Shown here one piece after another: positions 1 through 44,379 of a stretch of DNA of 44,379 nt. This DNA comes from Escherichia phage PEC9. The stretch lies in sequence record ON548431.1; one strand, written 5' to 3'. The notes below the pieces were generated by a model. It was not told the origin of the DNA, did not search any database, and worked only from the letters and a program-made list of their open reading frames with translations. How positions within the stretch are numbered: the stretch's first letter is position 1; every line of letters begins with the position of its first letter. The position numbers and the translations under genes were made by a program.

Positions 1-39
1 CAGCAGATAGCGATCAACTTTTTCATGCGCATGATTAAT

Positions 40-49
40 ATTGGTTGCA
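40..49. promoter_or_regulatory. Recurrent intergenic motif ATTGGTTGCA (reverse complement TGCAACCAAT)
   Basis: Exact 10-mer at 40-49 upstream of the first plus-strand gene; degenerate copy ATTGGTCGCA at 71-80; same core recurs at many other intergenic sites. Confidence 0.45.
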
Positions 50-101
50 TCCATGCCAGCACCCTGCTAGATTGGTCGCACACCAACATGAGGACTGAAC
101 G

Positions 102-407
102 ATGAAAGCATTAATCTGGAATTACACAACGGCGGTGGCGAAGCTGTACGAAGCGAAGCACACAAACGGCAACGCAGACGACGCGCGCCAGGTTGTTATC
201 CTTGCCCAGCAGGGAATAATGAACGCGTTCGACGATATGTTTGCCAGCCTGGACGAACTGGAACCGCTGCGCGTGGCGATCTGCGACTACGCGATGGCAT
301 TTGCCCGTGAGCGCCTGGCGTATCGCTTCGGGATCGGTGAGACGGCAGTGACAAACGTCGCCAGGATTAAAGCCCAGCGCGAACTATTCGCCCAGCTTGC
401 GAAATAA
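102..407 (+). CDS. Hypothetical protein (101 aa)
   Basis: ATG at 102 preceded by GAGGA-like RBS; no recognisable motif. Confidence 0.5.
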   Translation: MKALIWNYTTAVAKLYEAKHTNGNADDARQVVILAQQGIMNAFDDMFASLDELEPLRVAICDYAMAFARERLAYRFGIGETAVTNVARIKAQRELFAQLAK

Positions 408-416
408 GGGGCCAAA

Positions 417-686
417 ATGGACCGCAGACGAGCTAAACAGCTTTCGTGGCATATTCCGCTGCATTGCATACGAATATGGGCGCAGAATGCGGTTGAGGGC
501 GATTCTGTGTTCTGGTGCTATCGCGACGATGTGAAGCCATTAACGCAGACTCGCTATCTGCACCAGTTCGCCAGGGAGCATGGGCTTGCCATAAAAACGT
601 CCTTGCAACCAATTGGCATCCGTATTACATTACGCCGGAAGCCCGCAGTCGAGCGGGTAGGCAAACACTGGAGACTGAGCAAATGA
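417..686 (+). CDS. Hypothetical protein (89 aa)
   Basis: ATG at 417 preceded by AAGGGG; stop overlaps next start (ATGA). Confidence 0.45.
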   Translation: MDRRRAKQLSWHIPLHCIRIWAQNAVEGDSVFWCYRDDVKPLTQTRYLHQFAREHGLAIKTSLQPIGIRITLRRKPAVERVGKHWRLSK

Positions 687-1216
687 AATTACTATTCCGC
701 CGCAAATCCGACGGCAAAATTCTCAGGCCAATACAGACCCTGGCCGCACACGTGCGCCTACACCACGCCGCAAGCGATCGGGTCTGGTGGGAGTCAAAAG
801 CTAAACTGCCGGAGAAATACGATATCGTCACGCATGATATCGAGCGCGGCGATGTGCTGCGTGATATTCGCGACGGTAGTATGCGGATCGTCGAGTATGT
901 CGGTCTTCATGGTCTGCGTATGCAGAACCGCAAGGATGGCGTCGCCGGTATGACTTACTTCGGCCTTGTCAACTACGAACGAGTGGGCCGCAAATACAGC
1001 CTTAGGGACCGCCAGCAGAATGGGCGCGCCTACGCGACCTACGACTCCCACCAGGTGCAGGCGAAGATGGGCAACGCAGTACGCCAAATCGTCAACCGCT
1101 TTGATGCCGTGACGAACGCACAGCGCCATGCGCAGGAATATGGCGTTGGATTCATCCAGGTGGAACGAGACGGCAGCATGAAAGCCATCGACCCGCGCTC
1201 GGTGATTCTGAAATGA
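683..1216 (+). CDS. Hypothetical protein (177 aa)
   Basis: Internal ATG of ORF 515-1216 chosen: ATG at 683 follows GGAG and overlaps upstream stop; N-terminal extension of the ORF track looks non-coding. Confidence 0.5.
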   Translation: MKLLFRRKSDGKILRPIQTLAAHVRLHHAASDRVWWESKAKLPEKYDIVTHDIERGDVLRDIRDGSMRIVEYVGLHGLRMQNRKDGVAGMTYFGLVNYERVGRKYSLRDRQQNGRAYATYDSHQVQAKMGNAVRQIVNRFDAVTNAQRHAQEYGVGFIQVERDGSMKAIDPRSVILK

Positions 1217-1353
1217 GTGCGACTATCCGTGATATGCTTCAGCATAACCGCTTTGAGATAGGCGGTAGGGTGTTTCGCAATTACTTCGTGGCGCGTGCAT
1301 GGGCGCGCCATATTGGCAAACCGGAAGGGGCAATTCGATGTTACACGATGTGA
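1213..1353 (+). CDS. Possible small protein (46 aa), below ORF-track cut-off
   Basis: ATG at 1213 overlaps stop of previous gene (ATGA); codons stepped by hand to TGA at 1351-1353; overlaps next gene in another frame. Confidence 0.2.
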   Translation: MSATIRDMLQHNRFEIGGRVFRNYFVARAWARHIGKPEGAIRCYTM

Positions 1354-1625
1354 TTTATTGGTTTGGTTTGATCTGCGGGTTGTGCCTGCTTACCGCGGTG
1401 CTGTTGGGCGTTCTGATGTTCGTAGTATGGCCCGCTGTGGAAGCCGCCAGCATTACCCGCATGACGTTCGAGATCTACAAGCGCCGTGGAATAACGGAGC
1501 ACCCGACCAGGTTGCGCATGTGGTGGCTGTGGTATCGGGATATGATAGGCGGTCGAACATTCGAAGCCGTCCGATCATCCGGGTGGGAGTGGAAAGGCGT
1601 CGGCAAGTGGTCCATTTTCGATTAA
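1338..1625 (+). CDS. Small membrane protein (95 aa)
   Basis: ATG at 1338 after AAGGGG; hydrophobic segment WFGLICGLCLLTAVLLGVLMFVVW. Confidence 0.4.
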   Translation: MLHDVIYWFGLICGLCLLTAVLLGVLMFVVWPAVEAASITRMTFEIYKRRGITEHPTRLRMWWLWYRDMIGGRTFEAVRSSGWEWKGVGKWSIFD

Positions 1626-1645
1626 TTATGCAAGCGTGATATAAT

Positions 1646-1677
1646 CCCAGTGAGATAAAACTTACTGGGACTTTTTT
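1646..1677 (+). terminator. Hairpin plus T-tract immediately upstream of holin start
   Basis: CCCAGT-N12-ACTGGG stem followed by TTTTTT ending 1 nt before ATG 1678. Confidence 0.35.
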
Positions 1678-1968
1678 ATGGATAAGCTAAACGAGTGGTT
1701 ATTCGCCCTTGCGTGTCTGGCTGGCGGCTTCGTAGGCGCACGCATTCATGGCGAGGCTACGAAAGGGCCGCTAAACTTCGTTTTGTATGTTGTAGTTGGC
1801 TTCCTGTGTGCCATATTTGGCGCACCGGCTATCGCTGAGTGGGCTGGTTTGTCGGGTGAGCGCACTGTCGCCGGTTTAGGCTTCGTAACCGCGATCTTCT
1901 GGATGCCAATCGCCGACCGGATCAGGGAGACTATTGCGTCGTTCCTACTTCCGGGGGGTGCAAAATGA
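1678..1968 (+). CDS. Putative holin
   Basis: 96 aa with several hydrophobic helices; first gene of a three-gene block ending in the endolysin. Confidence 0.5.
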   Translation: MDKLNEWLFALACLAGGFVGARIHGEATKGPLNFVLYVVVGFLCAIFGAPAIAEWAGLSGERTVAGLGFVTAIFWMPIADRIRETIASFLLPGGAK

Positions 1969-2210
1969 TTATCTCCGTCCTGTTGTTTGTTATCATAGGG
2001 GCTTCGTCCCTGTTTAACGTATATGCGCCGTCCGTTCAGGATGGTATCTTAGGCCGGGTGCTGTATCTGTTAACGGCAATGATCTGTCTTATCGGATTGT
2101 TGCAAACAGGAGACGTATCTGATACCACCTGGACCGCGTTAATCTGGCTGTTTGCATTGCGCACCCTGCGTAATGCTGTTTTGAATGGGGTAAAACATGC
2201 GATTCAGTGA
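1965..2210 (+). CDS. Membrane protein, possible second holin or antiholin
   Basis: 81 aa, two hydrophobic segments; start overlaps holin stop (ATGA); directly upstream of endolysin. Confidence 0.4.
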   Translation: MIISVLLFVIIGASSLFNVYAPSVQDGILGRVLYLLTAMICLIGLLQTGDVSDTTWTALIWLFALRTLRNAVLNGVKHAIQ

Positions 2211-2688
2211 CAACGGTCTACGATTTACGGCAGCCTGGGAGGCTTTCAGCCCGGTGCCGTATTTCGCGACCAAGAAAGAGCAGGCCCGCGGCCTGTACAC
2301 CTGGGGTTATGGTCATACCGGCACTAATCCGCCTCGAAGCATTACCCGCGAGGAAGCGCTGGCACTTCTCAAGCGCGATGTGGCGTATGCCGAGGATTGG
2401 GTGAACAAATACGCACATCCGAGCATTAACCAGGCGCAATTCGACGCGCTGGTGGACCTGGTAATCAATGCCGGTCCGGGGCCGATCGTACCGGATGACG
2501 TCGCGAATGATTTCGATGATGCGGTGCGACTGGGAGACTGGGCGAAGGTCCGTGCTACTCTGCCGCAGTTCCGCAAGCAAGGTGGGGAAGTGCTTAAGGG
2601 TCTGGTACGCCGTGCAATCGGCAGACAGGCGTTGTTTGATGGTAAGCAGTGGGACGTTGCCGAGAAAATCGGGCGTAACGCTGCATAA
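2197..2688 (+). CDS. Endolysin, phage lysozyme-like (GH24-type inferred)
   Basis: 163 aa; N-terminal Glu in WEAF, YTWGYGHTG segment, C-terminal GGEVLKGLVRRAIGRQALF typical of phage lysozymes. Confidence 0.7.
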   Translation: MRFSDNGLRFTAAWEAFSPVPYFATKKEQARGLYTWGYGHTGTNPPRSITREEALALLKRDVAYAEDWVNKYAHPSINQAQFDALVDLVINAGPGPIVPDDVANDFDDAVRLGDWAKVRATLPQFRKQGGEVLKGLVRRAIGRQALFDGKQWDVAEKIGRNAA

Positions 2689-2704
2689 TACGAGGTAACA
2701 CAGT

Positions 2705-2872
2705 ATGTTAAAAAGCATTCTTGATCATAACGCCGACGCGCTCGCCGCGCTGGCTAAAACCGAAGACCCCGGCGCCCGCGCTATCATCGCGGACACTATC
2801 AACCACGCTGGGGTCTTCGATGCGAAGCTGCCAAGCCCACCACCGCAGGATGCATCCGGCCACGCAGCGTAA
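2705..2872 (+). CDS. Small hypothetical protein (55 aa), below ORF-track cut-off
   Basis: ATG at 2705 after GAGG; codons stepped by hand to TAA 2870-2872; followed by terminator. Confidence 0.3.
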   Translation: MLKSILDHNADALAALAKTEDPGARAIIADTINHAGVFDAKLPSPPPQDASGHAA

Positions 2873-2880
2873 ACAATTAA

Positions 2881-2904
2881 GCCCGGTTAATTCCGGGCTT
2901 TTTA
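2881..2904 (+). terminator. Rho-independent terminator
   Basis: GCCCGG-TTAATT-CCGGGC hairpin followed by TTTTT. Confidence 0.55.
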
Positions 2905-2967
2905 TTGCTTGACTCGCAACCAACATAGACGCCATACTGCGACCAATCAACGAGAGGAGTAATCAAG

Positions 2968-3048
2968 ATGGCACGTAAAGATATTTGGGTATTAGCGATC
3001 TGGACCACCGCGGCTTTTATCGGCATGGTTATTTGCGAATTGATATAG
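2968..3048 (+). CDS. Possible hydrophobic micro-peptide (26 aa)
   Basis: Strong RBS GAGGAG 7 nt before ATG 2968; translation MARKDIWVLAIWTTAAFIGMVICELI; stop TAG 3046-3048. Confidence 0.25.
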   Translation: MARKDIWVLAIWTTAAFIGMVICELI

Positions 3049-3061
3049 CCCGCCGCCATAC

Positions 3062-3087
3062 GGACCGTGGTATATTGTCCACGGTCC
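3062..3087. promoter_or_regulatory. Perfect 9-bp inverted repeat GGACCGTGG / CCACGGTCC with 8-nt AT-rich loop
   Basis: Read directly; lies 22 bp upstream of ATG 3110; no T-tract follows, so not a classical terminator. Confidence 0.4.
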
Positions 3088-3109
3088 ACTAATCAGGAAT
3101 TAATTAAAT

Positions 3110-4252
3110 ATGCACCCGCAAACTAAAATTACCGATGAGCAATTGATCGCAGAAATTCAGGCAGGGACTACGGTTAAAGAGATTGCGAAGAAATACGGGA
3201 TTGCCCTGCGCAATGTCTATATGCGCAAAGCCCGCCTGTCGAAAAAGGGAATTGGTCACGGCAATGATGCCGTGATCCGTAAGCGCGTTGCCGATGGTTT
3301 TGGGGTTAAGCGCGTATCGGCCCTGGTGCGCGGAAATGGCGAAGAGGTCATGTCGTGGGTCATCACTGAGCAGGACAAGGAGCGCCAACTCGAAGCTATG
3401 CGCGCTGTTGTCGAGGGTATGAACAGCGAAATCACACCGGCAGCGCCTGTAAACGCCCCGCCAGTACCGATCCAGGCGCTCGACTTGCTCAACCTGTACA
3501 CCGTGTCAGACTTTCACCTGGGAATGCTGGCATGGGGTGAGGAGACTGGCGAAGACTGGGATATGGCGATCGCCGAAGACTTGTTCTACCGCTGGTTTGT
3601 CGAAGCCTTCGCCCGCGCACCGGACGCAGGCACTGCCGTTATCAATATCCTCGGGGATATGGCCCACTTTGATAGCCTGGATGCAGTCACCCCGGCAAGC
3701 GGTCACGTACTGGACGCCGACACCCGCTACCAGAAACTGGTCCGATACATGATTCGCATGGTGCGCAACGTCGTAGAACTTGCGCTGCAAAAACACCACA
3801 AAGTCAAACTGCTAATCGTCCAGGGTAATCATGACGAATCCGGTATGATTTGGCTTGCTGAGATGTTCAATACCTTGTATGAGAACGAGCCGCGCGTCGA
3901 TGTGGACACGTCCCCGGACGTCTACAAAATGGTGCAGCACGGTAAGACTACGCTATTTTTCCACCACGGGCACAAAGCGCGATTCGATGTTATCGAGCAG
4001 GTTATGATCGCTAAATTCAGACAGGCGTTCGGGTCGAGCGAATACAGCTACGCGCACGTAGGCCATTTGCACCACCAGAAGATTGTTGAATCCCGCAACA
4101 TGATTGTTGAACAGCACCGGACGCTCGCAGCGAAAGACGCCTACGCCAGTCGTGGCGGTTGGATGTCTGGTCGCAGCGCCAACGTCATTACCTACAGCGC
4201 CAACTACGGCGAAGTAGCGCGCTTAACCATTAGCCCAGAAATGTTGAAGTAA
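3110..4252 (+). CDS. HTH domain fused to calcineurin-like metallophosphoesterase
   Basis: 380 aa; N-terminal helix-turn-helix-like segment (TVKEIAKKYGIALRNVYMRKARL); phosphoesterase motifs SDFHLG, GDMAHFD, GNHDE, HHGH, GHLHH in canonical order. Confidence 0.6.
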   Translation: MHPQTKITDEQLIAEIQAGTTVKEIAKKYGIALRNVYMRKARLSKKGIGHGNDAVIRKRVADGFGVKRVSALVRGNGEEVMSWVITEQDKERQLEAMRAVVEGMNSEITPAAPVNAPPVPIQALDLLNLYTVSDFHLGMLAWGEETGEDWDMAIAEDLFYRWFVEAFARAPDAGTAVINILGDMAHFDSLDAVTPASGHVLDADTRYQKLVRYMIRMVRNVVELALQKHHKVKLLIVQGNHDESGMIWLAEMFNTLYENEPRVDVDTSPDVYKMVQHGKTTLFFHHGHKARFDVIEQVMIAKFRQAFGSSEYSYAHVGHLHHQKIVESRNMIVEQHRTLAAKDAYASRGGWMSGRSANVITYSANYGEVARLTISPEMLK

Positions 4253-4382
4253 CGACAACCAGTAATCCTCCCAGCCTGCCGATTTGGTGGGCTTTTTTGT
4301 GCCTGTTATAATCCCCATTAGATGGCAGGGCCGTCTCCTATGTTGCCGATGGTCGGCGCATATGAACAAAAGGGCTTATATC

Positions 4383-4934
4383 ATGGCAGAAATCAAAGTT
4401 AAGGGCCGACGCGCCAAACTGGACGGACGAGTCGCAGTTACCCCGCGCCGTAAACCCGGCGAGCAAACCGAGCATACCAATCTCGGACCTGAAATCGAGT
4501 ACGGAAAGCGCCGTAAAGGCGGCAAATGTGGACGCCCTACTGACTACCGATCCGTTTACTGCGACCAGCTTCGCCGCTATTTTGCCGACGCCGACGCCTG
4601 GCAGGTCAACTACTCCGATAAAGGCGCTGCGCAAGTAATACCCCGCAACAAAATGCCAACCTTCGGTCGATTTGCCGCGGAAATCGGCGTGGGCGTAGCT
4701 TGCCTGTATCGCTGGGCGCGTGCGCATGAGGAGTTCGCTGAGGCGATGGCGGACGCAATGGAGTTACAAAAAACCTTCCTGATGGAAGCTGGTGGCGTAA
4801 CCATCGCGGCGGGCTTCGCTACATTCCTGCTTAAAGCAAACCACGGCGTCCGCGACGATGTGCCGCTGGATGACGACGAAGATGATAACGGCGACGTCGT
4901 TGTGGAGCCTACCGGCAAAGGCCAGGGTGAATAA
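4383..4934 (+). CDS. Terminase small subunit
   Basis: Immediately upstream of and overlapping the large subunit (TAATG); acidic C-terminus; start ATG 4383 chosen within ORF 4284-4934, alternative ATG 4362. Confidence 0.55.
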   Translation: MAEIKVKGRRAKLDGRVAVTPRRKPGEQTEHTNLGPEIEYGKRRKGGKCGRPTDYRSVYCDQLRRYFADADAWQVNYSDKGAAQVIPRNKMPTFGRFAAEIGVGVACLYRWARAHEEFAEAMADAMELQKTFLMEAGGVTIAAGFATFLLKANHGVRDDVPLDDDEDDNGDVVVEPTGKGQGE

Positions 4935-6319
4935 TGCGTAACTATGCGGCAGAACACCGCGCCCTTGAACGAGCGATCGCAAAGCGAAACAGACCGCCGC
5001 GCCCGACACGCGTTGCGCAGGCCGTCCGCCTTTACCGGCCAGATTGCTTGCCGCACCAGGTTGAACTACTGCGCGACACGAAGACTAAAATCCTCGGCCT
5101 GTGTTCCGGCTTCGGCGGTGGAAAGTCGTGGGTCGCTGCGCGTAAGGTCATCCAGCTTTTAACCCTGAACCCCGGTCATGACGGCATCGTTACAGAACCG
5201 ACTATTCCCCTTCTGGTTAAAATCATGTACCCGGAATTGGAAAAGGCGTTTGATGAGGCTGGATTCCGGTGGAAGTTCAATAAGCAGGACAAGATCTATA
5301 ACGTGCTGGTGAAAGGGAAATGGACCCGCGTTATCTGTGAATCAATGGAAAACTATACCCGCCTGATCGGGGTCAACGCCGCGTGGATTGTTGCCGATGA
5401 ATTCGACACTACGAAGCAAGACGTCGCGCTGGCGGCATATCACAAACTGCTCGGTCGTCTGCGTGCGGGCTTCGTCCGCCAGTTCGTCATCGTGTCAACG
5501 CCTGAAGGCTACCGGGCGATGTACCAAATTTTCGAGGTGGAGAAAGACAACCAGAAACGCTTGATCCGGGCGAAGACCACGGACAACCACCATTTACCGG
5601 CAGACTTTATCGACACGCTGCGTAGTCAGTACCCAGCTAACCTGATCGACGCGTACTTGAACGGCCTGTTTGTTAACCTTACGTCGGGCGCGGTATACAA
5701 GATGTTTAACCGTGAGGAGAACGCAAGCACCGAAGAAGTGCAGCCGGAAGACACGCTGATTATCGGTATGGACTTTAACGTCACGAAGATGGCGGCGGTT
5801 GTGTACGTCAGACGGCAGCGAGTCACCGAGAACAAGGAGTTCCGCGACGAGATTCACGCGGTGGGCGAATTTGTGGACCTATTTGATACCCCGGCTATGA
5901 TTGAGGCGATCGAGGAGCGCTACCCCGATCATTGTGCTGCCGGTCGTGTTGTCGTTTACCCGGATAGCAGCGGCAAATCACGCAAGACGGTCAACGCGTC
6001 GTCGTCCGATATCGCGCAACTGGAAGACGCAGGCTTTGATGTGGAGTATGACAGCGTTAACCCGCCTGTTAAAGACCGATTGATCGCGATGAATACGATG
6101 ATGTGCAACTCGAAGGGCGTGCGCCAGTATTTTGTCAACCTGGATAAATGCCCTACACTAGCGAAATGTCTGGAACAGCAGGTGTACGACCTGAAGAAAG
6201 GCGAACCGGATAAAACTGCCGGTGTGGACCACATGAATGACGCGGCGGGCTACCCTATTGCGCACTTGTTCCCTGTGATTCGTCCGATCGCCGTTGTTCC
6301 AGCCGTAGACTTCTACTAA
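4934..6319 (+). CDS. Terminase large subunit
   Basis: 461 aa; Walker A-like GFGGGKS near N-terminus; position before portal. Confidence 0.8.
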   Translation: MRNYAAEHRALERAIAKRNRPPRPTRVAQAVRLYRPDCLPHQVELLRDTKTKILGLCSGFGGGKSWVAARKVIQLLTLNPGHDGIVTEPTIPLLVKIMYPELEKAFDEAGFRWKFNKQDKIYNVLVKGKWTRVICESMENYTRLIGVNAAWIVADEFDTTKQDVALAAYHKLLGRLRAGFVRQFVIVSTPEGYRAMYQIFEVEKDNQKRLIRAKTTDNHHLPADFIDTLRSQYPANLIDAYLNGLFVNLTSGAVYKMFNREENASTEEVQPEDTLIIGMDFNVTKMAAVVYVRRQRVTENKEFRDEIHAVGEFVDLFDTPAMIEAIEERYPDHCAAGRVVVYPDSSGKSRKTVNASSSDIAQLEDAGFDVEYDSVNPPVKDRLIAMNTMMCNSKGVRQYFVNLDKCPTLAKCLEQQVYDLKKGEPDKTAGVDHMNDAAGYPIAHLFPVIRPIAVVPAVDFY

Positions 6320-6330
6320 GGAAACCGACC

Positions 6331-7851
6331 ATGACCGTTAACGTTGACAACCAGCACCCGCTCTATGCGCGCATCGCGCCAGAGTGGAAAATGATTCGCG
6401 ATTGTGTAGCAGGGGAGCGCGCCGTGAAGGCGTGCGGACCATTGTACCTGCCACACCCAGCCAGCGGCGACACCACCGACCCGAAATCGCGTGCGCGCTA
6501 TAAGGCATATAAGCAACGCGCTGTCTTCCTGAATGCCACCGCCCGAACCCTTAACGCGCTGTTAGGCGTAGCCTTCGCCAAACCGGTGAGTATGGACCTT
6601 TCCGGGGCAATGGCGGACCTGATTGATGACGTAGACGGCAGCGGGATGCCCCTGGCGCAACTCCTGCGCGGCGCTATGTCGGAAGTGCTGCAATCGGGCC
6701 GTGCTGGCTTTATGGTGGACTACGACCGCCAGGCTAACTTTGATGAACTGGGTAACGTAGTGCCGCAGACAGCCGCTGAAATGGCGACACACCGCCCGCT
6801 TATCCGCCTGTATACGGCAGAGCAGATCATCAACTGGCGGCAGACCCACGGTGTCGACACGCTAATCGTGCTGAAGGAAACGGACGAAATCAGCACCGAA
6901 GACCCGGACGACTTCGCAAACCACGAGGTAACCATCTGGACCGAGCTTCGCATGATTGACGGCAAGGCACATGGTCGACGCTGGTTTTACAACGCGGACA
7001 CGTCAGACGTGCAGATGGACTTGCCGCGCGGCTTCACCCGCACCGACTTAGTGCCGCTGGTGGATGCCTCCGGTAATGCGCTTACTCAACTGCCATTTTG
7101 CTGGTGTGGTGCTGTGGACAACAACGCGACGCCGGACGCCGCACCGCTGGCGGATATTGCATCCATCAACATTAAGCACTACAACGCCGAAGCAGACGTC
7201 GCCGAGATTGCGCACATTGTGGGCCAACCTACACTCATTGCGACCGGTCTGACCCAATCATGGGCCGATAAAAACCTGAAGGGCGGCATCGCACTGGGCG
7301 CGACTAAGGGCGTTATCCTGGGGCAGAACATGGACGCTAAACTTCTTCAGGCGGAGGAGCGCAACTTGTCTGTTGCCCTGTGTGAGCGTCGAGAATTGCA
7401 AATGGCTAAACTGGGCGCTGCCCTGGTTGAGAAAGGGACTGCACCTAAGACGGCAACCGAAGCGGCCTACGATGCGCAGACCGATAACAGTATCCTGTCG
7501 CTTATTGCCGGTAATGTCGAGAAGGCTTTCAACCGTGCGCTGCAAATTGTCCAGCTATTCACTGGCGACACCGCCGACCAGCGCGTAACGCTGAACAAGT
7601 TCTACACTGAAATCACGGTTGATGCGCAGCTTATGACCGCGATGATGGCAGGTGTGCAGACCGGTACTGTCCGACTGGCGGATTTCATCAAGTGGATGAT
7701 GGCCCAGGGCGTTATCGATGACTCGCAAACCGTTGAGCAGGTGGAAGACGAATTGCGAAATCAGAATCCATTGCCTCAAATGTCCCCGGATGCGGTAGAA
7801 TCTGCCGAAGAAGACCCGGACAAGGTAGCGGACAATGGCGAAGACAATTAA
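6331..7851 (+). CDS. Portal protein
   Basis: 506 aa directly after terminase large subunit, RBS AAGGAAA, acidic C-terminus; call by size and order. Confidence 0.7.
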   Translation: MTVNVDNQHPLYARIAPEWKMIRDCVAGERAVKACGPLYLPHPASGDTTDPKSRARYKAYKQRAVFLNATARTLNALLGVAFAKPVSMDLSGAMADLIDDVDGSGMPLAQLLRGAMSEVLQSGRAGFMVDYDRQANFDELGNVVPQTAAEMATHRPLIRLYTAEQIINWRQTHGVDTLIVLKETDEISTEDPDDFANHEVTIWTELRMIDGKAHGRRWFYNADTSDVQMDLPRGFTRTDLVPLVDASGNALTQLPFCWCGAVDNNATPDAAPLADIASINIKHYNAEADVAEIAHIVGQPTLIATGLTQSWADKNLKGGIALGATKGVILGQNMDAKLLQAEERNLSVALCERRELQMAKLGAALVEKGTAPKTATEAAYDAQTDNSILSLIAGNVEKAFNRALQIVQLFTGDTADQRVTLNKFYTEITVDAQLMTAMMAGVQTGTVRLADFIKWMMAQGVIDDSQTVEQVEDELRNQNPLPQMSPDAVESAEEDPDKVADNGEDN

Positions 7852-8938
7852 TCAATATATGGCGGATCGAATGATTCGCCGACACATTTTCACCCAGCGC
7901 CTGAGTAATGACCAGGCGCGAAGGGTGCTGTCCATGTGGGAGAAGTTCCGGCCTACATTACTGGGGAAGCTGACCGAGTTGCTTGATGGCAAATCGTCAA
8001 TGAATAACCGGGCACTTTCCACGCTGTTAACGCAACTCGACAAGACCGTTAAAGCAGAATTGCGCACCGAGTTTAAGGTGTTGGCTGAAAGCCTTCAGGA
8101 GTTTGCCGACACGGAGGCTGATTATCTCGCCGACACATTAACGGCAGCGATCCAGCCGGTGGTCGCCGTACCTGCGGTCGAGGTGGTTGGCGTAGTGACC
8201 GGTGCGCAGATCGCAGCGACGGCTATGAAAAACCCGTTCCAGGGAAATACCATGATGCAATGGCCTGATTCATTGTCTGAGTGGACCAGGACGCAGATCG
8301 GGAATCAGGTGCGCGCTGGATTCATCCAGGGCAAGCCAACTATGGAAATTATAGCGGACGTGAGGCGCGCGCTCGGCGGTCGTAGTGCGCAAGCCATCTC
8401 GAGCGTTGTTAAGTCCGCAGTCAACCACTATGCGGCGACAGCCCGCGAACTAATGGTAAAAGCAAATGACGATATTCTCGAAGGTCGCCAATGGTTATCT
8501 ACATTGGACACGCATACTTCTCCCATGTGCCAGCTACGCGATCGCCTGTTTTATCCGGTTGATGTTACTCCCGACACCAAAGGAAAGCGCGGCGGGAAAG
8601 TGGTGGCTGGGTCACAATATGGCGCTGGTCCGGGCAAGTTGCATTATTGTTGCCGGTCGACGGAGACGTGGAAGGTTAAAGGCATGGAAGATTGGCCCAG
8701 TGGTAAGCGTCCGGCCCTGAAGGCTGATGCGGGTCGATTGCTGAGTGAGCAGGTCGACGCGCAGACTGATTTCTTCTCATGGGTGCAGCGCCAGCCGCGC
8801 CATATCCTGGAAGAATTATACGGAGTGCAACGCGCCGACCAGATTATGCGCGGCGTGAAAGTGCCGAAGATGTTCACCGATTCAGGCGAACTAATGACTA
8901 TCGCACAGCTTAAAAACCGGGGGTTATGGCGTGATTAA
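7835..8938 (+). CDS. Head morphogenesis (minor head) protein
   Basis: 367 aa directly after portal with overlapping start; Cys-rich C-terminal region; call by order. Confidence 0.55.
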   Translation: MAKTINQYMADRMIRRHIFTQRLSNDQARRVLSMWEKFRPTLLGKLTELLDGKSSMNNRALSTLLTQLDKTVKAELRTEFKVLAESLQEFADTEADYLADTLTAAIQPVVAVPAVEVVGVVTGAQIAATAMKNPFQGNTMMQWPDSLSEWTRTQIGNQVRAGFIQGKPTMEIIADVRRALGGRSAQAISSVVKSAVNHYAATARELMVKANDDILEGRQWLSTLDTHTSPMCQLRDRLFYPVDVTPDTKGKRGGKVVAGSQYGAGPGKLHYCCRSTETWKVKGMEDWPSGKRPALKADAGRLLSEQVDAQTDFFSWVQRQPRHILEELYGVQRADQIMRGVKVPKMFTDSGELMTIAQLKNRGLWRD

Positions 8939-9260
8939 ATATGCAGCGATTGGACTGATTATCGGTCTGGCGGTAGGATTCTGGCTAGGTGACTCCTATC
9001 GTGCTGGCGTAGTGGCGGAGGCGGCGCAAGAAGCGCAAGCCCAAGCCCAACGGCAGCAAACTAAAGTCGTTGAGCGCTCCGTGCAGGCCGAACAAGCCCG
9101 CGACGTAGAATACCGGACTATCACGAAAGAGGTTGTTAAATATGTTACGCGCCCTAACCGCCCTGATTGTAGTTTTGATGTTGAGCGCGTGCGGATCAAG
9201 CAACGTGCCGTTGATGCCGCTAACGGAGTCGGCACTGCGACCGCCGTGCAAGTTCGATAG
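8931..9260 (+). CDS. Putative i-spanin (Rz-like)
   Basis: GTG start overlapping previous stop; N-terminal transmembrane helix AAIGLIIGLAVGFWLG; Gln/Ala-rich coiled-coil-like region; o-spanin ORF begins inside it in another frame. Confidence 0.5.
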   Translation: MIKYAAIGLIIGLAVGFWLGDSYRAGVVAEAAQEAQAQAQRQQTKVVERSVQAEQARDVEYRTITKEVVKYVTRPNRPDCSFDVERVRIKQRAVDAANGVGTATAVQVR

Positions 9261-9372
9261 CCCGTCCGCAGACCCCGACGAGGATTTGATGATTGACGTG
9301 AAAAATATGGAATGCGGGGCGAAGCTAAGGGCGCAGGTGCTGGAGTTGCAGCAAATAATTAAGGGGCCGTAA
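9142..9372 (+). CDS. Putative o-spanin (Rz1-like outer-membrane lipoprotein)
   Basis: Signal peptide with lipobox LMLSAC; Pro-rich mature part; overlapped arrangement with upstream gene; ATG 9142 chosen (ORF track starts at TTG 9133). Confidence 0.55.
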   Translation: MLRALTALIVVLMLSACGSSNVPLMPLTESALRPPCKFDSPSADPDEDLMIDVKNMECGAKLRAQVLELQQIIKGP

Positions 9373-9384
9373 TGGCCCCTTTTT
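9362..9384. terminator. Bidirectional rho-independent terminator between convergent genes
   Basis: AGGGGCC-GTAAT-GGCCCCT hairpin followed by TTTTT on plus strand; minus-strand gene ends at 9387. Confidence 0.5.
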
Positions 9385-9386
9385 CG

Positions 9387-10151
9387 TTAGCGCGGAATGC
9401 CGCAAATCTCGTTGAGTGTTTTCACATCCAGCGCCACCGCCGTGGATTTTGGCTTGTCCGGGTATGGGATGAATTGCTCAACTTCAGGCCATGCCTTAAT
9501 CAGCTTCTTGTCAGTATTGTGCAGGTCCAGTACACCGGTAACGGTGAGTTTGAACGCATCATACTTCGCGCGCAACTCGCGACGGGCCTTGTCGTTGCGG
9601 TCCAGGCGCTTACAGAAATCATGATCCGCCGGGAAATCTGCACGGCAGCGTGGCTTATAGATCGGCAGCGCTTTCCCGTCCTCGTCCACTTCACACACTG
9701 AAGCCAGCATAACTTCTTCAAACCCCGGTACGATATCGCCGAGATCGGGAGATAGCTTATTCATGTATTTATATTCCCAGTATCCGCGATGTACGCGGTA
9801 TTGGTGGCCGTCACCGCTCAAGGATAAGGTGCGAACATTTCCGCCTGCGTTGATTTCGAAAGTGGCGTCGTAAACGCTGCCGATACCTTTCGGGCGGTCG
9901 GTGTTATAACTATATGTCGCCTTGTTGGTGTAGACGCAGACGCCGTACATCTGCGACGGGTCATCGCTGATTGCCTCGATACGCTCGCGTAGCGCGGAGA
10001 ATGTGCGAATGCCGTCCGGCATACAGTCCAGCGTGATTGCGTACGCCAGATCGCGTGAGTCCATCATGATTGTTTTGGCTTCGGTAGCGATTTCGTGGTC
10101 GCGCAGGATGTTAGCCAGGATCTGATTTTTAATATCTTTCGTCAGTCTCAT
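9387..10151 (-). CDS. Hypothetical protein (254 aa), accessory gene inside virion module
   Basis: Minus-strand ORF with GAGGA RBS; C-terminal Cys-x16-Cys-x7-His-x2-Cys cluster suggests a zinc-binding domain; no family recognised. Confidence 0.55.
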   Translation of the reverse strand: MRLTKDIKNQILANILRDHEIATEAKTIMMDSRDLAYAITLDCMPDGIRTFSALRERIEAISDDPSQMYGVCVYTNKATYSYNTDRPKGIGSVYDATFEINAGGNVRTLSLSGDGHQYRVHRGYWEYKYMNKLSPDLGDIVPGFEEVMLASVCEVDEDGKALPIYKPRCRADFPADHDFCKRLDRNDKARRELRAKYDAFKLTVTGVLDLHNTDKKLIKAWPEVEQFIPYPDKPKSTAVALDVKTLNEICGIPR

Positions 10152-10189
10152 TTTTGTGTCCTCATGTTGGGGCTTTCGCCCCGTTTGGT

Positions 10190-10504
10190 TTAGTTAAATT
10201 TGATGTTGCCACCGGTGGAAGTTAAGCGGGCACATACAGCTTCAACGGCATCAACGCACATGAAATCGTTAAAGGCTTCGACCAGGGCGTTTATGAAAGA
10301 TGCCGGAACCAGGCCGCAAGCCGGATTATCGAATGCCGCGGAGTTGATCGCCGCTTTTGCCGCTTCAGAAGCATTCATGCTCTGGCACAGATTCAGCGCT
10401 TCCGCGTTACGCATTGCGTGAAAGGTAAAGGTATTCGCTACGGTAGCTTTATTGAAACGGGCCATTGCGGCGTCTACTGGAGTTGCTACGGTCATGTTAG
10501 TCAT
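10190..10504 (-). CDS. Hypothetical protein (104 aa), accessory gene inside virion module
   Basis: Internal ATG at 10504 with AAGGAAG RBS chosen within ORF 10190-10558; Ala-rich, no motif recognised. Confidence 0.45.
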   Translation of the reverse strand: MTNMTVATPVDAAMARFNKATVANTFTFHAMRNAEALNLCQSMNASEAAKAAINSAAFDNPACGLVPASFINALVEAFNDFMCVDAVEAVCARLTSTGGNIKFN

Positions 10505-10532
10505 TTTGTCTTCCTTCATATCTCTGTTGGTG

Positions 10533-10556
10533 TGCAACCAATATACTGCAACCAAC
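10533..10556. promoter_or_regulatory. Two direct copies of TGCAACCAAT / TGCAACCAAC in a divergent intergenic region
   Basis: Read at 10533-10542 and 10547-10556, between minus-strand start 10504 and plus-strand start 10659. Confidence 0.45.
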
Positions 10557-10576
10557 ATTCACAATGCAAGCGAATT

Positions 10577-10604
10577 TTGCGATTATTTTTATCGCTGATA
10601 ATAT
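10577..10604 (+). promoter_or_regulatory. Candidate sigma70-like promoter for scaffold/capsid genes
   Basis: TTGCGA, 16-bp spacer, TAATAT; about 55 bp upstream of ATG 10659; weak match. Confidence 0.25.
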
Positions 10605-10658
10605 TAAGGCGTGAAGTCAAGCGGGTGGCCCGCTTTGCCACAATCCCAGGGGGATAGC

Positions 10659-11363
10659 ATGAAACTTACTAAAGCAGAATATGACGCGTTGCCCGAGGGC
10701 ATGAAGGCTTTATTTGTTGCCGATGGTGATGGGTATAAATCCACGTTCATGACCGCCGAAGAAGTACAGGCGGAGATCAAGGGTCTGAAAGACAACAACG
10801 CGAAGCTGGTTAGCGAGAAGAAAGCAGAAGCCGAACGTCGCGCCGAAGCCGAGCGCCTTGCGAAAGAGAAAGAGGAAGCCGCCGCGCGCAAAAATGGCGA
10901 CCTCGAAGCGATCGATAAGTCCTGGAAAGATAAGTTCGCAAAACATGAAGCGGACACATCTGGGAAGATCGAAGCCTACCGCAAGCAGATCCACGACCTA
11001 ACCATCGGCAGCGCTGCCAAAGATTTGGCCTCGAAGCTGTTCGGTAAGAATGCAGGCATCATGCAACGCCACGTTATGGACCGCCTCACGCTGGAAGACG
11101 GCGAAGACGGCAGCCTGAAGGTGCGGGTGTTGAAGGACGGCAAACCATCCGCGCTGACTATGGAAGAACTGGAGAAAGAATTCCGTAGTAACGCCGATTT
11201 TGCATCCGTCCTGGCTGGCACGCCAGCCGGTGGTGCGCCGAGCAAACCGACGCAGGTCGTAGAAGATGTGAAGTCGAAAATCACTATGGGCCACAGCTTC
11301 GGTATCGCTGACTTGACGAAACAGGCAGGGGATATCATCGCTAAAATGGGCGACGACGAGTAA
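10659..11363 (+). CDS. Head scaffolding protein
   Basis: 234 aa, highly charged and helical (KKAEAERRAEAERLAKEKEEAAAR), directly upstream of major capsid gene; ATG 10659 with AGGGGGA RBS. Confidence 0.55.
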   Translation: MKLTKAEYDALPEGMKALFVADGDGYKSTFMTAEEVQAEIKGLKDNNAKLVSEKKAEAERRAEAERLAKEKEEAAARKNGDLEAIDKSWKDKFAKHEADTSGKIEAYRKQIHDLTIGSAAKDLASKLFGKNAGIMQRHVMDRLTLEDGEDGSLKVRVLKDGKPSALTMEELEKEFRSNADFASVLAGTPAGGAPSKPTQVVEDVKSKITMGHSFGIADLTKQAGDIIAKMGDDE

Positions 11364-11367
11364 GCAG

Positions 11368-11393
11368 ATCGCCCGCGAAAGCGGGCGATTTTG
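11368..11393 (+). terminator. Rho-independent terminator after scaffold gene
   Basis: ATCGCCCGC-GAAA-GCGGGCGAT hairpin followed by TTTG. Confidence 0.5.
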
Positions 11394-11460
11394 CGAGCGC
11401 GTAAATCTAAGGTAACATTAACGACACTGAGCGAATGCTCATAACTCAAAGGATTCTAAT

Positions 11461-12561
11461 ATGTCTTTAACAGTGTTCCAGCGTAAACTCGTCACCGCGG
11501 TTACGCAAATGATTCCCGATAACCTGAACGTGTTCAACGCTGCCGCTAACGGCGCTGTTGTTCTCGGCACGGGTGAAGTGCTGAAGGACGTTGTAGAAAA
11601 AATGTCCGTAGGCTTGATCGCCAACCTCGTTACCGACCGTAACGCCTACGCCCCTGTCGGTACTCCGGCGACCGCAAAAGTGCTGGCGCGTATGCTGACC
11701 AACTCGGTTAACCTTTCCGCGAAAGTTGGTCCGGTAGCAATCACTAAGGCCATGATGGCTAAGATCGAAACCAACGTTAACAGCGTTGCGGCTGAGATTG
11801 CGGCGCAGGCTACCCAAGCGATTATGCTGCACTACCTGAAAGCGGGTATCGGCGCAAGTAAAGCGGCTATTGAAAGCAACGCAGCGGCAAAATACACCCA
11901 ACCGGCGCGCGTTGACGGCGTGGGTGGTCGTACCTTCCCGACCCTGGCAGACTTTCCGCTGGCGGCTTCCAAGTTCGGCGATCAGGCGTCTTTGATTAAA
12001 TCCTGGTTTATGGACGGCGTTACCTGGGCGAATTTCATTGCATACCAGGCGCTCCCATCTGCCGAGCAGGTATTCGCGATCGGCGATCTGCAGGTAATGG
12101 GCGATGGCCTGGGCCGCCGTTTCATTATCTCCGATGCCGCTGCCGATGCAATGGGCGCGGGTAAAATGCTGGGCCTGGTGCCTGGCGCGGTTGCAGTTAC
12201 CACCAACGGCCTCGATATGCTGGCGCAAGAAAAAGGCGGTAACGAGAACATTGAACGCTGGTGGCAGGGCGAGTTCGACTTCAACGTGGCTGTTAAAGGC
12301 TATCGTCTGAAGGCGTCCGCTCGTACTCCGATCGAAGGTGTTCGCTCGTTCAAACTGGACGATATTACCACTTCCGCTAACTGGGAACTGGATCAGGGCC
12401 AGGTAGACAACGCACCGGCAACCGTTCAGGATGTTGGCGCTGTTGGTGACGGCGATACTAAAGGCCGTCGTAAGACCCAGGCCGCACAGGCAGTGCCGAC
12501 CCGTCACATCAAGGAAACGGCGGGCGTACTGGTTACGCTGACTGCGACCACAGCGTCCTAA
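11461..12561 (+). CDS. Major capsid protein
   Basis: 366 aa, AAGGA RBS, follows scaffold and is followed by a strong terminator; call by order and composition. Confidence 0.7.
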   Translation: MSLTVFQRKLVTAVTQMIPDNLNVFNAAANGAVVLGTGEVLKDVVEKMSVGLIANLVTDRNAYAPVGTPATAKVLARMLTNSVNLSAKVGPVAITKAMMAKIETNVNSVAAEIAAQATQAIMLHYLKAGIGASKAAIESNAAAKYTQPARVDGVGGRTFPTLADFPLAASKFGDQASLIKSWFMDGVTWANFIAYQALPSAEQVFAIGDLQVMGDGLGRRFIISDAAADAMGAGKMLGLVPGAVAVTTNGLDMLAQEKGGNENIERWWQGEFDFNVAVKGYRLKASARTPIEGVRSFKLDDITTSANWELDQGQVDNAPATVQDVGAVGDGDTKGRRKTQAAQAVPTRHIKETAGVLVTLTATTAS

Positions 12562-12576
12562 CAGGCGCACATCCCA

Positions 12577-12604
12577 AAGGGGCGGGCTTATGCCCGCCTT
12601 TTTT
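12577..12604 (+). terminator. Rho-independent terminator after capsid gene
   Basis: GGCGGGC-TTAT-GCCCGCC hairpin followed by TTTTTT. Confidence 0.6.
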
Positions 12605-12619
12605 ACAGGAGTGAATAAA

Positions 12620-13120
12620 ATGTATGGCGACCCACAAACCTTTATTGATTATGCCGCCGCGCGAGGTGTTGAAGTCACGCTGATCGATGCAACGCGACAC
12701 CTTACCGTCGTTAATGACTTCCTTAACGGCATCAACTGGATCGGAGAACCAGCGGACCAGACAGGCATCGACGCATGGCCCCGCATCAATTACCCATCTG
12801 ACGGTAAGCCGGTGCAAAACACGCTTACTGAAGATTTGGCAGTAGTTCCAGCGGGGCAAATAGTAGACTTCGCATCAATCCCCGTTGCCGTTGAGCAAGC
12901 CGTTTACCGGTTGGCGATGTTGGTGGCGGACGAGGTCGATATTTCTCCGGTTGGCAGTGGTAAGGAGACTATCCGCGAAACTGTTGGCCCGATCACGATG
13001 GAATATGACCCTGCGACGATTGGTAGCGGTGTTTCGTTCCCGTGGTGGGATGGCTTGCTGGGACACTGGATTGACACAGACGGCAACGCAGCGGGTAATT
13101 TTGACGTATTCCGGGGGTGA
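12620..13120 (+). CDS. Putative head-tail connector/adaptor protein
   Basis: 166 aa from ATG 12620 (AGGAG RBS); first gene after capsid terminator; call by position only. Confidence 0.4.
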   Translation: MYGDPQTFIDYAAARGVEVTLIDATRHLTVVNDFLNGINWIGEPADQTGIDAWPRINYPSDGKPVQNTLTEDLAVVPAGQIVDFASIPVAVEQAVYRLAMLVADEVDISPVGSGKETIRETVGPITMEYDPATIGSGVSFPWWDGLLGHWIDTDGNAAGNFDVFRG

Positions 13121-13121
13121 T

Positions 13122-13238
13122 ATGAATCCTGCATTACTGGCGGCTATTATCGCCGCAAATACTAAACGCCAACCAGAACCGGAACCAGCGCCAGAACCGG
13201 AACCACCGGTACAGGAGGATGATAATGGCGGGCTTTAA
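13122..13238 (+). CDS. Small Pro/Glu-rich protein (38 aa), below ORF-track cut-off
   Basis: ATG 13122 two nt after upstream TGA with GGGGG before it; translation MNPALLAAIIAANTKRQPEPEPAPEPEPPVQEDDNGGL. Confidence 0.3.
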   Translation: MNPALLAAIIAANTKRQPEPEPAPEPEPPVQEDDNGGL

Positions 13239-13578
13239 TTACGCTGGCTTGAAGCGGAAAGTCAATCCGCTGATTAAAAAGTTCGGAATGACGGCTACGG
13301 TGACGCGTCCTGGTACAGTCGACCGCGTAGACGGCGACGAAGTTGTCATCCCTCCGACCTCGTTTGACGTCATCGGACTTCGCGAGGAATACAAGCCAAG
13401 CGAGATCGACGGGACGCGTATCGTTGCCGGGGATGTGAAGTTTTTGTGCCAGGCAGTAAAGCCGGTGCAGGTCGGGGATTTGGTTAGCCTGAACAATACA
13501 GACTACAGGGTCATCAATCCAAACCCACTGCAACCGGCTGGAACAACCATGCTGTTTCAACTACAGCTAAGGGGTTAA
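13225..13578 (+). CDS. Putative head closure/neck protein
   Basis: 117 aa from ATG 13225 with AGGAGG RBS; call by position. Confidence 0.45.
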   Translation: MAGFNYAGLKRKVNPLIKKFGMTATVTRPGTVDRVDGDEVVIPPTSFDVIGLREEYKPSEIDGTRIVAGDVKFLCQAVKPVQVGDLVSLNNTDYRVINPNPLQPAGTTMLFQLQLRG

Positions 13579-13579
13579 C

Positions 13580-14173
13580 GTGGCTGAGGTCTACTCATTC
13601 GCCACCACTATTGCAACGTGGGTGGATAAGACGAAGGAGAACAACGACAAGGCGGTGCGTGCGTACGGTATGCAAATACTTGGACGCCTGATCGAGATCT
13701 CCCCGGTGGGCGACCCCCGCCGGTGGAAAATTAACAGGGCTTACGCGCTGGCCCGCCAGCACGCGAACAAGGTGAACGCCGCACAGCGTCGCAAGAATGG
13801 TGGCAAACTGAAGCGCGGGCAGAAGAAGCACGCCAGCGTGCTGGTATCATTCAAGACTAAAAACGGCAACGTCACGTTCCGCCAGCGTGGCTGGGCCGCG
13901 AAGAATTACACCGGCGGACGCTTCCGTGGAAACTGGCAGGTGACGTTCGACCGCCCGGCTGTCGGAGCTATTGATCGCGTGGATAAGGCAGGAACGGCAA
14001 CATTAGCAGCGGGGCGTGAAGTGCTGGCGCACTACGATTCGAGTGAATACGGGTCTATCTGGTTTACTAACAACGTGCCGTACGCGCAGCGCCTGGAGTA
14101 TGGCTGGAGTAAACAAGCGCCCGCTGGGATTGTTCGCGTAGTAGCGGCAGAAATTAATTCGAAGGTGAAATAA
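13580..14173 (+). CDS. Putative neck protein
   Basis: 197 aa, GTG start after AAGGGG; basic central region; call by position between head and tail genes. Confidence 0.45.
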   Translation: MAEVYSFATTIATWVDKTKENNDKAVRAYGMQILGRLIEISPVGDPRRWKINRAYALARQHANKVNAAQRRKNGGKLKRGQKKHASVLVSFKTKNGNVTFRQRGWAAKNYTGGRFRGNWQVTFDRPAVGAIDRVDKAGTATLAAGREVLAHYDSSEYGSIWFTNNVPYAQRLEYGWSKQAPAGIVRVVAAEINSKVK

Positions 14174-14595
14174 TGAGCAATACTCTAATACGCAAGGCGC
14201 TTAACCGCGTGGTGGAAGATTTATCAGTAAGCCTGAGCACCATCCAGCGACCGATCCTTGTTAACTGGGAGAACGTGCAAGGGGACCACGCAAACGGTAG
14301 TGGTGTCTACCTAGAGCCGTACCTACTACCGGCACCGACCCAGTTTGTGGGCTTCCAGCAAAAGGGGCGAATCTATGCTGGCGTTTATCAGGTTGCCGTG
14401 GTGTTCCCCGCGGGTACGGGCACACAGTACGCGAGCGAACTGGCGGACGCCATCGCTACGTCGGATAAGTGGCTGGCGGTAAAGATTTCCGGCGCTGCAT
14501 TCCAGCTTCAGGACGCGCCATACACCAGTTCAGTGGTTGAGGACGTTGACCGCGCCCGCATCGTGGTTACAGTCCCCTACACATGTTGCGCCTGA
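14173..14595 (+). CDS. Putative tail terminator/completion protein
   Basis: 140 aa, start overlaps previous stop; immediately upstream of major tail protein. Confidence 0.45.
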   Translation: MSNTLIRKALNRVVEDLSVSLSTIQRPILVNWENVQGDHANGSGVYLEPYLLPAPTQFVGFQQKGRIYAGVYQVAVVFPAGTGTQYASELADAIATSDKWLAVKISGAAFQLQDAPYTSSVVEDVDRARIVVTVPYTCCA

Positions 14596-14656
14596 TTTGG
14601 CACTATTCTGCGCGTGCTGTATCATTGAACCGTATATCTAAACAGGAGCGTTCATT

Positions 14657-15382
14657 ATGGGTTATCAACTTCCTAACGGGTCTAGCGTCCAGATTGGGTC
14701 CGTACTGGGCAACGGTATCGCTGTTACGGCAGCTACCAACGCCGCCGCGTCGATCTCTGATCTTACGAAAGGGTGCATTATCACCTGCGCGGCTTCTCAT
14801 GGCTTGAGAGTTGGTGACGTGGTTATGTTCACTAAAACCCCATGGGTCCGTGCGCTGAACCGCGCGTTCATCGTTGGTAAAGTGGCGACTAACGACGTTA
14901 CGCTGGCGCGCTTCGACACCTCGGACGTCACCAAATATCCTGCCGGTGCTTTTGGGGCGGGAACCCCAGGCGAAGTGGTGAAAGTGTCGAATTTTATCGA
15001 CTTCCCGTATATCACTAACGTTGCCGTGTCGGGTGGCGACCAGCAGACCACCACCTTCCAGCCGTTGCAGGTGAATACCGCGATCAGTCTGAACACCACG
15101 AAAAACCCGTTGGTCCAGACCTACACTTTCACCCACGACGAAGAAGACCCGATCCGCCCGATTCTGGAAGACCTGGACGACACACAGAAAACCACTGTGA
15201 TTAAGTTCACCAACCCGGCAGCGGCAAGCGGCAAAGGTGAGATCCGCATTTACCCGGCTAAGGTGTCTTTCCAGAAGATTCCATCGGCTGAGGTAAACAA
15301 CGTGGAGACGGTGGAGTCCACCCTCACTATGCAGTCCGATATGGTTATTTACCGTAAGGACCTGGTTGAAGCGCTGTCGTAA
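14657..15382 (+). CDS. Major tail protein
   Basis: 241 aa, AGGAG RBS, followed by terminator and then the chaperone genes. Confidence 0.6.
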   Translation: MGYQLPNGSSVQIGSVLGNGIAVTAATNAAASISDLTKGCIITCAASHGLRVGDVVMFTKTPWVRALNRAFIVGKVATNDVTLARFDTSDVTKYPAGAFGAGTPGEVVKVSNFIDFPYITNVAVSGGDQQTTTFQPLQVNTAISLNTTKNPLVQTYTFTHDEEDPIRPILEDLDDTQKTTVIKFTNPAAASGKGEIRIYPAKVSFQKIPSAEVNNVETVESTLTMQSDMVIYRKDLVEALS

Positions 15383-15412
15383 TTTGGTCGCTTAAATAGC
15401 GGGTGATAATAT

Positions 15413-15436
15413 GGGGCCAGTACGGCCCTTTTTTTT
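15413..15436 (+). terminator. Rho-independent terminator after major tail gene
   Basis: GGGGCC-N5-GGCCC hairpin followed by eight T. Confidence 0.55.
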
Positions 15437-15452
15437 ATTGGAGAATACGACA

Positions 15453-15815
15453 ATGGCTAAAGCACCACTCTTTACACTCGACCCTAAGCCGACCTTTAAG
15501 CTGCCGATTGAGATCCCGCGCCCTGGTGAGAACGAACCGGGCAAAATGACGTTTACCGTGCGCCACCGCCCTATCGACGAATTTTCGCAGACCATGCAGG
15601 ACACTGAGCGCAAATTGTCGGAGTATGACGACAATGACCCGGAAGGATTTAACGTTATGGTCGAGGCCATCATGCACGTCGCTGAAGGCTGGAATTTGCC
15701 GGACGAATTTAATGCCGCCAACGTCCGCCGCCTGGTGGTCAACTACCCGCGCGCGTTCGGCGTGTTCCATACGTCGTACTACCTCGAATTGATGGGGTTG
15801 CGTGAAAAAAACTAA
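15453..15815 (+). CDS. Tail assembly chaperone (lambda G-like)
   Basis: 120 aa from ATG 15453 (GGAG RBS); acidic; ends at a slippery A-run; sits between major tail and tape-measure genes. Confidence 0.6.
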   Translation: MAKAPLFTLDPKPTFKLPIEIPRPGENEPGKMTFTVRHRPIDEFSQTMQDTERKLSEYDDNDPEGFNVMVEAIMHVAEGWNLPDEFNAANVRRLVVNYPRAFGVFHTSYYLELMGLREKN

Positions 15816-16129
15816 TTGAGGCGGCGCGGCGCTTTTATGGCCCGCCGCCACCCTCCGAAGATTTAGCCGCGAGTTTATGGGGCGCGACACCTGAAGACGT
15901 GTGTCCTCCCGTTGCGCTGTGGCCCGACAACGCGAAGGTAGTCGCAGTCTTCACAGATTGCTCCACGCAATGGCGTACCGGATTCGGGGGCGCATACGGC
16001 ATCGACTACGGCGTACTGGAATGGCTATTTAAGATGCACGGCATCGAAAACGCGCAACGTGCGTTTAAAGATATCAAGCTAATGGAACGCGTTGCGCTGG
16101 ATGAAATGGCGCGGCAGAACCCCGCATAA
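15453..16129 (+). CDS. Tail assembly chaperone frameshift fusion (lambda GT-like), made by -1 slip near 15806-15812
   Basis: Downstream frame is open from 15806 to 16129 but has no ATG or RBS of its own (ORF track starts it at a GTG); slippery heptamer at end of the G-like gene. Confidence 0.5.
15806..15812 (+). other. Programmed -1 ribosomal frameshift slippery site A_AAA_AAC
   Basis: Zero-frame codons gaa aaa aac taa; heptamer fits the X_XXY_YYZ pattern; position matches conserved G/GT frameshift of long-tailed phages. Confidence 0.5.
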
Positions 16130-16133
16130 CGAA

Positions 16134-16450
16134 GCGGGACAGGCGGGACGTCCCGTTTTGTCCCGCCACCATTAAACTGCATATATACTCACTACCAGTG
16201 CATAAACTAAAAGCGGGACAGGGGTGCTGTCCCGATCTGTCCCGCCCCTTAAAAGTGAATAGCTAAGCGGTTTTTCTGCATAAAACAAACGGGACAAAAA
16301 ACGGGACAGACCAGGGGCGGGACAAAGCGGGACAGCACCCTGTCCCTGCCAGTGCTGCCGCGGGTTTTAGCCGATCGGGACAGGCGGGACAAAGCCCAGT
16401 CTTTCAGACTAGACGGGGGTCATTGGCCCCCCTCGTCTGAGACTGAATAA
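16134..16450. repeat. GGGACA-rich iteron-like repeat region with palindromes, ending in a 75-bp structured element
   Basis: About 14 copies of GGGACA(G/A) in both orientations; palindrome GGGACGTCCC; GGGACAG-N5-CTGTCCC units; 16290-16450 is a near-copy of 44109-44269. Confidence 0.7.
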
Positions 16451-16513
16451 GGTTTGTTTTAAATTCGCTGATACAATGACCGACGGCAACTGCATAAAAA
16501 GGGGGACTGCATA

Positions 16514-19159
16514 ATGGCAGATCAGGCAGCGGGCATCACGCTCAAGGCGGACGTCGCGCAAATTAAAACGGCTAATACTGTGCTGGACACATTTGCGCAG
16601 AAATCCGAGAACACAGAACAGAAAGTAAAGAAATTAAACGACACCCTCGGCAAGTCGAAAAAGGTTACTGGCGACGCCGCTGGCGGAATGGAGAAGTTAG
16701 CGACTGAATCGCAGCGTGCCGCCGATGGCATGACGAAACAGGAGCGACTCGCCAGCCGATTAGGCATGTCTACCAAAAACCTGGGATTCGCATCGCGGAA
16801 CGCCGCATTCCAGTTGCAGGATATTGCGGTAACGCTTGAGATGGGTATGCCGGTCCACCGCGTTATGCTTCAGCAGCTACCGCAGCTTACTGGGGCGTTT
16901 GGCGGACTTGGAAACACACTGCGATATGTTGCGGGCTTTCTCGGCCCAGTAGGGATCGGCCTTTCGGCATTAACGGCGACGTTAGGCGTAGGGGTGGCAA
17001 TTACGACCCGCGCAGAGAACCAGGTGGCGGCGCTTAATAAGACGCTGGCGCTATCCGGTAATATTTCAGGCCTCACAGCTAACCAGATCCTTGTGCTGTC
17101 CGAGAACGCCGAGCGCATGGGCGGGTCATTCCGCAAGACGCGTGACACAATCCAGGCGCTGGCGGCGGCGGGTGTGAAAGCGGGTGGTGACTTCGGCGCA
17201 TTGGCTAAGGTAGTTAATGACTTTGCGAAGGTGTCCAGCCAGCCGATCGAGGATGTGGTAGCGGCGGTGGCGAAGCTGTCAACCGACCCCGTTGGCGGAC
17301 TGCGTGCGCTGGCGGATAAGTATCACGTCGTAAACGAAGCGCAGATCCAGCAGGTACAGTCGCTCGTTGATACGGGTCGTGAGACAGACGCAGTTGCGTT
17401 GGCTAACAAAACAGCCGCGGCGTCGTTCACCAGCATGACCAATGAGATCAAGGCGAACATGGGTACGCTTGAGCGGTCGATGAACGTCGTTACATCGGCA
17501 GCTAAGTCTATGTGGGATGCCATCCTGGATGTGGGCCGCGCGCAGTCCTCCAATGAGTCCGAGATGAAAGCGCGCGAATCACTACAGCGCATGACCACGG
17601 CTTACTATGCCGAGATGAAAGCGGTAAACGCTGCCGGTGGAGTGATGACCGAAGCTCAGAAAGCGCGTATTAACATGCTTTATAGCGAACTGGTCGCCCA
17701 GGAGAAAGTAGTGGCGTCGCTCACCCTTCGTAACCGTGCGGAGCGAGACAACGCCCGCGCCGCAGACGAATCCGCAAAGGCGAACGAGGAGGCTAACCGC
17801 ACCGCCCGCGACCGCGCTGCGTTCGAGAAGGAGTACGCAACTAACGCGAAGAAGCGCGCAGACGAGATAGCCCGCCTCAATTTGCTGAATAAGCGCGGCG
17901 TTATTGACGAGAAAGAGCTTGCTGAGGCGGTTAAGCAGGTAAACGAGCGTTACAAAGACCCGGCCCCGAAGAAGGCCGCGGCTGTTCGCGTGGATGCCGG
18001 TATGAAAATGCTGGAAGTCGCACGGAGCGAACTGGCCCAGCTTCGAGAATCAGGCAAACAGATCGAAGCCAACGCATCGACGCAGACCCGCACGCAACGC
18101 GCTCAAGCGGCCCTAAACAAGCTGATCGCCGACAATGAGCAGTTAATCGCTGCGAGCAAAGAAAGAGCGCTAACGGCAGCCGAAAAGCAGCAGATGGTGG
18201 AATTTGGACGCGTGAAGGAAGTGCGCGAGCAGATCGTCGAAGAAGCCAAATTGCTGGACGCGAAAGAGAAGCAGGTTAAGGCGCACGCGCAGATCGATGC
18301 CTTCGTTAAGAACCAGAACGCCGAACTAAAAGCCACCGCGGCGGGCTATGCGCTTTCCACTCGCGAAGCGGCAAACCTGCGCGAAGAATTGCAGCTAATC
18401 GACCGTCTGAAGAGGGTTGGCGCTAACGATACCGATATAGACAAGGCGGTGTCTAAGCTGCGGGAAGTGCAGGAGGCGCAGACCGGCGCTAACGCCTCGC
18501 TATGGGATGGATTCAGTCGCGGGCTTAAGGATAGCGTGGATGAGATGGGTAACGGATATACGCAGATGACGTCACTCACAAAATTCACGTTCAGCGCTAT
18601 GCAGGACACGATGAACGAGTTTTTCGAGACGGGCAAGATTAACGCGAAGGATATGGTCAAATCCATCCTGAGCGAGTTAATCAAGCTGGCTACCTCGCAG
18701 GCGTTCAAGTCGATTGTTAGCGCTTTCGGTGGTGACGGCGGCAAAAACGGATTGTTCGGCGCTATCTTCTCGGGCCTCACTAAGAATGCGGACGGCGGAG
18801 CGTACGCAGGAGGCAATCTGGCGGCCTATTCGGGGAAAGTGGTAAGCCAGCCTACCTTTTTCAGTTATGGCGTCCAGGCGTTCGCTAAGGGCGCAGGATT
18901 GATGGGTGAGGCCGGTCCCGAGGCCATCATGCCTCTGAAGCGCGGGCCGGACGGGAAACTGGGCGTTGCCGCTTCGGGTGCTGGCGGCGGTGGTATGGTC
19001 GTGACGACTAACGTTTACACGGGGACTGGTAAAACGGATACCAGTGTCAGCGGGCCGGACCCCCGTACCGCGCAGGCGTTCGGCAAGCAAATCACCGAGG
19101 CGGTGAAGGCTGAGATCGTGAAAGCGACGAAACCGGGTGGTGTACTTTACAAACGATGA
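16514..19159 (+). CDS. Tail tape measure protein
   Basis: 881 aa, Ala/Gln-rich with long predicted helices, Gly-rich C-terminus; located between chaperone and tail-tip genes. Confidence 0.8.
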   Translation: MADQAAGITLKADVAQIKTANTVLDTFAQKSENTEQKVKKLNDTLGKSKKVTGDAAGGMEKLATESQRAADGMTKQERLASRLGMSTKNLGFASRNAAFQLQDIAVTLEMGMPVHRVMLQQLPQLTGAFGGLGNTLRYVAGFLGPVGIGLSALTATLGVGVAITTRAENQVAALNKTLALSGNISGLTANQILVLSENAERMGGSFRKTRDTIQALAAAGVKAGGDFGALAKVVNDFAKVSSQPIEDVVAAVAKLSTDPVGGLRALADKYHVVNEAQIQQVQSLVDTGRETDAVALANKTAAASFTSMTNEIKANMGTLERSMNVVTSAAKSMWDAILDVGRAQSSNESEMKARESLQRMTTAYYAEMKAVNAAGGVMTEAQKARINMLYSELVAQEKVVASLTLRNRAERDNARAADESAKANEEANRTARDRAAFEKEYATNAKKRADEIARLNLLNKRGVIDEKELAEAVKQVNERYKDPAPKKAAAVRVDAGMKMLEVARSELAQLRESGKQIEANASTQTRTQRAQAALNKLIADNEQLIAASKERALTAAEKQQMVEFGRVKEVREQIVEEAKLLDAKEKQVKAHAQIDAFVKNQNAELKATAAGYALSTREAANLREELQLIDRLKRVGANDTDIDKAVSKLREVQEAQTGANASLWDGFSRGLKDSVDEMGNGYTQMTSLTKFTFSAMQDTMNEFFETGKINAKDMVKSILSELIKLATSQAFKSIVSAFGGDGGKNGLFGAIFSGLTKNADGGAYAGGNLAAYSGKVVSQPTFFSYGVQAFAKGAGLMGEAGPEAIMPLKRGPDGKLGVAASGAGGGGMVVTTNVYTGTGKTDTSVSGPDPRTAQAFGKQITEAVKAEIVKATKPGGVLYKR

Positions 19160-19165
19160 TAAAAT

Positions 19166-19195
19166 GGCCCTCACATCCATCGTGGGGGCTTTTTT
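19166..19195 (+). terminator. Hairpin plus T-tract after tape-measure gene
   Basis: GCCCTCAC-N7-GTGGGGGC stem (one G-T pair) followed by TTTTTT; next ATG at 19196. Confidence 0.4.
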
Positions 19196-19795
19196 ATGTC
19201 ACAAGGTACGATCACATTAACTAAGGGTAGTAAGACCGTTACAGGCGCGGGGACGGCGTTCCTTAGCGAGATCGGGAAGGTACTCGTATTCGCCCGCATC
19301 GACGGCAACGACTACACCGGCAAAATTGCGGCGTTCAACTCGAACACGGTCATTACACTGAAAGATAACTGGGCCGGTCCAACGAAATCCGGTGCGGTAT
19401 ATGAGCTAATCGAAGCACACGACCCCCGATCAAACGAATGGCCCTATTACTGGCACATGCAATTGCAGGGCGGCGGCGACGTGCAGTTAGCTTTCCGGTC
19501 GGAGGAATTGCAATTCGGTAACGGTTACGGTCAGAACATCGCGGACGGCCCGAACGCCGAAACGAAACAGTTCCCCGTGCAATTCATAGGACTGACTACC
19601 GACAAGTGGTGTAACCCTAAGCTGGTTTACAACTTCCTTCGCGGGCACTTTGTAAAACCGTTCATCGTCACCGCGCCGGATGGCGAGACAGGTTTATTCG
19701 TGGTCGAGCGTTCGAGCTTGTCGTACACTGACAACGGGCACTACACGGCAACGGTATCCGCCACCCTTAAAACAGCTATTGGATTCGTAAGATGA
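19196..19795 (+). CDS. Minor tail protein (lambda M-like / distal tail protein position)
   Basis: 199 aa; first gene after tape measure; start abuts terminator T-tract. Confidence 0.5.
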   Translation: MSQGTITLTKGSKTVTGAGTAFLSEIGKVLVFARIDGNDYTGKIAAFNSNTVITLKDNWAGPTKSGAVYELIEAHDPRSNEWPYYWHMQLQGGGDVQLAFRSEELQFGNGYGQNIADGPNAETKQFPVQFIGLTTDKWCNPKLVYNFLRGHFVKPFIVTAPDGETGLFVVERSSLSYTDNGHYTATVSATLKTAIGFVR

Positions 19796-20580
19796 ATAAA
19801 CTCTATCGTGAAGCGACGCGCTTTGACCCATCGGGCCGCGTTCGCCTGATTCACATTGACGCGCAGGACGTGGAACCCGGCGACGGCGCGATCGGCGCGG
19901 GGCACCACTATTTTCACTACTGCTTTATTCCGCACACTGCCGAGGATATTGCTGCCGCTGGGGGTGACGAGGATAAGCTAAAACCTAAATCAATCTTCTT
20001 CGGCGGGCAGGAGTTCGAATTCTGGCCCTTCGATCTGTCGGGCCTTAACTTCTCCACATCAACGGCAGCAGAACCGCAGCTGACCATTGTCGATATTGGC
20101 GGAATTATCACCCGGCTGTCGCTGAATCACGACCAGCTACTGGGCGCGAAGGTTGAGATCATTGATACGTTCGCGAAGTTCCTGGACAACGGGACAGATC
20201 CAGACCCGACGCAGAAACGAGTTCAGGAGTATTACATCGACTCGCAGGTCGGGCGCAATCCGGGCAAGCAAATCACCTTCGCACTATCCTCACCTGCGGA
20301 TATGGAAGGGCAGGTCGTACCACGTCGCCAAATCATGAATATGTGCGAATGGGCGCTCAACGGGAAGTACGCCAGCGGGGACGGGTGCACCTGGAACCTT
20401 GCGAAGCCTGGTATCAAGTATTACGACGAGCGAGGTAATGAAGTCATCGCGATGAACATGGACCGATGCGGCGGCTGTTTGTCCGACTGTTATCTTCGAT
20501 TCGGGCAAGGGCTTGCGGACCCTAAAGCGGCGGTGCTGGACTTCGGCGGCTTTCCGGGGTCCAGATTAATTAAGGGGTAG
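19792..20580 (+). CDS. Minor tail protein (lambda L-like)
   Basis: 262 aa; C-terminal Cys cluster (CEWA...C...CGGC...C) compatible with the Fe-S site of L-type proteins; order M-L-K-I-J. Confidence 0.6.
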   Translation: MNKLYREATRFDPSGRVRLIHIDAQDVEPGDGAIGAGHHYFHYCFIPHTAEDIAAAGGDEDKLKPKSIFFGGQEFEFWPFDLSGLNFSTSTAAEPQLTIVDIGGIITRLSLNHDQLLGAKVEIIDTFAKFLDNGTDPDPTQKRVQEYYIDSQVGRNPGKQITFALSSPADMEGQVVPRRQIMNMCEWALNGKYASGDGCTWNLAKPGIKYYDERGNEVIAMNMDRCGGCLSDCYLRFGQGLADPKAAVLDFGGFPGSRLIKG

Positions 20581-20582
20581 TT

Positions 20583-21323
20583 ATGTTAACGAAGAAGGTT
20601 AAAAGCGATATCGCCGCACACGTCGCGGCCTGTCTGCCGGAAGAAGCCTGTGGCCTGGTTGTCATGGTGGGTCGTAAGCAAGTGTTCGTCCCATGTCTGA
20701 ACGTATTCGAAGACCCGACCGGCGTGCGCTCACGCAAAGACGCTTTTACGATTAGTGATATGGCCTGGATGGATGCCGAGGATATGGGCGACGTCGTGCG
20801 CGTAGTCCACTCGCATCCAGGCCAGAGAGAGCTTACCCCCTCACTGGGCGACGTTAACGGATGCAACGGCAGCGGCGTAGTCTGGACCATCACTAACGAA
20901 TATGGCGATTTTATCGAGATCGACCCTGAAGACCCTCCGCTGGTGGGGCGTCGATTTGTTCTCGGAATTACGGATTGTTACGGCCTCGTCATGGACTGGC
21001 ACAAAAAGCAGGGCGTAAACCTGCCAGACTTCCGCGTGCCGTATAACTGGTGGGAGACAGGCGAAAATCTGTATATGGATAATTGGTACGGTGCTGGCTT
21101 CAGGGAATGCGAGGAGAATACGCCGGGGGCAATGGTCATCATGCAGATTAGCGCGCCAGTGCCTAACCACGCTGGGATATTCCTTCCGGGCAACCAACTA
21201 CTACACCATATCTACGGCAGTCTGTCGAGCGTAGTCCCCTTCCGGGCAGGATTTTTCCGCGACAATGTGGTTAAATGGGTCCGTCATAAAGACCTACCGG
21301 GGAATATCACAGAATGGCAATGA
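20583..21323 (+). CDS. Tail assembly protein (lambda K-like; JAMM/MPN plus NlpC/P60-like)
   Basis: 246 aa; HSHP motif (VVRVVHSHPGQ) and downstream Cys/His (ITDCYG, WH); order in tail-tip block. Confidence 0.65.
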   Translation: MLTKKVKSDIAAHVAACLPEEACGLVVMVGRKQVFVPCLNVFEDPTGVRSRKDAFTISDMAWMDAEDMGDVVRVVHSHPGQRELTPSLGDVNGCNGSGVVWTITNEYGDFIEIDPEDPPLVGRRFVLGITDCYGLVMDWHKKQGVNLPDFRVPYNWWETGENLYMDNWYGAGFRECEENTPGAMVIMQISAPVPNHAGIFLPGNQLLHHIYGSLSSVVPFRAGFFRDNVVKWVRHKDLPGNITEWQ

Positions 21324-21931
21324 CAACGTTTAAATTGTACGGCGTCTTGGGGCGTCGTTTTGGTAGAGTGCATAAGCTGGACTGCTTCACACCGGGCGAA
21401 GGCATCACCGGCTTGTGTGTGAAGTTGCCAGGGTTACAAGACTTTTTAATGTCCGCCCACCTGGACAACATGATGTTCAAGGTGCGCAAAGGCAACCACA
21501 CAATGACCGGTTATGATGAGCTTGGCGAGTTCCACGGCAACCGCGTCGTTACCATCGCGCCGGTTATGACTGGCGCAAAAAGAGGATTGGGCCAATTGCT
21601 GGCGGGTGTTGCGATCGTAGTGGCGTCGTTCTATACGGGCGGACTTGCTACTGCCGCTTTCGGGGCTTCGGCTGCAACCGCTGCCGCTATTGGTACAGCG
21701 ACGTTTTCGTTCGGCATGTCGATGGCGCTGGGTGGCGTTATGCAATTGCTGTCGCCTCAACCGAAAGGATTGCAGACACGGCAGGACGTGGATAACAAGG
21801 CTTCGTATGCGTTCGGTGGCCCGGTAAACACGACCGCGCAAGGTACGGCGCTTGGTGTATTATGGGGCGAGCGTGAGATCGGCGGCGCTATTATTTCAGC
21901 AGGAATCGTAACCGAGGATTTGAACGAATGA
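21314..21931 (+). CDS. Tail assembly protein (lambda I-like)
   Basis: 205 aa; hydrophobic Gly/Ala-rich C-terminal half; between K-like and J-like genes. Confidence 0.55.
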   Translation: MAMTTFKLYGVLGRRFGRVHKLDCFTPGEGITGLCVKLPGLQDFLMSAHLDNMMFKVRKGNHTMTGYDELGEFHGNRVVTIAPVMTGAKRGLGQLLAGVAIVVASFYTGGLATAAFGASAATAAAIGTATFSFGMSMALGGVMQLLSPQPKGLQTRQDVDNKASYAFGGPVNTTAQGTALGVLWGEREIGGAIISAGIVTEDLNE

Positions 21932-24900
21932 CGATTATTTACGACGTCACGGGCCATAAAGGCGGCGGTGGCAAACAGCACACCCCACAGGAGACACCCG
22001 ATAGCCTGCATTCTCTGGCTAAAATCCGCATCTTGCTTGCGCTGGGAGAAGGTGAGTTCGAAGGTATTCCAGACCCTAACGAATTACGGCGGCGCGTATA
22101 TCTGGAAGGAACACCGATCCAGAATGCAGACCTGTCTGAAAACTTCCCTGGGGCGCGTGTGGAGTTCCGCCCCGGAACACAGCACCAGGATGTGATCCAC
22201 GGATTTTCAGCGGTGGAAAGTGAGCAATCTGTCGGCGTAAAACTGGAAAACGGCACGCCGTGGGTGCGCCAGGTTAACGACACCAGTCTGGACGCCGTTC
22301 GCATTCGCATCGGCATTCCGGCCCTGTACACTAACGAAGATAACGGCGACCTGGTGGGCGGGCGCATCGACTATAAGATCGTTGTATATACGGATAACGC
22401 CGACCCGCGTGAGTTCAGATTCGCCGCCGTTGGTAAAACAATGTCGCTATATGAGCGCGACCACCGCATCGAATTACCGCCGAACGTGAATGCCGGCTGG
22501 CGAGTGGAGGTGCACCGCATAACGGCAGACTCCACATCGGCGAAAGTTGTTAATGATATCCGGGTGCAATCCATCACTGAGATTATCGACGCCCGCCTGC
22601 GTTACCCGCTAACCGCGCTGTTGTTTGTGGAGTTCGACGCTAAAGCGTTCCAGAACATCCCGCGCGTGTCCATTAAGTGCAAAGGTCGCAAAGTTCTAAT
22701 ACCGAACAACTACGACCCGATCAATCATACCTATTCCGGTGACTGGGACGGCACGTTTAAACGCGCATGGACGGATAACCCTGCGTGGCACTGGTACGAT
22801 ATTTGTATTACTGAGCGCTTCGGCCTCGGTCGGCGTATCAAACCGCAAATGCTAAACCGATACGCGCTCTACCAGATTGCGCAGCGCTGCGATCAGTTGG
22901 TCAGCGACGGCAACGGTGGTCGAGAAATCCGCTTTAAGAATGATATGTACATTCAGTCACAGACGGATGCCTGGACCGTGCTTAAGGATTTAGCCGCCAT
23001 CTTCGCCGGAATGACCTGGTGGGGCAACCAGATGTTGAATATCGTCAGTGACCAACCGGTCGCAGCAGTGTCGCACACTATCACCAACGCCTCGGTAATT
23101 GATGGTCGATTCGACTACGCATCTGGCAGCCAGAAAACTCGCTATTCCACATTTGCGGTCGCATACGGCAACCCGAAGAACCACTATGAAGATGCCATCG
23201 CCACGGGGCAGCGCGTCGAACTGGTACGCCGCCATAAGATTAACCGTCTTGATATTACGGCGATCGGCTGTACGCGCGAATCTGAAGCGCAACGCCGCGG
23301 GCATTGGGCGCTAATATCCAACCAGCTTGACCAGCAAGTTAGTTTTAAGGTAGGCATGGAAGGGTTATTCTTTATTCCTGGTAGCGTAGTCGCGATCGCG
23401 GATACAAACATTTCTGGCGGATTCGAGACTCGCGGCGGTCGCCTGTTGTCGGACCCCGGAACGCGTACCGTGCTGAACACGGACAGCGAAATCACATTCC
23501 GCCCTGGCGACAAGTTCCTGGTGCGCACCGATAGCGGTAACGTGGAGACTCGCGAGATCGCCAGCGTCAACGGCAACAAGGTCACGCTAAAAACCGCACT
23601 GGATGCCGACCCGATTCCAGACCAACCGTTTTGCGTTGATGGCGATGATATCCAGTTGCAAAAATTCCGCATCACCGATCTGGAGTATGACGACTCTACG
23701 AGCACTTTCTCGGTGCGCGGGATTGAATACAACGATAGCAAGTATGATGCCGTTGATAATGGCGCTCGCCTTGATCCTGGTATCTTCACGCAAGTGCCAG
23801 ACGGTGTAATGAAGGGGCCGGAATCCGTTACCATCACCCCGTCGCAGATCTCATCGCAAGGCCAGCTAATCACCAACGTGGATATTGTTTTCCCGCCGGT
23901 GAAGGATGCCGTTGTTTATGAAATCCAGTGGCGGCGTACAAGCCTGCAGAATATGGCGGTCCAGTGGGGTAACGACTGGGTGAATATCCCACGCACGGCG
24001 TCGAATGGCGCGCACATCCCTAACGTGTTCTCCGGCAACTACCAGGCGCGCGTCCGTGCGATCGGTATGGGCGAGATTTCATCCCCGTGGGTGTCGTCCG
24101 CCATCACGCCGGTCGAAGGTCGCCTCGGTGGGCTTAACGCACCAATCATCACCAACGCGATTTCGGGTCTGCACCAGATTCTATGGAAGTGGAACCACAA
24201 CAACGCCGCTACGGATATCTCATACACCGAGCTTGAAGTGCGCAAGACGGGTGAGACGGAATGGAAATTCCTGTCCAACGTCCCATACCCAGGGTCGGAT
24301 TATGCGCAAACGTCGCTGGAGTTCGGGATTTACCAGCAGTTGCGCGCCCGTGTAGCGGATAAAATCGGCAACCTGTCGGACTGGTCCGCCCCGTTCGAAG
24401 GCCAGGTTAGTGACAAAGTTGACGAGTACATGAAGGGGCTTGAAGACGAGTTCTTGACTTCCGAGGATGGTAAACACTTCCAAGAAGCCATTAATACGAT
24501 TCCGCAAGGCATTTACGAATCAATGCTCACGGACGCCCAGCAGATGTTCAACGCCCGCGCCGAGTACAAAGGGATTTACGCAGAAATCAAGGTCGCATAT
24601 AACGTGGCGGCAGACGCCAACAAGGCTGTCGCGCAACTGGAAACGTTGATCGGCACTCGCCTTGACGATGCGGAAGCGGCAATCCACACGTTGCAGACAG
24701 CGCAAAGCACGCACGAGCAAGCATTCGCCCAGTATCAGCAAACTGTTGCCGCTAAGTTCGGGGAACAGGACGCCGCCATCCAGCAGGTACAAACGGCAAC
24801 GGCAGACGTAGCGGGCGTGCTGGCGGAGTACAAGACCCAGGTGGCGGCACAGTTCGGTAAGCAGTCTGCAGCTATCGAGCAGAAGATGACGTCTTCGTTT

Positions 24901-25374
24901 AATCATGCTGGGGGCAGCGCCACATATAGCCTTAAGGCTGGCGTGACGTATAACGGGGCTTACTACGATGCCGGTATGCAGCTTTCCGTCGTTGCGGAAG
25001 GCGGCGCGGTTAAATCACGCATCGCGTTCAAGGCGGACCAGTTCTACATCATGCACCCGTCGAATGGGTCGCTTTCGTCCGCGTTTATCGTTGACGGCGG
25101 ACAGGTGTACATTGACACGGCGCGCATCAAGAATGCGTCCATCAACTTCGCACAGATCACGGACACGCTGCAATCCAATAACTGGAATCCGGGTAGCAGC
25201 GGCTGGCGTATCGCGAAGGATGGCGGGGCGGAGTTCAACAACGTAACGGTCCGAGGCAACTTGTTCGCGACTACGGGTAATTTCGGATTCTCCGGCGGGT
25301 CCGTTACGATCGACGCAACGGGCGTTAACGTGCCATTACCTGGCGGTGGTAGGGTGAAAGTGGGGACGTGGTAA
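21928..25374 (+). CDS. Central tail fibre / host specificity protein (lambda J-like)
   Basis: 1148 aa; size and position after I-like gene; conserved-looking N-terminal region, divergent C-terminal region. Confidence 0.75.
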   Translation: MTIIYDVTGHKGGGGKQHTPQETPDSLHSLAKIRILLALGEGEFEGIPDPNELRRRVYLEGTPIQNADLSENFPGARVEFRPGTQHQDVIHGFSAVESEQSVGVKLENGTPWVRQVNDTSLDAVRIRIGIPALYTNEDNGDLVGGRIDYKIVVYTDNADPREFRFAAVGKTMSLYERDHRIELPPNVNAGWRVEVHRITADSTSAKVVNDIRVQSITEIIDARLRYPLTALLFVEFDAKAFQNIPRVSIKCKGRKVLIPNNYDPINHTYSGDWDGTFKRAWTDNPAWHWYDICITERFGLGRRIKPQMLNRYALYQIAQRCDQLVSDGNGGREIRFKNDMYIQSQTDAWTVLKDLAAIFAGMTWWGNQMLNIVSDQPVAAVSHTITNASVIDGRFDYASGSQKTRYSTFAVAYGNPKNHYEDAIATGQRVELVRRHKINRLDITAIGCTRESEAQRRGHWALISNQLDQQVSFKVGMEGLFFIPGSVVAIADTNISGGFETRGGRLLSDPGTRTVLNTDSEITFRPGDKFLVRTDSGNVETREIASVNGNKVTLKTALDADPIPDQPFCVDGDDIQLQKFRITDLEYDDSTSTFSVRGIEYNDSKYDAVDNGARLDPGIFTQVPDGVMKGPESVTITPSQISSQGQLITNVDIVFPPVKDAVVYEIQWRRTSLQNMAVQWGNDWVNIPRTASNGAHIPNVFSGNYQARVRAIGMGEISSPWVSSAITPVEGRLGGLNAPIITNAISGLHQILWKWNHNNAATDISYTELEVRKTGETEWKFLSNVPYPGSDYAQTSLEFGIYQQLRARVADKIGNLSDWSAPFEGQVSDKVDEYMKGLEDEFLTSEDGKHFQEAINTIPQGIYESMLTDAQQMFNARAEYKGIYAEIKVAYNVAADANKAVAQLETLIGTRLDDAEAAIHTLQTAQSTHEQAFAQYQQTVAAKFGEQDAAIQQVQTATADVAGVLAEYKTQVAAQFGKQSAAIEQKMTSSFNHAGGSATYSLKAGVTYNGAYYDAGMQLSVVAEGGAVKSRIAFKADQFYIMHPSNGSLSSAFIVDGGQVYIDTARIKNASINFAQITDTLQSNNWNPGSSGWRIAKDGGAEFNNVTVRGNLFATTGNFGFSGGSVTIDATGVNVPLPGGGRVKVGTW

Positions 25375-25378
25375 ATGC

Positions 25379-25401
25379 GAAGGGGCCATCTGGCCCCTTT
25401 C
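25379..25401. terminator. Bidirectional terminator hairpin between convergent genes
   Basis: AGGGGCC-ATCT-GGCCCCT hairpin followed by TTTC; plus gene ends 25374, minus gene ends 25401. Confidence 0.5.
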
Positions 25402-26366
25402 TAATACATGTTAGGGATGACTAGTAACGGTGTGGGTACGGTTACATTACGATTAGGAATCTGGAATTGCTGCCGTGAGTAGTTACCGATCACGCGATTT
25501 CGTGCCGCGCTAACCACGTTTCCCGCCATGCGTATCCCGTTCATTCGCACGTGGTTATATCCGCTGTTGTTCTCAATGAGCGCGCCGGTATATGAAAGCT
25601 GTACTAGGCTGTTGCCGATATTCTGACCGCCAGTGCCGATATTAATTACGGAATTGAGGACGAACGGCTTGTTAACGGTAGAGAACGTGACCTGTCCCTG
25701 GTTGTTAGTCATGGTGATCCCGGCCCCCGGCGTGGGTGGTGTATTGTTGAATATTACCAGGTCCATGTCCACCGAAGCCGCCACATCGTCGATACCACCA
25801 TAGGACGCGTTGCGGACGATAATACTGCCACCATCGAAGCCTACTGATACGTTGCCGTCATCCCAGCGGGCGAACGGGACACCGCTAACTGGCAAGGCCA
25901 TACTCCCGTTGACGCGCACGCGCTTCGCGTATCGGCAGGTCATCAGCTTTGCCACGTTGGATATTGCGGTGAAGTCCGTTGAGTTAGCTACGAGCAGGCC
26001 CGCGTTGCGCGAACCAACCGGCAGCACTTCCATTATGACGCCCGCCCATTGTGGTAAACCAGAGTACGCGCCATACGCATCATCACCGCGCAGGGTGATT
26101 CCGCTATTACCGTTGCGAGTAACAGACGTGACGTAAAACGGATCGGGTATTACCAGGGTCTGGTCGAACACTTCAATCACCTCTACCGGGCGAGTGAGCG
26201 CGACGATGACCTGCGACCCCGCCGTAAGAGGGGTGTTAATGGTTAGCGTCTTGTTGGATTGCGCCCGCTGGTTAAAGCTGGTGCAGTATGACGGCGCGCG
26301 GAGTCCCGCGGTTATCTCCATGACAGGTCTACCGTCGTTGTAGTCTATTAATATTCCAGCGCCCAT
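25401..26366 (-). CDS. Beta-rich tail-associated protein, possible receptor-binding protein
   Basis: 321 aa from ATG 26366 (ORF track starts at GTG 26375); Gly/Asn/Ser/Thr/Val-rich; antisense to flanking tail genes and coupled to upstream lipoprotein gene. Confidence 0.4.
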   Translation of the reverse strand: MGAGILIDYNDGRPVMEITAGLRAPSYCTSFNQRAQSNKTLTINTPLTAGSQVIVALTRPVEVIEVFDQTLVIPDPFYVTSVTRNGNSGITLRGDDAYGAYSGLPQWAGVIMEVLPVGSRNAGLLVANSTDFTAISNVAKLMTCRYAKRVRVNGSMALPVSGVPFARWDDGNVSVGFDGGSIIVRNASYGGIDDVAASVDMDLVIFNNTPPTPGAGITMTNNQGQVTFSTVNKPFVLNSVINIGTGGQNIGNSLVQLSYTGALIENNSGYNHVRMNGIRMAGNVVSAARNRVIGNYSRQQFQIPNRNVTVPTPLLVIPNMY

Positions 26367-26368
26367 TA

Positions 26369-26590
26369 TTACCACTCCCGTGATTTAACTGAAACAGTGC
26401 CGGAAAAATTGCCGTCACTGTCGGCAGACAGACCAGTGAAGCGCATGTCCACATCCCCGGACGGGATTTTTCGCCCGTCAACGTAACGCAACATGCAGCT
26501 GCCGTACGCAACCGTAATGCAATCGCCGTTGTTGCGTTCTACGGCACAACCGGACAAAAGAACCGCACAAATCATAATTAAAGTTTTCAT
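26369..26590 (-). CDS. Small lipoprotein, candidate superinfection-exclusion protein
   Basis: 73 aa from ATG 26590; signal peptide with lipobox LLSGC; two further Cys in mature part. Confidence 0.5.
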   Translation of the reverse strand: MKTLIMICAVLLSGCAVERNNGDCITVAYGSCMLRYVDGRKIPSGDVDMRFTGLSADSDGNFSGTVSVKSREW

Positions 26591-26644
26591 GGTATCATCA
26601 CCTATATTTGGTCGAGTTTTAGTATTACACCGCTCGATCAAGAA

Positions 26645-26654
26645 TGCAACCAAT
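26645..26654. promoter_or_regulatory. Recurrent motif TGCAACCAAT upstream of tail fibre gene
   Basis: Exact 10-mer 17 bp upstream of ATG 26671, in a divergent intergenic region. Confidence 0.45.
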
Positions 26655-26670
26655 TTACGAGGATTTAGCT

Positions 26671-28503
26671 ATGGCAGCGGGTACACTATCCGTAACGAAT
26701 AACAGCAAGGCGGTTGTCGGGGTAGGCACGACGTTTACCGCGTTTAAAGCCGGAGACTTCTTATCGCTGGTAGTGGGGCAAGTACCCTACACTGTTGCGA
26801 TCGCGTCCGTAGAAAGCGACACCGCGATTACGCTTGTGCTGCCGTTCGACGGACCCACGGCAACTGGCCTCGCGTGGGATGGCGTTAAGCGCGATACCAT
26901 GTCGCTGGCAACGATGGGCGTAACAGTACAGGCGCAGAAAGCGTTGCGCTTGATGATCGCGGACGAAAACAACTGGCGCGCAATCTTCGGAGACGAGGAA
27001 GAAATCGCGGTAACGCTGCCGAACGGGCAAGTTATGCAGGGTATGTCGTGGGGCTATCTGTCGCAATTGCTGAAGGAAGTTGACCCCGTTGAAATGCGCA
27101 ACCTGCAACAACAAGCCGCGGCATCTGAAGCAGCAGCGCTGGTATCGCGTAATGAGGCCGAAGGCTTCAAGAACGATACCAATACCATCAAGACGCAGAC
27201 CAACCAGATTAAGGCAGATACGCAGGCTATCCGCGACGCCACCAATACCATCAAGACGCAGACCAACAAGATTAAGGCAGATACGCAGGCCATCAAAGAC
27301 CAGACGAACCAGATCAAGACTGACACCGGCGTTATGAGGGACCAGGCCAACGCTGCGAAGACTGACGCGCAAGCTGCCAGCGCAGCCGCGCAGGGATTCC
27401 GCGATCAGGCCGAGGAGTGGGCGCAAAGCGTTAACGCGGATAACCTGCTAACAAAATCCGGCAACCTGGCAGGGCTTGCGGATAAATCGGCGTCGTGGAA
27501 GAACCTTATGCCTGCGGGGCCGCTGCGAATTGGGGCGCACCCCGTTGCGGACCTGGATGCCGCGACCCGGAAATGGACGCTGGAGCGTTTTACCAAAGGC
27601 GTGGCGGAGTCGTCGTGGACTGTCAGGAAAACCGTCACCACCACACCACAGAACGGCACTGTCGTCCGTGGCGGTGAGGTGGAATCGAGATATTCCAACC
27701 CAACATCTACGCAGTTCGCCCGTCTGTACTCAAGCTCTGTATTTGGTTCTTCTAACGCGGCTGTTGTTGAGGCAGAGGGTTCTTCCAGGCACGCTTATAA
27801 ATTCTATGAGGATGGCACAGTTGACTTCCGACAGTCAGGGAAGACCAACCCATTCCGCATGTATACAAATATTGGAACATGGAATGGCATAACGGACGCC
27901 ACGGCATCCAACTTGACAACTAACGGAATGGACAGGGTGGCCATTTCGAGCGGCTCAGATACTCTGGTGCACGGATATTCTATCGGCGGCACCAAACCTA
28001 ATGGATATCCAACAAAGGTTGGATATCACATGTATATTCCAGGCAATAATGCATTTGGTATTGCTTGCATGGTAATCGGTGGGGATAACGGAAAATTTTG
28101 CCGTTACTTTTTTGACATTGATGGTCTAATATATGGTTCGACCGATTACGGGAACTTCAGTTATATGAAAAATGGCACTTCTGACTTACGTGTAAAACAC
28201 GGCATCGCCCATGTTGGAGTTGACAAATCATACTCTAATATTAAAGGGCTGGAATTTGTAGAGTTCATTTATGATAATGACGAACAAAATCGAGTTCGGC
28301 ATGGCGTGATTGCACAGCAAGCAGAGGTTGTTGAGCCTTTATATGTCAAGACGCGCAAATATGTTGGCAATAATCCAGGAGAGATTGTGGAGCAGAAGGA
28401 ACTGGACACTACGCCGATGCTTCTGGATACCATGCATGTTGTGCAGACGTTGATGCAGAAGATCGAGGCTATGGAGGCCGAGATCGCGGCGCTGAAGAAA
28501 TGA
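26671..28503 (+). CDS. Tail fibre with predicted C-terminal intramolecular chaperone domain
   Basis: 611 aa from ATG 26671 (GAGGA RBS); internal repeats TNTIKTQTNQIKADTQAI; C-terminal region ending ...EAMEAEIAALKK resembles autocleaving chaperone domains of phage fibres. Confidence 0.65.
   Translation: MAAGTLSVTNNSKAVVGVGTTFTAFKAGDFLSLVVGQVPYTVAIASVESDTAITLVLPFDGPTATGLAWDGVKRDTMSLATMGVTVQAQKALRLMIADENNWRAIFGDEEEIAVTLPNGQVMQGMSWGYLSQLLKEVDPVEMRNLQQQAAASEAAALVSRNEAEGFKNDTNTIKTQTNQIKADTQAIRDATNTIKTQTNKIKADTQAIKDQTNQIKTDTGVMRDQANAAKTDAQAASAAAQGFRDQAEEWAQSVNADNLLTKSGNLAGLADKSASWKNLMPAGPLRIGAHPVADLDAATRKWTLERFTKGVAESSWTVRKTVTTTPQNGTVVRGGEVESRYSNPTSTQFARLYSSSVFGSSNAAVVEAEGSSRHAYKFYEDGTVDFRQSGKTNPFRMYTNIGTWNGITDATASNLTTNGMDRVAISSGSDTLVHGYSIGGTKPNGYPTKVGYHMYIPGNNAFGIACMVIGGDNGKFCRYFFDIDGLIYGSTDYGNFSYMKNGTSDLRVKHGIAHVGVDKSYSNIKGLEFVEFIYDNDEQNRVRHGVIAQQAEVVEPLYVKTRKYVGNNPGEIVEQKELDTTPMLLDTMHVVQTLMQKIEAMEAEIAALKK
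27178..27303 (+). repeat. 63-bp tandem direct repeat (2 units plus partial third) inside tail fibre gene
   Basis: Unit 27178-27240 and unit 27241-27303 differ at a few positions; partial third unit follows. Confidence 0.7.
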
Positions 28504-28506
28504 ATC

Positions 28507-28532
28507 AGAGGGGCCATTCGGCCCCTCTTTTT
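28507..28532. terminator. Bidirectional terminator between tail fibre and minus-strand block
   Basis: AGAGGGGCC-ATTC-GGCCCCTCT hairpin followed by TTTTT; overlaps stop of minus gene at 28531. Confidence 0.55.
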
Positions 28533-29106
28533 AGTTTGAGTTTTCCCAGTCCATTTTGCGCCGCACAAGCGGGCTTTCGTAATATTCCTTACCTTCCACT
28601 TCCACTAAAGGCCAATCGTTCACGATCACGTATGGCTCTGCTATGTCCTCAATCACACCGTGCGCGCTATGCTGCCCGAACGACACACCGACCAGAATAA
28701 CCCCGGCAACTCGACGTGAAAGATACTCGCGAGCGCAACGGGCCTCAACCAGACCGCGACGGATGCCGCTGGTGGCTTTGACCTCATATGTCCAGACGGC
28801 ATCAATCATATGCTCTTTGTAGTCGGGACCGGATTTTACCTTGCGCTTGCCAACCATGATAATATCGCCGCGGTCGATAGTGTTAGCGCTAAACAGGCCG
28901 GTACGCATTAGCAAACCTTGCGGGATACAGCTACGCCCGCCCGCCTGCCCTTCGAGGTACATGCCCGCAAACATCTCGCCAAGCACACCGACAAGACGGC
29001 TTTGCTTGCACGCGTCAGACTTGTATCGCCACTGGTCAAACTCGATGCTTGCTATCATTGCCGCCAGGTGGAATTGTTTACCGGTTATTTCATATTCGCC
29101 GTACAT
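28531..29106 (-). CDS. Hypothetical protein, possible PD-(D/E)xK-type nuclease
   Basis: 191 aa; GAGGGG RBS; segment GPDYKEHMIDAVWTYEVK gives PD-x13-ExK spacing; weak evidence. Confidence 0.35.
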   Translation of the reverse strand: MYGEYEITGKQFHLAAMIASIEFDQWRYKSDACKQSRLVGVLGEMFAGMYLEGQAGGRSCIPQGLLMRTGLFSANTIDRGDIIMVGKRKVKSGPDYKEHMIDAVWTYEVKATSGIRRGLVEARCAREYLSRRVAGVILVGVSFGQHSAHGVIEDIAEPYVIVNDWPLVEVEGKEYYESPLVRRKMDWENSN

Positions 29107-29148
29107 TGTGAACCCCTCATTGATGCGGGCCGAAGCCCGCTATTAGAA

Positions 29149-29670
29149 TTATTTAAGTGCGCCAGTCACCAGTGTTTTTTCCATGTTACGGAAATCTTCC
29201 TGCGTCATGCAGATTTTCGATCCGTCTTCGCCCGTGAGCACGACCATAGGCTGGACGTCCTGGGCTACAACTCCAAAATTGGCGGCGTTAACCGTCTTGC
29301 CAACAGATGAAGAAGGATGCCACGTCCCCGCGACGTCGATGGGCCAACCTTTGAGGCTATCGTATTGCGCTGCCGTTGTATCGATCTGAATCTCGTCATG
29401 CACGGTCATGTAAGACTCGCCCAGCAGGGCGGCATACGCCACCAGATCCACGATGTTATCTTCCTGGTGTTTACGGTGCTGGCGCACCAGCTTCAGGCAG
29501 ATCAGGAAGGTCCAGGCTTCTTGCTCGGACAGGTCGCGCCCGGTAAGCGCGTTAAACACGGCAGCGATTTGTTTAGCGCTGCGTTCTTCTTTCGCGTTGT
29601 CATAGCCGTTTTCTTTCCCGCGCTGTTCCATAGTGGTGGCGGCGTTTTTGCAGTATTCGTATGCTTTCAC
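29149..29670 (-). CDS. Hypothetical protein (173 aa)
   Basis: GTG start at 29670 with AAGGG upstream, or internal ATG 29631; no motif recognised. Confidence 0.45.
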   Translation of the reverse strand: MKAYEYCKNAATTMEQRGKENGYDNAKEERSAKQIAAVFNALTGRDLSEQEAWTFLICLKLVRQHRKHQEDNIVDLVAYAALLGESYMTVHDEIQIDTTAAQYDSLKGWPIDVAGTWHPSSSVGKTVNAANFGVVAQDVQPMVVLTGEDGSKICMTQEDFRNMEKTLVTGALK

Positions 29671-29724
29671 AGTATTACCCTTTTTAGTGAGGGGGCTGTA
29701 TTGCCCCCGACACGTTTACTATAG

Positions 29725-29747
29725 TGCAACCAATCTATTGGTTGCAA
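29725..29747. promoter_or_regulatory. Perfect palindrome TGCAACCAAT-cta-ATTGGTTGCA
   Basis: Read directly; overlaps the stop codon of the minus-strand HAD gene and lies about 55 bp upstream of the next minus-strand start; adjacent GGGGGC-N6-GCCCCC hairpin at 29691-29708. Confidence 0.55.
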
Positions 29748-30205
29748 GTGAATTTTGCAACGTTTATCGCGTAAATTTTCGGGACCAAATCACCACACGC
29801 CCGACGAATTGCTGCGATGTTCTTCGGGCAGTCTTCAATGATGACCAGTTCCGACACGTCCGCATAACAGACCATTTTGAACACGGCGCACGCCTTAAAC
29901 TCTGGCGGCGGGGTGTCGTCCAGCATGTGGCGCATAAACAACCTGCCTACCGGGAAGACCTCCAATTGCTCGGCGGTGGTTTCCCAGCATTCTCGCTGCC
30001 GGTTGGTCAGATACGCGATCTCGAAGCCTTGCTCTTTATACATGCGCAGTAGCGGCAGCATATCCATGTTCAGGTCTTCGCGGACGTGCGCCTTGTGCCA
30101 CTTCGCCCAAAAGGTGGATTTAGTTTTTACACCCGGCACCAGGTCGGCACGCGCATCGCTTGAACCGTTAATAACGCCATCCAAATCGCAAATCAGTAAT
30201 TTCAT
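29735..30205 (-). CDS. HAD-superfamily hydrolase (nucleotidase/phosphatase-like)
   Basis: 156 aa; N-terminal DxDGV motif (LICDLDGV) typical of HAD phosphatases. Confidence 0.5.
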   Translation of the reverse strand: MKLLICDLDGVINGSSDARADLVPGVKTKSTFWAKWHKAHVREDLNMDMLPLLRMYKEQGFEIAYLTNRQRECWETTAEQLEVFPVGRLFMRHMLDDTPPPEFKACAVFKMVCYADVSELVIIEDCPKNIAAIRRACGDLVPKIYAINVAKFTCNQ

Positions 30206-30426
30206 TTTAAGCTCTCAATAAGGGTGTATCGGGCGCTGCGCGCGGTGAAGGAGTTACACACGAAATGGCAACGCGTGGTTATGACAAGCCAGCCGGTAAG
30301 ATCTAGGCCCAGAATATATTCAGGCCGCGACACGCGACGCACACGATCGCGGCGGGGGTCGATGCAGAAGTCTTTTTGCATTTGGTCTACTACCGCAGGG
30401 TCGCGGTCAACGATTAAGATATTCAA
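30202..30426 (-). CDS. Hypothetical protein (74 aa)
   Basis: TTG start with strong AAGGAG RBS 6 nt upstream; overlaps 3' end of upstream methyltransferase gene in another frame. Confidence 0.35.
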   Translation of the reverse strand: MNILIVDRDPAVVDQMQKDFCIDPRRDRVRRVSRPEYILGLDLTGWLVITTRCHFVCNSFTARSARYTLIESLK

Positions 30427-30892
30427 GGAGTTCTCCTTCGCTCATTATTTCAATTTGTGCGCTGCCGGTGGGCGGCGCTTCGTCAAAGATTATCAATTGC
30501 TGGCACTTGTTATTGCTCGGACCGACTTCACCGGTTACAGCATGTATGAATCGGATCCGCCAGTCCAGAAGAATTATCAGGTTTGCAGTCTTCCGGGCCA
30601 GCTTTGCCCACTTCGTCGACGTGTCCTGATTCAGCAGCATGACGGTCCGGCGTCCGTGCGCTGCACACTCGACCCACGGCAGCGGATCGGAATACGGCGG
30701 GTTGCACCACTTCCACCCTTTCAACTCTGACCAGTCCGCCTCAAGCGCGCTGTGCTCTGCCGTGAAGTAACGCGGTAGCAGGTGGTTGGCATCGCTCGCC
30801 GCCATGTCATAACGGAATCGGTACTTCCGGCGCAGCGGTTTAAATAAAGCTGGCGGCGTGCGCCAGCTATCTTTTTGCTCACTCTTCTGCAT
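30407..30892 (-). CDS. DNA N6-adenine methyltransferase (phage Dam-like)
   Basis: 161 aa; NPPY catalytic motif (WCNPPYSD); compact size typical of phage amino-methyltransferases. Confidence 0.65.
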   Translation of the reverse strand: MQKSEQKDSWRTPPALFKPLRRKYRFRYDMAASDANHLLPRYFTAEHSALEADWSELKGWKWCNPPYSDPLPWVECAAHGRRTVMLLNQDTSTKWAKLARKTANLIILLDWRIRFIHAVTGEVGPSNNKCQQLIIFDEAPPTGSAQIEIMSEGELLEYLNR

Positions 30893-31343
30893 GGTCGGTG
30901 TCTATCGCATACAGGGCGATTTTATCGCCGGTTTTGAGAATGCGTTGCACGCGCTTTGTCCCCTCGACACTAAGCGGACGCGCGTCCGGGTAGAAGCTGC
31001 CATTTGTAGGGTTGCGCCACGCCATAAGCACCAAATCTTTACGGTCAACCTTAGACTGGCGACCCTTCGGTCGCACGTACTCCTCGGCCCGTTTACAGTG
31101 CTCCCGCAACGCCTCAGCCGTGATGCGGTTTAGTGCAACGCTGGTGGTGTATCCGGTGCGCTGCATAATCCCCATCAATTCGAATAGCAGTCCGAAGCGC
31201 TCCGCTAGATCCTGGCGCACTTTCTTCTCTCCTTCATATAGCGCCTGGTTGGTGTCCGCCAACGCGTTCGCACGTTCGGCCTGTTCGCGGGCTTTAAGGC
31301 ATTGCGCAGCCCAGTAATCCTTTTCTTCTTGTAAAATTTTCAT
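30879..31343 (-). CDS. Hypothetical protein (154 aa)
   Basis: Minus-strand ORF in replication block; helical N-terminal half; no motif recognised. Confidence 0.45.
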   Translation of the reverse strand: MKILQEEKDYWAAQCLKAREQAERANALADTNQALYEGEKKVRQDLAERFGLLFELMGIMQRTGYTTSVALNRITAEALREHCKRAEEYVRPKGRQSKVDRKDLVLMAWRNPTNGSFYPDARPLSVEGTKRVQRILKTGDKIALYAIDTDHAEE

Positions 31344-31586
31344 CTATTTAAACTCCGTTGTGCGGATTTCCTTGCGTGGTATAAATTTGCCGTCTTTCTC
31401 GACCCAGCAAGTGCCACCGCGCCACTGGGTGTTACGACCTGTTAGTTCTGCGTAGACAATCCGGCATTCATATTTATCGAGGTTATACGTGCAGGAAATC
31501 GGCAGCAGGAGACAAAAGAATAAGAACAGCACCATACACACCCAAAAACGTAAATCCCCGTCGTCGTCAAAAAAGAATCGTTTCAT
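31344..31586 (-). CDS. Small membrane protein (80 aa)
   Basis: ATG 31586 with GAGGA RBS; one strong hydrophobic helix (FWVCMVLFLFFCLLLPI). Confidence 0.4.
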   Translation of the reverse strand: MKRFFFDDDGDLRFWVCMVLFLFFCLLLPISCTYNLDKYECRIVYAELTGRNTQWRGGTCWVEKDGKFIPRKEIRTTEFK

Positions 31587-31638
31587 GGTTAAATCCTCAT
31601 ATAAAAAAGGGCATCCAAACCGGACACCCTCAATATAA

Positions 31639-31665
31639 TGCAACCAATATGATTATGCAACCAAT
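31639..31665. promoter_or_regulatory. Two direct copies of TGCAACCAAT, 17 bp apart
   Basis: Read at 31639-31648 and 31656-31665, about 55 bp upstream of minus-strand start 31586. Confidence 0.5.
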
Positions 31666-31989
31666 TTACGCATAAAAGTTAGGGTCGCGTGCAACGTCTA
31701 CCAAATACAGATTGCTGATTCGGTTGCCGTAGTGGCCTGGCGTGCGCTGACGGCACACTACGGCATAGCCTGGAGGTATTGTATTGCCAGTCTCAATGAT
31801 CCACGCCACGCGTGCGCCAGACAGCGTCTTGCCGTTGTACTCGATACGAGTACCGCCATCGGCAGTGTTAAGGTTGCCAATCTTGCTACCGGTAGACTTC
31901 AGGCGGATGACGCCCGTTTTACTGTCGTAGGTGAATAGCTGATTGGTCATTGCTACCGAAAAATCGATGGCTTCGAATGTGGTATTCAT
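31666..31989 (-). CDS. Hypothetical protein, weak HNH-endonuclease-like C-terminal pattern
   Basis: 107 aa; segment GHYGNRISNLYLV loosely resembles HNH H-x-D-G-N...N-L motif; not confident. Confidence 0.3.
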   Translation of the reverse strand: MNTTFEAIDFSVAMTNQLFTYDSKTGVIRLKSTGSKIGNLNTADGGTRIEYNGKTLSGARVAWIIETGNTIPPGYAVVCRQRTPGHYGNRISNLYLVDVARDPNFYA

Positions 31990-32696
31990 TCTAAATTTTC
32001 CTCGTTAACTGCGATTGCGAAGCCGCGCGGGGTGCGCGACCTGATTAGTTTGGTGCGGGCCGATTTGCCTCCGAGGCGACTATACTGCTTCGAGTACCCT
32101 TTTTCAACGAAAACAGGTTTCTTCTCTGGCATACGGAAGCCGTTGCCGGTCCATAAGCAGGTCAGCTTCGGATATGAATCGCGGGCGTTGATGTATTCAG
32201 GGAATAACGGGTGTACGTCATCCTCTGGCAAATAGCCTCCATACTCCCACGGGTCAAACGAGTGGTCCGGCTTACGCCATTGAGTGGAGAGCACGCTGCG
32301 CGGATTCTCAATCATATACGGCACTTCGAAGAAATCACCCAGGTAAGCGGCGATCTTCGCGGTGCGCACCGCCTTAAGCTGGAAGGCAGGGTCGCGGGCG
32401 CGTTTGCGCGGGAACGCTGGCGCACCACTAACCGCCAGATCCGTACACGGCGGGAATGCATAGATGATATCCGGCGTGCCGAAATCACCATTCATCGCGC
32501 GGTCCACGAAGTCCAGATCGATAAACTCATTACGATATCGGATACCGCGCCCATAAATCCGGTAGTCCAGGTACGACCCGTGATCGGCTTCGGAGTAGTT
32601 GAAGCAATAACACTTATGCCCCATCTCGGCAGCACGCTCAATCATCAAGCCGCTGCCGTCGAATAATGACCAGATTGTCATTTTAGCAATAGTCAT
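31986..32696 (-). CDS. DNA cytosine-5 methyltransferase-like protein (compact)
   Basis: 236 aa; motif I-like LFDGSG, catalytic PPC (AFPPCTDLAVSGA), ENP resembling the ENV motif; short for a full C5 enzyme. Confidence 0.45.
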   Translation of the reverse strand: MTIAKMTIWSLFDGSGLMIERAAEMGHKCYCFNYSEADHGSYLDYRIYGRGIRYRNEFIDLDFVDRAMNGDFGTPDIIYAFPPCTDLAVSGAPAFPRKRARDPAFQLKAVRTAKIAAYLGDFFEVPYMIENPRSVLSTQWRKPDHSFDPWEYGGYLPEDDVHPLFPEYINARDSYPKLTCLWTGNGFRMPEKKPVFVEKGYSKQYSRLGGKSARTKLIRSRTPRGFAIAVNEENLE

Positions 32697-34117
32697 TTGC
32701 GCGCCTTTTTAGCTTTCATATATTCCATCAGGTCGTCCTGAATATCTCGCTTACTGTCTCGACGCTCTGCGACTAGTTCATCCAGTGTGCCGCGCGCCTG
32801 GATAATGTAGACGAATACCGGACGAGGGTGTCCGGCTTGCATCTGGCGAACTGGCCCGATACGCTCCACGATCTGCGCAAAGTGCTCATAGTTCCAGGTA
32901 TCTGAGAAGATAGCAAGGTGGTGCCCGCCATCCTGCAAGTTAAGGCCGTGACCCGCCGATGCCGGGTGCGCGAACATGATGGGGATCTCGCCCCTGTTCC
33001 ACGCTTCCATATCCTTATTGCCTTGCTTACCCTTACCCATCGCTACGCCGTGAGGGAATTTCTTCTTAAGACGTGCCAAGTCATGCTTGTACTGGTATGC
33101 TACGAGCAACGGTGCGCCGTTCAACTCTTCCACGATACTTTCCAGCGCGTCCAGTTTAGCGTCGTGAATTTTCACCCATTCGTCGGTGCGCTCGCCGTCT
33201 TCGTCGACCTTATACACGGCCCCGGAAGCAAGCTGAAGGCACTTAATGGTCTTCGAAGCAGCGTTCGCCGCCTCCACCGTTCCGCTTTCCAGTTCGGCAA
33301 ATAGCTCCGCTTCGAACTGGTCATAAATCTTGCGGGCTTTCTTCGGCAGGTCCACAACAACCGGCGTATAGATTGGCTTGTCACATCCGAAGTATTCAGC
33401 CGCGTCAACGGTAAGGGATACGTCAGACAGGCGTTGTTGGATCTCCTTCTCGGAGTTCTTTAGCGGGGCGTGCTGCATAGTGAAGCTGCCAGGCTTAACA
33501 GGCTTGCTAATAAACCAGCGATCCGTAAATGCCTTATAGCTACTGCCGAGGCGTTCGCCACCATCGACAAACCATGTCTGCCCCCATAGGTCTTTCAGCC
33601 CGTTCGGTGCGGGTGTGCCGGTCAGGTTAATCCAGCGCTTGACGTGCTTATGTGCGATCGCTGCCAGCGCACGGGCGCGCTTGCTCCCCTGCTTGCTACG
33701 ATAGCCTTTCAGCTTAGTCGATTCATCGGCAACAACGACCGTAAAGGGCCACGCATCGCCGTAATAGTCGACCAGCCACTCAACCACATCGTAGTTAACA
33801 CAAACCACGTTAGCGTCGCTCTCAAGCGCCGCAATACGGTCCTTCTCCGGCCCGGTGCCGTCTACGACCAGCAGGGATGAGAATCGCCATTTCTCCTGTT
33901 CCGGGGGCCAGGTGCCGGACGCAACGCGCAGCGGGGCCAGCACCAGTACGCGGTCCTCCTGGCTGGACAGGATACCAGTCTGGAACATTTTATTCAGCGC
34001 CCACATAGTCGCGCCGGTTTTACCCGACCCCATTGTCGCCCATATATTGCATCGCTTATGTTTTAGGATGAACGCGGTTATCAACTTCTGATATTCGCGA
34101 CGTCGGAATCGTGCCAT
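32693..34117 (-). CDS. Superfamily 2 helicase (SNF2/DEAD-like)
   Basis: 474 aa from ATG 34117 (ORF track start is upstream); Walker A GSGKTG, DExx-like VVADES box, further helicase-like segments. Confidence 0.75.
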   Translation of the reverse strand: MARFRRREYQKLITAFILKHKRCNIWATMGSGKTGATMWALNKMFQTGILSSQEDRVLVLAPLRVASGTWPPEQEKWRFSSLLVVDGTGPEKDRIAALESDANVVCVNYDVVEWLVDYYGDAWPFTVVVADESTKLKGYRSKQGSKRARALAAIAHKHVKRWINLTGTPAPNGLKDLWGQTWFVDGGERLGSSYKAFTDRWFISKPVKPGSFTMQHAPLKNSEKEIQQRLSDVSLTVDAAEYFGCDKPIYTPVVVDLPKKARKIYDQFEAELFAELESGTVEAANAASKTIKCLQLASGAVYKVDEDGERTDEWVKIHDAKLDALESIVEELNGAPLLVAYQYKHDLARLKKKFPHGVAMGKGKQGNKDMEAWNRGEIPIMFAHPASAGHGLNLQDGGHHLAIFSDTWNYEHFAQIVERIGPVRQMQAGHPRPVFVYIIQARGTLDELVAERRDSKRDIQDDLMEYMKAKKARK

Positions 34118-34121
34118 ATCT

Positions 34122-34346
34122 TTATTCCGCCTTTTTCCAGACTTCGGTTTCACTGTTCCAATTCCTCTTAGTGGCGTAATAGTATGGGTCGTGCTCAAGG
34201 TGCACACCGGTAGCGCGGAAGCTCTGGAACTTTTGCCAGCACACGGTCAGCGGCAGCGGTTTAGCCATTCCTGAAGTAAACCATACGCGATCGCCCGGTT
34301 TACATTCGCCCAGCTTGGTGAGTCGGTAATGTTCTTTCATCGTCAT
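34122..34346 (-). CDS. Hypothetical protein (74 aa)
   Basis: ATG 34346 with GGAGAT RBS; the longer 143-aa ORF upstream overlaps another ORF and is less likely. Confidence 0.35.
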   Translation of the reverse strand: MTMKEHYRLTKLGECKPGDRVWFTSGMAKPLPLTVCWQKFQSFRATGVHLEHDPYYYATKRNWNSETEVWKKAE

Positions 34347-34383
34347 ATCTCCCAAAAATGGCGGGACAAGCCCGCCATATTGA

Positions 34384-34557
34384 TTATTCTTGTTCTGCAC
34401 GATAGCGGCGCTGCCGTTCGCGCTCTTTCTTATTGCGGCAAGACTTGCACTCGGCCCGATGACCGTCTGGACTTCGCGCAGTCTTGCCGGTGTACTTGTG
34501 GAACTGGGATAGCGGCTTGATGCATCCGCAATTACTACAACGTTTTTCTTCAATCAT
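34384..34557 (-). CDS. Small zinc-ribbon-like protein (57 aa)
   Basis: ATG 34557 with GAGGA RBS; CSNCGC ... ECKSC cysteine pairs; basic C-terminus. Confidence 0.35.
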   Translation of the reverse strand: MIEEKRCSNCGCIKPLSQFHKYTGKTARSPDGHRAECKSCRNKKERERQRRYRAEQE

Positions 34558-34597
34558 TTCTAAAATCCTCGATAGTGCCAACCTGCACACTATACCG

Positions 34598-34876
34598 CTA
34601 CGCGACCAATTCAGCAACCAATAAATCGCAGTCGGATATGTTGTCGATAACGCGAACGTCAGCACCGCGGCGGGCCATTCGCTCATGTTCACGTACCTGG
34701 TGCGGCTTCGGTTTTCCTCCGGGGCGCTTCACTTCGACGAACACTATTTTGCCGTTGATGATAATAATCAGGTCGGGCGCACCTGCGCGCCCCTCCCATG
34801 CCAGTTTTCGGCAGAATCCGCCAACATCTTTCACCCGTCTCATCAGGTGACTTTGTATCTTGCCCTCTGGTGTCAT
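34598..34876 (-). CDS. VRR-NUC-type nuclease
   Basis: 92 aa from ATG 34876; segment GAPDLIIIINGKIVFVEVKRPGGKP matches the PD...E-x-K core of VRR-NUC domains; directly downstream of polymerase. Confidence 0.55.
   Translation of the reverse strand: MTPEGKIQSHLMRRVKDVGGFCRKLAWEGRAGAPDLIIIINGKIVFVEVKRPGGKPKPHQVREHERMARRGADVRVIDNISDCDLLVAELVA
34614..34622. promoter_or_regulatory. Motif core GCAACCAAT
   Basis: 9-mer at 34614-34622, about 60 bp upstream of minus-strand start 34557. Confidence 0.35.
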
Positions 34877-37167
34877 TATTTCCTGTACCTGTACATAATG
34901 TCGCCTTCCGCGGCAAGCGGGAAGCCTTTCGCCCAAACAGGCAGGTCGCACATCAGCGCGCACAACTCCTCGGTTGTGTAGTCGTCAGTATCCGGCACTT
35001 CGGTTATCAGTTCATCGTGTACGGACAGTACGATCTCATATCCCGCAGCTTCAACGCCAGGCATGGACCATGCGAGGATATCGCGACACAGCGCCTGCAC
35101 GATGTTTTCCGTGAGTTTGCCGCCGTAGGTGTACTGGAAGCCCCACTGGCGGGTCGTCTGATTCTCGCCCTGATATTTAATGCGGGTGCTGGTGCGTTTC
35201 TTGCCAGTATCTTCGTCGATCTCGGTCGTCACTGACAGCGCAATGCCTGGATAACTCATGATGCGCCCCGACGGCAACTCAATTTTCAACCACCACCCCG
35301 CGGCGTTCGGATCGTCGCGCTCCTCGTCGAAGGTAGGGTCGTGCTTCGCCTTCGTGCGGACTATCTTGAGCGCTTTCTTACCATCCGGGCGAACGTTCGC
35401 GCCAGCCCAGTACGCTTTGCCCGGATTGCGGATTGCGCAAAGCACCGCGTCTTCTAGTTCGGCCCAAAATGCCACCGTCTTCGGGTGCGACTCGCGCCAC
35501 ATACGTTTGATCGCATCACACGTCAGCCATACGTTTTTAGGCAGTATGTAAGTTGGGCGCTCGTCCTTCTTGCCAGGCTTCGGCGGGCGCTTCGCTTCGT
35601 TGATCCGGGCGTACTCATAACCCCGTTTCGCCGCCGCCCAAATGTGACCGGGGAATGTTCCCTTCATCACTTCAGCCATCGCGTAAAGGTCGAGGCCCAG
35701 GTTTTTAGCGAACTGCAAGAACGCAGCCACGCCGCCGCCATAGCCAAGGCCCAATTCGCACGCCTTACCGATCTGGCGTAAGTCTTTGCGGTTGGCTTTA
35801 ATGTATTCCGGGTCAAGGCCGAACATCTTACCGGCAGTCTCACAATAAATATCTCGATCGGCCTTAAACACCATGAGCGCTGTTTTCTCGCCAGCGATCC
35901 AGGCAAGTCCACGCCCTTCCACGTTGGAGTAGTCCGCTACGACAAACTTCTTACCCTTCGCCGGAATAATGCACCCACGAACGGTCGAGGCGGTTAGCTT
36001 CGATATGTCATACGCCCAGTGTGCGGTCCCACGTAACAGGGAATTGATGCCGTTGGTGAGCATGTGCGACCGCACCCAAAACGCGACGTCGCTCTCGCCT
36101 TCACGGCGTTTAATCTTCCCTTCGTGGTCGTCGCTATACTCGCCACGCGCCAGGTTTTGAGGCTGAAAGCCTTTACCGGCCCAGCGTAGCGTGCGCTTTG
36201 CGCCGCCATACTGAAGACACCCACGGCGGCGACCATCGGCGGACAGGCCATTTACGAGCGGATTGTACTTAGTCGATGCCGTTGATGACGCACCGAGGCG
36301 CATCTCGATAAGCACTTTGCCTTCGTCGGGGAAGTCTGGATCTTCCAGCAGGTCGTTAAGCGTGGATTTCTGCGCGTTGTGGATTGTGAACGCAGGCGCG
36401 AGGTCGCGCAGCGCAGGCAGGAAGTCATTGCCGGTCAGCTTACCGCCGAAGCGCTCCCAGGCTTCTTCCTTCAATTCTTCTTTATGCGCCTGCACCGCTT
36501 TGATCGCGGCGCGCGCCAGGTCAACGTCAACATAGAAGCCGCGGTCGTTAATCAACTGGTCAATAAGCAGGATTTCGTCTTCCTTCGGCGTGTTACCCCA
36601 GTCTGGTATGCGCCAATAGACTTCCCTCATCGCGATGATATCCAGCGCGGCATAGCGCAGAAATTTGGCCCATTCTTCAGGGTGAGTCTCGCGAGTGTAG
36701 CGGCGGATTTTGTAAGTCTTAGGGGTCGGCTTACAGAAGCGTTTGATCAGCGCCTTGCCCGCCTTATCCTTCGCGTGCTCTGCGTCAACGCCAAGCACCT
36801 GGCACTGCATATCGAGACTACCCGGCAACGCGTGTCGAAAGGCCATAATCATGGTGTCTTCGATCTGGCACACTGGCAGGTCAATACCCCACTTCTCGCG
36901 AATAACCAGGCGGTCAAACAAGAGGCCGTTAGCCATCACGATTTTTGCTTTCTTGCGGGATACCCGGCGGAGCGCCTTGCGCAGTTCACGCGGCATTGTG
37001 GGGGACTCGGTGCAATCCCACGTTTGCACGCGGCCTTCGTCGATGGCGTATGTGCAAATCATAATCTCGGTAGTTGGGTGTTCCGCGTAGGCGTACGCAC
37101 CAACTTTCTTCAGGTCTACCCCGCTAAATGTCTCGGTGTCGAGAAACAGGCGTTCGAAGTCTTTCAT
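34876..37167 (-). CDS. DNA polymerase I (family A) with 3'-5' exonuclease domain
   Basis: 763 aa; N-terminal exonuclease motif LDTETF; polymerase motifs DYSNVEGR, K...LGLGYGGG and VHDEL. Confidence 0.9.
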   Translation of the reverse strand: MKDFERLFLDTETFSGVDLKKVGAYAYAEHPTTEIMICTYAIDEGRVQTWDCTESPTMPRELRKALRRVSRKKAKIVMANGLLFDRLVIREKWGIDLPVCQIEDTMIMAFRHALPGSLDMQCQVLGVDAEHAKDKAGKALIKRFCKPTPKTYKIRRYTRETHPEEWAKFLRYAALDIIAMREVYWRIPDWGNTPKEDEILLIDQLINDRGFYVDVDLARAAIKAVQAHKEELKEEAWERFGGKLTGNDFLPALRDLAPAFTIHNAQKSTLNDLLEDPDFPDEGKVLIEMRLGASSTASTKYNPLVNGLSADGRRRGCLQYGGAKRTLRWAGKGFQPQNLARGEYSDDHEGKIKRREGESDVAFWVRSHMLTNGINSLLRGTAHWAYDISKLTASTVRGCIIPAKGKKFVVADYSNVEGRGLAWIAGEKTALMVFKADRDIYCETAGKMFGLDPEYIKANRKDLRQIGKACELGLGYGGGVAAFLQFAKNLGLDLYAMAEVMKGTFPGHIWAAAKRGYEYARINEAKRPPKPGKKDERPTYILPKNVWLTCDAIKRMWRESHPKTVAFWAELEDAVLCAIRNPGKAYWAGANVRPDGKKALKIVRTKAKHDPTFDEERDDPNAAGWWLKIELPSGRIMSYPGIALSVTTEIDEDTGKKRTSTRIKYQGENQTTRQWGFQYTYGGKLTENIVQALCRDILAWSMPGVEAAGYEIVLSVHDELITEVPDTDDYTTEELCALMCDLPVWAKGFPLAAEGDIMYRYRK

Positions 37168-37340
37168 TGCTTAATCCTCACTACGGCGTCGGCGCTGCCG
37201 ATCATGGAGAAGATACCATCGGAAAGGGTAATCTCCTCGCCGTTGTTGCGAATCTCGGCAACTGTGAAATATTCGCCCAGCATTTTGGACCATACTTGCA
37301 TTCCGACTTTTACTTCGCTGGCTTTAATACGCATTTTCAT
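37164..37340 (-). CDS. Small protein (58 aa) translationally coupled to DNA polymerase
   Basis: Codons stepped by hand: ATG 37340 to TGA 37164-37166, which overlaps the polymerase ATG (ATGA); below ORF-track cut-off. Confidence 0.35.
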   Translation of the reverse strand: MKMRIKASEVKVGMQVWSKMLGEYFTVAEIRNNGEEITLSDGIFSMIGSADAVVRIKQ

Positions 37341-37345
37341 TGTCC

Positions 37346-37374
37346 TATTAAAAAGCCCGCATTAAGCGGGCTTG
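37346..37374 (-). terminator. Rho-independent terminator (minus strand) after SSB-like gene
   Basis: Minus-strand reading gives AAGCCCGC-TTAAT-GCGGGCTT followed by TTTTTAATA. Confidence 0.5.
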
Positions 37375-37391
37375 AATAGTGGGCTTTGCCC

Positions 37392-38177
37392 TTAACGGCG
37401 GCGACGTTTACGTGGTGCTTCGTCTTCGTCGTCTTCGTCCTCATCTTCATCGTCGCGCGGCTTACGACGTTTACGAGGTTTCTCATCTTCGTCGTCTTCG
37501 TCGTCATCGCGGCGCTTGGACTTTTTGGACTTGCGCGGCTTGTCGTCTTCGTCATCGTCATCACGACGTTTTGACTTTTTGGCCTTGCGCGGGCTTTCAT
37601 CTTCGTCATCGTTGTCCAGGTCTTCGTCGGAGCAAGAAGACCCGCCACCGCCGAAGGCTTCACCGTCATCACGGAAGCGTAAACCCAGCAAGCCAGCACC
37701 GAGTCCCTTGCCGTTGGTGTTGTTCCACGCCCAAATATCCAAGGACACGTTGCAATAACATCCGGAGTAGATCTCCTGGCCTTCGATCTCGTCGCCTTCT
37801 ACGGTCAGACCTTGTTCAGTCTGCTTCTCGCCGAGTGACGTTTGAATGTTTGGCTGTTTGAACGATTTGGCGTTGATGTACAACATGCCTTCGAATTCTT
37901 CGGTCACTTCATCGCGCTCGTCACCGTCGCGAACTGCGCATTCCTTAGAATCCTGTGCGTAGTGGCGGTCCATCCACTTATCGGCGTTCTTCTCGGATTT
38001 CAGCTTGTCGGTGAGCACTGCGCGCGCTGCCGCTTCCACTTTGTCCACCTGCGGATCTTCTTTATCAAGAAGAATCACTGCACGGTATGCCGGTTTTTGA
38101 CCATCCTGTTTAGGGGTATCGCGTTCCCAAATTTTAAGGAAACATACGCGCACATTTTTCAGGTTGACTTTAGCCAT
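37392..38177 (-). CDS. SSB-like protein with alternating acidic/basic repetitive C-terminal tail
   Basis: 261 aa from ATG 38177 (GAGGA RBS); C-terminal about 80 aa made of repeats such as DEDE-KPRKSKKSKRR-DDDEDDEDE; co-located with Cas4-like nuclease; SSB role inferred. Confidence 0.5.
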   Translation of the reverse strand: MAKVNLKNVRVCFLKIWERDTPKQDGQKPAYRAVILLDKEDPQVDKVEAAARAVLTDKLKSEKNADKWMDRHYAQDSKECAVRDGDERDEVTEEFEGMLYINAKSFKQPNIQTSLGEKQTEQGLTVEGDEIEGQEIYSGCYCNVSLDIWAWNNTNGKGLGAGLLGLRFRDDGEAFGGGGSSCSDEDLDNDDEDESPRKAKKSKRRDDDDEDDKPRKSKKSKRRDDDEDDEDEKPRKRRKPRDDEDEDEDDEDEAPRKRRRR

Positions 38178-38232
38178 TTTCCAATTCCTCATTTTAACAT
38201 GTATCGGGGCTATTGTGAGCCACCCCGTTCGG

Positions 38233-38257
38233 CTTGGTTGCTAATCTACTTGGTTGC
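38233..38257. promoter_or_regulatory. Two direct copies of CTTGGTTGC (reverse complement GCAACCAAG)
   Basis: Read at 38233-38241 and 38249-38257 between two minus-strand genes. Confidence 0.4.
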
Positions 38258-38267
38258 GCCTAAGCGG

Positions 38268-38510
38268 TCAAGCACTTTCATTAAAAAGATTTCTGGTCAC
38301 GTAGTTGGTAGCGTTCTCGACCCCGCTTAACGGCGGTCGGTCGATGTTCTTCTCCACCCAGTCGACGGCAGCGTCACTATATCCGTCGTCCAGCCAGCGG
38401 GTCGGATGGCGAATCATCCACGCCACCATTAACACGCCTTGCACGCAATGCAGGATAAAGCCCAGCGCGCCGAGCAAAAACATCAATAAGATTGCGAATA
38501 CTTTATTCAT
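38268..38510 (-). CDS. Small membrane protein (80 aa)
   Basis: GAGGA RBS; two hydrophobic helices (FAILLMFLLGALGFILHCVQGVLMVAWMI). Confidence 0.45.
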   Translation of the reverse strand: MNKVFAILLMFLLGALGFILHCVQGVLMVAWMIRHPTRWLDDGYSDAAVDWVEKNIDRPPLSGVENATNYVTRNLFNESA

Positions 38511-39933
38511 TGCTTAAGTCCTCGTCGGTAGCTTCAGACCACGCGGGGCGCGGGTCGTCGATTGGTGCTAACACCGGTTTTGCAGGTGCGCGTGTGATTT
38601 TAGCACACAGCTTCGCCCACACTTTCGGCTTCTCGTCCTTCAATACCTTCTCGGCATCCGTAGGACTGAGCAATGTTTCTTTGTACATCACATCGCGCTT
38701 GATCCTGGCCTTCGTGAAGATTTCAATCACTTCGCTCTCGTCCGCCCACTTACGGATACCTTCCTTACCGGCAACCATCTTGAGGCCCAGCGATTCGCCA
38801 TCGCCAGCCATGACCGCCTTGAATACCGCGGACTCGATAGCCTTGATGTGCTGGCGCATTGCGTCCAGACCTTCATATGCCTTGCGAAGTTCCGCCGCGC
38901 TCATAGCGCCGGGGGCCGCTTCTTTCTTACCACGCTTCGCGCGTCGTGCCTCCTTCCGGGCTTCGCGGGCCATATTGCGGGCATGGTTGGCGCATTCTTC
39001 CTCTGTCGCAATACTCACGTCGTCGCCCAGATCGTCATCGGTTGCCGTTGGTGGTGTCATCGTGTCGATTGCGGCCTTAGTGCGGGCACTACACTGATCC
39101 GCAAATCTGCACCACTGGCACGCATCAACGCTGGGCCGGAAGTCGGCGCGGGTGAGTCCTTTTTTACCACGGGCGTACGCTTCCAGTGCGGCGATAGCAC
39201 GCTTGGACGCAAACTTCGCGAATATCTCCAGCGCTTCCACTGAGATATCCCACTCTGACGCCCCGCCGCAATACGGCTGGAAGATGACCAGGCGCACGGT
39301 CGTAATGTCATACATGGTTTGCAGCTTGCGCAGCAGGCCGAGCGCGTACAACATAAGCTGTTTGTTTTCTTTTGCCTCGACCTTATGTCGCCCGGTCTTC
39401 AGGTCGCCAACAATCAGCATGTACGTGCCGTCGGTCTTTTTCATGACCGTGACCATATCGGCAGTGCCGAACGTTTTAACCCTGTTGCCTTCGATCTCGA
39501 AGCCTGGGTGAAGGACGCGGGTCAGATCGGCGCGCATCTCAAGCTGGACAAACTCCGCCACTTCGAGGAGCGGTCGCCAGTGGTCGATGTACGCGTCGCA
39601 CTGTTTCACCATGTCGTCATTGACCAGTACGCCGCCTTTCGGTGCTTTCGGGTGCGCCTTTACTGGCCCCTTGCCTTCATTCTCGACGTAACATCCTTTA
39701 TACGTCTTTGCTGTTATCAGCTTTTCACCGGCGATAATGCGGTTTAGCACCACTTCAGATACGGTGTGCATACTCGTACCGTTAATCGCGGCTTGCCCGG
39801 ATTCGTTCGGGATATCTTTTTCTACCACCAGGGCGGCGGGACACCCCATCCATTTTTTAGCACCGGATGGCCCGAGTAATGAGTGTTCCGTATTGCTGCC
39901 GGATTGCGTTTTACGTTTTGGTTTAATCGCCAT
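38503..39933 (-). CDS. RecB-family (Cas4-like) PD-(D/E)xK nuclease with Fe-S cysteine cluster
   Basis: 476 aa; motifs D...GDLK, QLMLY (QxxxY) and four Cys (QPYCGG, CQWCRFADQC); basic/acidic C-terminal extension. Confidence 0.6.
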   Translation of the reverse strand: MAIKPKRKTQSGSNTEHSLLGPSGAKKWMGCPAALVVEKDIPNESGQAAINGTSMHTVSEVVLNRIIAGEKLITAKTYKGCYVENEGKGPVKAHPKAPKGGVLVNDDMVKQCDAYIDHWRPLLEVAEFVQLEMRADLTRVLHPGFEIEGNRVKTFGTADMVTVMKKTDGTYMLIVGDLKTGRHKVEAKENKQLMLYALGLLRKLQTMYDITTVRLVIFQPYCGGASEWDISVEALEIFAKFASKRAIAALEAYARGKKGLTRADFRPSVDACQWCRFADQCSARTKAAIDTMTPPTATDDDLGDDVSIATEEECANHARNMAREARKEARRAKRGKKEAAPGAMSAAELRKAYEGLDAMRQHIKAIESAVFKAVMAGDGESLGLKMVAGKEGIRKWADESEVIEIFTKARIKRDVMYKETLLSPTDAEKVLKDEKPKVWAKLCAKITRAPAKPVLAPIDDPRPAWSEATDEDLSNE

Positions 39934-40121
39934 TATTCCACCCTTGAAAACTGAGCTATATAATAATCGTGTTTAACATTTGCCTTCTTCGCTGCTTCGT
40001 TCATGGTTGAAGCAAGTTCGCTGGCTTGCGTCCAGCAGCTAACCCAGTTCTGATTCATAACGATTTCGGGTTGCTCATCGCCGGTAATACGGCAGCGAAA
40101 TAAAACAAAGAATGTAGCCAT
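39933..40121 (-). CDS. Hypothetical protein (62 aa)
   Basis: ATG 40121 with GGGAGA RBS, immediately after stop of upstream gene. Confidence 0.4.
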   Translation of the reverse strand: MATFFVLFRCRITGDEQPEIVMNQNWVSCWTQASELASTMNEAAKKANVKHDYYIAQFSRVE

Positions 40122-40373
40122 TTATTTTGTCTCCCAGCGGTCAATTGTTTTTGCTTCTGATGCAACGGCGAATCTAACATATTCTAGGTTGGAATCCGCC
40201 CAAATATAAAAGTCGGGATTAGTAAAGGTGGTGCGCTTAATTTGCGCGGGGGTGTTGCGGCGTTTATCAATTACGGCAACGCGCGATTGAAAGCTGCCGA
40301 TGCGTTCGAATAGCCAATAATATGGGCGCTGGTCGCGAGAATCCACCGCCTCGATTAATGTAAATCGTGCCAT
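40122..40373 (-). CDS. Hypothetical protein (83 aa)
   Basis: ATG 40373 with GAGGA RBS; preceded by terminator. Confidence 0.45.
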   Translation of the reverse strand: MARFTLIEAVDSRDQRPYYWLFERIGSFQSRVAVIDKRRNTPAQIKRTTFTNPDFYIWADSNLEYVRFAVASEAKTIDRWETK

Positions 40374-40380
40374 TGTCTCG

Positions 40381-40412
40381 TCCTCTAAAAAGAGGCCCGC
40401 TAATCTGCGGGC
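40381..40412 (-). terminator. Rho-independent terminator (minus strand) after first early gene
   Basis: Minus-strand reading: GCCCGC-AGATTA-GCGGGC followed by CTCTTTTT. Confidence 0.5.
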
Positions 40413-40551
40413 CAGATAATATTAGTCTTCTCCGCCGAGTTGTTTATAAACTTCGTCCGGGTCGTCGCCTCTTTCTTCGCAGAAGGCGGTGAATGCCGCC
40501 CAGCTTTCTGCTATGAAATCGAGCGCGATTCTCATTTCATAGTCCATGATA

Positions 40552-40995
40552 TTAGTCCTCCAGTTCGAAATAGGTTTCGACGATTTCTTTCAATTCGGTG
40601 TGGAAGTCCGCCACGTCGTCGTCTTCCAGTTTAGCGATTGATTTGATCTCGAACGATTCCAGCAGGTCGTCGAATTCGTCGTTCGCATCGTCATCATCAC
40701 CGCCTGCGATAATCGCGGCATACTGTTTGATTTCGTCGCGCATCTCTGCCAGCGGGTCGGCATCTTTCTTACCTTTGCCTTTCGCTGGTGCTTTTTTACC
40801 CTTCGCCGTGGCTTTTTTACCTTTCGCCGGTGCTTCGTCTTCAGCGTCGTCATCTTCTACGACTTCTTTTTTGGCCTTAGCTGGCTTTTTATCTTCCTGC
40901 TTACCAACGGCAGCGCCGACGGTTTCATAATGCTTAGCGATGGTTTCCAGTGCTACTACGCCGCGAGTGATCAGGTTTACGATTTGCTCAAACAT
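40552..40995 (-). CDS. Highly acidic protein with Lys-rich AKGKK repeats; first gene of minus-strand early block
   Basis: 147 aa from ATG 40995 (GGAGAT RBS); KGKK repeats followed by Asp/Glu-rich C-terminal half; ORF-track N-terminal extension rejected. Confidence 0.5.
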   Translation of the reverse strand: MFEQIVNLITRGVVALETIAKHYETVGAAVGKQEDKKPAKAKKEVVEDDDAEDEAPAKGKKATAKGKKAPAKGKGKKDADPLAEMRDEIKQYAAIIAGGDDDDANDEFDDLLESFEIKSIAKLEDDDVADFHTELKEIVETYFELED

Positions 40996-41198
40996 GGTAT
41001 ATCTCCGATTGGTTAAGTTTAGGTGTCGACCATTAACTTCGTCGGTGGCCTTAACATAGCGCCCGGTTGCGCGTTCTCCCTTTCGGGTAGTGGACCGGGT
41101 TATATAATCACGGTTGGGAATCCTGACACTTCGATCCGGCCCCTGCGTTGCCCCTCTCCAGTTTGCGTCCTGCATCCTGTCGACGGAGTGAATATTAG

Positions 41199-41208
41199 AT
41201 TGGTTGCA
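41199..41208. promoter_or_regulatory. Recurrent motif ATTGGTTGCA in divergent early control region
   Basis: Exact 10-mer between minus early gene (40995) and plus gene (41397). Confidence 0.45.
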
Positions 41209-41230
41209 GAAGGGAGTCAACAACTAATTT

Positions 41231-41265
41231 AAAAAAAAAAGCGCCGAAGCAAAATGCGACGGCGC
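41231..41265 (-). terminator. Hairpin with A10/T10 tract, terminator-like on minus strand
   Basis: Plus strand: ten A then GCGCCG-N13-CGGCGC; on minus strand hairpin is followed by ten T. Confidence 0.4.
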
Positions 41266-41336
41266 TAACCAATAAGAGACAATGAGACGGGAATTATTAT
41301 TACACGCGTGCGCGCCCGTTTCAATATCCAAAGGAT

Positions 41337-41365
41337 TTGACACCGTGCAGTTTTGGGTGTAGTTT
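41337..41365 (+). promoter_or_regulatory. Candidate sigma70 promoter for the plus-strand HTH/primase operon
   Basis: TTGACA at 41337-41342, 17-bp spacer, TAGTTT at 41360-41365; about 30 bp upstream of RBS AGGAG and ATG 41397. Confidence 0.4.
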
Positions 41366-41396
41366 CGTTGGTCATTAGCCAACAGGAGACTGAATT

Positions 41397-41726
41397 ATGA
41401 ATATCAAAGAAGCAATTGAAGTGTTATCTAATGCAATCCGCGGCGAAGCGGGTAAATCCTGGTATTACACAAATGCGGTGGATACTCTGTTATTTGAAGT
41501 GTCCAGATTATCGCGTGCTGAGAAGGAGCTTACCGCGAAGCTGGAATTACTCAACGGCACGGCAGCAAGCAAGCTGCAAAAGCACAATGAAGAAATGGAA
41601 GAATACAAAAAACAGGTTATCCGTTTGCGCGCCGAGGGCAAATCCTGGGCAATGATCGCTGAGTTGACAGGAATTAATCAGAGCACCGTGCGCTCCTGGG
41701 TACGCAATAATAAAACTTCGAAGTAA
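41397..41726 (+). CDS. Small HTH DNA-binding protein (putative transcription regulator)
   Basis: 109 aa; C-terminal helix-turn-helix-like segment (SWAMIAELTGINQSTVRSWV); AGGAG RBS. Confidence 0.5.
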   Translation: MNIKEAIEVLSNAIRGEAGKSWYYTNAVDTLLFEVSRLSRAEKELTAKLELLNGTAASKLQKHNEEMEEYKKQVIRLRAEGKSWAMIAELTGINQSTVRSWVRNNKTSK

Positions 41727-41736
41727 GGCAACGGCA

Positions 41737-44001
41737 ATGAGCTTAATTAAATTCGCGGTAACACGACCCGCTAAAAAAGGCGAAAAAGCCAGGGCGGAAA
41801 ACTTCCAGATGACCACCGATGAATTTTTCGAATTTATCAATGACGCGAAAGAAATCTCCTCGGTGCATATCAACAAGACGGAAGATAAAGCCGAGTATGC
41901 GCGCCGCAAGCGTAAGGCCGATGGCATCGTAGCTTATACCAGTGACGGCCTGCGCCGCAAGACCAGTGCGGTGGACCGCTCGATCCTGTTCTTCGATATT
42001 GACCGCACCGACACTCGCACCCTACGCCGCTGCCGTAAGGCTTTCATCGACGCGGGGCTGGAGCACGTATTCCACACAACCACCGGCGACCGCCACCCGC
42101 TGAAAGGCGGCACGCGTTGCGCCCGTTTCCTGGTACTCACTGACAAGCCTGTACCGGCGGAAGACCTGGGCCGTGTCCAGTATGCGCTATTACACCAACT
42201 TGGCCTGTCAGATGTGGACTTCGACGATTGCACGAAAGACACAAACCGCCTGATGTACCTGCCGCACCAGCAGTCTGTCATTAAGTGTCACTACGGCAAA
42301 CGTGCCCGCGTCCGTCGTCTGCTCCGCCTGGCGGATACGCTTGGCGTGGAGAAGGAAGAAGTACGCCGCGAGCTTACCCAGGGCGACGACGCAGTGGCAG
42401 ACGGCATTCTGGACTGGTGCTTCCAGGCAGGATTCGAGGAGTTATCTTCCGGTCGCGGTTATGAAGTGCCGTGCCCGAACGAACATCTGCACAGCGGCGA
42501 AGGGTCGACGGCTATCATGGTCAAGGATGGCGAGATCCGTTTCAAGTGTATGCACACCGGCAACGAGTGTTGCTCGGAGCTAAATAGACACCAGCACCTG
42601 GCGCTACGTCTTATCGGGATACCGGACCACCTGAACGTCGAGCCGCACAACATGTCACGTAAGCAAATTGCCGCCATCCTCCCAGGGCTGGACGACGAGG
42701 AAGTCGAATCCTTATATGAACATATTGTTGATGCGGTTGGCGACGGCGAAGAATACGGCGTGTGCACCGATGCGGATCTGGATAACGAGCCGGTCGCACT
42801 ATTCAGTAAGCACGACCCGATCATCGAAGGTCTGATTAACTTCAAATCGACCTGGTATATGGCTGGCGAGTCGAACATCGGCAAGTCCTTCTATGTGCTG
42901 GGGCAGATGGGCGCGGTTGCCGCGGGTATCCCGTTTGGCGGTGCGAAGGTCGTCCAGTCTCATTGCTTCTATTTCGATGCGGAAGGTGGTGAAGCCTCTA
43001 ACCAGCGCAAAGAAGCATTGCAGATTAAATACGAGCACGACCTGGACAAGCTGCACATTATCGACCTGCAGTCTCGCGGCTGGGATATCACCAGCAAGTC
43101 CGGTTTGCGCGAAGTTATCAGCTTTATCAACCGCACCGCTAACGGCGAACCTGTTGGCCTGGTGGCGTTCGACTCACTCAACCAGACTGTTGCGCTGCGG
43201 TCCGCCGATGCTAAACCGTTTGACGAGAACAACGCCAGCGATATGGGTGAAGTAGTCAAAGCGCTGAAAGCCATTGCGGAAAACACGGGGGGCAGTGCGG
43301 GCGTCATCCACCACCCGGCGAAGGGTGCAAACGGCAGCAGAACCCCACGCGGATCCGGCGCACTGCATGGCGCTGTCGATTCCGCTTTCTTCCTGGAACA
43401 GCCGGACGACAACCAACCAGGCCAATTGAACCTGTATCACGAAAAATCACGTAACGGTATCAAGCAAGCGCCGCGTGGCTTCGTCCTGCTCAAGTGCAAG
43501 GTGAAGGTGGATCTCCGCAAGTCAGAAGCGTTCGAGGCGCACCAGTCCACCAGCACCGGTCCGGACTTCGGAGACGTAGTTGCCGGTTGGGACGTCAAAC
43601 CAATTGCGTCCACCCCGCGCGACGAGACTTTATACCTCGTACCGGTCGCCCTGGCACCGTTCGCTATAGAACAGGCGAAGGCCGCAGGAAAAGCCGCAGT
43701 TAAGGAAGAGAACACCGCCGGACCGCGCACCGAAAAAGAAAAGGTACTTTACGCGGCCCTGGAAAAACTGATGGAAGATAACCCGGACCATACTGGTTTC
43801 AGTAAATCGGCAATTGTCCGCCAGGCTGGACTCGCGAAGGGTGGCACTTCGACGAAGGCAATAGACGATATGGTCGAGCGCGGCGTGATTGGTTTCTATA
43901 CAGACCCGCACACCGGGGCCATATATGGGTCATCGAATTTAGTCATTAAATCGGATATCCCCATTACACTTTCTGCGACCGATGACGACCTGAAAGATTA
44001 A
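41737..44001 (+). CDS. Primase-helicase (N-terminal primase-like domain, central P-loop ATPase, C-terminal putative DNA-binding domain)
   Basis: 754 aa; acidic motif FFDIDRTD, Cys/His cluster (CPNEHLHSGEG ... FKCMHTGNEC), Walker A GESNIGKS, Walker B-like LVAFDSL; C-terminal domain assignment is a guess. Confidence 0.7.
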   Translation: MSLIKFAVTRPAKKGEKARAENFQMTTDEFFEFINDAKEISSVHINKTEDKAEYARRKRKADGIVAYTSDGLRRKTSAVDRSILFFDIDRTDTRTLRRCRKAFIDAGLEHVFHTTTGDRHPLKGGTRCARFLVLTDKPVPAEDLGRVQYALLHQLGLSDVDFDDCTKDTNRLMYLPHQQSVIKCHYGKRARVRRLLRLADTLGVEKEEVRRELTQGDDAVADGILDWCFQAGFEELSSGRGYEVPCPNEHLHSGEGSTAIMVKDGEIRFKCMHTGNECCSELNRHQHLALRLIGIPDHLNVEPHNMSRKQIAAILPGLDDEEVESLYEHIVDAVGDGEEYGVCTDADLDNEPVALFSKHDPIIEGLINFKSTWYMAGESNIGKSFYVLGQMGAVAAGIPFGGAKVVQSHCFYFDAEGGEASNQRKEALQIKYEHDLDKLHIIDLQSRGWDITSKSGLREVISFINRTANGEPVGLVAFDSLNQTVALRSADAKPFDENNASDMGEVVKALKAIAENTGGSAGVIHHPAKGANGSRTPRGSGALHGAVDSAFFLEQPDDNQPGQLNLYHEKSRNGIKQAPRGFVLLKCKVKVDLRKSEAFEAHQSTSTGPDFGDVVAGWDVKPIASTPRDETLYLVPVALAPFAIEQAKAAGKAAVKEENTAGPRTEKEKVLYAALEKLMEDNPDHTGFSKSAIVRQAGLAKGGTSTKAIDDMVERGVIGFYTDPHTGAIYGSSNLVIKSDIPITLSATDDDLKD

Positions 44002-44011
44002 ATTTTGCGCG

Positions 44012-44056
44012 CATTGGTTGCCATTTTGAGTGTTTTTAGCCGGTCGCATTGGTTGC
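44012..44056. promoter_or_regulatory. Two direct copies of CATTGGTTGC just downstream of primase stop
   Basis: Read at 44012-44021 and 44047-44056; reverse-complement copy GCAACCAATG at 44329-44338 on the far side of the repeat. Confidence 0.45.
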
Positions 44057-44108
44057 CGTGTAGTGTGAATATAATGCATAGTTATGCAATAAAACTGCAT
44101 AAAGTAAG

Positions 44109-44269
44109 CGGGACAAAAAGCGGGACAGACCAGGGGCGGGACAAAGCGGGACAGCACCCCTGTCCCGCCCCGGATGACGCGGCCTGGCGGGGAGCGGGAC
44201 AGGCGGGACAAAGCCCAGTCTTTCAGACTAGACGGGGGTCATTGGCCCCCCTCGTCTGAGACTGAATAA
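44109..44269. repeat. Second copy of the ~160-bp GGGACA-rich structured repeat (last 75 bp identical to 16376-16450)
   Basis: Left part 44109-44165 about 90 percent identical to 16290-16346; 29-bp divergent middle; right part 44195-44269 identical to 16376-16450. Confidence 0.75.
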
Positions 44270-44328
44270 AATCCGGGATTGCATAATACACGGCAGCACA
44301 TTGGAAATCGCGGTCGTCGCTGAACTAG

Positions 44329-44338
44329 GCAACCAATG
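44329..44338. promoter_or_regulatory. Recurrent motif GCAACCAATG, inverted relative to 44012-44056
   Basis: Read directly in the terminal non-coding region. Confidence 0.4.
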
Positions 44339-44379
44339 CGAGATGCAGAACGGGGTGTGAAAAATGCAGTTTGCAGTCA

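Follow-up and report, generated by a model that had tools for sequence, protein, structure and literature searches.

Gene and family

The DNA analysed here, referred to as the window, is the stretch of 44,379 nucleotides deposited for Escherichia phage PEC9 (ON548431.1), and it is a complete Dhillonvirus genome. An open reading frame at 3110..4252 on the plus strand, found in the ORF list and read directly from the sequence, starts with ATG and encodes a protein of 380 amino acids, in which a helix-turn-helix (HTH) domain precedes a metallophosphoesterase (MPE) domain. The product is 100% identical to an annotated CDS of phage PEC14. It matches the profile of PHROG 704 ("DNA repair exonuclease") with an E-value of 2.9e-161, residues 5-380 aligning with positions 2-390 of the 390 profile positions. 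Codon differences from sister phages also mark it as a coding sequence: synonymous and non-synonymous differences stand at 49:1 to 115:9 (111:11 in another pair), which indicates strong purifying selection.

Homologues are present in 2,061 of about 50,700 phage records and in about 4,650 clusters at 50% identity. Carriers of the PHROG 704 HTH-MPE protein include Dhillonvirus, Kagunavirus, Jerseyvirus, the T1-like Drexlerviridae, Webervirus, and others. Since nearly all of the best 150 family representatives are 360-420 amino acids long, the fusion is the standard form of the family. The gene is neither atypical nor new; it is deposited and annotated in hundreds of phage genomes and has a PHROG family of its own. 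The PEC9 protein is a plain member of this family and is structurally no different from the rest of it. Current annotations should be read with care. In the GenBank record of BUCT825 the orthologue is wrongly named "DNA polymerase II small subunit", and both this and "DNA repair exonuclease" are transferred names. When the protein was compared with the PADLOC profiles of anti-phage defence, no family matched at E ≤ 0.1.

Domain organization

The N-terminus (aa 8-46, 3131..3247, plus strand) is a three-helix HTH of the LuxR/GerE/resolvase type. The AF2 model places its helices at residues 9-17, 22-29, and 33-45, the last of which is the likely recognition helix. With the single sequence, Pfam matches are below threshold (GerE, E = 0.017; HTH_28, E = 0.03). 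Individual family members reach E-values of 1.5e-9 for Sigma70_r4_2 and 2.4e-8 for GerE, and a profile of the N-terminal region matches solved LuxR-type domains (DesR, 6e-4; GerE, 9e-4; VraR and NarL, about 3e-3 to 5e-3). Profile searches on this segment had been proposed in the earlier note as a way of disproving its DNA-binding character, and the matches to Sigma70_r4_2, GerE, and DesR instead uphold a DNA-binding type of HTH. On profiles and model, the HTH is genuine and kept across the family; DNA binding itself is predicted.

A conserved connector follows at aa 60-106 (3287..3427, plus strand), seen in the AF2 model and the alignment. It consists of a beta-hairpin with the pattern PDGF-x-VKG-x-S (strands 64-73 and 79-88) and a long helix (90-106). 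In 60 sequences G77 and W83 hardly vary, and in the 26 N-terminal fragments they do not vary at all. No solved structure matches the connector as a unit.

The remainder of the protein (aa 126-380, 3485..4249, plus strand) is a calcineurin-like binuclear metallophosphoesterase core, assigned by the AF2 model, Foldseek, and the invariant ligands. Its motifs I-V are intact and can be read directly on the plus strand: SDFHLG (aa 133-138, nt 3506-3523), GDMAHFD (aa 182-188, nt 3653-3673), GNHDE (aa 239-243, nt 3824-3838), HHGH (aa 285-288, nt 3962-3973), and GHLHH (aa 318-322, nt 4061-4075). That an HTH is fused to a complete metallophosphoesterase with five motifs in this order, as first noticed from the letters, is thus borne out, the HTH half by the family-level profile matches. 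The superfamily motifs D134-x-H136, G182-D183, G239-N240-H241-D242, H286, and G318-H319-x-H321 lie in columns that are invariant or nearly so among 60 diverse relatives of 32-48% identity; nine residues (D134, H136, G182, D183, N240, H241, H286, G318, and H321) never vary. Motif I (DFHLG) and motif II (GD-x-x-H; GDFLH in the consensus of the family) resemble the DxHLG and GDLFH of Mre11/SbcD. The core is complete and apparently active.

The single sequence misses the Pfam gathering cut-offs (20.3 against 21.5 for PF00149, and 22.5 against 27 for PF12850). At E<0.01, PF00149 matches 14 of 60 family members and PF12850 matches six of the 60. A PDB search with the single sequence gave only matches to designed repeat proteins, which were judged spurious. 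The AF2 model has a mean pLDDT of 92 overall and 93-99 across the MPE domain, and it shows the alpha-beta-beta-alpha sandwich. When this model is used in Foldseek, Mre11 is the top match (E = 5e-8) and DP1 is next. The nearest solved folds are thus nucleases (PolD DP1, SbcD, and Mre11) and not protein phosphatases. With the family sequence profile, the only solved MPE touched is Mre11/SbcD of T. maritima, weakly (E = 0.8) and in the region of motifs I-II. PHROG 704 is, judged by its motifs and predicted fold, a divergent branch of the metallophosphoesterase superfamily.

Flanking elements

The gene lies between two intrinsic terminators found by a terminator scan, both on the plus strand. The upstream one (2879..2900; AAGCCCGG-6 nt-CCGGGCTT, then a T-run) closes the lysis cassette and forms the upstream boundary of the unit. 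It recurs in the upstream regions of all six Dhillonviruses compared, and phage WF5505 has an annotated terminator there. The other (4273..4293, followed by TTTTTTG) is located directly 3' of the gene and divides it from the terminase operon; WF5505 has an annotated terminator at the equivalent place.

An extended -10 promoter-like element, TGGTATATT, is found at 3068..3076 (plus strand) by conservation and motif scan, about 34 nt before the ATG. TG[GA]TATATT persists in the upstream regions of all six Dhillonviruses, including those in which the remainder is deleted; the intergenic region has its conserved core here. Sites of the form TGnTATAWT occur three times in the window, all of them on the plus strand, intergenic, and just before gene starts. 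On these motifs, 3068..3076 is a putative promoter, and the timing of expression that it suggests is likewise putative. A Shine-Dalgarno-like AGGA is read at 3095..3098 (plus strand), 11 nt before the ATG, and is conserved as CAGGAA in relatives.

The arms of an inverted repeat flank the -10 element. As had been pointed out before, the repeat is a perfect one of 9 bp and lies exactly at 3062..3087 (GGACCGTGG-8 nt-CCACGGTCC). The window has seven matches (six distinct) to perfect 9-bp repeats with loops of 3-12 nt, while shuffled sequences have 1.9 ± 1.5. Because about two such repeats are expected and seven matches are found, the repeat by itself is only weakly above chance. Comparison with relatives shows that its arms decay (7/9 matches in rolling, 6/9 in WF5505, 5/9 in UAE_MI-01, and 4/9 in BMA1) despite a recognition helix (33-45) that is identical in six Dhillonviruses. 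A conserved operator was considered for 3062-3087 and set aside, since, besides the decay of the arms and the two repeats expected, the part that is conserved is the -10 element in the loop. The repeat is lineage-specific and probably does not serve as a conserved operator.

Gene context in other phages

The slot before the terminase small subunit, to which significance had been attached, is seen in Dhillonvirus only. In Jedunavirus it comes after the primase gene, in T1-like phages it precedes the holin gene, in Jerseyvirus it belongs to an island flanked by tail genes, and in a Rhodobacter phage it comes after the lysis genes. A functional tie to the terminase was rejected on this ground, as the gene is elsewhere in six other genera and is insulated by terminators here.

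Downstream of the gene, loci of the Kagunavirus and Jedunavirus types carry phrog_415, annotated as "polynucleotide kinase" (a HAD fold that matches the 3'-phosphatase half of PNK), and then a dNMP kinase (phrog_139). These neighbours are found in 11 of 79 loci, only in the Kagunavirus-like group (73-76% identity) and the groups of 51-53% identity, and are absent from the PEC9 genome. Where they occur, they fit a breakdown of DNA that may be coupled with nucleotide salvage. RNA repair by way of the "polynucleotide kinase" neighbour was also considered and downgraded, the neighbour being a HAD phosphatase with a dNMP kinase and lineage-restricted.

All ORFs of 80 IMG/VR loci were clustered in search of a conserved partner, and no neighbour family is common beyond single lineages. 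The neighbours most widely spread across lineages in these loci are endolysin, an unannotated protein of 590 amino acids, and HNH homing endonucleases; no inhibitor or immunity gene emerged among them. In NBD2, SE2, and RcLkye a methyltransferase gene is found near the gene, a possible clue to self-protection, within a span of ±8 kb that covers about one third of such genomes.

Comparison with known enzymes

Mre11/SbcD proteins, including T4 gp47 and T5 D13, share with the PEC9 protein the binuclear MPE core with DxHLG, GDxxH, GNHD, and GHxH, and DNA is the probable substrate in common. Unlike them, the PEC9 protein has no Rad50/SbcC/gp46 ATPase gene in its genome. No Rad50/SbcC-type gene is annotated in the sister genome HK1, which is collinear over 42,840 of the 44,379 bases, and among ORFs of at least 300 amino acids in the window a Walker A motif is found only in the primase-helicase. 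The protein ends about 58 residues past motif V and therefore has neither an Mre11-sized capping domain nor Rad50-binding helices; it carries the N-terminal HTH and hairpin module instead. The sequence similarity (T. maritima, E = 0.8) is not significant. Therefore, of the suggestion that this is a nuclease of the Mre11/SbcD kind, the part that stands is the kinship of fold with nucleases, and the protein is not a strict member of the Mre11/SbcD family. PolD DP1, the archaeal 3'-5' proofreading exonuclease, has 14% identity to the PEC9 protein. DP1 has an OB domain and acts in the polymerase holoenzyme, whereas the PEC9 protein has no PolD partner.

Gp48 of mycobacteriophage A10ZJ24 (Cluster A) is another phage MPE with five motifs (PMC12287305). 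In vitro it is reported to degrade genomic DNA as well as linear and plasmid DNA, and in vivo the genome of the host, to which it is toxic; it is dispensable in one host and plays a part in counter-defence (PMC12287305). Gp48 differs in lacking the N-terminal HTH, the Asp of its motif I being residue 10 (PMC12287305). The ten organism names that recur most often in the tblastn matches include no Mycobacterium phage, and therefore Gp48 is at best a distant relative.

A closer relative, likewise in PHROG 704, is Bas01_0050 of the T1-like phage Bas1 (AugustePiccard), which has 44% identity over 374 amino acids (query 6-378, E = 2e-104), the HTH and every motif included. According to a preprint, Bas01_0050 is toxic in E. 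coli, and missense and frameshift mutants of Bas1 in this gene escape DRT7, in parallel to gam null mutants of lambda. Because its loss lets Bas1 escape DRT7, Bas01_0050 is dispensable. Toxicity and DRT7 escape were observed for an orthologue of 44% identity from another family of phages and do not prove nuclease activity. The HTH-MPE family goes unmentioned in the phage Tn-seq and HIDEN-SEQ papers, and the Metis and PUA-Cal-HAD papers, which deal with host MPEs and T-even denA, do not concern it. A literature search on the genetics of host DNA degradation in phage T1 gave nothing usable. Mutants of T1 "gene 2.5" reportedly fail in host DNA degradation, a point that is given no evidential weight here.

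Possible functions

The reading that we prefer, with a probability of roughly 0.55, is that the gene encodes an accessory DNA nuclease that is tethered by its HTH, is independent of Rad50, and would act in host takeover or counter-defence rather than in packaging. The LuxR/resolvase-type HTH would hold the protein on duplex DNA. The connector of beta-hairpin and helix would join it to a C-terminal binuclear (Mn2+/Mg2+-type) core of the nuclease branch (Mre11/SbcD/PolD-DP1-like), and phosphodiester bonds in DNA would be cut without Rad50/SbcC, the HTH replacing the partner that clamps the DNA. The gene would form its own transcription unit between the two intrinsic terminators, read from an extended -10 promoter of the sigma-70 type. 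It would be accessory and non-essential and would take no part in DNA packaging. From fold, motifs, and the orthologue we infer DNA as substrate, nuclease chemistry, and the host genome as target; the probable role is one in which host or unprotected DNA is attacked or processed, perhaps feeding nucleotide salvage.

Several other functions have been weighed against this. MPE domains carry out end-healing in bacterial Pnkp, and the PEC9 protein might similarly be a 2',3'-cyclic phosphodiesterase/3'-phosphatase which, together with PNK-type functions, repairs tRNA or DNA ends cut by defence nucleases of the host. The phrog_415 gene and the P-loop kinase gene directly after it in Kagunavirus- and Jedunavirus-type phages are what one would expect of such a system, but the kinase matches dNMP kinase and not the PNK kinase, no ligase is found in the annotated neighbourhoods examined, and both neighbours are confined to these lineages and missing from PEC9. 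Toxicity is not expected of such an enzyme either, and an HTH of the duplex-DNA type would be strange in an enzyme of tRNA repair, so that end-healing is unlikely. A phosphodiesterase that destroys a cyclic or linear signal nucleotide involved in immunity or physiology of the host (cAMP, cyclic oligonucleotides, or a (p)ppGpp-like messenger), its HTH being only autoregulatory, was among the activities first suggested for this gene and is quite improbable. In both structure searches, matches of that type come after nucleases, no defence-related profile (of PADLOC or other origin) is matched, and the fusion to the HTH is near-universal in the family even though the candidate operator is not conserved. 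Both the orthologue's toxicity and its link to DRT7 escape implicate DNA metabolism, and DRT7 is a reverse-transcriptase/primase defence for which no nucleotide messenger is described.

The LuxR/GerE type of the N-terminal domain, the operator-like repeat that brackets the gene's own -10 element, and the position between the lysis and terminase operons would all suit a transcription factor, for instance one that acts through 3062-3087 on its own gene or on the neighbouring late operons, with the MPE as a regulatory or sensor module. However, all catalytic residues are invariant and therefore enzymatic activity is what is selected; moreover, the repeat arms vary where the recognition helix does not, the gene changes its position among genera, and Bas1 with a frameshift in the orthologue remains viable. 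This reading is accordingly very unlikely. Lambda encodes a Ser/Thr protein phosphatase of the same superfamily, and a Ser/Thr (or Tyr) phosphatase of this kind could reprogram host proteins. The lambda enzyme shares the superfamily fold and the metal-ligand scheme with the PEC9 protein but lacks a DNA-binding domain. The PPP signatures GDxHG, GDxVDRG, and GNHE with close fold similarity are not found in the PEC9 protein, which has GDMAHFD and GNHDE in place of GDxVDRG and GNHE, and Pfam and NCBIfam give no PPP-family match. The motifs are intact and not those of a degraded Ser/Thr phosphatase homologue, and the regulatory phosphatase proposed in the earlier note is extremely unlikely. A nuclease that assists the neighbouring terminase in the processing of pac or of ends has equally little chance of being correct: the gene is directly upstream of the terminase small subunit gene in Dhillonvirus, but a terminator and a separate promoter-like element stand between the two, the adjacency is absent in the T1-like, Jerseyvirus, Rhodobacter, and Vibrio phages examined, and Bas1 mutants that have lost the function of the orthologue still form plaques.

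Implications for virulent siphoviruses

The Rad50-independent, HTH-tethered nuclease can be extended to a more specific proposal, which is rather doubtful. Virulent siphoviruses may use an HTH-clamped, Mre11-like nuclease to break down or nick the chromosome of the host, the phage DNA being spared by the sequence preference of the HTH or by methylation that the phage encodes. The resulting ends, single-stranded DNA, or overload of RecBCD would then be the signal of infection for DRT7, and in triggering DRT7 the family would be a functional counterpart of lambda Gam.

The carriers of this gene, among them T1-like phages, Dhillonvirus, Jerseyvirus, Kagunavirus, and Webervirus, serve widely as model phages and therapy candidates. 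If the protein is an HTH-guided, partner-free Mre11-like nuclease, this would explain how small virulent phages attack host DNA and why the protein is toxic, and it would reveal what DRT7 senses.

Gene and family

The metallophosphoesterase (MPE) gene of Escherichia phage PEC9 is an open reading frame with an ATG start on the plus strand (3110-4252), encoding a helix-turn-helix (HTH) segment and a phosphoesterase in 380 amino acids. Escherichia phage PEC14 has the same region at 100% identity, and in dozens of further Dhillonvirus (HK578-like) coliphages it is 93-97% identical. In the records of these relatives the product is annotated as 'calcineurin-like phosphoesterase superfamily domain protein', 'putative phosphoesterase' or 'DNA repair exonuclease'; the gene is already deposited and named, in a common phage family. 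The window is collinear with the 44.3-kb genome of phage HK1 as a circular permutation (42,840 of 44,379 window bases) and, judged by this collinearity, is a complete Dhillonvirus genome. A 984-bp stretch (27546-28529) is unmatched in HK1. It lies at the position of the end of the HK1 record, the site of the tail-fibre gene, and may be a variable receptor-binding region.

PHROG 704 ('DNA repair exonuclease') matches the window protein end to end (E 2.9e-161). Homologues are found by tblastn in 2,061 phage records, including those of Dhillonvirus, Kagunavirus, Jerseyvirus, T1-like Drexlerviridae, Webervirus/Klebsiella phages, and Vibrio and Rhodobacter phages. HMMER, run exhaustively against 1.84 billion cluster representatives, places 4,657 clusters below an E of 1e-3 and 1,129 below 1e-30; nearly all of the best 150 representatives are 360-420 amino acids long. 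NCBI names the members 'metallophosphoesterase' or 'winged helix-turn-helix domain-containing protein'. Judged by these lengths and cluster counts, the HTH-phosphoesterase fusion is the usual architecture in a family that is very large and already catalogued.

Domain architecture

The five motifs read from the sequence follow in order: SDFHLG (amino acids 133-138), GDMAHFD (182-188), GNHDE (239-243), HHGH (285-288), and GHLHH (318-322). These, the limits of the gene, and the position of an upstream inverted repeat are all as described in the earlier note. In an alignment of 60 family representatives (32-48% identity), D134, H136, G182, D183, N240, H241, H286, G318, and H321 are invariant, and H186, H285, H288, and H319 nearly so. 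Among six Dhillonviruses, synonymous exceed non-synonymous codon differences by about 6-49 to 1 (from 77:13 at the lowest to 49:1 at the highest; e.g., 115:9). The intact catalytic centre and this purifying selection indicate that an enzyme, predicted to be active, is being maintained.

The amino-acid differences among Dhillonvirus orthologues are few and fall into two clusters, residues 294-301 and HTH helices 1-2 (I16, A18, T20, V22, E24, A26, I31, and A32; codons 16-32). The putative recognition helix (33-45) and the catalytic motifs are unchanged, with the single exception of L320F in UAE_MI-01, which falls on the position of motif V that varies.

The window protein alone gives weak HTH matches (GerE, E 0.017; HTH_28, 0.03). 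Individual family members match Sigma70_r4_2 (1.5e-9), GerE (2.4e-8), HTH_1, HTH_28, HTH_8, and HTH_23, and a profile of N-terminal fragments matches solved LuxR/FixJ-type domains (DesR, 6e-4; GerE, 9e-4; VraR, RhlR, and NarL). Because this signal is clear across the family, the earlier reading of the N-terminus as a DNA-binding type of HTH stands. After helices 9-17, 22-29, and 33-45 the models show a flexible segment, then a beta-hairpin (64-88) and, last, a long helix (90-106). In this hairpin-helix connector G77 and W83 are nearly invariant, and no solved counterpart of it was found.

The single window protein scores just below the gathering thresholds of Pfam Metallophos and Metallophos_2, so by profile it is a divergent MPE branch. 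An AlphaFold2 model built from the 60-sequence alignment has a mean pLDDT of 92 (93-99 over residues 126-380). Foldseek ranks Mre11 first (E 4.8e-8) and DP1 next, while the family sequence profile reaches only one solved MPE, T. maritima Mre11/SbcD, at a non-significant E of 0.8. DFHLG and GD-x-x-H (family consensus GDFLH) are similar to Mre11/SbcD motifs I and II. The modelled fold favours a nuclease without proving one, its margin over non-nuclease MPEs being modest. A nuclease of the Mre11/SbcD kind had been suggested, and the window protein may work like one. It is not a member of that family, two of whose defining features fail. Motif V is followed by no more than about 58 residues, so that the model has neither an Mre11-sized capping domain nor Rad50-binding helices, and the genome encodes no Rad50/SbcC-like ATPase.

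Upstream region and predicted promoters

Intrinsic terminators lie upstream (2879-2900) and downstream (4273-4293) of the MPE gene. A comparison of six Dhillonviruses shows two parts of the upstream region kept, namely the terminator and a core, TG[GA]TATATTGTCC...CAGGAA...ATG; the sequence that separates them may be lost, as in BMA1 and UAE_MI-01, or longer, as in WF5505. The core region contains an extended -10 motif, TGGTATATT (3068-3076, plus strand). TGnTATAWT occurs three times in the window, always on the plus strand, intergenic, and shortly before the point where a gene or operon starts: here, at 1637-1645 before a holin-like gene (1678), and at 4304-4312 before the ATG of the small terminase gene (4383). 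It is absent from the minus strand, with about 1.35 expected by chance per strand. This suggests that the rightward operons use predicted -35-independent host promoters.

The extended -10 element forms the loop of the inverted repeat, GGACCGTGG-8 nt-CCACGGTCC, whose 9-bp arms are perfect (3062-3087). The arms match at 7/9 positions in rolling, 6/9 in WF5505, 5/9 in UAE_MI-01, and 4/9 in BMA1, with the putative recognition helix identical in all four, and chance alone would give about two perfect 9-bp repeats in DNA of this size. The repeat is real, yet on this evidence probably not a conserved binding site.

An unannotated 26-residue ORF, MARKDIWVLAIWTTAAFIGMVICELI (2968-3048, plus strand), has a strong ribosome-binding site (GAGGAG) and a promoter-like site (TTGACT-18 nt-CATACT, 2909-2938) just past the lysis-cassette terminator. 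It looks like a single hydrophobic helix and may be a membrane micro-protein. It is kept in rolling and WF5505 with conservative or synonymous changes and cleanly deleted in BMA1 and UAE_MI-01. Downstream, the mechanical small-terminase ORF (4284-4934) begins with a TTG inside the terminator; relatives are annotated from the ATG equivalent to 4383, and this shorter form is likelier the true gene. Several Dhillonviruses have a 64-70-residue ORF between the MPE and small terminase genes (relatives' loci L010:2887-3099, L008:3031-3243, L009:2759-2953). The window and HK1 have the terminator alone there (equivalent to about 4253-4380).

Genomic context

The earlier note tied the gene to the slot before the terminase genes. 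Its position varies with the genus: after the primase and before a 'polynucleotide kinase' gene in Jedunavirus MEW1, between a helicase/methylase block and the holin in T1-like NBD2 and Bas1, in an island between tail genes in Jerseyvirus SE2, after lysis genes in Rhodobacter phage RcLkye, and among lysis-type genes adjoining an HNH gene in a Vibrio phage. On this comparison a functional tie to the terminase neighbourhood is rejected. When all ORFs from 80 IMG/VR loci were clustered, no neighbour family common to different lineages was found; the widest neighbours are an endolysin, a 590-residue protein without annotation, and HNH homing endonucleases.

In unrelated genera, HNH/homing endonuclease genes repeatedly adjoin the MPE gene or overlap it (L012:39208-39693; L006:6010-6519; matches H37 and H38 in Salmonella phages S102 and SE124_3H4), and they seem to insert at this locus often. 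NBD2 (L003:3150-3878), SE2 (L004:6902-7330), and RcLkye (L005:6544-7833) each have a DNA methyltransferase gene only a few genes away from the MPE gene, which may be chance or a hint to phage-versus-host DNA discrimination.

Function

Mutants of Bas1 (T1-like) that spontaneously escaped the DRT7/UG10 defence reverse transcriptases were altered, by missense or frameshift mutations, in bas01_0050, whose product was termed 'a nucleic acid-targeting phosphoesterase'; lambda gam-null escapers are a parallel, and Bas01_0050 is toxic in E. coli, so that co-expression was not possible (10.64898/2026.02.16.706125, 2026 preprint). The alignment of bas01_0050 (MZ501051) with the window protein takes in the HTH and all motifs (44% identity over 374 amino acids, E 2e-104), which makes it a full-length orthologue. 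It follows from this work of others that at least one protein of the family can be lost without abolishing plaques and, when produced on its own, harms the host; the defence system responds to its activity or to the protein itself. Mycobacteriophage A10ZJ24 Gp48, an MPE that unlike the window protein has no HTH, has phosphodiesterase activity; it breaks down DNA in linear, plasmid, and genomic form, and the host genome does not stay intact (PMC12287305). bioRxiv 10.64898/2026.09.04.749371, on NIR/DUF4062 NADase defence, contains 'calcineurin-like' and 'escaper', and may describe a further defence system with escape mutations in a phage MPE gene.

Several other functions are less well supported. 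End-healing with PNK-type partners draws on Kagunavirus- and Jedunavirus-type loci, where the MPE gene is directly followed by a phrog_415 HAD-fold gene and a phrog_139 dNMP kinase gene (L017:9122-10164 and L019-L038; MEW1, L002:6119-6613). The phrog_415 neighbour, annotated 'polynucleotide kinase', matches only the phosphatase half of PNK, and both genes are absent from the window. This lineage-restricted pairing fits the coupling of DNA breakdown to nucleotide salvage better than RNA repair, and the three genes may form a nuclease/salvage module. A packaging nuclease would cooperate with the terminase, whose genes lie near the MPE gene in Dhillonvirus and not in the other genera compared. 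A transcription factor with a sensor domain would employ the HTH, and the phosphoesterase has kept its catalytic residues. For a signal-nucleotide phosphodiesterase, the corresponding structure matches rank below nucleases. A protein phosphatase would come from the same superfamily; GDxVDRG and GNHE, the signatures of PPP phosphatases, are absent.

The reading we prefer, at slightly better than even odds, is an HTH-tethered, Rad50-independent DNA metallo-nuclease with an accessory role. The HTH would tether the protein to DNA, on which the metallo-nuclease would act without Rad50. Its expression would start at a sigma-70-type promoter of its own, and its role would be in host takeover or counter-defence. 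For the window protein we infer the DNA substrate, nuclease chemistry, target, and promoter use; the architecture, fold, distribution, and variable context, like the intact active site and the purifying selection, are observed. The family keeps some interest for its biochemistry and for the link to defence sensing that is emerging.

Follow-up and report, generated by a model that had tools for sequence, protein, structure and literature searches.

A probable two-component spanin of overlapped architecture lies among the packaging and head genes of Escherichia phage PEC9

Two overlapping genes of Escherichia phage PEC9 (8931-9260 and 9142-9372) very probably encode the two-component spanin of a Dhillonvirus, an HK578/EP23-like E. 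coli siphophage, in the overlapped architecture (probability about 0.93). The putative spanin function is assigned from the defining features of such proteins and from curated homology, and all positions refer to the window, the whole 44,379-nt stretch of DNA analysed here. The Rz/Rz1-like pair proposed in the initial annotation, at ORF positions confirmed by the ORF list, was borne out by matches to spanin PHROGs, by purifying selection on both reading frames, by near-identical relatives annotated as spanins and by a curated census. The pair would complete the lysis gene set of PEC9, with two holins, an endolysin and the spanin, and its importance beyond correct annotation is small.

Table 1 Lysis genes, the neighbouring head gene and terminator-like hairpins in the window
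Feature	Coordinates	Strand	Details
Holin 1	1678..1968	+	96 aa; phrog_2359 holin at 6.7e-31; hydrophobic segments; holin in KarlBarth annotation
Holin 2	1965..2210	+	81 aa; phrog_2508 holin at 8.8e-27; two TMD-like segments
Endolysin	2197..2688	+	soluble GH24-type phage lysozyme; PF00959 at 9e-21; phrog_7; no hydrophobic segment or signal-anchor
Terminator-like hairpin	2879..2900		closes holin-endolysin-ORF55 unit; terminators annotated equivalently in PTXU06 and WF5505
Terminator-like hairpin	4273..4293	+	upstream of small terminase gene; equivalent terminator annotated in WF5505
Head-morphogenesis gene	7835..8938	+	Mu F / SPP1 gp7-like; phrog_241, E=8e-116
Predicted i-spanin gene	8931..9260	+	GTG start, 109 aa; ORF list, hydropathy, phrog_2536
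Predicted o-spanin gene	9142..9372	+	76-aa precursor, +1 frame relative to i-spanin; ORF list, lipoprotein scan, PHROGs
Bidirectional intrinsic-terminator-like hairpin	9361..9381		AAGGGGCC-gtaa-GGCCCCTT followed by T run

The o-spanin gene starts out of frame inside the i-spanin gene, at an offset of 211 nt that gives the +1 frame, and the two genes share 119 nt. Because the o-spanin gene continues for 112 nt beyond the i-spanin stop codon (9260), it is not wholly contained and the architecture is overlapped; of the two terms used previously, "overlapped" therefore stands, whereas the lambda-type "embedded" does not. An AAGAGG Shine-Dalgarno sequence at 9127-9132 precedes the ATG at 9142, which is likely to be the o-spanin start (76 aa). 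The upstream TTG at 9133, which would give 79 aa, was rejected because it directly adjoins the Shine-Dalgarno sequence and because relatives, namely the BASEL and SO-1 records, are annotated from the equivalent ATG.

The i-spanin has one hydrophobic segment at residues 1-19 and none elsewhere (Kyte-Doolittle 19-residue mean 1.92), the hydropathy profile of a protein with a single N-terminal transmembrane domain (TMD, about residues 4-20), and its orientation is presumably N-in/C-out. The TMD is followed by a long predicted helix, a PNRPDC linker that contains the invariant Cys80, and a second short helix. In a single-sequence AF2 model, whose low confidence (mean pLDDT 57.6) makes it a rough indication of secondary structure only, helices span residues 3-72 and 84-97 with the linker at 73-83, and this helix-linker-helix arrangement agrees with the description of the EP23 subfamily (PMC6139136). 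Of the earlier wording "transmembrane coiled-coil protein", the first part is supported by hydropathy, whereas for the coiled coil there is only the low-confidence helix prediction. The protein matches phrog_2536 ("Rz-like spanin") at E=8e-36.

The N-terminus of the o-spanin, MLRALTALIVVLMLSAC followed by GSS, contains the lipobox LSAC with Cys17, as anticipated and as detected by the lipoprotein-signal scan and hydropathy. The +2 residue is Gly, and the Asp that serves as an inner-membrane retention signal is absent from this position; the sequence is predicted to be a signal peptidase II substrate. The 14 Dhillonvirus sequences compared, together with one Jerseyvirus and one Kagunavirus sequence, all have the lipobox Cys. 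In the predicted mature protein of ~60 aa, Cys36 and Cys58 are invariant, and a DxDEDL motif is present together with an amphipathic helix at the C-terminus; Cys36 and Cys58, together with Cys80 of the i-spanin, are candidate residues for homotypic intermolecular disulfides in the putative periplasmic parts. The o-spanin matches two "Rz-like spanin" PHROGs (phrog_5672 at 4e-26 and phrog_1267 at 1.5e-11). Neither the two spanins nor the two holins matched any Pfam model, and only PHROGs recognises these four proteins.

The pair had been placed after the head-morphogenesis gene and about 6 kb from the holin and endolysin genes (1678-2688), and the coordinates and the PHROG and Pfam matches agree with this split. 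The holin, holin and endolysin genes lie upstream of the terminase genes and 6.2 kb upstream of the spanin pair, and the head-morphogenesis stop codon sits 8 nt inside the i-spanin gene. The 7.7-kb block from the first holin to the o-spanin is collinear in 95 records and is split in others only by the record origin. Comparison of lysis-gene placement in relatives, recommended at the outset, revealed that the split layout is conserved across the genus Dhillonvirus and recurs in Jerseyvirus and Kagunavirus (the same layout was seen in KarlBarth, Shelanagig and K1ind3). It has been described for the Jerseyvirus SeF1 (PMC9409062) and, with the placement stated explicitly, for the Kagunavirus fBC-Eco01 (PMC9825357). 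In the literature on Dhillonvirus, we found no explicit statement of spanin placement, only the gene numbering in the P78 paper.

The layout makes it plausible that the spanins are expressed under late structural-gene control with the packaging and head genes, as had been suggested. They form the last cistron set of the terS-terL-portal-head-morphogenesis run, where they adjoin the head-morphogenesis gene translationally and have a strong predicted terminator behind them; given this position at the end of the run, the spanins would most likely be made late with the packaging and head proteins and would wait passively for the holin trigger. The hairpin at 9361-9381 is the top-scoring terminator of the scan on both strands, overlaps the o-spanin stop codon, ends the terminase-portal-head-morphogenesis-spanin run and faces the convergent Nmad5 gene; annotators of HK578, WFI and PTXU06 placed a terminator at the equivalent site. 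Alternatively, the split might have no regulatory meaning: leaky terminators would let a single long late plus-strand transcript, comparable to the lambda late operon, cover the holins, endolysin, packaging genes and spanins, the last of which would just lie a few genes further downstream. We regard this as a serious possibility, although not the favoured one. From 1678 to 9372, the only exception to the plus-strand orientation is one doubtful, non-conserved ORF on the minus strand, and a terminator-like hairpin at 1645-1670 lies directly against the start codon of the holin, which can be expressed only if at least this hairpin is read through or transcription starts within it. Against a single transcript, three strong sites consisting of a hairpin and a T run (2879-2900, 4273-4293 and 9361-9381) lie exactly at unit boundaries, and other annotators have marked terminators at the same sites in relatives (PTXU06, WF5505). 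Moreover, the first of these sites is followed by a promoter-like TTGACT-18-CATACT (2909-2938) and the second by an extended -10-like TGTTATAAT (4304-4312). The promoter and terminator calls are consensus matches whose totals are no higher than the shuffled expectation, which for the promoter-like sites also counts in favour of a single transcript, and for this reason we only infer the transcription units and their timing.

Placement among packaging and head genes is common to Dhillonvirus, Jerseyvirus and Kagunavirus, and in Dhillonvirus the spanins are also translationally abutted to the head-morphogenesis gene. That this placement has been functionally selected, and is not a historical accident, seems unlikely to us; if true, the amount of spanin and the time of its production could be coupled to virion assembly, independently of the separately bounded holin-endolysin unit.

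No spanin candidate near the endolysin qualified in the PHROG, hydropathy and lipoprotein-signal analyses, in agreement with the initial annotation, which had held that the ORFs after the endolysin (2705-3048) are not spanins. The ORF at 2705-2872 (55 aa) has neither a TMD nor a lipobox and belongs to phrog_11068 (unknown function), and the remainder of this stretch encodes only a 26-aa peptide (2969-3049) that is a bare TMD. The minus-strand ORF at 2877-3089, which overlaps the same stretch, has no TMD, lipobox or PHROG match and is not conserved. The six-frame lipoprotein-signal scan of the 44 kb returned only three loci, whereas shuffled windows gave 0.2 each on average. A unimolecular spanin of the T1 gp11 type was rejected for each of them: the o-spanin and the only other good lipoprotein candidate in the window, at 26369-26590 on the minus strand, both lack a C-terminal hydrophobic segment, and the third locus (39737-39976) was set aside.

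The pair is already known, and the finding is an ordinary one. Kongari et al. 2018 (PMC6139136) place the spanins of EP23, HK578, JL1, SSL-2009a and SO-1 in their overlapped "Jersey" i- and o-spanin families, for which they noted two helices with a linker and conserved o-spanin cysteines, and both PEC9 proteins are significantly similar to the listed members of the EP23-SO-1 subfamily. RefSeq annotates the same genes of EP23, SO-1 and HK578 as "Rz-like spanin", and the BASEL phages (KarlBarth, Oekolampad and others) annotate an i-spanin and an o-spanin at the same position. The novelty that had been implied for the pair thus fails: both the pair and its location apart from the other lysis genes are catalogued for the Dhillonvirus group. 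At the nucleotide level, the pair is 97.7% identical to that of EP23, 83.7% to that of SO-1 and about 84-85% to those of KarlBarth and Oekolampad. Homologues of both spanins were found in about 650 phage records, Jerseyvirus and Kagunavirus included, at 40-47% amino acid identity and with an invariant lipobox Cys, PPC, DxDEDL, Cys58 and i-spanin Cys80.

A spanin of this kind would act in the last step of lysis. In the i-spanin, the N-terminal helix would serve as the inner-membrane anchor, leaving a mostly helical domain in the periplasm. The o-spanin would undergo lipobox cleavage and lipidation of Cys17, and its +2 residue, Gly and not Asp, would direct it to the outer membrane. By analogy with lambda Rz/Rz1, the two proteins may bind through their C-terminal parts and form disulfide-linked complexes that extend across the periplasm through the meshes of the peptidoglycan. 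These complexes would be freed by degradation of the wall, after release of the endolysin (2197-2688) by the holins (1678-2210), and would then fuse the inner and outer membranes, completing lysis.

An inner-membrane protein and an outer-membrane lipoprotein could also serve a purpose other than lysis, for example superinfection exclusion or an interaction with the envelope during assembly. The distance of the pair from the holins and endolysin and its translational abutment to the head-morphogenesis gene would fit such a role, and for no member of this sequence family did our literature search find an experimental test (complementation, lipid labelling or mutant phenotype) that would prove a spanin function. 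However, the pair displays every sequence-level feature of a two-component spanin and is curated as a spanin, and this phage of a Gram-negative host has no other spanin candidate. In addition, spanins that are not linked to the other lysis genes have precedents, such as T4 pseT.3/pseT.2 (PMC6139136), and PEC9 already has a separate Cor-like lipoprotein candidate beside its tail-fibre gene. We therefore consider a non-lytic role very improbable and retain the assignment as a spanin.

Each of the two reading frames is a genuine gene on which purifying selection acts. In a comparison set of 14 Dhillonvirus genomes, down to 75% nucleotide identity, both ORFs are intact and free of indels in all 14, and the o-spanin is exactly 76 aa in every one, with its lipobox kept. 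Where the i-spanin frame is the sole frame (nt 1-211), synonymous and nonsynonymous differences number 1351:679 in the i-frame versus 194:1836 in the o-frame, and variation falls on third codon positions (46/70, versus 20 and 11 at the others). Where the o-spanin frame is the sole frame (nt 331-442), the counts are 825:336 in the o-frame versus 84:1105 in the i-frame and 87:1081 in the third frame, with 23 variable third positions versus 12 and 5; the i-spanin stop codon is the point at which both signals change over from one frame to the other. The outcome named as refuting in the initial annotation, that comparative analysis would show both ORFs to be non-coding, did not materialise. Although several GenBank records lack the o-spanin or give it an internal Met start (52 aa, without the signal peptide), the idea that the i-spanin frame alone is a gene and the lipoprotein ORF a chance open frame is refuted by the counts beyond the i-spanin stop codon, and further countered by the retained length and lipobox, by tblastn homologues of the o-spanin in 648 records, down to about 36% identity, and by the good Shine-Dalgarno sequence ahead of its ATG.

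Such incomplete annotation is frequent among GenBank Dhillonvirus records: the o-spanin is missing or is started at the internal Met27, at the cost of the signal peptide and lipobox, for example in PEC14, EP23p06, B2 gp38 and Envy gp6. phrog_5672 (47 positions) inherits the truncation from entries that start at Met27. Phage engineers who delete "hypothetical" genes between head genes should know that spanins lie there.

The Dhillonvirus pairs of EP23, HK578, JL1, SSL-2009a and SO-1, which belong to the short subfamily of the "Jersey" families, match the PEC9 pair in position, in the 76-aa o-spanin and in the lipobox, cysteines and terminator. The i-spanin has 109 aa in PEC9, EP23, HK578 and SSL-2009a but 102 aa in SO-1 and the BASEL phages, and nothing else of substance differs. 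Homologous overlapped i- and o-spanins with 40-45% amino acid identity occur in Jerseyvirus and Kagunavirus (Shelanagig gp008/009, K1ind3 ORF6/7, SeF1 Gp_009/010 and fBC-Eco01 Gp11/12). Like the PEC9 pair, they lie among head genes downstream of the head-morphogenesis gene, in a position directly ahead of the scaffold and major capsid genes, and the holin or holins and the endolysin are far off, upstream of the terminase, with the same holin PHROGs (2359 and 2508). They differ in their longer i-spanins of 128 aa, which have additional linker segments, in the one to three small genes found between the head-morphogenesis gene and the spanins, and in the absence of the convergent Nmad5 gene block that follows the pair here. 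With lambda Rz/Rz1, the pair appears to share the general design, a type II inner-membrane protein with a helical periplasmic domain and a small outer-membrane lipoprotein in the +1 frame, with periplasmic cysteines, whereas no sequence similarity was detectable through Pfam. Rz1 is wholly embedded in Rz, unlike the PEC9 o-spanin gene, and Rz/Rz1 directly follow S and R in one cassette. P2 LysB/LysC, which sit within the P2 lysis cassette, overlap as the PEC9 genes do but belong to a different sequence family. They are listed under "Overlapped" in the same census in which T4 PseT.3/PseT.2 provide the precedent for spanin genes unlinked to the holin and endolysin genes (PMC6139136). The T4 genes have the separated architecture, are unrelated in sequence, and belong to a phage in which all three lysis functions are scattered.

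The stop codon of the head-morphogenesis gene falls 8 nt within the i-spanin ORF, the GTG of which is preceded at 7 nt by a Shine-Dalgarno-like GGGGG run. In the o-spanin frame, ATG 9142, with AAGAGG 9 nt ahead, was taken as the true start of a 76-aa product. Since the two ORFs have 119 nt in common and the o-spanin extends 112 nt past the i-spanin stop, the pair is 'overlapped' and not 'embedded' as Kongari et al. 2018 (PMC6139136) use these terms; the initial annotation had used both words, of which only the first holds. In the PHROG search, the i-spanin matched the 'Rz-like spanin' family phrog_2536 (8e-36) and the o-spanin matched the 'Rz-like spanin' families phrog_5672 (4e-26) and phrog_1267 (1.5e-11); no Pfam model matched either protein. 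Homologues were found by tblastn in 666 (i-spanin) and 648 (o-spanin) phage records, mostly of Dhillonvirus, the genus of this phage, Jerseyvirus and Kagunavirus. In alignments with Jerseyvirus Shelanagig and Kagunavirus K1ind3, Cys17, PPC36, DxDEDL and Cys58 of the o-spanin are invariant (40-45% identity), as are P-x-R-x-x-C80-x-F of the i-spanin (PNRPDCSF in the window) and several of its helix positions.

Lipoprotein and transmembrane predictions, the check proposed initially, bore out both assignments. The o-spanin N-terminus, MLRALTALIVVLMLSAC followed by GSS, comprises a basic n-region, a hydrophobic core and the lipobox LSAC with Cys17, and has Gly at +2. Lipoprotein sorting in E. coli is governed by the +2 rule, by which this Gly predicts sorting of the 76-aa o-spanin to the outer membrane. 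Lipoprotein signals in a six-frame scan occurred at three loci in the 44-kb window, compared with 0.2 per shuffled window; besides the o-spanin, these are the Cor-like lipoprotein at 26369-26590 and a candidate at 39737-39976. In the 109-aa i-spanin, a Kyte-Doolittle scan detected one hydrophobic segment, N-terminal residues 1-19 (mean 1.92), and no second one. Its single-sequence AlphaFold2 model, of low confidence (pLDDT 57.6), has a helix (3-72), a linker (73-83, PNRPDC) and a second helix (84-97), consistent with the 'two helices plus linker' described for the i-spanin subfamily that includes EP23 (Kongari et al. 2018, PMC6139136). Of the coiled coil suggested earlier, the helix is thus predicted at low confidence and the coiled coil itself is unproven.

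We then compared the 442-nt spanin segment between the window and 13 further Dhillonvirus genomes, with pairwise nucleotide identity down to 75%, and found no indels. Every genome encodes a 76-aa o-spanin, with the lipobox kept as L[ST]AC or MSAC, and an i-spanin of 109 or 102 aa. At nt 1-211, where the i-frame alone is coding, variable columns numbered 20/11/46 at codon positions 1/2/3, and pairwise codon differences were 1351:679 synonymous to nonsynonymous in the i-frame versus 194:1836 in the o-frame. Past the i-spanin stop (nt 331-442), the columns were 12/5/23 at o-frame positions, with ratios of 825:336 in the o-frame versus 84:1105 in the i-frame; the shared stretch is under intermediate constraint in both. 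Because constraint is specific to the i-frame before the i-spanin stop and to the o-frame after it, the possibility that both ORFs are non-coding is excluded. In the 109-aa i-spanin, the final seven codons (9240-9260) show ratios of 12:281 in the i-frame and 123:97 in the o-frame, which shows that this tail evolves as o-frame sequence only. The 109-aa form occurs in the window, EP23, HK578 and SSL-2009a, and the 102-aa form in SO-1, the BASEL phages, WFI and Envy. The initial observation is confirmed, and its interpretation as a spanin pair is supported by the family matches, signals and conserved frames, with small corrections to its architecture and coiled coil.

Features of the lysis genes, the spanin pair and other loci in the window
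Feature	Coordinates	Strand	Family or remark
Holin	1678-1968	+	phrog_2359
Second holin	1965-2210	+	phrog_2508
Endolysin	2197-2688	+	PF00959
55-aa ORF	2705-2872	+	phrog_11068
ORF annotated in PEC14 and B2	2877-3059	-	terminator hairpin inside its 3' end
26-aa single-TMD peptide gene, MARKDIWVLAIWTTAAFIGMVICELI	2969-3049	+	strong Shine-Dalgarno GAGAGGAG
Metallophosphoesterase/exonuclease-like gene	3110-4252
terS	4362-4934
Head-morphogenesis gene	7835-8938		phrog_241, E=8e-116; upstream of i-spanin
i-spanin ORF	8931-9260	+	109 aa, GTG start
o-spanin open frame	9133-9372	+	+1 frame relative to i-spanin
Nmad5, 'nucleotide modification associated domain 5' protein	9387-10151	-	PF18757, 8.6e-59
122-aa protein	10190-10558	-	phrog_24635
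324-aa membrane protein	25401-26375	-	phrog_1265
Lipoprotein candidate, 73 aa, MKTLIMICAVLLSGC then AVE...	26369-26590	-	phrog_4281, 2.6e-32; Cor-like
Tail-fibre gene	26644-28503
Lipoprotein-signal candidate	39737-39976

The lysis module is split, as had been noted: the holins and endolysin lie 6.2 kb upstream of the spanins, followed in order by the 55-aa ORF, the metallophosphoesterase/exonuclease-like gene, terS, terL, portal and the head-morphogenesis gene. The same gene order holds across this 7.7-kb holin-to-o-spanin block in 95 phage records, and in many others the only break is the arbitrary point at which the record begins, as in KarlBarth (holins and endolysin 40992-42002, spanins 4548-4989). 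In a consensus scan, which alone is weak evidence as its terminator and promoter totals did not exceed shuffled expectation, the strongest plus-strand terminator-like hairpins were at 9361-9381, 2879-2900, 4273-4293 and 1645-1670. The hairpin at 9361-9381 overlaps the o-spanin stop and is also terminator-like in the opposite direction, towards the convergent Nmad5 gene. In PTXU06 and WF5505, other annotators independently marked terminators at the corresponding positions, and the one after the spanins is marked in HK578 and WFI as well. Promoter-like matches, TTGACT-18-CATACT (2909-2938) and TGTTATAAT (4304-4312), follow the hairpins at 2879-2900 and 4273-4293, respectively. Because the head-morphogenesis gene and i-spanin overlap, neither a promoter nor a terminator fits between them, and the spanins are most likely the last cistrons of a terS-to-head-morphogenesis unit, made late with it. 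Alternatively, transcription may run on past leaky terminators to give a single long late message, as it does in lambda; with the separate unit and the single transcript alike, we infer that spanin expression is late.

Upstream of the holin, 1637-1680 contains an extended -10-like TGATATAAT, then a hairpin of 10 bp (1645-1670) followed by a T6 run abutting the holin ATG (1678), with no Shine-Dalgarno in this stretch. Across seven Dhillonviruses it is ~97% conserved; most changes lie in the loop and one lies in TATAAT, and the stretch could be a regulatory structure controlling holin expression.

None of the three ORFs after the endolysin fits a spanin, in agreement with the initial annotation. 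The 55-aa ORF has no TMD or lipobox in signal and hydropathy scans, and the minus-strand ORF has no PHROG family match and is not conserved in relatives. The single-TMD peptide gene, downstream of the 2879-2900 terminator and the 2909-2938 promoter-like site, is kept at 26-29 aa in B2, Shigella phage 1b, WF5505, PTXU06 and BEK2-2, and is unannotated in most records. The 73-aa lipoprotein candidate, which adjoins the 324-aa membrane protein and tail-fibre genes, matches phrog_4281 and, weakly, Cor, a superinfection-exclusion protein. It is not a spanin and probably acts in superinfection exclusion or receptor masking.

The sole practical residue is annotation quality, as the o-spanin is omitted or mis-started at internal Met27 in many GenBank and RefSeq records. 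A start at Met27 gives a 52-aa product without signal peptide or lipobox, as in EP23 (4908-5066, EP23p06), B2 (7937-8095, gp38), and Envy and BEK2-2 (684-842, 'gp6'); PEC14, 100% identical in the spanin region, has no o-spanin CDS at all. The phrog_5672 model (47 positions) aligns only to o-spanin residues 32-76, which fits a model made from Met27-truncated entries. Dhillonvirus spanin-region sequence also occurs in MG065648.1 ('Campylobacter phage A144', 1-181, 99.4% identity) and OQ221563.1 ('Acinetobacter phage NJ01', 95.9%), likely through host mislabelling or contamination.

Mechanistically, peptidoglycan would hold back the spanin complexes until the endolysin, released by the holin, destroys it, and the freed complexes would then fuse the inner and outer membranes. 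No experimental test for any member of this sequence family was found in the literature.

The spanin pair of this phage is already known. Its region is 100% identical to that of PEC14 and 96-98% to those of EP23, HK578, JL1 and many other Dhillonvirus phages. Both genes are annotated 'Rz-like spanin' in RefSeq EP23 and SO-1, and 'i-spanin' and 'o-spanin' at exactly homologous coordinates in the BASEL phages KarlBarth, Oekolampad, PaulFeyerabend and GeorgBuechner; the 2010 GenBank record of K1ind3 already reads 'putative spanin ... overlapping gene'. Kongari et al. 2018 (PMC6139136) assigned the i-spanins and o-spanins of EP23, HK578, JL1, SSL-2009a and SO-1 to their overlapped 'Jersey' families, and described a shorter 'EP23 to SO-1' subfamily and two conserved o-spanin cysteines. 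The convergent Nmad5 two-gene block that separates the spanins from the scaffold gene, and whose second position holds a RusA-like or other gene in relatives (EP23, SO-1, WF5505), looks like a variable insertion because it is absent from Jerseyvirus and Kagunavirus. The split spanin placement is real but not novel, and is ordinary in this lineage. It recurs in Dhillonvirus, where holins 0031/0032, endolysin 0033 and spanin 0040 have been reported (PMC12677095), and in Jerseyvirus Shelanagig, where the spanins (6023-6518) lie between capsid-morphogenesis and scaffold genes and the holin and endolysin occupy 39644-40400; Kagunavirus K1ind3 has a similar layout. In Jerseyvirus SeF1, spanins Gp_009/010 are reported to belong to phrog_2536 and phrog_5672 and holins Gp_063/064 to phrog_2359 and phrog_2508, the same families as in the window (PMC9409062), and the unlinked spanins of T4 are textbook knowledge (PMC6139136).

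Follow-up and report, generated by a model that had tools for sequence, protein, structure and literature searches.

The DNA of the Dhillonvirus Escherichia phage PEC9 analysed here (sequence record ON548431.1; 44,379 nucleotides, referred to below as the window) carries a two-gene operon on the strand opposite to its head genes. On balance, we favour the view that this is a real, non-essential accessory operon of two independent genes, whose larger product, Nmad5, operates at replication or recombination and is neither a virion component nor a base-hypermodifier. By orthology, the larger gene is the already published nmad5, the Dhillonvirus gene in which mutations give escape from Tmn. As nmad5 has been named and studied experimentally, the finding is largely known, and the operon represents no new kind of system. 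What our analysis adds is that the position ahead of nmad5 is hot-swappable, that the 104-aa gene occupying it in PEC9 is mobile, and that the label 'DNA-modification enzyme' is, on comparative evidence, unsupported for Nmad5 in Dhillonvirus.

Two genes lie antisense within the head module

In the window, the genes encoding the portal (6331-7851), a MuF-type head morphogenesis protein (7835-8938), the i-spanin (8931-9260) and the o-spanin (9133-9372) precede two minus-strand genes, beyond which lie the scaffold gene (10659-11363, starting with ATG) and the gene for the major capsid protein (11461-12561). The minus-strand genes are nmad5 (254 aa; 9387-10151) and a small gene of 104 aa (10190-10504), the first gene of the operon. 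Both are antisense to both flanks, with the spanins on one side and the scaffold gene on the other, which is where the first-pass annotation had placed two antisense ORFs. The good ribosome-binding sites it had described are also present: GAGGA is located 7 nt 5' of the nmad5 ATG, and AGGAAG 5 nt 5' of the small gene's start at 10504. The longest possible ORF for the small gene reaches 10558, an extension that is probably an artefact of the leader. We accepted the 104-aa start because of its AGGAAG site, because homologues use the same start, and because the annotation of Dhillonvirus SM_A8 agrees. From 8900 to 11400, the sequence matches Escherichia phage PEC14 at 100% identity and many Dhillonvirus genomes at 93-97%.

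Both genes are under purifying selection. Pairwise dN/dS among the Dhillonvirus orthologues was 0.12 for nmad5 and 0.10 for the 104-aa gene, compared with 0.07 for the major capsid protein, 0.05 for MuF and 0.04 for the scaffold. Therefore, both ORFs are genuine genes, and the possibility raised in the first-pass annotation, that they lack coding signal in comparative analysis, can be set aside.

A conserved control region and a shared terminator delimit the operon

The operon and the convergent spanin operon have a bidirectional intrinsic-terminator-like hairpin in common (9361-9381, both strands). It has a stem of 8-9 bp with 6 GC pairs, and its folding energy lies between -17 and -19 kcal/mol on both strands (-18.6 on the plus strand, -17.1 on the minus strand); the T-run is good on the plus strand and weak on the minus strand. 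Terminators are annotated on both strands at the homologous place in HK578. Between the two genes lies a second hairpin, GGGGC-GAAA-GCCCC (10169-10182, minus strand; -11.5 kcal/mol, z=-3.2); on the mRNA strand it has a 5-bp GC stem capped by a GAAA tetraloop, and no U-tail follows it. This hairpin travels with the small gene, being present in JL1 and absent in SM_S22, and it belongs to the 3' end of the small-gene module.

Upstream of the small gene, a 5' leader containing the AGGAAG site (10505-10532, minus strand) is kept whichever gene comes next, and the region from 10527 to 10660 is conserved in PEC9, SM_S22, HK578 and JL1 regardless of the identity of the first minus-strand gene. This region includes a candidate sigma-70 promoter on the minus strand (10540-10569), in which TTGCAT (10569-10564) is separated by 18 nt from TATATT (10545-10540). 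The candidate scores 8 of 12, below the threshold of our scan, and was read directly from the sequence; we consider it a plausible but weak promoter for the accessory operon. Its putative -10 element is flanked by a pair of exact 9-mers, TGCAACCAA, at 10533 and 10547 on the plus strand (10533-10555). There are 10 exact copies of TGCAACCAA in the window, against about 0.34 expected, and 9 of the 10 are intergenic. The pair is conserved in relatives, except that JL1 has only one copy. Here it points towards the scaffold gene; elsewhere its orientation is not consistently that of the neighbouring genes. Both hairpins and the recurrent motif pair listed in the first-pass annotation are real features of the locus. 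Rather than an operon-specific signal, TGCAACCAA is best seen as a candidate site at which a regulator binds the divergent control region.

The larger gene is the orthologue of a Tmn-escape gene

The first-pass annotation had recognised no family for either protein. Both can be assigned: the 104-aa protein matched phrog_24635, while the 254-aa protein belongs to phrog_1965 and matched the Pfam family Nmad5 (PF18757) with E=8.6e-59 and 199.5 bits, where the gathering cut-off is 27 bits. This match is full length, covering profile positions 1-206 of 206 and protein residues 1-253, and PF18757 was also matched by all 29 aligned relatives of the protein.

The same gene was studied by Yamashita et al. 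(Commun Biol 2025; PMC11846954) in the Dhillonviruses SM_A8 and SM_S22, and described by them as 'located near the capsid gene'. Phages escaping Tmn carried nmad5 mutations, K216E in SM_A8 and K296E in SM_S22; reverting the K-to-E change restored Tmn sensitivity, and introducing it conferred resistance (PMC11846954). Deletion of nmad5 gave a viable phage that did not gain Tmn escape, attempts to clone the gene were unsuccessful, with toxicity as the apparent cause, and the anti-Tmn gene of SM_S22, ORF35, is a separate gene located elsewhere in the genome (PMC11846954). The SM_S22 nmad5 (CDS0006) is annotated 80 codons too long, overlapping the scaffold gene, which explains why the residue is numbered 296 in SM_S22 and 216 in SM_A8.

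The PEC9 protein is 89% identical in amino acid sequence to the SM_A8 Nmad5, with no gaps. Lys216, the residue changed to Glu in the SM_A8 escapers, is encoded in PEC9 by the AAG codon at 9504-9506 (minus strand) and lies, as in SM_A8, within the motif NTDKKLIKAWPE. Orthology, synteny and the lysine at position 216 all identify the PEC9 locus, at the level of sequence, with the Tmn-escape locus of these phages.

The first operon position is a variable slot

To place the operon in the genus, we used the approximately 159 records in which the capsid gene is shared at an identity of at least 80%. Behind one conserved leader, the first position of the operon takes five states across Dhillonvirus, and the slot varies in length from about 690 to about 1580 nt. 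In SM_S22 the 104-aa gene and its hairpin are precisely absent, and the nmad5 start abuts the conserved control region. The slot of EP23 holds a gene for a 172-aa beta-clamp-like protein (phrog_3007; weak DNA_pol3_beta_2 match), that of L023 a 135-aa gene resembling HK578 gp06, and that of L020 a 53-aa ORF; in EP23, L017, L020 and L023 alike, the alternative slot gene is preceded by this leader and its ribosome-binding site. Conserved flanks and a conserved control region thus enclose alternative cargo in close relatives, as in a moron-like slot.

The two genes are not an obligate pair. Full-length Nmad5 is encoded by approximately 146-149 of the approximately 159 records and the small gene by only about 60. 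SM_S22, EP23 and others carry nmad5 without the small gene, while JL1 has the small gene next to a 74-aa remnant of nmad5, and HK578 has no nmad5 at all. Thus, nmad5 and the 104-aa gene assort independently, and the two-gene functional cassette proposed in the first-pass annotation does not hold.

The accessory nature of the insertion, which the same annotation had suggested, is well founded. In Edwardsiella phage eiAU, from the sister genus Eiauvirus, the head genes are recognisably related, and the scaffold gene directly follows MuF, with neither spanins nor antisense genes between them. Together with the exceptions in HK578 and JL1, the patchy presence of the small gene and the viability of the nmad5 deletion (PMC11846954), this shows that the two proteins are not virion components conserved in all relatives.

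The 104-aa gene is narrowly distributed and mobile

The 104-aa family is small. An exhaustive HMMER profile search of 1.84 billion proteins found four representative clusters, one of which, a repetitive 2421-aa protein, is likely spurious. Besides the Dhillonvirus records, the gene occurs in 11 records of other lineages, with homologues of 57-74% identity in Ackermannviridae (Aglimvirinae), in the Pantoea phage genus Dibbivirus and in two contigs, one containing a primase gene and the other, of PurZ type, encoding an adenylosuccinate-synthetase homologue and an HD hydrolase. Outside Dhillonvirus it never adjoins Nmad5, and none of the upstream neighbours of distant Nmad5 genes is homologous to the 104-aa protein. 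In one non-Dhillonvirus lineage a consensus promoter, TTGACA-N17-TATAAT, lies 5' of the homologue, and a GC hairpin without a U-tail lies 3' of the gene in every lineage, including four besides Dhillonvirus. With its own hairpin in all lineages and a promoter in one, the 104-aa gene behaves as a mobile early-gene module.

The protein is predicted to be all-helical, and its AlphaFold model (pLDDT 48.5) is too poor to use. Four residues, H29, C63, C83 and C91, are invariant in the ten available sequences, which hints at a metal site. We also considered two known Dhillonvirus proteins as possible identities and rejected both. Ksap1, the trigger of KpAvs2, has 74 aa and is encoded elsewhere, between methyltransferase and phosphatase genes; anti-Tmn is the SM_S22 ORF35, likewise encoded elsewhere, in a phage that has no small gene.

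Nmad5 evolves faster than its neighbours and occurs in other early contexts

Within the genus, Nmad5 shows 87-93% amino acid identity, whereas the scaffold, capsid and MuF proteins show 96-99%. The same is seen at greater distance: in L025 the two identities are 64% (Nmad5) and 90% (major capsid protein), and in L027 they are 38% and 84%. Nmad5 is therefore diverging faster than the products of its flanking genes.

In eiAU, the Nmad5 homologue (gp32; hmmsearch E=2e-31) is encoded after the helicase-primase, among small early genes. Elsewhere, Nmad5 is found in three contexts. One comprises replication modules with a DUF2800 nuclease, an Enc34-type SSB, PolA and an AAA_25 primase-helicase. Another comprises the pL operons of lambdoid or Rac-like phages, with cI or N on one side and RecT/YqaJ or Erf/SSB/exonuclease genes on the other; the Nmad5 of mEp235 gave the best Pfam match that we saw (E=3.7e-72). 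The last, and the only one in which base modification is involved, comprises the thymidine-hypermodification clusters of M6/SN1-like phages and of Yuavirus. In the annotated Dhillonvirus genomes HH3 and SM_S22, we found no hydroxymethylase, 5-hmdU DNA kinase, aGPT-Pplase or other hypermodification gene; the methyltransferases of these two genomes are of the Dam and Dcm types only and are encoded far from nmad5. Dhillonviruses are, moreover, comparatively sensitive to RM systems (PMC8594841).

These contexts suggest, through guilt by association, a role for Nmad5 in replication or recombination, and the lack of hypermodification genes in the two genomes and the RM sensitivity of the genus speak against an ordinary enzyme.

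Conserved termini frame a poorly predicted middle in Nmad5

An alignment of 29 Nmad5 sequences reaching down to about 22% identity, which is shallow (Neff 3.3), showed that both termini are strikingly constant. Invariant or near-invariant residues are R2, L3, G103, G113, P167, A175, L208, T213, L217, W221, P222, P229, K233, A238, A240, L241, T245, L246, N247, C250, G251 and P253. The PEC9 protein carries the resulting signature, with MRLT at its N-terminus, T-x3-L-x3-WP, and A-x-A-L-x3-TLN-x2-CG-x-P at its C-terminus. No D, E or H is conserved across the 29 relatives; the invariant residues are hydrophobic or structural.

The AlphaFold model of Nmad5 (pLDDT 73.5, pTM 0.71) has a confident helical core formed by residues 5-62 and 178-227. 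K216 falls in a confidently modelled helix, inside the most conserved motif of the family, T213-x3-L217-x3-W221-P222. The beta-rich middle is poorly predicted, with pLDDT below 50 at residues 67-95 and 123-131. In principle, a catalytic domain could be hidden in this middle third of the model, and the nearly invariant C250 and K233 could be catalytic. A fold search with Nmad5 returned no solved structural relative and no enzyme-like fold. For Nmad5 and the 104-aa protein alike, there was no match in a PDB sequence-profile search, no significant match in NCBIfam, and no match to the PADLOC defence models at E values up to 1. A relationship of Nmad5 to the HMUDK helical domain was also considered and rejected (hhalign probability 1.3%).

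The Cys/His cluster in which the larger protein had been said to end is located mid-protein, at C153, C169, H177 and C180 of 254 residues, and its spacing is C-x15-C-x7-H-x2-C, the first interval being x15 rather than x16. Most close Dhillonvirus relatives have Gly in place of C169, the relatives of 64-65% identity have Val in place of C153, and family members of about 230 aa lack the whole stretch. Since the ligands are not conserved across homologues, we rejected a zinc-finger reading.

Discussion

Our model suggests that transcription of the accessory operon starts in the divergent control region that precedes the scaffold gene, runs against the late head genes and ends at the terminator common to the spanin operon. 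The first position of the operon would be a slot prone to recombination, preceded by a promoter, leader and ribosome-binding site that are conserved. In PEC9 this slot holds the gene for a narrowly distributed helical protein of 104 aa; the gene brings its own 3' hairpin and, in unrelated phages, is found as an early gene standing alone. We hypothesize that host RNA polymerase transcribes the operon early, and that Nmad5 acts on phage DNA replication or recombination, or on a conserved partner, through the helical core formed by its conserved N- and C-terminal parts. The specific proposal that Nmad5 is an early non-structural protein at the replication/recombination interface, or acting on a conserved partner, is tentative, and we hold it with less assurance than the accessory operon as a whole.

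What Nmad5 and the small protein do admits other explanations. It is possible, though we lean against it, that one or both genes encode counter-defence factors, in which case the operon would be an early locus directed against host defences, with an arms race selecting for exchange of its first gene. Several observations speak for it: cargo is swapped behind a conserved promoter, the small gene spreads horizontally through unrelated phages together with a promoter and a hairpin, Nmad5 evolves fast relative to its neighbours, nmad5 interacts genetically with Tmn (PMC11846954), and lambdoid Nmad5 is encoded in the accessory region of pL that also houses Ral- and Abc-type genes. However, no characterised anti-defence protein proved homologous to either protein, the gene known for anti-Tmn activity in Dhillonvirus is a different one, wild-type Nmad5 gives no protection from Tmn, and dN/dS of both genes is well below 1. 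We are somewhat more doubtful that Nmad5 is a DNA- or nucleotide-modifying enzyme and that Tmn senses an Nmad5-dependent modification of Dhillonvirus DNA, which is how Yamashita et al. read the Tmn escape (PMC11846954). The family owes its name to an association with modification genes, adjoining aGPT-Pplase1, kinase, rSAM and PLP genes in SN1/M6 and an HMUDK_hel protein and a dUMP hydroxymethylase in the Yuavirus Lydia. Against this, deletion of nmad5 does not relieve Tmn sensitivity (PMC11846954), the Dhillonvirus gene has spanin and scaffold genes for neighbours in genomes without hydroxymethylase, kinase or aGPT-Pplase genes, the canonical members of the family are encoded in lambdoid pL operons, in phages whose DNA is not known to be modified, and Dhillonviruses are relatively sensitive to RM systems (PMC8594841). 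Since no solved structure is related to Nmad5, its acidic and His residues are not conserved, and the family has other contexts elsewhere, the enzyme label is unsupported here, and Nmad5 in PEC9 is probably not a base-hypermodifying enzyme.

Two further readings are very improbable. In the first, a toxin-antitoxin-like or exclusion module, the small protein would control a toxic Nmad5; the genes are indeed adjacent and co-oriented, with the small gene first, and nmad5 cloned alone appeared toxic (PMC11846954). Nevertheless, about 60% of the nmad5-bearing Dhillonviruses lack the small gene, including SM_S22, the source of nmad5 in that cloning test; JL1 keeps the small gene beside a truncated nmad5; other phage families carry the small gene without Nmad5; and distant Nmad5 genes have unrelated upstream neighbours. 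The distribution of the genes has thus largely refuted this reading already. The idea that both are virion or head-assembly proteins whose genes happen to lie on the other strand is, if anything, less credible still. Its sole support is the location between MuF/spanins and the scaffold gene, whereas nmad5 is absent in HK578, truncated in JL1 and dispensable (PMC11846954), the homologous head module of eiAU lacks it, and in other phages the family is found in early, replication or recombination regions; Nmad5 is very probably not a virion component. The first-pass annotation had considered superinfection exclusion, anti-defence and toxin-like effectors as functions for such a unit. The accessory character stands, nmad5 was apparently toxic on cloning and a point mutant escapes Tmn (PMC11846954), but we found nothing to show that either protein is an effector of these kinds, strictly defined, and the nmad5 deletion leaves Tmn sensitivity unchanged.

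No proposed model, including the favoured one of an accessory operon with Nmad5 at replication or recombination, accounts for escape from Tmn by K216E and not by deletion. As a speculation, these genetics fit a changed interaction surface better than lost catalysis. Taken further, and we regard this as rather unlikely in its entirety, Nmad5 would be a widespread early protein of phages, with a fold of its own and no base-modifying activity, that uses its conserved C-terminal helical surface (T213..W221-P222, including K216) to contact a conserved replication/recombination or immune component; the Dhillonvirus slot would be a hot-swappable counter-defence position, and the Cys/His-bearing 104-aa protein a new, horizontally mobile counter-defence factor.

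With its wild-type K216 allele, PEC9 would be expected to share the behaviour of Tmn-sensitive Dhillonviruses, provided that it has no functional anti-Tmn gene. The published change of a single codon (AAG to GAG at 9506-9504) lends itself to engineering, and the results on the enzyme label and on the slot could guide experiments on the role of Nmad5 and on Tmn evasion by point mutants only.

The closest known systems are the loci of SM_A8 and SM_S22. Their nmad5 genes are orthologous to that of PEC9, the order from spanin terminator through nmad5 to scaffold gene is the same, and SM_A8 also has the 104-aa gene upstream of nmad5, while SM_S22 lacks it. There is no essential difference in nmad5 itself; the likeness of the PEC9 gene lies in its sequence and position. 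The M6/SN1-like phages and Yuavirus share with Dhillonvirus the Pfam family (E=2.4e-34 for the protein of phage Lydia), there as an early gene near the DNA polymerase gene. In those phages, dUMP hydroxymethylase, 5-hmdU DNA kinase, aGPT-Pplase, rSAM and PLP enzymes adjoin Nmad5, whereas Dhillonvirus has no such enzymes and carries nmad5 in the head module. Lambdoid and Rac-like temperate phages (mEp235, Stx phages) have the conserved Nmad5 termini and likewise encode the protein as a non-structural early accessory gene. However, their Nmad5 is shorter (207-222 aa), lacks an insertion of about 45 residues (approximately residues 125-150 plus the Cys/His stretch) and is encoded with the repressor or N on one side and genes for recombination (RecT/YqaJ or Erf/SSB/exo) on the other. 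Finally, the PEC9 unit resembles phage morons or hypervariable accessory slots, in which promoter-gene-terminator units are found between conserved modules, in having its own promoter region and terminator, in being opposed to the surrounding late operon, in being dispensable, and in its variable content among close relatives with conserved flanks. Classic morons have been described chiefly in temperate phages, where the prophage expresses them, whereas the PEC9 unit resides in a virulent siphovirus.

A Dhillonvirus-specific insertion in the head module

The Rz/Rz1-type spanin genes of PEC9 lie within the head module (8931-9372), far from the holin and endolysin genes, and the o-spanin carries an LSAC lipobox. 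In the Edwardsiella phage eiAU, of the sister genus Eiauvirus, a spanin is found inside the lysis cassette, and the MuF and scaffold genes adjoin each other. It follows from this comparison that the Dhillonvirus-specific insertion consists of the spanin genes plus the antisense operon.

The first-pass annotation had reported a recurrent motif pair upstream of the antisense genes. This was confirmed by two exact copies of the 9-mer TGCAACCAA, at 10533 and 10547. The whole window holds 10 exact copies, against ~0.34 expected, and the others are located at 41, 604, 26645, 29725, 29738, 31639, 31656 and 41200; all but one of the ten are intergenic. Copies with one mismatch occur at 72, 2915/2938, 38234/38250 and 44014/44049. 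The copies are often paired, 13-35 nt apart, with one pair inverted, and a -10-like TNTANN frequently follows directly. Their orientation does not always match the direction of the neighbouring gene. TGCAACCAA is a candidate element of some phage regulator, either an operator or a promoter.

Conservation and neighbourhood of Nmad5

Distant relatives of Nmad5 (9387-10151, minus strand) keep its first ~10 and last ~20 residues nearly identical (MRLTKDIK... and ...TAVALxxxTLNxxCGxP, respectively), at an overall identity of just 23-35%. This unusual conservation pattern points to an interaction surface formed by the termini.

An alignment also corrects the nmad5 start of SM_S22 (L009/L059, 5005-6009), one of the Dhillonviruses whose nmad5 K-to-E mutants escape Tmn defence. 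Its GenBank CDS of 334 aa runs ~200 nt into the scaffold gene; the true start is the same Met as in the window, giving 254 aa. With this start, the published K296E is K216E.

A protein of 323-369 aa recurs in 18 temperate-phage loci (within L035-L054); its gene lies downstream of Nmad5, at a distance of 2-4 genes, and directly ahead of RecT/YqaJ (for example, 6313-7422 in L042). It has no Pfam match in these loci, and is a conserved, uncharacterised companion of the recombination module.

The small protein, its replacement and its distant relatives

The conserved Cys/His set belongs to the 104-aa protein (10190-10504, minus strand), not to the larger one. All ten homologues keep H29, C63 (within DNPACGLVP), C83 (within FMCVD) and C91 unchanged, and this invariance suggests a possible metal site.

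A metagenomic protein of 87 aa (P0055) combines residues 1-48 of the 104-aa protein with a segment that has a Pfam Nmad5 match, apparently through a deletion that fused both genes in one metagenomic Dhillonvirus. In Shigella phage EP23, the small gene is replaced by a 172-aa single-domain beta-sliding-clamp-like gene (about 4404-4919 in L017), whose product matches phrog_3007 (E=2.6e-55) and, weakly and below the cut-off, DNA_pol3_beta_2 (E=7e-4). Sitting in an accessory slot, a clamp-like protein of this small size could serve as a decoy for the host replisome.

Finally, a 47-kb contig (L007; features at 344-2287 and 5001-5309) carries a small-gene homologue with 74% identity, and also codes for an adenylosuccinate-synthetase homologue and an HD-family hydrolase, a combination that appears reminiscent of the PurZ/DatZ 2-aminoadenine (Z-genome) phages.

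Follow-up and report, generated by a model that had tools for sequence, protein, structure and literature searches.

The question raised by the region 10533-10604 of Escherichia phage PEC9 (site A) is what its parts are: two copies of a 9-nucleotide motif, TGCAACCAA, followed by a companion sequence, CAATGCAAGCGAATTTTGCGATT at 10562-10584, that resembles a sequence found elsewhere in the window, by which we mean the whole stretch of 44,379 nucleotides that was analysed (record ON548431.1). A sequence-only reading of the window had seen in this likeness the hint of a larger composite control element, shared by a late (virion) and an early (replication) transcription unit. We consider it rather probable that site A forms the central part of a bidirectional promoter region, whose motif copies are operators of a helix-turn-helix (HTH) protein and whose companion is a back-to-back pair of -35 hexamers.

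The window is a Dhillonvirus genome, of the HK578/SSL-2009a type, and Dhillonviruses are common E. coli phages in defence-system and therapy studies. From 9800 to 11800 it shows 100% identity with Escherichia phage PEC14, and 92-98% identity with more than 120 Dhillonvirus genomes (HK578, SSL-2009a, SO-1 and others). A literature search yielded no transcription start, binding or timing data for any Dhillonvirus, and neither the motif nor Dhillonvirus promoters or regulators were found described: a full-text search with motif words returned primers only, and the genome papers on YD-2008.s and vB_EcoS-B2 do not mention promoters.

The divergent region ahead of the scaffold gene

The site homologous to A in SSL-2009a has on one side the leftward hypothetical genes orf8 and orf7, and on the other the rightward head scaffolding and major head genes. 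The layout in the window is given below, where O1 and O2 are the two motif copies, P_left and P_scaffold the two predicted promoters, and L173 and L174 two relatives more distant than the 16 genomes of the close comparison:

9387-10151, minus strand: Nmad5-domain gene, next after the orf8 homologue
10190..10519, minus strand: leftward accessory gene, orf8 homologue, with its start at 10519 or 10504
10533..10541, minus strand: motif copy O1 (TTGGTTGCA on the minus strand, TGCAACCAA on the plus strand), invariant in 15 of 16 genomes despite differing leftward genes
10540..10545, minus strand: predicted -10 of P_left, TATATT in 15 of 16 genomes, TACATT in one; TAGTAT is the equivalent in L174
10547..10555, minus strand: motif copy O2 (TGCAACCAA on the plus strand), in the predicted leftward spacer, at about -22 to -14
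10564..10569, minus strand: predicted -35 of P_left, TTGCAT, with an 18-nt spacer; left end of the companion
10565..10580, plus strand: companion 16-mer TGCAAGCGAATTTTGC, covering the leftward -35 and a 7-bp gap and reaching the fourth base of the rightward -35
10577..10582, plus strand: predicted -35 of P_scaffold, TTGCGA, invariant in 16 genomes; here L173 has TTGTGA and L174 has TTGAAT
10596..10604, plus strand: predicted extended -10 of P_scaffold, TGaTAATAT, with a 16-nt spacer and TG at -15/-14; invariant in 16 genomes
10619..10635, plus strand: stem-loop AAGCGGG-TGG-CCCGCTT at the 5' end of the predicted scaffold mRNA (RNAalifold)
10659..11363, plus strand: head scaffolding protein gene, ATG at 10659, Shine-Dalgarno GGGGGA at 10649-10654

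Since the scaffold operon faces the leftward genes, each direction must have its promoter in a gap of about 140 bp. Both predicted promoters have hexamers and spacers of the sigma-70 type (16-18 nt), P_scaffold also having A at -11 and T at -7, and the spacer of P_left being a suboptimal 18 nt in the PEC9 genome. P_left (TTGCAT-18-TATATT) would serve the mosaic slot of accessory genes, and P_scaffold (TTGCGA-16-TGaTAATAT) the scaffold, capsid and tail operon; the window holds no second copy of the scaffold promoter block. The companion would thus be two -35 hexamers back to back across the 7-bp gap, and on the minus strand its A-tract, AAAATTC, occupies the position expected of an UP-like element of the leftward promoter. 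O1 covers the final bases of the predicted leftward -10 as well as the predicted start site and, together with 10526-10532, forms an imperfect palindrome, TTGGTTGCACACCAA. We read O1 and O2 as putative operators, copies of a genome-wide site aTTGGTTGCa, placed in the spacer and over the -10 and start of P_left: a protein bound there would block RNA polymerase at P_left, and would have the scaffold start about 60 and 74 bp downstream of it.

Two other readings of these letters were discarded. The scan's own match in this region, a rightward promoter TTCACA-17-TGcGATTAT, was rejected because its -35 falls in 9 hypervariable bases and because the promoter has no equivalent in L173 or L174. The left end of the companion, taken as a third, degenerate operator, gave only 6-7 matches out of 10 and was dropped.

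The stem-loop starts 8 nt past the predicted rightward start. Its stem of 7 pairs has compensatory double changes at 3 of them (RNAalifold, 8 relatives), which argues that the DNA just 3' of this predicted start is transcribed and structured. Equivalents of the hairpin are kept in L173-L176, out to 49% identity of the scaffold protein. Similar hairpins, at 29691-29708 and 38205-38225, follow predicted promoters and may be 5' stabilisers; an Rfam search of the window returned no match.

On the other side, the -10 of the leftward unit is followed by CACCAACA, then by a ribosome-binding site. The slot next to the scaffold gene (9387-10519, minus strand) is mosaic, and the relatives L003-L017 and L173-L176 hold different genes in it: orf8 and Nmad5 in the window, a RusA-like gene in SO-1, a PAPS-reductase-like gene with Nmad5 in L173, and other small genes elsewhere. 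Every variant starts directly 3' of the conserved CACCAACA leader. A 16-nt element, TTGGT(C/T)GCACACCAAC, found at 72-87 and at 10526-10541, is an imperfect palindrome (TTGGT-N5-ACCAA) that comes after a TAnATT box and immediately 5' of the ribosome-binding site of two unrelated genes; a weaker version, TTGGTCATTAGCCAACAGGAG, stands ahead of the regulator gene at 41370.

The footprint of site A was read in 16 close genomes, which carry at least 4 versions of the leftward gene set. Homology breaks at about 10525, right at O1, and the alignment holds from GTTGGTGTGCAACCAA rightwards: a point of accessory-gene exchange becomes visible here, the mosaic junction lying at the putative operator pair. 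Both motif copies and a 42-nt block, 10566-10607, are almost invariant, and substitutions saturate the 9 nt that separate O2 from the companion. One genome has C at 10565, where the companion begins; inside the 42-nt block, the variable positions are 10571, between the -35 hexamers, and 10594, in the rightward spacer. The leftward -35 has an invariant TTGC followed by two variable bases (TTGCAT/AA/GC/AC), and a deletion of 1 nt in some genomes gives a leftward spacer of 17 nt.

More distant relatives, L173-L176, were found through the scaffold protein. L174 (63% scaffold protein identity) keeps the pair and TTGCAAGCTAAATTTTGAATTATTTTT, and its leftward layout is unchanged (TTGCAA-17-TAGTAT, the spacer containing O2). 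In L173 (68%), the pair and TTGTGA-16-TATGAT remain, and TGCAAGCGAA is lost; there the pair adjoins the rightward -35, and a leftward promoter, apparently rebuilt, can be read from O2's own TTGCAA and a new TATTAT. The loss of TGCAAGCGAA while the rightward hexamers persist is what is expected of a companion made of two parts. L175 and L176 (55% and 49%) keep the rightward TTGCAC-17-TATATT and the hairpin, and the motif is absent. Equivalents of the scaffold -10 (TATGAT/TATTCT/TATATT) are found at the same distance in L173-L176.

The companion and its counterpart at 29743

The two copies of TGCAACCAA and the sequence that follows them were correctly located and spelled in the sequence-only reading, which had further likened the companion to the sequence that follows a palindrome at 29743-29762. 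At this second place, site B, the palindrome is TGCAACCAATCTATTGGTTGCA, at 29725-29746, and TGCAAGTGAATTTTGCAACG, at 29743-29762, overlaps and follows it. The likeness is there to the letter, TGCAAG[C/T]GAATTTTGC being identical at 15 of 16 positions; the 16-mer TGCAAGNGAATTTTGC occurs exactly twice in the window, at 10565 and 29743, and at site B its first 4 bases belong to the palindrome arm.

How much this likeness exceeds chance is another matter. With the motif excluded, the local alignment AG[C/T]GAATTTTGC...TTTATCGC scores 21, against 15.7 +/- 2.2 for shuffled sequences, and 69 of 2000 shuffles reach that score (p~0.035). In an all-versus-all comparison of the 11 motif regions, with cores masked, the pair formed by sites A and B ranks 2nd of 55 (z=3.8, empirical p=0.01). 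Since about 0.5 pairs at p<=0.01 are expected by chance among 55, the companion stands only marginally above chance: a p~0.035, together with a p~0.01 that belongs to 1 of 55 pairs, neither clearly passes nor clearly fails. These counts speak for pure chance, that is, an 11/12 match beside two motif clusters in AT-rich promoter DNA, as does a repeat search with a 12-nt seed, which does not return the companion. Against it, both sites place and orient the companion alike with respect to a motif copy and -35/-10-like hexamers, and the copy at site A is conserved out to L174; we regard it as an unlikely explanation.

If the likeness reflects a function, is this function carried by the DNA at both sites? 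The companion at site B (29743-58), together with the right arm of the palindrome, forms the last eight codons (VAKFTCNQ*) of the HAD-phosphatase-like gene 29735..30205, which ends in ...GTT GCA AAA TTC ACT TGC AAC CAA TAG; its stop codon is the centre of the palindrome. Among 15 genomes, this companion varies only at synonymous third positions (GCA/GCG, TTC/TTT), like the coding sequence around it. A composite element would be conserved as DNA at both sites, and this is not what we find: site B is coding, and half of the site A copy is absent from L173.

These facts bear on the explanation closest to the earlier proposal, in which the companion is a distinct cis element, either the site of a second factor or an extension of the motif site, that forms a composite with the pair for late and early units. 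It would account for a 15/16 identity confined to two sites that both adjoin motif copies, for the second rank of the A/B pair in the masked comparison, and for a companion that is nearly invariant at site A and largely retained in L174, at 63% scaffold identity. However, the companion is found at just 2 of the 11 motif clusters; the significance is gone after correction for 55 pairs; the copy at site B drifts synonymously; L173 has the pair and the scaffold promoter without TGCAAGCGAA; and two -35 hexamers are enough to account for the conservation at site A. Site B, moreover, has no rightward gene and no usable hexamer spacing: the counterparts of the scaffold hexamers are 11 nt apart there, so that no rightward promoter is possible. 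We hold a distinct element to be quite improbable.

What the two sites do have in common is a leftward promoter layout. On the minus strand, site A reads AAAATTC(G)C-TTGCAT-8 nt-TTGGTTGCA-n-TATATT and site B reads AAAATTC(A)C-TTGCAA-8 nt-TTGGTTGCA-n-TATAGT (AAAATTCAC ahead of TTGCAA; n = c), the A-tract AAAATTC falling at about -45 to -39 of both leftward promoters, with a loose match to the UP consensus. The prediction at site B is thus:

29718..29760, minus strand: predicted leftward promoter, TTGCAA (29742-29747)-18-TATAGT (29718-23)

The spacer of this promoter contains a motif copy (29725-33), a second, inverted copy extends over the -35 (29738-46), and the promoter is followed by a hairpin, then by the GTG start of a DUF6378 gene at 29670. 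Both sites would serve leftward non-virion genes in this arrangement, the orf8/Nmad5 pair at A and the DUF6378 gene at B, and the same leftward build is found at 31656, there without the companion. Of the proposed control element shared by late and early units, the common leftward layout is what survives; the link between late and early does not, and the late, scaffold side fails, as the scaffold promoter overlaps the companion at site A only (-35 TTGCGA, 10577-10582). The sequence at 10565 would resemble that at 29743 because the latter is another leftward promoter of the same build, and the companion would add little, because it would be made of promoter hexamers and not of a new control element.

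The common layout could also have been inherited: the two leftward promoter regions would be paralogous copies of a cassette spread by recombination, the companion being merely a part of it. A gapped alignment on the minus strand extends over about 55 nt (GCGATAAA...GCAAAATTC.CTTGCA...TTGGTTGCA.TATA), other short blocks are common to promoter regions, such as AACTTTTATGCG at 20-33 and 31670-31683, or ribosome-binding regions, and the motif pair lies at a mosaic junction. On the other hand, the alignment score is modestly above that of shuffles, and the C-terminus of a protein constrains site B, which a spread cassette would have had to fit. Common descent has a small chance of being the explanation, and it is compatible with the promoter reading, not opposed to it.

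The motif across the genome and its candidate binder

The evidence for the motif is of another order. The exact 9-mer has 10 copies in the window, against 0.39 expected, and 0 of 100 shuffles get to 10; its core, TTGGTTGC, has 18, 21, 22 and 21 copies in the window, SSL-2009a, Ioannina and SO-1, with about 1.3 expected. In a count matrix of 82 copies, information is added only by the preceding base (A in 58) and the following base (A in 48): with positions -1 and +8 alone informative, the site is 10 bp long, aTTGGTTGCa. In SSL-2009a, 13 of the 21 copies are in non-coding DNA, which makes up 6.3% of the genome (binomial P=3e-11). As is expected of an operator, the motif is a repeated specific site, far above chance and concentrated in non-coding DNA.

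The copies occupy about 11 places, mostly as pairs: 41/72, 2915/2938, 10533/10547, 26645, 29725/29738, 31639/31656, 34609/34621, 38234/38250, 41200, 44014/44049 and 44328. Pairs are spaced by 9 to 35 bp, in direct and inverted arrangements. We know of no sigma-54, CytR or other host-factor site that fits the motif. A scan of IMG/VR for paired motifs returned mostly unrelated chance matches. The window made it tempting to take the motif for a -10 with its start region (TAnATTGGTTGCA), an idea abandoned when the matrix of 82 copies gave almost no information in the flanks.

Where do these copies lie with respect to predicted promoters? All promoters are here consensus matches, at 8-9 of 12 positions, and since the motif includes a -35-like TTGCA, some overlap with them is built in. 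In a consensus scan, the hexamer pairs overlapping motif copies are TTGACT-18-CATACT at 2909 (+), TTGACC-17-TAGATT at 38271 (-), TTGCAA-18-TATAGT at 29747 (-) and TTGACT-17-TAATAT at 41220 (-); by eye, one can add TTGCAT-17-TAGATT at 45 (+), TTGCAT-18-TATATT at 10569 (-), TTGCAT-17-TATATT at 31656 (-) and TTGCTG-17-TATAGT at 34617 (-). The predicted promoters of the regulator and helicase-primase genes (TTGACA-17-TAGTTT, 41338), of the terminase (TTGGTG-17-TATAAT, ~4291) and of the scaffold have no motif in their core. Relative to the -10, the motif is found at about -39..-31, where its TTGCA is the -35, at -22..-14, or at -8..+2, in either orientation; in one relative, L020, the orientation of a motif copy at site B is reversed and the hexamers are kept. 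As read from these predicted hexamers, the geometry is that of polymerase-blocking operators, and not of a fixed promoter element or of orientation-dependent stoperators. We infer repression from this geometry alone, and activation is as plausible at some sites: at 44049, the motif lies at about -32 to -24 before a perfect TATAAT, with no -35.

This last site, of a promoter at about 44075, is also an argument for reading the motif as a promoter-specificity element, recognised by a phage factor that redirects the host RNA polymerase in the style of the T4 MotA box, or by an activator. So is the -35-like TTGCA of the motif, which supplies the apparent -35 at 45, 26649, 31656 and 34617, and so is the match of the candidate protein described below to the sigma-70 region 4 family. 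Yet a MotA box is held at a fixed distance, about -30, where it replaces the -35, whereas the motif takes three positions, including one over the start site, in both orientations; most of the associated promoters already have acceptable -35 hexamers, and the flanks hold no positional information. A specificity element is, in our view, distinctly unlikely, and we retain operators as the preferred reading.

Some other observations concern these same places. On the minus strand of 31607-31664, the predicted promoter TTGCAT-17-TATATT stands between the end of the HNH gene and a hairpin (31631-31607) that resembles a terminator and has a T-run: transcripts of this promoter would begin within the first arm of the hairpin, and could escape a terminator that stops upstream read-through. 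The minus-strand gene of a Cor-like lipoprotein (MKTLIMICAVLLSGC..., start 26592) diverges at 26592-26680 from the tail-fibre gene, whose start is likely ATG 26672, not 26644; the lone motif copy at 26645 overlaps the leftward -35, and no convincing rightward promoter for the tail-fibre gene was found in this interval.

The window also holds longer repeats. A block of 195 nt is duplicated with 84% identity at 16256-16450 and 44075-44269 (wider: 16130-16470, 44095-44270), the first copy between the tail chaperone and tape-measure genes and the second just 3' of the helicase-primase gene. It is rich in GCGGGACA/TGTCCCGC repeats (about 7 copies, 44095-44215), with a hairpin at its end, and its equivalents are annotated as repeat 'region A' and 'region B' in the SO-1 record; it is a candidate replication origin or packaging site. 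In-frame tandem repeats occur in the tail-fibre gene (27173-27340, 63-nt units) and toward the end of the single-strand-binding protein gene (37402-37596, 9/54-nt acidic repeats).

The protein that would bind the motif is most likely the phage's own:

41397..41726, plus strand: candidate motif-binding regulator, 109 aa, a long helix then a C-terminal HTH (Sigma70_r4_2/HTH_23)

It matches the profiles HTH_23 (3e-7), Sigma70_r4_2 (7e-7) and HTH_28, and is the sole DNA-binding match among 20 small or unassigned proteins. Its PHROGs family, labelled 'transposase', is specific to Dhillonvirus-type phages. Its 13 homologues diverge at their N-termini and are identical over the C-terminal 60 residues, which include the recognition helix. 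An AF2 model (mean pLDDT 86) has a 58-residue helix running into the helix-turn-helix. Sequence and fold searches of the PDB returned only generic HTHs of the LuxR/resolvase type, with non-significant E-values, and a search of IMG/VR for distant homologues returned Dhillonviruses only. The predicted promoter of the gene, TTGACA-17-TAGTTT, is consensus-like and motif-free.

In the loci compared, the motif and this protein co-occur. Loci at 73-76% nucleotide identity that encode the regulator have 12-14 motif copies at equivalent places, one of which falls just after the regulator gene's own promoter. Four loci from two more distant phages (~71 kb, partly overlapping) have 0 motif copies and no regulator homologue. 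In one of these motif-free phages, for which the syntenic slot before the helicase-primase gene was recovered, the place of the regulator is taken by a 79-aa HTH_3 gene, and both have a different palindrome, AATAGTAT(G/T)CTATTA, in the divergent region 5' of the scaffold gene. This replacement pattern supports the assignment of the regulator, in few lineages: the co-occurrence rests on two motif-free phages and could reflect common ancestry. The motif is probably the operator of the 109-aa protein; for a protein whose long helix probably dimerises, the spacing (9 to 35 bp) and orientation of the pairs are unusually variable. Motif and candidate regulator together give a testable map of about 11 regulated promoters.

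The palindrome of the motif-free phages lies at 9877-9900 in L176 and 9850-9875 in L175; in one of these phages (L177), looser AATAG-N5-CTAnT variants stand in several intergenic gaps, and an HTH_3 gene occupies the regulator slot. Within the early divergent region of the window, between the leftward early promoter and the regulator gene, the minus strand of 41231-41324 carries a promoter-like TTGAAA-17-TGtAATAAT and, some 60 nt further on, a strong terminator (GCGCCG...CGGCGC plus T10); a small RNA may be encoded there.

Comparison with known systems

The closest parallels differ in which part of the arrangement they share. Mycobacteriophage L5 is one, with its gp71 'stoperators', 13-bp asymmetric sites reportedly described by Brown et al. 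in 1997 (cited in PMC11447400). In the immunity of this temperate phage, stoperators act on elongation and all point the same way relative to transcription. Like L5, the Dhillonviruses are siphophages with many dispersed, short, asymmetric intergenic sites (10 bp here) and one small single-site-binding HTH protein, here a candidate. Unlike in L5, the motif orientations are mixed (about 12 with and 7 against the direction of the promoter), both occurring at equivalent promoter positions, as the reversed copy at site B of L020 shows, and the sites overlap core promoters; and unlike the temperate L5, the genus is described as lytic.

The operators of lambda Cro/CI, and those of phi29 p4 at A2b/A2c-A3, are palindromes, present at a few places only, to which dimers bind; p4 also aids the opposite late promoter. 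The likeness with site A is that regulator sites are packed in a short divergent promoter region, where a bound protein could shut one direction. The sites here are, in contrast, single 10-bp sites at about 11 places with spacings of 9-35 bp. One may conjecture that the HTH protein is a global Dhillonvirus switch, acting through about 20 single 10-bp sites to shut off early and middle promoters, with O1 and O2 silencing the leftward direction and stimulating or insulating the scaffold promoter. We give this conjecture little credence; if true, O1/O2 (at about -60/-74) would be an early/late switch like that of phi29 p4, in a coliphage genus without a described transcription programme.

Coliphage TLS (Tlsvirus) has 21 copies of 21-nt direct repeats, aaATAGCACnnnTTGnTAAAA, whose function is unexplained; they have been suggested to act as stoperators, enhancers or UP elements, and sigma-70 promoters proved few in that phage (PMC11447400). 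TLS and the Dhillonviruses are alike in being virulent E. coli siphophages that use the host polymerase and have about 20 conserved, short, mostly intergenic elements. The elements differ in sequence and length, and the copies here pair either way on promoter-like hexamers, unlike the direct repeats of TLS.

Finally, the predicted architecture of site A is that of back-to-back bacterial divergent promoters: -35 hexamers on opposite strands 7 bp apart, spacers of 16-18 nt, TAnnnT -10 hexamers and an extended -10 TG. Its A-tract, at about -45 to -42, is placed as in divergent promoters with UP-like A-tracts, with a loose match to the proximal UP element.

Follow-up and report, generated by a model that had tools for sequence, protein, structure and literature searches.

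A predicted programmed −1 frameshift site joining two tail assembly chaperone reading frames in Escherichia phage PEC9

The slippery heptamer of phage lambda gene G is G_GGA_AAG. Lambda proteins G and GT occur at a ratio of about 30:1, which is critical for tail assembly (PMC5009743), and the works on this class cited in that paper include Levin 1993 and Xu, Hendrix and Duda 2004, 2013 and 2014. As for the heptamer A_AAA_AAC, insertion sequence IS1 provides a proven case of frameshifting on it in E. coli (PMC4066793). According to E. coli reporters, AAAAAAC yields 0.16% alone, 0.19% with the IS911 stimulators and 0.74% with the IS3 pseudoknot, and the values for AAAAAAG in the same reporters are 0.29%, 4.3%, and 39%, respectively (supplement of PMC4066793). 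Re-pairing from AAC to AAA is poorly tolerated by bacterial ribosomes (PMC4066793).

The locus described below lies in Escherichia phage PEC9 (record ON548431.1) and carries the same heptamer, A_AAA_AAC. The analysed window of 44,379 nucleotides corresponds approximately to a whole genome of Dhillonvirus, a group of E. coli siphoviruses. Judging from sequence comparisons, the site very probably acts as a programmed −1 ribosomal frameshift that would give two tail assembly chaperones from one mRNA.

Gene order and the overlapping reading frames

The genes around the site follow the order of tube protein, Phage_TAC_4, DUF1799 in the −1 frame, and tape measure. The major tail (tube) protein gene occupies positions 14657..15382 of the plus strand (Pfam Phage_tail_3, PF08813, E 2.4e-33; phrog_584, major tail protein, E 2.4e-74), and the tape measure protein gene occupies 16514..19159 of the same strand (Pfam TMP_2, PF06791, E 1.7e-42; Tape_meas_lam_C, E 2.1e-13), with the two ORFs of interest placed between them as in the G/GT arrangement. 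The interval 15400-16520 shows 100% identity to Escherichia phage PEC14 and 85–97% identity to about 150 further Dhillonvirus records. Between the tube gene and G, a consensus scan reports a terminator-like hairpin on the plus strand (15413..15437), which consists of GGGGCC-agtac-GGCCC followed by a run of eight T's; the phage Sazh record has a terminator annotated at the equivalent place. Owing to this hairpin, the chaperone and tape measure genes are probably transcribed less than the tube gene.

The upstream ORF (15453..15815, plus strand) encodes 120 aa followed by TAA and represents a G-like tail assembly chaperone. It matches Pfam Phage_TAC_4 (PF08748) with an E-value of 2.3e-23 and 83.2 bits (cut-off 21.1), and its residues 1-120 align to positions 1-124 of the 124-position profile. 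The PDB sequence search and NCBIfam revealed no relative. Because the 120-aa product fills the Pfam profile end to end, ATG 15453 is the likely start of G, with GGAG located at 15440-15443. An alternative upstream ATG at 15411, used as the G start in the PEC14 record, sits at the terminator-like hairpin, and an identical 363-nt G CDS is annotated in YD-2008.s and Kenya-K19. The last codons of G are CGT, GAA (15804-15806), AAA (15807-15809), and AAC (15810-15812), followed by the stop codon TAA (15813-15815).

In the −1 frame, a TGA (15803-15805) precedes a stretch that stays open from 15806 until the TAA at 16127-16129. Its overlap with G is therefore 10 nt long (15806-15815), i.e. the heptamer together with the stop codon, and since the −1 frame opens at 15806 and G stops at 15815, a shift is possible only within these positions. 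The T segment, which would be translated after the slip (15812..16129, plus strand, 105 aa followed by TAA), matches Pfam DUF1799 (PF08809, E 3e-21), phrog_680, and phrog_17368. The last of these families has 213 positions, of which the N-terminal half matches the G ORF and the C-terminal half matches the −1 ORF; thus, the two parts form a single recorded protein in some phages.

The sequence-only reading of this DNA had counted 106 open −1 codons up to 16129 that lack a start codon and a ribosome binding site of their own, and the count holds when made from CTA 15812 with the stop included. The first ATG, GTG, or TTG in the −1 frame is GTG 15899, which lies inside the conserved domain: the DUF1799 match already starts about 7 codons earlier, at residue 25 of the open frame. 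No Shine-Dalgarno sequence precedes GTG 15899, nor is this codon a conserved start, as relatives have I, L, or V at the aligned position. Comparison with four relatives (L016, L020, L021, and L041) having T segments 60–88% identical to the one here shows protein-level conservation, LIEAARRFYGPPPPSEDLAASLWGATPEDV, over the 30 codons that follow the heptamer. Right after the heptamer this conservation includes LIEAARRFYGPPPP, with substitutions dominated by third positions of the −1 frame. Within the 29 codons before GTG 15899, the differences from L020 at the three codon positions number 5, 4, and 16 (16 of 25 at the third position), and the same comparison gives 11 synonymous vs 5 non-synonymous codon changes. 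The T segment is in the −1 frame at every locus of the IMG/VR and metagenomic set where it was detected. In the locus of JohannBuxtorf_Bas84 (L025, 1554-1922), the −1 frame has 122 codons vs 107, and the C-terminus of T is different or extended.

Several further elements were noted in the window. The non-coding gap of 385 bp between T and the tape measure gene (16130-16513) is densely occupied by CGGGACA/TGTCCCG motifs in both orientations. The window contains 22 copies, 11 of them in this gap, and the expectation for the whole window is 6.5. These motifs form long hairpins in the gap, e.g. one whose 28-nt arms lie at 16222-16249 and 16313-16340. A portion of about 150 bp (16277-16421) recurs at 44092-44240 with a mean column identity of 89% and 7 further motif copies, and the phage jat record has a 'repeat_region' annotated at the place equivalent to the gap. 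It may be guessed that these repeats are regulator binding sites, an origin, or an element related to packaging. The run of ten A's at 41231-41240 was considered as a second slippage site and rejected, being the intergenic T-tail of a minus-strand terminator. It adjoins the GC hairpin GCGCCG...CGGCGC between convergent or divergent ORFs and reads as a rho-independent terminator. The Rfam scan of 15300-16600 reported sub-threshold miRNA-like matches to intergenic hairpins and nothing else.

The slippery heptamer and the downstream hairpin

The heptamer A_AAA_AAC (15806..15812, plus strand) is read directly from the sequence at 15800-15819, gcgtGAAAAAAACTAAttga, where it stands in the X_XXY_YYZ register with AAA in the P site and AAC in the A site of the G frame. 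Both its coordinates and the ORF end gaa aaa aac taa had been given correctly by the sequence-only reading. It is the only in-frame X_XXY_YYZ motif in the G gene. The window has 5 matches of AAAAAAC vs 7.8 expected, so the occurrence of the heptamer alone is within chance, but its position and conservation exceed chance.

Conservation was evaluated on a sample comprising 16 IMG/VR loci, 2 metagenomic relatives of about 60% identity, and 79 loci obtained via a small alignment. The protein search with the 225-aa fusion returned 3 proteins, of which the 2 with about 60% identity supplied usable loci. A part of the IMG/VR set was retrieved by a peptide pattern over the G C-terminus, which biases the amino acids, but not the codon choice. 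GAAAAAAAC followed by a stop codon (TAA or TGA) is present in 46 of the 49 distinct contexts, which cover G relatives of 40–100% identity (about 40% being the lower end). In the Dhillonvirus-like clade, represented by 22 distinct sequences, third-position entropy equals zero at GAA, AAA, and AAC, and the codons before the heptamer (Arg, Leu, Gln, and Gly) vary freely among relatives. The stop codon directly 3′ of the heptamer (15813..15815, plus strand) is TAA here; its adjacency is seen family-wide, and it alternates between TAA and TGA among relatives, either being read as Leu in the −1 frame (CTA or CTG). Two further IMG/VR clades (L043-L047 and L049-L105), comprising phages or prophages that are uncultivated and have G about 40–46% identical, keep GAAAAAAAC followed by TGA or TAA exactly.

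An independent sample was obtained by tblastn of an annotated phage collection, in which 1084 records matched. Ten distant representatives were compared, eight newly taken from this set in addition to Sazh and Penguinator. A_AAA_AAC followed by TAA stands at the G stop of T1-like BIFF, Rtp, Sazh, JakobBernoulli, Pocis76, and eiAU. A Ralstonia phage has G_GGA_AAC with TGA at the same place. As for the remaining representatives, Koroua has A_AAG directly at the G stop, Border_ER3 has A_AAG one codon (3 nt) before it, and Penguinator has A_AAA one codon before it. An in-register motif located in the overlap is thus conserved among relatives, as in the G/GT class. The heptamer had also been described as belonging to a class of eukaryotic viruses and mildly unusual for a phage. 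This remark is half right: the motif is indeed a weak one in bacteria, but its being unusual for a phage is not supported, as IS1 is a proven user and AAAAAAC is reported at chaperone genes of Loki and phiCbK.

The −1-frame TGA before the heptamer is not a part of the signal: it arises from the Arg codon CGT and is absent from relatives having CGC, CGG, or CGA. A sequencing error, with a true run of eight A's and a single ORF, was rejected on the basis of the two-frame layout, which is found in more than 150 independently sequenced phages and also with different heptamers.

The sequence-only reading had suggested searching for a stimulatory structure downstream, and such a search revealed a candidate hairpin at 15820..15849 (plus strand) with an MFE of −22.1 kcal/mol and a z-score of −2.29. 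It is separated from the heptamer by a spacer of 7 nt (15813-15819, UAAUUGA). Its lower stem pairs GGCGGCG (15820-15826) with CGCCGCC (15843-15849), and the upper helix is short and variable. Among 200 dinucleotide shuffles, 6 fold as stably, and the hairpin ranks in the top 0.4% of the 48-nt windows of the genome and in the top 0.8% of GC-matched ones. The seven lower pairs are intact in each of the 10 sequences compared, including the relatives of about 60% identity and Sazh. In Sazh, 2 lower pairs show compensatory changes, C-G and G-C each being replaced by U-A, and L021 and L041 have U-G intermediates. This covariation comes from the Sazh lineage, and 5 of the 7 lower pairs never vary.

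The clearest hairpin signal is provided by the synonymous-site analysis. The block that starts with GAA and ends with the second CCG comprises 15 codons, of which 9 have zero third-position entropy, namely those of the heptamer, the spacer codon ATT, and those of both arms. All five loop codons vary synonymously, as do the codons beyond the stem. Elsewhere, invariance is limited to 5 of about 80 degenerate codons (Fisher p = 6e-6, based on a hand tally of the entropy table). Amino acid constraint explains a part of the stem conservation because the arms encode conserved Ala-Ala and Pro-Pro. Hairpins with an equal spacing of 7 nt and a GGCGG start are also found in eiAU (−22.5 kcal/mol), T1-like phages (−14 to −16 kcal/mol), and the Ralstonia phage (−16 kcal/mol). 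The locus thus combines a spacer within the 5–9 nt range of stimulated −1 frameshifting with a stable structure kept by selection, for which the covariation comes from one lineage. However, the two further IMG/VR clades mentioned above, which have the heptamer and the stop, show no supported hairpin (z-scores of 0.0 and −0.6), and Rtp has a weak downstream hairpin that is not supported; the hairpin is therefore not essential family-wide.

Other stimulators were considered as well. A pseudoknot between GCGCUUU (15829-15835) and GGGGCGC (15879-15885) was rejected, as L020 and L021 have uncompensated changes in both sides, and no conserved pseudoknot partner was found for the hairpin region. A dnaX-type upstream Shine-Dalgarno stimulator about 10 nt 5′ of the heptamer was also discarded: the GGGG at 15794-15797 belongs to a Gly codon that appears as GGA or GGC in close relatives.

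The proposed slip and its alternatives

In the proposed mechanism, most ribosomes would make the 120-aa G and terminate at TAA 15813. A few of them would move one base backward with peptidyl-tRNA-Lys on AAA (15807-15809) and aminoacyl-tRNA-Asn on AAC (15810-15812), after which tRNA-Lys would re-pair with AAA at 15806-15808 and tRNA-Asn with AAA at 15809-15811. Decoding would resume at CTA 15812 and continue through the DUF1799 T segment to 16129. The predicted GT fusion has 225 aa and the junction ...LREKN-LIEAARR.... The sequence-only reading had placed REKK-LIEAARR at the junction, which needs correction: canonical tandem slippage gives REKN-LIEAARR, and the former peptide would require either a P-site-only slip of tRNA-Lys before Asn decoding or an extra A in the mRNA. 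The GC-rich hairpin, 7 nt further on, would be positioned at the mRNA entry channel, where it most likely raises the slip frequency, and a further chance of slipping may come from the stop codon that immediately follows the heptamer. The analogy with lambda gpG/gpGT suggests that the tape measure protein would be coated by G and by the G portion of GT, whose T portion would recruit the tube protein. At the level of sequence, the locus agrees with all expectations of the G/GT chaperone strategy with a low-level fusion product, as put forward by the sequence-only reading.

As for the efficiency, GT is expected to amount to about 1% of G or less, given the weak shifting on A_AAA_AAC in E. coli. 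The G:GT ratio may plausibly approach or exceed 100:1 if the yield is not increased by the hairpin and the adjacent stop, and the amount of GT may be far below the roughly 3% of lambda.

Among the alternatives, the one that survives best also involves the ribosome. In a stop-assisted P-site slip, Asn would be incorporated first, and tRNA-Asn would then move from AAC to AAA with the stop codon in the A site, so that CUA is decoded in competition with the release factor. 'Shifty stop' frameshifting is an established concept, according to references given in PMC5009743. The Dhillonvirus clade, the IMG/VR relatives, and 8 of 10 distant homologues have the stop abutting the motif, and it is one codon later in Border_ER3 and Penguinator; moreover, Koroua has only the tetramer A_AAG, directly before the stop, and A_AAA_AAC performs poorly in reporters that have no adjacent stop. 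This invariant adjacency points to a possible additional chance of slipping, when tRNA-Asn occupies the P site and the A site holds the stop codon. However, the entire heptamer is conserved, including the first three A's, which a P-site-only slip of tRNA-Asn does not need. In addition, the adjacency may merely mark the end of the G domain, and the non-cognate re-pairing of tRNA-Asn on AAA is disfavoured in bacteria (PMC4066793). As the main route, the stop-assisted slip is thus considered unlikely; since both products read REKN-L..., it is inseparable from the tandem slip by sequence.

A broader version of the same idea is a family rule, in which N_NNA_AAC (or A_AAG) with a stop at or within one codon forms a functional unit: a deliberately weak non-cognate Asn slip would compete with the release factor, and termination kinetics, instead of just the heptamer and the hairpin, would set the GT:G ratio. 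This rule is a speculative suggestion that we doubt at present. If true, it would define a stop-coupled −1 frameshift cassette common to Dhillonvirus, Drexlerviridae, Eiauvirus, and Ralstonia phages, with a GT:G ratio perhaps tuned to host physiology.

Transcriptional slippage is a distinctly less probable explanation, and we regard it as very unlikely. RNA polymerase would add one A on the run of seven A's (15805-15811), and the resulting mRNA with eight A's would encode GT with the junction REKK-LIEAARR. The heptamer is indeed embedded in seven A's, one inserted A brings translation into the same downstream frame as a −1 shift, and slipping of bacterial RNA polymerase on A/T runs is known (PMC5009743). 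However, efficient bacterial slippage is documented for 9 A or T (PMC5009743), whereas the run here has 7. Neither a length of about nine nor its conservation is observed, as homologues with the −1 layout have shorter runs: GTAAAAAAC and GCAAAAAAC (six A's), CAAAAG (four A's), and GGGAAAC (three A's). The −1 layout is kept with these shorter runs, and therefore codon-register slippage fits better than dependence on run length. The conserved C, the heptamer register, and the hairpin 7 nt downstream are also features of ribosomal rather than transcriptional recoding.

Finally, the absence of any recoding, in which case T would be a small gene of its own, initiated at GTG 15899 (the 76-aa annotation of PEC14) or elsewhere internally, and the heptamer a coincidence, is hardly credible: although Dhillonvirus GenBank records annotate separate small ORFs at the T region and AAAAAAC is not over-represented in the window, the annotated T starts disagree between records, GTG 15899 has neither a conserved codon nor a Shine-Dalgarno sequence, the DUF1799 match extends upstream of it, protein conservation in the −1 frame reaches back to the heptamer, and relatives of 40% identity, as well as still more distant ones, retain the heptamer, the stop, and the −1 relation. 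Programmed −1 ribosomal frameshifting by tandem slippage is thus the preferred reading of the site.

Annotation and comparison with known systems

The frameshift site is unannotated in the sampled Dhillonvirus records, and its assignment to the known G/GT recoding class is well supported by the sequence evidence. No joined CDS is present among roughly twelve Dhillonvirus records examined in detail, and none is suggested by the feature names in 60 of the 152 matching records. Annotation of the T region is inconsistent among PEC14, YD-2008.s, Bas84, PaulFeyerabend, and EE09 (L001, L002, L025, L026, and L116), where this region is variously represented by 'hypothetical proteins' of 38 to 76 aa with different starts, split into several small ORFs, or omitted. 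In addition, G is often mislabelled as 'tail length tape measure protein' in Dhillonvirus records. The corrected gene model would comprise G (15453-15815) and GT (15453..15812 joined to 15812..16129), with the small 'hypothetical proteins' of the T region in Dhillonvirus records being spurious, and the main value of the site lies in this annotation. The GT protein is expected, by analogy, to be essential for tail assembly. The combination of a weak heptamer, a flush stop, and usually a GGCGG hairpin 7 nt further on would also offer a natural series for the tuning of low-efficiency frameshifting.

In comparison with other chaperone genes, Acinetobacter phage Loki (gp12/gp13) and phiCbK-like phages (gp93/gp94) are also reported to have an AAAAAAC slippery site, which adjoins the stop in Loki; the frameshifts there are predicted only, and the likeness to the site described here concerns the slippery motif alone. 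Colossus, a relative of phiCbK, has GGGAAAC, as does the Ralstonia homologue of the present G. IS1 insA-insB′ shares A_AAA_AAC, the E. coli translation apparatus, and a low-efficiency design. Its product, however, is a transposase fusion and it has no established stimulator, whereas the site in PEC9 has a hairpin and an adjacent stop.

Lambda gpG/gpGT shows the same overall arrangement: the tube and tape measure genes flank the pair, the second ORF lacks its own start and is read in the −1 frame, and G carries the heptamer close to its 3′ end. A low-level fusion is likewise expected here, with the functions assigned by analogy. The families, however, are different, as Phage_TAC_4 and DUF1799 are found here and the lambda G/T family was not detected at this locus. 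In contrast to lambda, A_AAA_AAC abuts the stop in PEC9 and a positioned downstream hairpin is present, and the expected efficiency is lower than the one corresponding to the 30:1 ratio of lambda.

The T1-like phages (Drexlerviridae) Sazh, a Citrobacter phage (CPT_Sazh_046/047), and Hafnia phage Pocis76 (ORF42) have homologous G proteins with 41% and 40% identity, respectively, and the T segment of Sazh is 34% identical to the one here. In both phages A_AAA_AAC is directly followed by TAA, and a 7-nt spacer separates the heptamer from a hairpin starting with GGCGG. The differences are the codon before the heptamer (GTA or GCA, which gives a run of 6 A's vs 7 here), a weaker stem, GGCGGUUU/AAACCGCC (−14 to −16 vs −22 kcal/mol), and another virus family. 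A joined CDS is annotated in both Sazh and Pocis76, with the Sazh product labelled 'Tape measure chaperone frameshift product'. The G/GT strategy predicted for PEC9 is known from long-tailed phages and occurs here in the Phage_TAC_4/DUF1799 family common to T1-like phages, in some records of which the same site is already annotated, and the recoding site is a conventional one that changes no concept.

What the first reader, a model, noticed from the sequence alone, without database searches (positions are those of the whole stretch)
16134..16346. Iteron-like GGGACA array in the gap between tail chaperone and tape-measure genes
About 380 bp with no plausible ORF hold a dozen GGGACA(G/A) units in direct and inverted orientation, including palindrome GGGACGTCCC (16145-16154) and GGGACAG-N5-CTGTCCC units. 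Such arrays are typical protein-binding platforms (origin iterons, partition or packaging sites, activator sites). Finding one in the middle of a tail module is unusual.
Basis: seen in the sequence. Interest (0 to 1): 0.7.

Follow-up and report, generated by a model that had tools for sequence, protein, structure and literature searches.

The report
Duplicated iteron array, likely replication origin
The GGGACA cluster is real, strongly conserved and one of two copies of a protein-binding DNA module in this Dhillonvirus phage; it most likely acts as a replication-origin-type landing site for the phage's own primase-helicase, which is a known kind of element in an unusual place.

Summary
The window is a complete Dhillonvirus (HK578/SO-1-like coliphage) genome.

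**What is there**
- The 384-bp gap between the tail chaperone G/T genes and the tape-measure gene (16130-16513) holds 14 RCGGGACAR units.
- A second array of 7 units lies at 44109-44211, directly behind the helicase-primase gene.
- The two sites share a 195-bp duplicated module: a palindromic TGMATA-N2-TATKCA box, the units, a 50-nt hairpin, then an ACGGCARC octamer.
- All 158 Dhillonvirus records carry the module. Unit cores are more conserved than the flanking coding DNA.

**What points to an origin**
- In about ten related phage lineages, the gap behind the helicase-primase gene has the same layout but a lineage-specific unit: GGGGGAGA, GGGATA/C, CTCGCAA or TCCGCACA.
- The unit follows the recognition helix of a C-terminal winged-helix domain of the helicase-primase. 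It does not follow the neighbouring Cro-like HTH protein.
- This anatomy matches iteron origins of self-loading helicases (SaPI Rep, P4 alpha ori/crr, pRN1).

**Verdict**
- Best reading (about 0.5): an initiator-binding iteron platform, acting as a second origin or a cis replication enhancer.
- Main rival (about 0.25): a control region for late transcription.
- The repeat regions were already flagged in the 2009 GenBank record of Sodalis phage SO-1. No functional study was found.

The parts
16130..16513 (.). Region A: the whole non-coding gap between the tail chaperone T part (DUF1799) and the tape-measure gene. It holds 14 RCGGGACAR units.
   Evidence: conserved in 158 records
16132..16167 (.). 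Module A: GCGGGACAGGCGGGACGTCCCGTTTTGTCCCGCC, four units arranged > > < <, a near-perfect 34-nt palindrome. HK578 and WFI records annotate its centre as a rho-independent terminator.
   Evidence: (D7)
16169..16210 (.). AT-rich segment 1 (67% AT, 97.5th percentile of the genome) with two TGCATA half boxes.
16211..16247 (.). Module A': units > < <. It is the inverted copy of units 3-4 of the core array (28-nt arms, 93% complementary, 63 nt apart).
   Evidence: (D7, I2)
16248..16289 (.). AT-rich segment 2 (69% AT) carrying box 1 TGAATAGCTAAGCG (16256-16269) and the half box TGCATAAA (16277-16284) 21 bp later. Units on its two sides point in opposite directions.
16290..16392 (+). Core array: units 1-4 direct, one degenerate inverted unit (16341-16346), a conserved spacer CAGTGCTGCCGCGG, then units 5-6.
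16397..16446 (.). Hairpin H: CAGTCTTTCAGACTAGACGGGGG-loop-CCCCCCTCGTCTGAGACTG. Stems are invariant and the loop is variable across genomes. It occurs twice per genome and only in Dhillonvirus-size contigs.
16469..16477 (+). TGATACAAT, an extended -10-like element that is invariant in 15 genomes, 37 nt upstream of the tape-measure ATG.
   Evidence: read directly from the alignment; not called by the promoter scan
16483..16490 (+). ACGGCAAC: one of only two intergenic copies of a genome-wide over-represented octamer.
44002..44364 (.). Region B: the non-coding gap directly behind the helicase-primase gene. It is the paralogue of region A and holds 7 units (44109-44211).
44075..44269 (+). The 195-bp segment duplicated in region A (16256-16450, 84% identity). 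It comprises box 1 TGCATAGTTATGCA, the half box, the units and hairpin H (44216-44265).
   Evidence: (D1)
44290..44297 (+). ACGGCAGC octamer after hairpin H, preceded by TTGCATAAT.
44012..44057 (+). Two direct CATTGGTTGCC sites (44012-44022 and 44047-44057). An inverted third copy at 44328-44338 brackets region B.
41737..44001 (+). Helicase-primase gene (754 aa). AAA_25 helicase core at residues 357-531. The C-terminal ~75 residues (about 43770-43998) are predicted to be a winged helix, the candidate binder of the units.
41397..41726 (+). 109-aa HTH_23 / sigma-70 region-4-like protein upstream of the helicase-primase gene, the alternative candidate binder.

Best explanation
**What it is.** The GGGACA array is an iteron platform, one of two paralogous cis sites in the genome. 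Region A lies in the tail operon. Region B lies directly behind the helicase-primase gene.

**Proposed mechanism (inferred, not shown).**
1. The C-terminal winged-helix domain of the phage helicase-primase reads the 7-8-bp units RCGGGACAR.
2. Several protomers assemble on the clustered direct and inverted units.
3. The adjacent 42-44-bp AT-rich segments and the inverted repeats (module A, A'/units 3-4, hairpin H) melt or extrude.
4. The helicase loads itself and its primase domain primes, possibly at the ACGGCARC octamer placed just after hairpin H.

**Roles of the two sites.** Region B would be the origin in the canonical position. Region A has units diverging on both sides of an AT-rich segment and twice as many units. 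It would be a second origin or a cis-acting replication enhancer, like P4 crr or SPP1 oriR. The palindromic TGMATA-N2-TATKCA boxes are a separate site for another factor: a Cro-like HTH protein in the sister lineages, perhaps host ArgR here.

**Shown versus inferred.** Shown: the anatomy, the conservation, the duplication, the winged-helix fold prediction and the cross-lineage co-variation. Inferred: binding, melting and origin activity.
For: **1. Non-random, selected array.**
- CGGGACAR occurs 20 times against 3.0 expected, with 18 of the 20 in two clusters.
- Unit cores are 94-96% identical, spacers 82-88%, and flanking coding DNA 72-91%.

**2. Position and AT-rich flanks.**
- Region B starts 108 bp after the helicase-primase stop codon.
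- GC-rich unit clusters alternate with AT-rich segments that rank in the 97.5th-99.9th percentile of the genome.
- In region A, units on the two sides of an AT-rich segment point in opposite directions.
- SaPI origins are described the same way: 6-12 penta- or hexanucleotide iterons immediately downstream of rep, an AT-rich centre, iterons in opposite orientation on each side, bound by a C-terminal winged-helix domain of the Rep helicase (PMC9371898).
- The pRN1 origin is a stem-loop directly downstream of a primase-helicase that also has a C-terminal winged helix (PMC4234260).

**3. Winged-helix fold.**
- The last ~75 residues of the helicase-primase model as H-H-H-beta-beta with pLDDT 83-92.

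**4. Co-variation across lineages.** The gap behind this gene family keeps the layout (units, then hairpin, then ACGGCARC) while the unit changes with the winged-helix recognition helix:

| Recognition helix | Unit |
|---|---|
| TSTK / TNTT | CGGGACA |
| DRYK | GGGGGAGA |
| xRRPA | GGGAT(A/C/G) |
| NYKK / HYGK | (C)TCGCAA |
| RYSD | TCCGCACA |

- Two further xRRPA proteins were looked up after the rule had been formulated. Both had GGGAT units.

**5. Dissociation from the other candidate binder.**
- VSiA and L046/L051 share nearly the same Cro-like recognition helix and identical GTGAATAGTTATGCA boxes.
- They differ in both the units and the winged-helix recognition helix.

**6. Recurrence of a second array.** Lineage L042 (unit CTCGCAA) also keeps a second paralogous array, at a different place in its structural operon.
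Against: - No binding, melting or origin activity was or could be tested. The co-variation is confounded by shared descent, since only about five or six unit classes exist, some of them from related lineages.
- Jerseyvirus and Kagunavirus have the same helicase-primase family, including the winged helix, but no such array behind the gene. They have a terminator, a Cro-like repressor and a sigma-70 promoter there instead, and no obvious array in the 1-kb gap of MA12.
- Both Dhillonvirus arrays, and both L042 arrays, lie in the same orientation at the head of or inside the long + strand late block. A transcription signal would show the same placement.
- Spacing between units varies (8 or 9 bp for units 5-6; the inverted unit after unit 4 is degenerate or replaced by GGGACGTCCC). 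This is unusual for rigid cooperative binding.
- Region B has CGGGACA units on only one side of its AT-rich segment.
- GC skew follows gene orientation and gives no independent origin signal.
- The Dhillonvirus/L041 lineage also has its own type of small HTH protein (HTH_23), so in this lineage the unit equally tracks that protein.
Confidence: 0.5

Rival explanations
1. Late-transcription control module. The two modules are regulatory regions of the ~28-kb + strand late block. Region B sits at its head and region A re-initiates or modulates transcription before the tape-measure and distal tail genes. The units would be binding sites for a phage activator or repressor (for example the 109-aa HTH_23 / sigma-70 region-4-like protein). 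Module A and hairpin H would act as terminators or attenuators, and TGATACAAT or TGCATAAT as activator-dependent promoters. This is not exclusive of an origin, because many phage origins depend on transcription.
For: - Both modules are co-oriented with late genes and sit in intergenic gaps of that block. The second array of L042 also lies inside the late operon.
- An invariant extended -10-like TGATACAAT lies 37 nt before the tape-measure ATG.
- In Kagunavirus and Jerseyvirus, the position behind the helicase-primase gene holds a sigma-70 promoter whose spacer carries GTGAATAGT, next to a Cro-like repressor gene. The same box type heads the Dhillonvirus and Cornellvirus modules.
- HK578 and WFI annotators called module A a rho-independent terminator.
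- The Dhillonvirus/L041 lineage has a lineage-specific HTH_23 protein that also correlates with CGGGACA.
Against: - The promoter scan finds no sigma-70-type site in either region, and no + strand terminator.
- A sigma-70-like promoter (TTGCAT-17-TAGATT, window 43-71) already lies downstream of region B, before the first sizeable late gene (read).
- Seven to fourteen sites in both orientations are far more than activators or repressors of single promoters normally use.
- In VSiA versus L046/L051, the units change while the small HTH recognition helix and its boxes stay the same.
- No sigma-54-type -24/-12 element was seen by eye.
Confidence: 0.25
2. Structured RNA element in the late transcript, for example a cis-acting processive antitermination element (like HK022 putL/putR, which also occurs twice per genome), an RNase processing or stability element, or a protein sponge. 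Here the G-rich units and hairpins would act as RNA.
For: - The element occurs in two copies in the same orientation within one long transcription unit.
- It folds strongly: z = -3.8 for the + strand RNA of 16285-16460.
- Hairpin H has invariant stems and a variable loop.
- Every lineage has a GC-rich hairpin of unrelated sequence at the same place.
- In module A, the two imperfect positions are G-T, which would be G-U wobble pairs on the + strand only (read).
Against: - The opposite strand folds almost as well (z = -3.2), as expected for DNA inverted repeats.
- There is no Rfam match at gathering threshold. At permissive threshold only sub-threshold miRNA-hairpin models match, on both strands.
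- No compensatory base changes occur in hairpin H within the genus.
- Most units are single-stranded direct repeats with invariant sequence and variable spacers, which indicates sequence-specific recognition rather than structure.
- Inverted units occur in either order.
- There is no promoter/terminator pair for a separate small RNA.
Confidence: 0.08
3. Packaging (pac/terminase) site, partition centromere, or another DNA-level signal such as a recombination hot spot or a decoy for a host defence protein.
For: - Arrays of short repeats are also typical of TerS and ParB sites.
- Two public records start or end inside region A (UAE_MI-01 and Kente).
Against: - The phage is a virulent siphovirus. 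No partition genes are annotated in the SSL-2009a or SO-1 records.
- By synteny with SSL-2009a, whose terminase small-subunit gene starts about 5 kb downstream of its region B, the terminase genes here would lie about 5 kb downstream of region B and about 11 kb upstream of region A. They were not located directly in the window.
- Record ends inside a 195-bp repeat are more simply explained as assembly break points.
- The unit tracks the helicase-primase winged helix.
- There is no copy in E. coli genomes or plasmids.
Confidence: 0.05

Closest known systems
SaPI (Staphylococcus aureus pathogenicity island) replication origins with Rep / Pri-Rep self-loading helicases
   Same: - Six to twelve short iterons lie immediately downstream of the helicase ORF.
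- The centre is AT-rich, and iterons on its two sides point in opposite directions.
- The iterons are read by a C-terminal winged-helix domain, and iteron sequence is specific to each Rep (PMC9371898).
- Here there are 7 units behind the helicase-primase gene and 14 in region A, AT-rich segments between clusters, a predicted C-terminal winged helix, and lineage-specific units.
   Different: - The helicase core here is AAA_25 (RecA/DnaB/RSF1010-RepA-like, with a weak hit to 1g8y RepA). SaPI Reps are MCM-like AAA+ helicases.
- The units are 7-8 bp.
- There are two arrays, one of them 16.5 kb away inside the tail operon.
- A conserved 50-nt hairpin and palindromic boxes are added.
- Binding has not been shown.
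Satellite phage P4: alpha protein with ori and crr (own knowledge; also mentioned in PMC4234260)
   Same: - One polypeptide combines primase, helicase and a C-terminal winged-helix origin-binding domain.
- Short octamer iterons occur in direct and inverted orientation.
- There are two separate iteron-bearing cis sites several kb apart, ori and crr.
   Different: - P4 alpha has a TOPRIM primase and an SF3 helicase. No such domains were detected here.
- The P4 sites are 4.5 kb apart and both lie in the replication region, not in a structural operon.
- There is no sequence similarity.
Bacillus phage SPP1 oriL / oriR bound by G38P (own knowledge)
   Same: - Two initiator-binding repeat regions exist per genome.
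- One lies at the initiator gene and one lies far away in the late-gene region.
   Different: - The initiator is a different protein family (a replisome organiser, not a helicase-primase).
- The repeat type differs.
- Not tested here.
pRN1 ORF904 replicon and related phage replicons (PMC4234260)
   Same: - The gene order matches: a small DNA-binding regulator gene, then a primase-helicase with a C-terminal winged helix, then an essential stem-loop just downstream of the gene.
- The stem-loop sequence is not conserved between relatives but the structure is.
- Here every lineage has a GC-rich hairpin of unrelated sequence after the units.
   Different: - pRN1 has no iterons.
- Its helicase is SF3 and its primase is a prim-pol.
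- Here iterons dominate and the hairpin is only about 50 nt.
'Region A' and 'region B' repeat_region features in the GenBank record of Sodalis phage SO-1 (NC_013600)
   Same: - These are the same two loci, orthologous to window regions A and B.
- They are described there as 'direct, inverted and palindromic repeat sequences' with similarity to each other and a 'possible ...' function.
   Different: - This is an annotation only.
- No unit definition, cross-lineage comparison, candidate binder or experiment was found in the searched literature.

Membership tests
Iteron-type origin of a self-loading helicase with winged-helix origin-binding domain (SaPI Rep type) | Cluster of at least 6 short (5-8 bp) repeats in direct and inverted orientation, in excess over chance | tested here: met
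   There are 14 units in region A and 7 in region B. CGGGACAR occurs 20 times against 3.0 expected.
Iteron-type origin of a self-loading helicase with winged-helix origin-binding domain (SaPI Rep type) | Array lies immediately downstream of the helicase/initiator ORF | tested here: inconclusive
   Met for region B, where units start 108 bp after the stop codon. Not met for region A, the finding itself, which lies 16.5 kb downstream in the tail operon.
Iteron-type origin of a self-loading helicase with winged-helix origin-binding domain (SaPI Rep type) | AT-rich segment flanked by iterons pointing in opposite directions | tested here: met
   In region A, units at 16229(-) and 16239(-) lie left of the 69%-AT segment 16248-16289, and units at 16291-16329(+) lie right of it. 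Region B has units on one side only.
Iteron-type origin of a self-loading helicase with winged-helix origin-binding domain (SaPI Rep type) | Initiator carries a C-terminal winged-helix DNA-binding domain | tested here: met
Iteron-type origin of a self-loading helicase with winged-helix origin-binding domain (SaPI Rep type) | Iteron sequence is specific to the initiator variant | tested here: met
   The unit changes with the winged-helix recognition helix in about 10 lineages and does not follow the Cro-like HTH protein. Two look-ups made after the rule was stated conformed. The result is comparative and partly confounded by phylogeny.
Iteron-type origin of a self-loading helicase with winged-helix origin-binding domain (SaPI Rep type) | Initiator binds the iterons; the site supports initiation of replication | not testable with these tools
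   This needs EMSA or footprinting, marker-frequency sequencing, 2D gels, or plasmid amplification on infection.
P4 alpha / ori-crr system | TOPRIM primase plus SF3 helicase in the initiator | tested here: not met
   Pfam finds only AAA_25, and no TOPRIM or SF3 family even at E <= 10. The element therefore works like this system at most and is not a member.
P4 alpha / ori-crr system | Second iteron-bearing site required in cis | tested here: inconclusive
   A second site with the same units exists and is conserved. Whether it is required cannot be tested here.
Sigma-70 promoter / intrinsic terminator | -35 / -10 hexamers with 16-18 bp spacing; or a GC stem followed by a T run on the transcribed strand | tested here: not met
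   No promoter-like site was found in 15800-16700 or 43800-44379. The only terminator-like hits are on the - strand. TGATACAAT (an extended -10 type) is conserved but lies outside the scan's rules. Module A has only four T after the stem.
Known RNA families (Rfam 15, including phage antitermination and sRNA families) | Covariance-model match at gathering score | tested here: not met
   There are no matches at gathering threshold. Only sub-threshold miRNA-precursor hairpin models match, on both strands.
E. coli ArgR operator (for the TGMATA-N2-TATKCA boxes, not the GGGACA units) | [quoted passage not shown] The consensus wnTGAATwwwwATTCAnw is from my own knowledge. | tested here: inconclusive
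   Box starts are 21 bp apart in window A and B, VSiA, L046 and L051. Box 1 matches 15-16 of 18 positions, including G4, A6, T7, A12 and T13. Box 2 in Dhillonvirus is only a half site. No position weight matrix was run and there is no binding test.

The most novel reading that the evidence does not exclude
The two modules form a two-site replication switch that is new in its wiring. A RecA/DnaB-type primase-helicase reads lineage-specific iterons through a C-terminal winged helix at a canonical origin and at a second site inside the tail operon. The genome-wide, strand-biased octamer ACGGCARC would be the enzyme's priming or loading signal. That octamer has 50 copies against about 5-7 expected, falls in all reading frames, is conserved in excess across Dhillonvirus, Cornellvirus and metagenomic relatives, and has exactly one copy placed after the hairpin of each module. 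Loading at the late-operon site could also couple replication to late transcription.
Probability: 0.1. Interest if true: 0.75.

Novelty: new variant of a known kind. Interest (0 to 1): 0.5.

Why it matters
- **A testable origin for a widely used genus.** Dhillonviruses are among the most frequently isolated coliphages (BASEL Bas14-18 and Bas83-85, and many therapy candidates), yet no origin, promoter map or replication mechanism has been described for them. A defined pair of cis sites with a predicted binder gives a directly testable origin. It also gives a handle for engineering, such as ori-bearing plasmids that are amplified on infection or that titrate the initiator as a resistance trait.
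- **A natural specificity series.** The matched winged-helix helices and 6-8-bp units across related phages form a series that could be used to study how initiator specificity evolves.
- **A possible design principle.** A second array inside structural operons, in two lineages with unrelated units, suggests that a remote second initiator site is a recurrent design in this phage group.
- **If the transcription rival is right instead,** the element would mark the control points of the late operon.

Tried and rejected
- **Sigma-54 promoter plus enhancer sites** (by analogy with YuA-like phages, from memory). No TGGCAC-N5-TTGCW-like spacing is seen around TGCATAA, GGCAAC or GGCAGC by inspection. 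Dropped.
- **Separate small-RNA gene or CsrA-type sponge.** There is no promoter/terminator pair. Units also occur inverted, and there is no Rfam hit.
- **Protein-coding explanation for the gap.** Only 32-47-aa mechanical ORFs exist. Conservation follows units and hairpins, not codons.
- **GC skew as an origin indicator.** It simply follows gene orientation.
- **Homologue search with the C-terminal 157 aa alone.** This returned a single fragment (wasted). The full-length search worked.
- **Sequence searches of the C-terminus against PDB and Pfam.** Only a weak eS25 hit (itself a winged helix) at E 0.1.
- **Copies of region B in E. coli chromosomes or plasmids** (satellites, hijackers). None found.
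- **A conserved phage Cro-like protein as binder of the shared GTGAATAG boxes.** It is present in VSiA, Kagunavirus and Jerseyvirus but has no homologue in the window. The box binder in Dhillonvirus therefore stays open.
- **An array in Jerseyvirus MA12**, behind its helicase-primase gene or in its 1-kb divergent gap. None recognised.
- **Literature.** Nothing on these repeats in Dhillonvirus genome papers. The full text of the SO-1 GenBank note could not be retrieved.
Full report
**1. Identity of the window**

The tested stretches are 100% identical to Escherichia phage PEC14. They are 85-96% identical to 158 records of the genus Dhillonvirus, including HK578, SSL-2009a, JL1, EP23 and Sodalis phage SO-1. 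The two ends of the window join inside one small gene when compared with SO-1, so the window is a circularly permuted complete genome.

By synteny with SSL-2009a and the window's own ORFs, the gene order is:
- a long + strand late block: small genes, lysis, terminase, head, tail;
- a - strand block of replication genes;
- a short + strand operon with a 109-aa HTH protein (41397-41726) and a 754-aa helicase-primase (41737-44001).

**2. The observation**

- The gap 16130-16513 lies between the tail chaperone genes and the 881-aa tape-measure ORF. The chaperone genes are Phage_TAC_4 (15411-15815) and DUF1799 (15899-16129).
- The gap contains 12 GGGACA plus the palindrome GGGACGTCCC, giving 14 GGGAC cores with consensus RCGGGACAR.
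- CGGGACAR occurs 20 times in the genome against 3.0 +/- 1.6 in shuffles. Only two copies lie outside two clusters.
- CGGGACA is the most clustered 7-mer in the genome.

**3.

There is a second array of 7 units at 44109-44211, 108 bp behind the helicase-primase stop codon. A 195-bp segment is duplicated between the two sites (16256-16450 and 44075-44269, 84% identity).

The shared module has this order:
- a 14-bp palindromic box TGMATA-N2-TATKCA;
- a TGCATAAA half box exactly 21 bp later;
- units 1-4;
- one inverted unit;
- a site-specific ~25-nt spacer;
- units 5-6;
- a 50-nt imperfect hairpin (H);
- a TGCATAA-type element and the octamer ACGGCARC.

Region A has two extra upstream clusters. 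Module A (16132-16167) has units > > < <. Module A' (16211-16247) has units > < < and is the inverted copy of units 3-4 (I2).

GC-rich unit clusters (28-35% AT) alternate with 42-44-bp AT-rich segments. These are 67-73% AT and rank in the 97.5th-99.9th percentile of the genome.

**4. Conservation**

An exact 21-nt piece of hairpin H occurs in 30 stretches from 17 IMG/VR contigs of 42-45 kb, twice in 13 of them. In alignments of 15 distinct region A and 15 distinct region B sequences:

| Part | Identity | Invariant columns |
|---|---|---|
| Unit cores | 94-96% | 77-81% |
| Spacers inside the arrays | 82-88% | 47-64% |
| Adjacent coding DNA | 72-91% | 37-51% |
| Hairpin H | 94-96% | 80-82% |

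- Hairpin H has invariant stems and a variable loop.
- Informative variation exists. The distance between units 5 and 6 is 8 or 9 bp.
- The inverted unit after unit 4 is degenerate, or the hairpin GGGACAG-N5-CTGTCCC is replaced by the loop-less palindrome GGGACGTCCC.
- Module A' is either > < < or a copy of module A.

Selection therefore acts on the unit sequence and on the presence of inverted pairs, not on exact spacing.

**5. Cross-lineage comparison (the key result)**

The helicase-primase family extends beyond Dhillonvirus. I read the DNA behind the gene in Cornellvirus VSiA and in ten metagenomic lineages.

Except where a reverse ORF intervenes (L047, L052), each has a 300-650-bp non-coding gap with the same order:
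- clustered short units in direct and inverted orientation;
- a GC-rich hairpin of unrelated sequence;
- an ACGGCARC-type motif;
- a TTGGTTGC/-35-like element.

The unit differs by lineage and follows the recognition helix of the C-terminal domain of the helicase-primase (alignment A2).

| Recognition helix | Lineage | Unit |
|---|---|---|
| TSTKAIDD / TNTTAINA | window, L041 | CGGGACA |
| DRYKILKD | VSiA | GGGGGAGA |
| NRRPALKA / NRRPAMKA | L046, L051 | AGGGATA |
| KRRPAIQS | L044, L053 | GGGATC |
| GRRPAMKS | L045 | AGGGAT(G/C) |
| NYKKVLEE | L042 | ACTCGCAA |
| HYGKTLAK | L043 | TCGCAA |
| RYSDALKK | L048 | TCCGCACA |

- L051 and L053 were fetched after the xRRPA/GGGAT rule was stated, and both conformed.
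- VSiA and L046/L051 share almost the same Cro-like HTH recognition helix (SQ[SA]AISH[LV]C) and identical GTGAATAGTTATGCA boxes 21 bp apart. They have different units and different winged-helix helices.
- The units therefore track the helicase-primase, and the boxes track the small HTH protein.
- L042 has a second, paralogous array of its own unit after its Mu-F-like head gene. A remote second array in the structural operon is not a Dhillonvirus accident.

**6. The candidate binder**

- The last ~75 residues of the helicase-primase model as helix-helix-helix-strand-strand, with pLDDT 83-92.
- Sequence methods alone see only AAA_25 and a weak eS25 (winged-helix) hit.

**7. Interpretation**

Four features together match the anatomy described for SaPI origins (PMC9371898):
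- short iterons directly behind the gene of a helicase;
- a C-terminal winged helix on that helicase;
- AT-rich segments between iteron clusters;
- opposite orientation of iterons on the two sides.

The anatomy also resembles the pRN1 replicon, with a regulator gene, a primase-helicase carrying a winged helix, and an essential stem-loop downstream (PMC4234260). It further resembles P4 alpha with ori and crr, and SPP1 oriL/oriR (both from my own knowledge).

I therefore read region B as the canonical origin. I read region A, the finding, as a second origin or a cis replication enhancer bound by the same protein. Binding, melting and initiation are inferred, not shown. Confidence is about 0.5.

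**8. Why not more confident**

- Both modules, and both L042 modules, are co-oriented with the late block and lie at its head or inside it.
- An invariant extended -10-like TGATACAAT (16469-16477) precedes the tape-measure gene.
- In Kagunavirus and Jerseyvirus, the place behind the helicase-primase gene holds a terminator, a Cro-like repressor gene and a sigma-70 promoter with a GTGAATAGT operator. There is no array, although their helicase-primases keep the winged helix.
- HK578 and WFI annotators call module A a terminator.
- A role in late transcription (0.25) is therefore a serious rival and could coexist with origin function.
- An RNA role (0.08) is weakened by four findings. Both strands fold about equally well. 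Rfam gives no significant match. Hairpin H shows no compensatory changes. The element is dominated by invariant direct repeats.
- Packaging or partition (0.05) has no positive support.

**9. Novelty**

- The SO-1 GenBank record (2009) already marks 'region A' and 'region B' as repeat regions similar to each other, with a 'possible ...' function that the tool cuts off. The jat record marks a repeat_region there.
- I found no paper that analyses them.
- The kind of element is known. Four things are new: the unit definition, the two-module structure, the cross-lineage unit/winged-helix code, and the different helicase class.
- Verdict: a new variant of a known kind, of moderate interest (0.5).

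**10. By-products**

- The octamer ACGGCARC occurs 50 times (36 on +, 14 on -) against 4.5 in shuffles and about 7 by a third-order Markov model.
- It has no flanking conservation and falls in all three reading frames.
- The excess is shared by SSL-2009a, SO-1, VSiA and L041-L043.
- The only two intergenic copies are the ones after hairpin H in regions A and B.
- Going rightwards from region B through the window's end and start to about 25 kb, the ratio is 25 (+) to 3 (-). In the remaining 19 kb it is 11 to 11 (counted).
- Chi (GCTGGTGG) is also in excess and biased, 7 on + and 1 on -.
- These and other items are listed under Noticed in passing.

Noticed in passing
whole window; intergenic copies at 16483-16490 and 44290-44297: The octamer ACGGCARC occurs 50 times (36 on +, 14 on -) against 4.5 in shuffles and about 7 by a third-order Markov model. 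It has no flanking conservation and falls in all reading frames. The same excess is seen in SSL-2009a, SO-1, Cornellvirus VSiA and metagenomic relatives. Its only two intergenic copies sit just after hairpin H in regions A and B. The + bias is 25:3 going rightwards from region B (through the window's end and start) to about 25 kb, and 11:11 elsewhere. It may be a priming, loading or other DNA-level signal.
   Followed up: partly
window 2448, 4788, 7056, 12257, 20939, 28768, 31140 (+) and 43547 (-): The E. coli Chi sequence GCTGGTGG occurs 8 times, against about 1.4 expected from length alone, with a 7:1 strand bias. This suggests protection of one DNA end from RecBCD.
   Followed up: no
window 16256-16290 and 44075-44109; L005 37038-37072; L046 and L051 gaps: Palindromic boxes TGMATA-N2-TATKCA are paired at exactly 21 bp. 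This is the canonical geometry of two 18-bp ARG boxes separated by 3 bp (PMC6640053), and box 1 matches the ARG consensus at 15-16 of 18 positions. They could be ArgR sites or operators of a Cro-like phage protein. The window has no homologue of that Cro-like protein.
   Followed up: partly
window 44012-44022, 44047-44057, 44328-44338(-); also pairs near 10534/10548, 29726/29738, 31640/31657, 34602/34614, 38234/38250; 41-48: TTGGTTGC (CATTGGTTGCC in region B) occurs 18 times against 8 by a maximal-order Markov model, often in pairs 12-35 bp apart, and brackets region B. At window 43-71 it overlaps a sigma-70-like promoter (TTGCAT-17-TAGATT) before the first sizeable late gene. It is probably a further operator or promoter motif.
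   Followed up: partly
L042 22095-22290: A metagenomic relative whose unit is ACTCGCAA has a second, paralogous array after its Mu-F-like head-morphogenesis gene. Two arrays per genome therefore recur with an unrelated unit and at a different late-operon site.
   Followed up: yes
window as a whole versus OP046317 / NC_073051 (PEC14): The PEC14 record is only 37,268 bp although the tested stretches are 100% identical to this 44,379-bp window. The records of UAE_MI-01 and Kente begin or end inside region A. The 195-bp repeat may cause assembly breaks or collapses in public genomes.
   Followed up: no
window 15805-15811: A run of seven A (GAAAAAAACTAA) lies just before the stop codon of the Phage_TAC_4 gene, and the DUF1799 ORF is in another frame downstream. 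This is the usual G/GT-type programmed frameshift of tail chaperones.
   Followed up: no
window 37402-37596 (- strand gene) and 27173-27340: There are short coding repeats. One is a set of 9- and 54-nt periodic GAC/GAA-rich repeats, giving an acidic/basic low-complexity protein segment. The other is a 63-nt tandem repeat in a tail-fibre-region gene (D2-D4).
   Followed up: no
L049 (Jerseyvirus MA12) 10300-11324; L006 and L007: In Jerseyvirus the helicase-primase operon is inverted relative to the late block. A 1-kb non-coding gap lies between them, with several hairpins and a direct repeat GGGGCCGCA but no obvious short-unit array. Where these phages keep their origin is open.
   Followed up: partly
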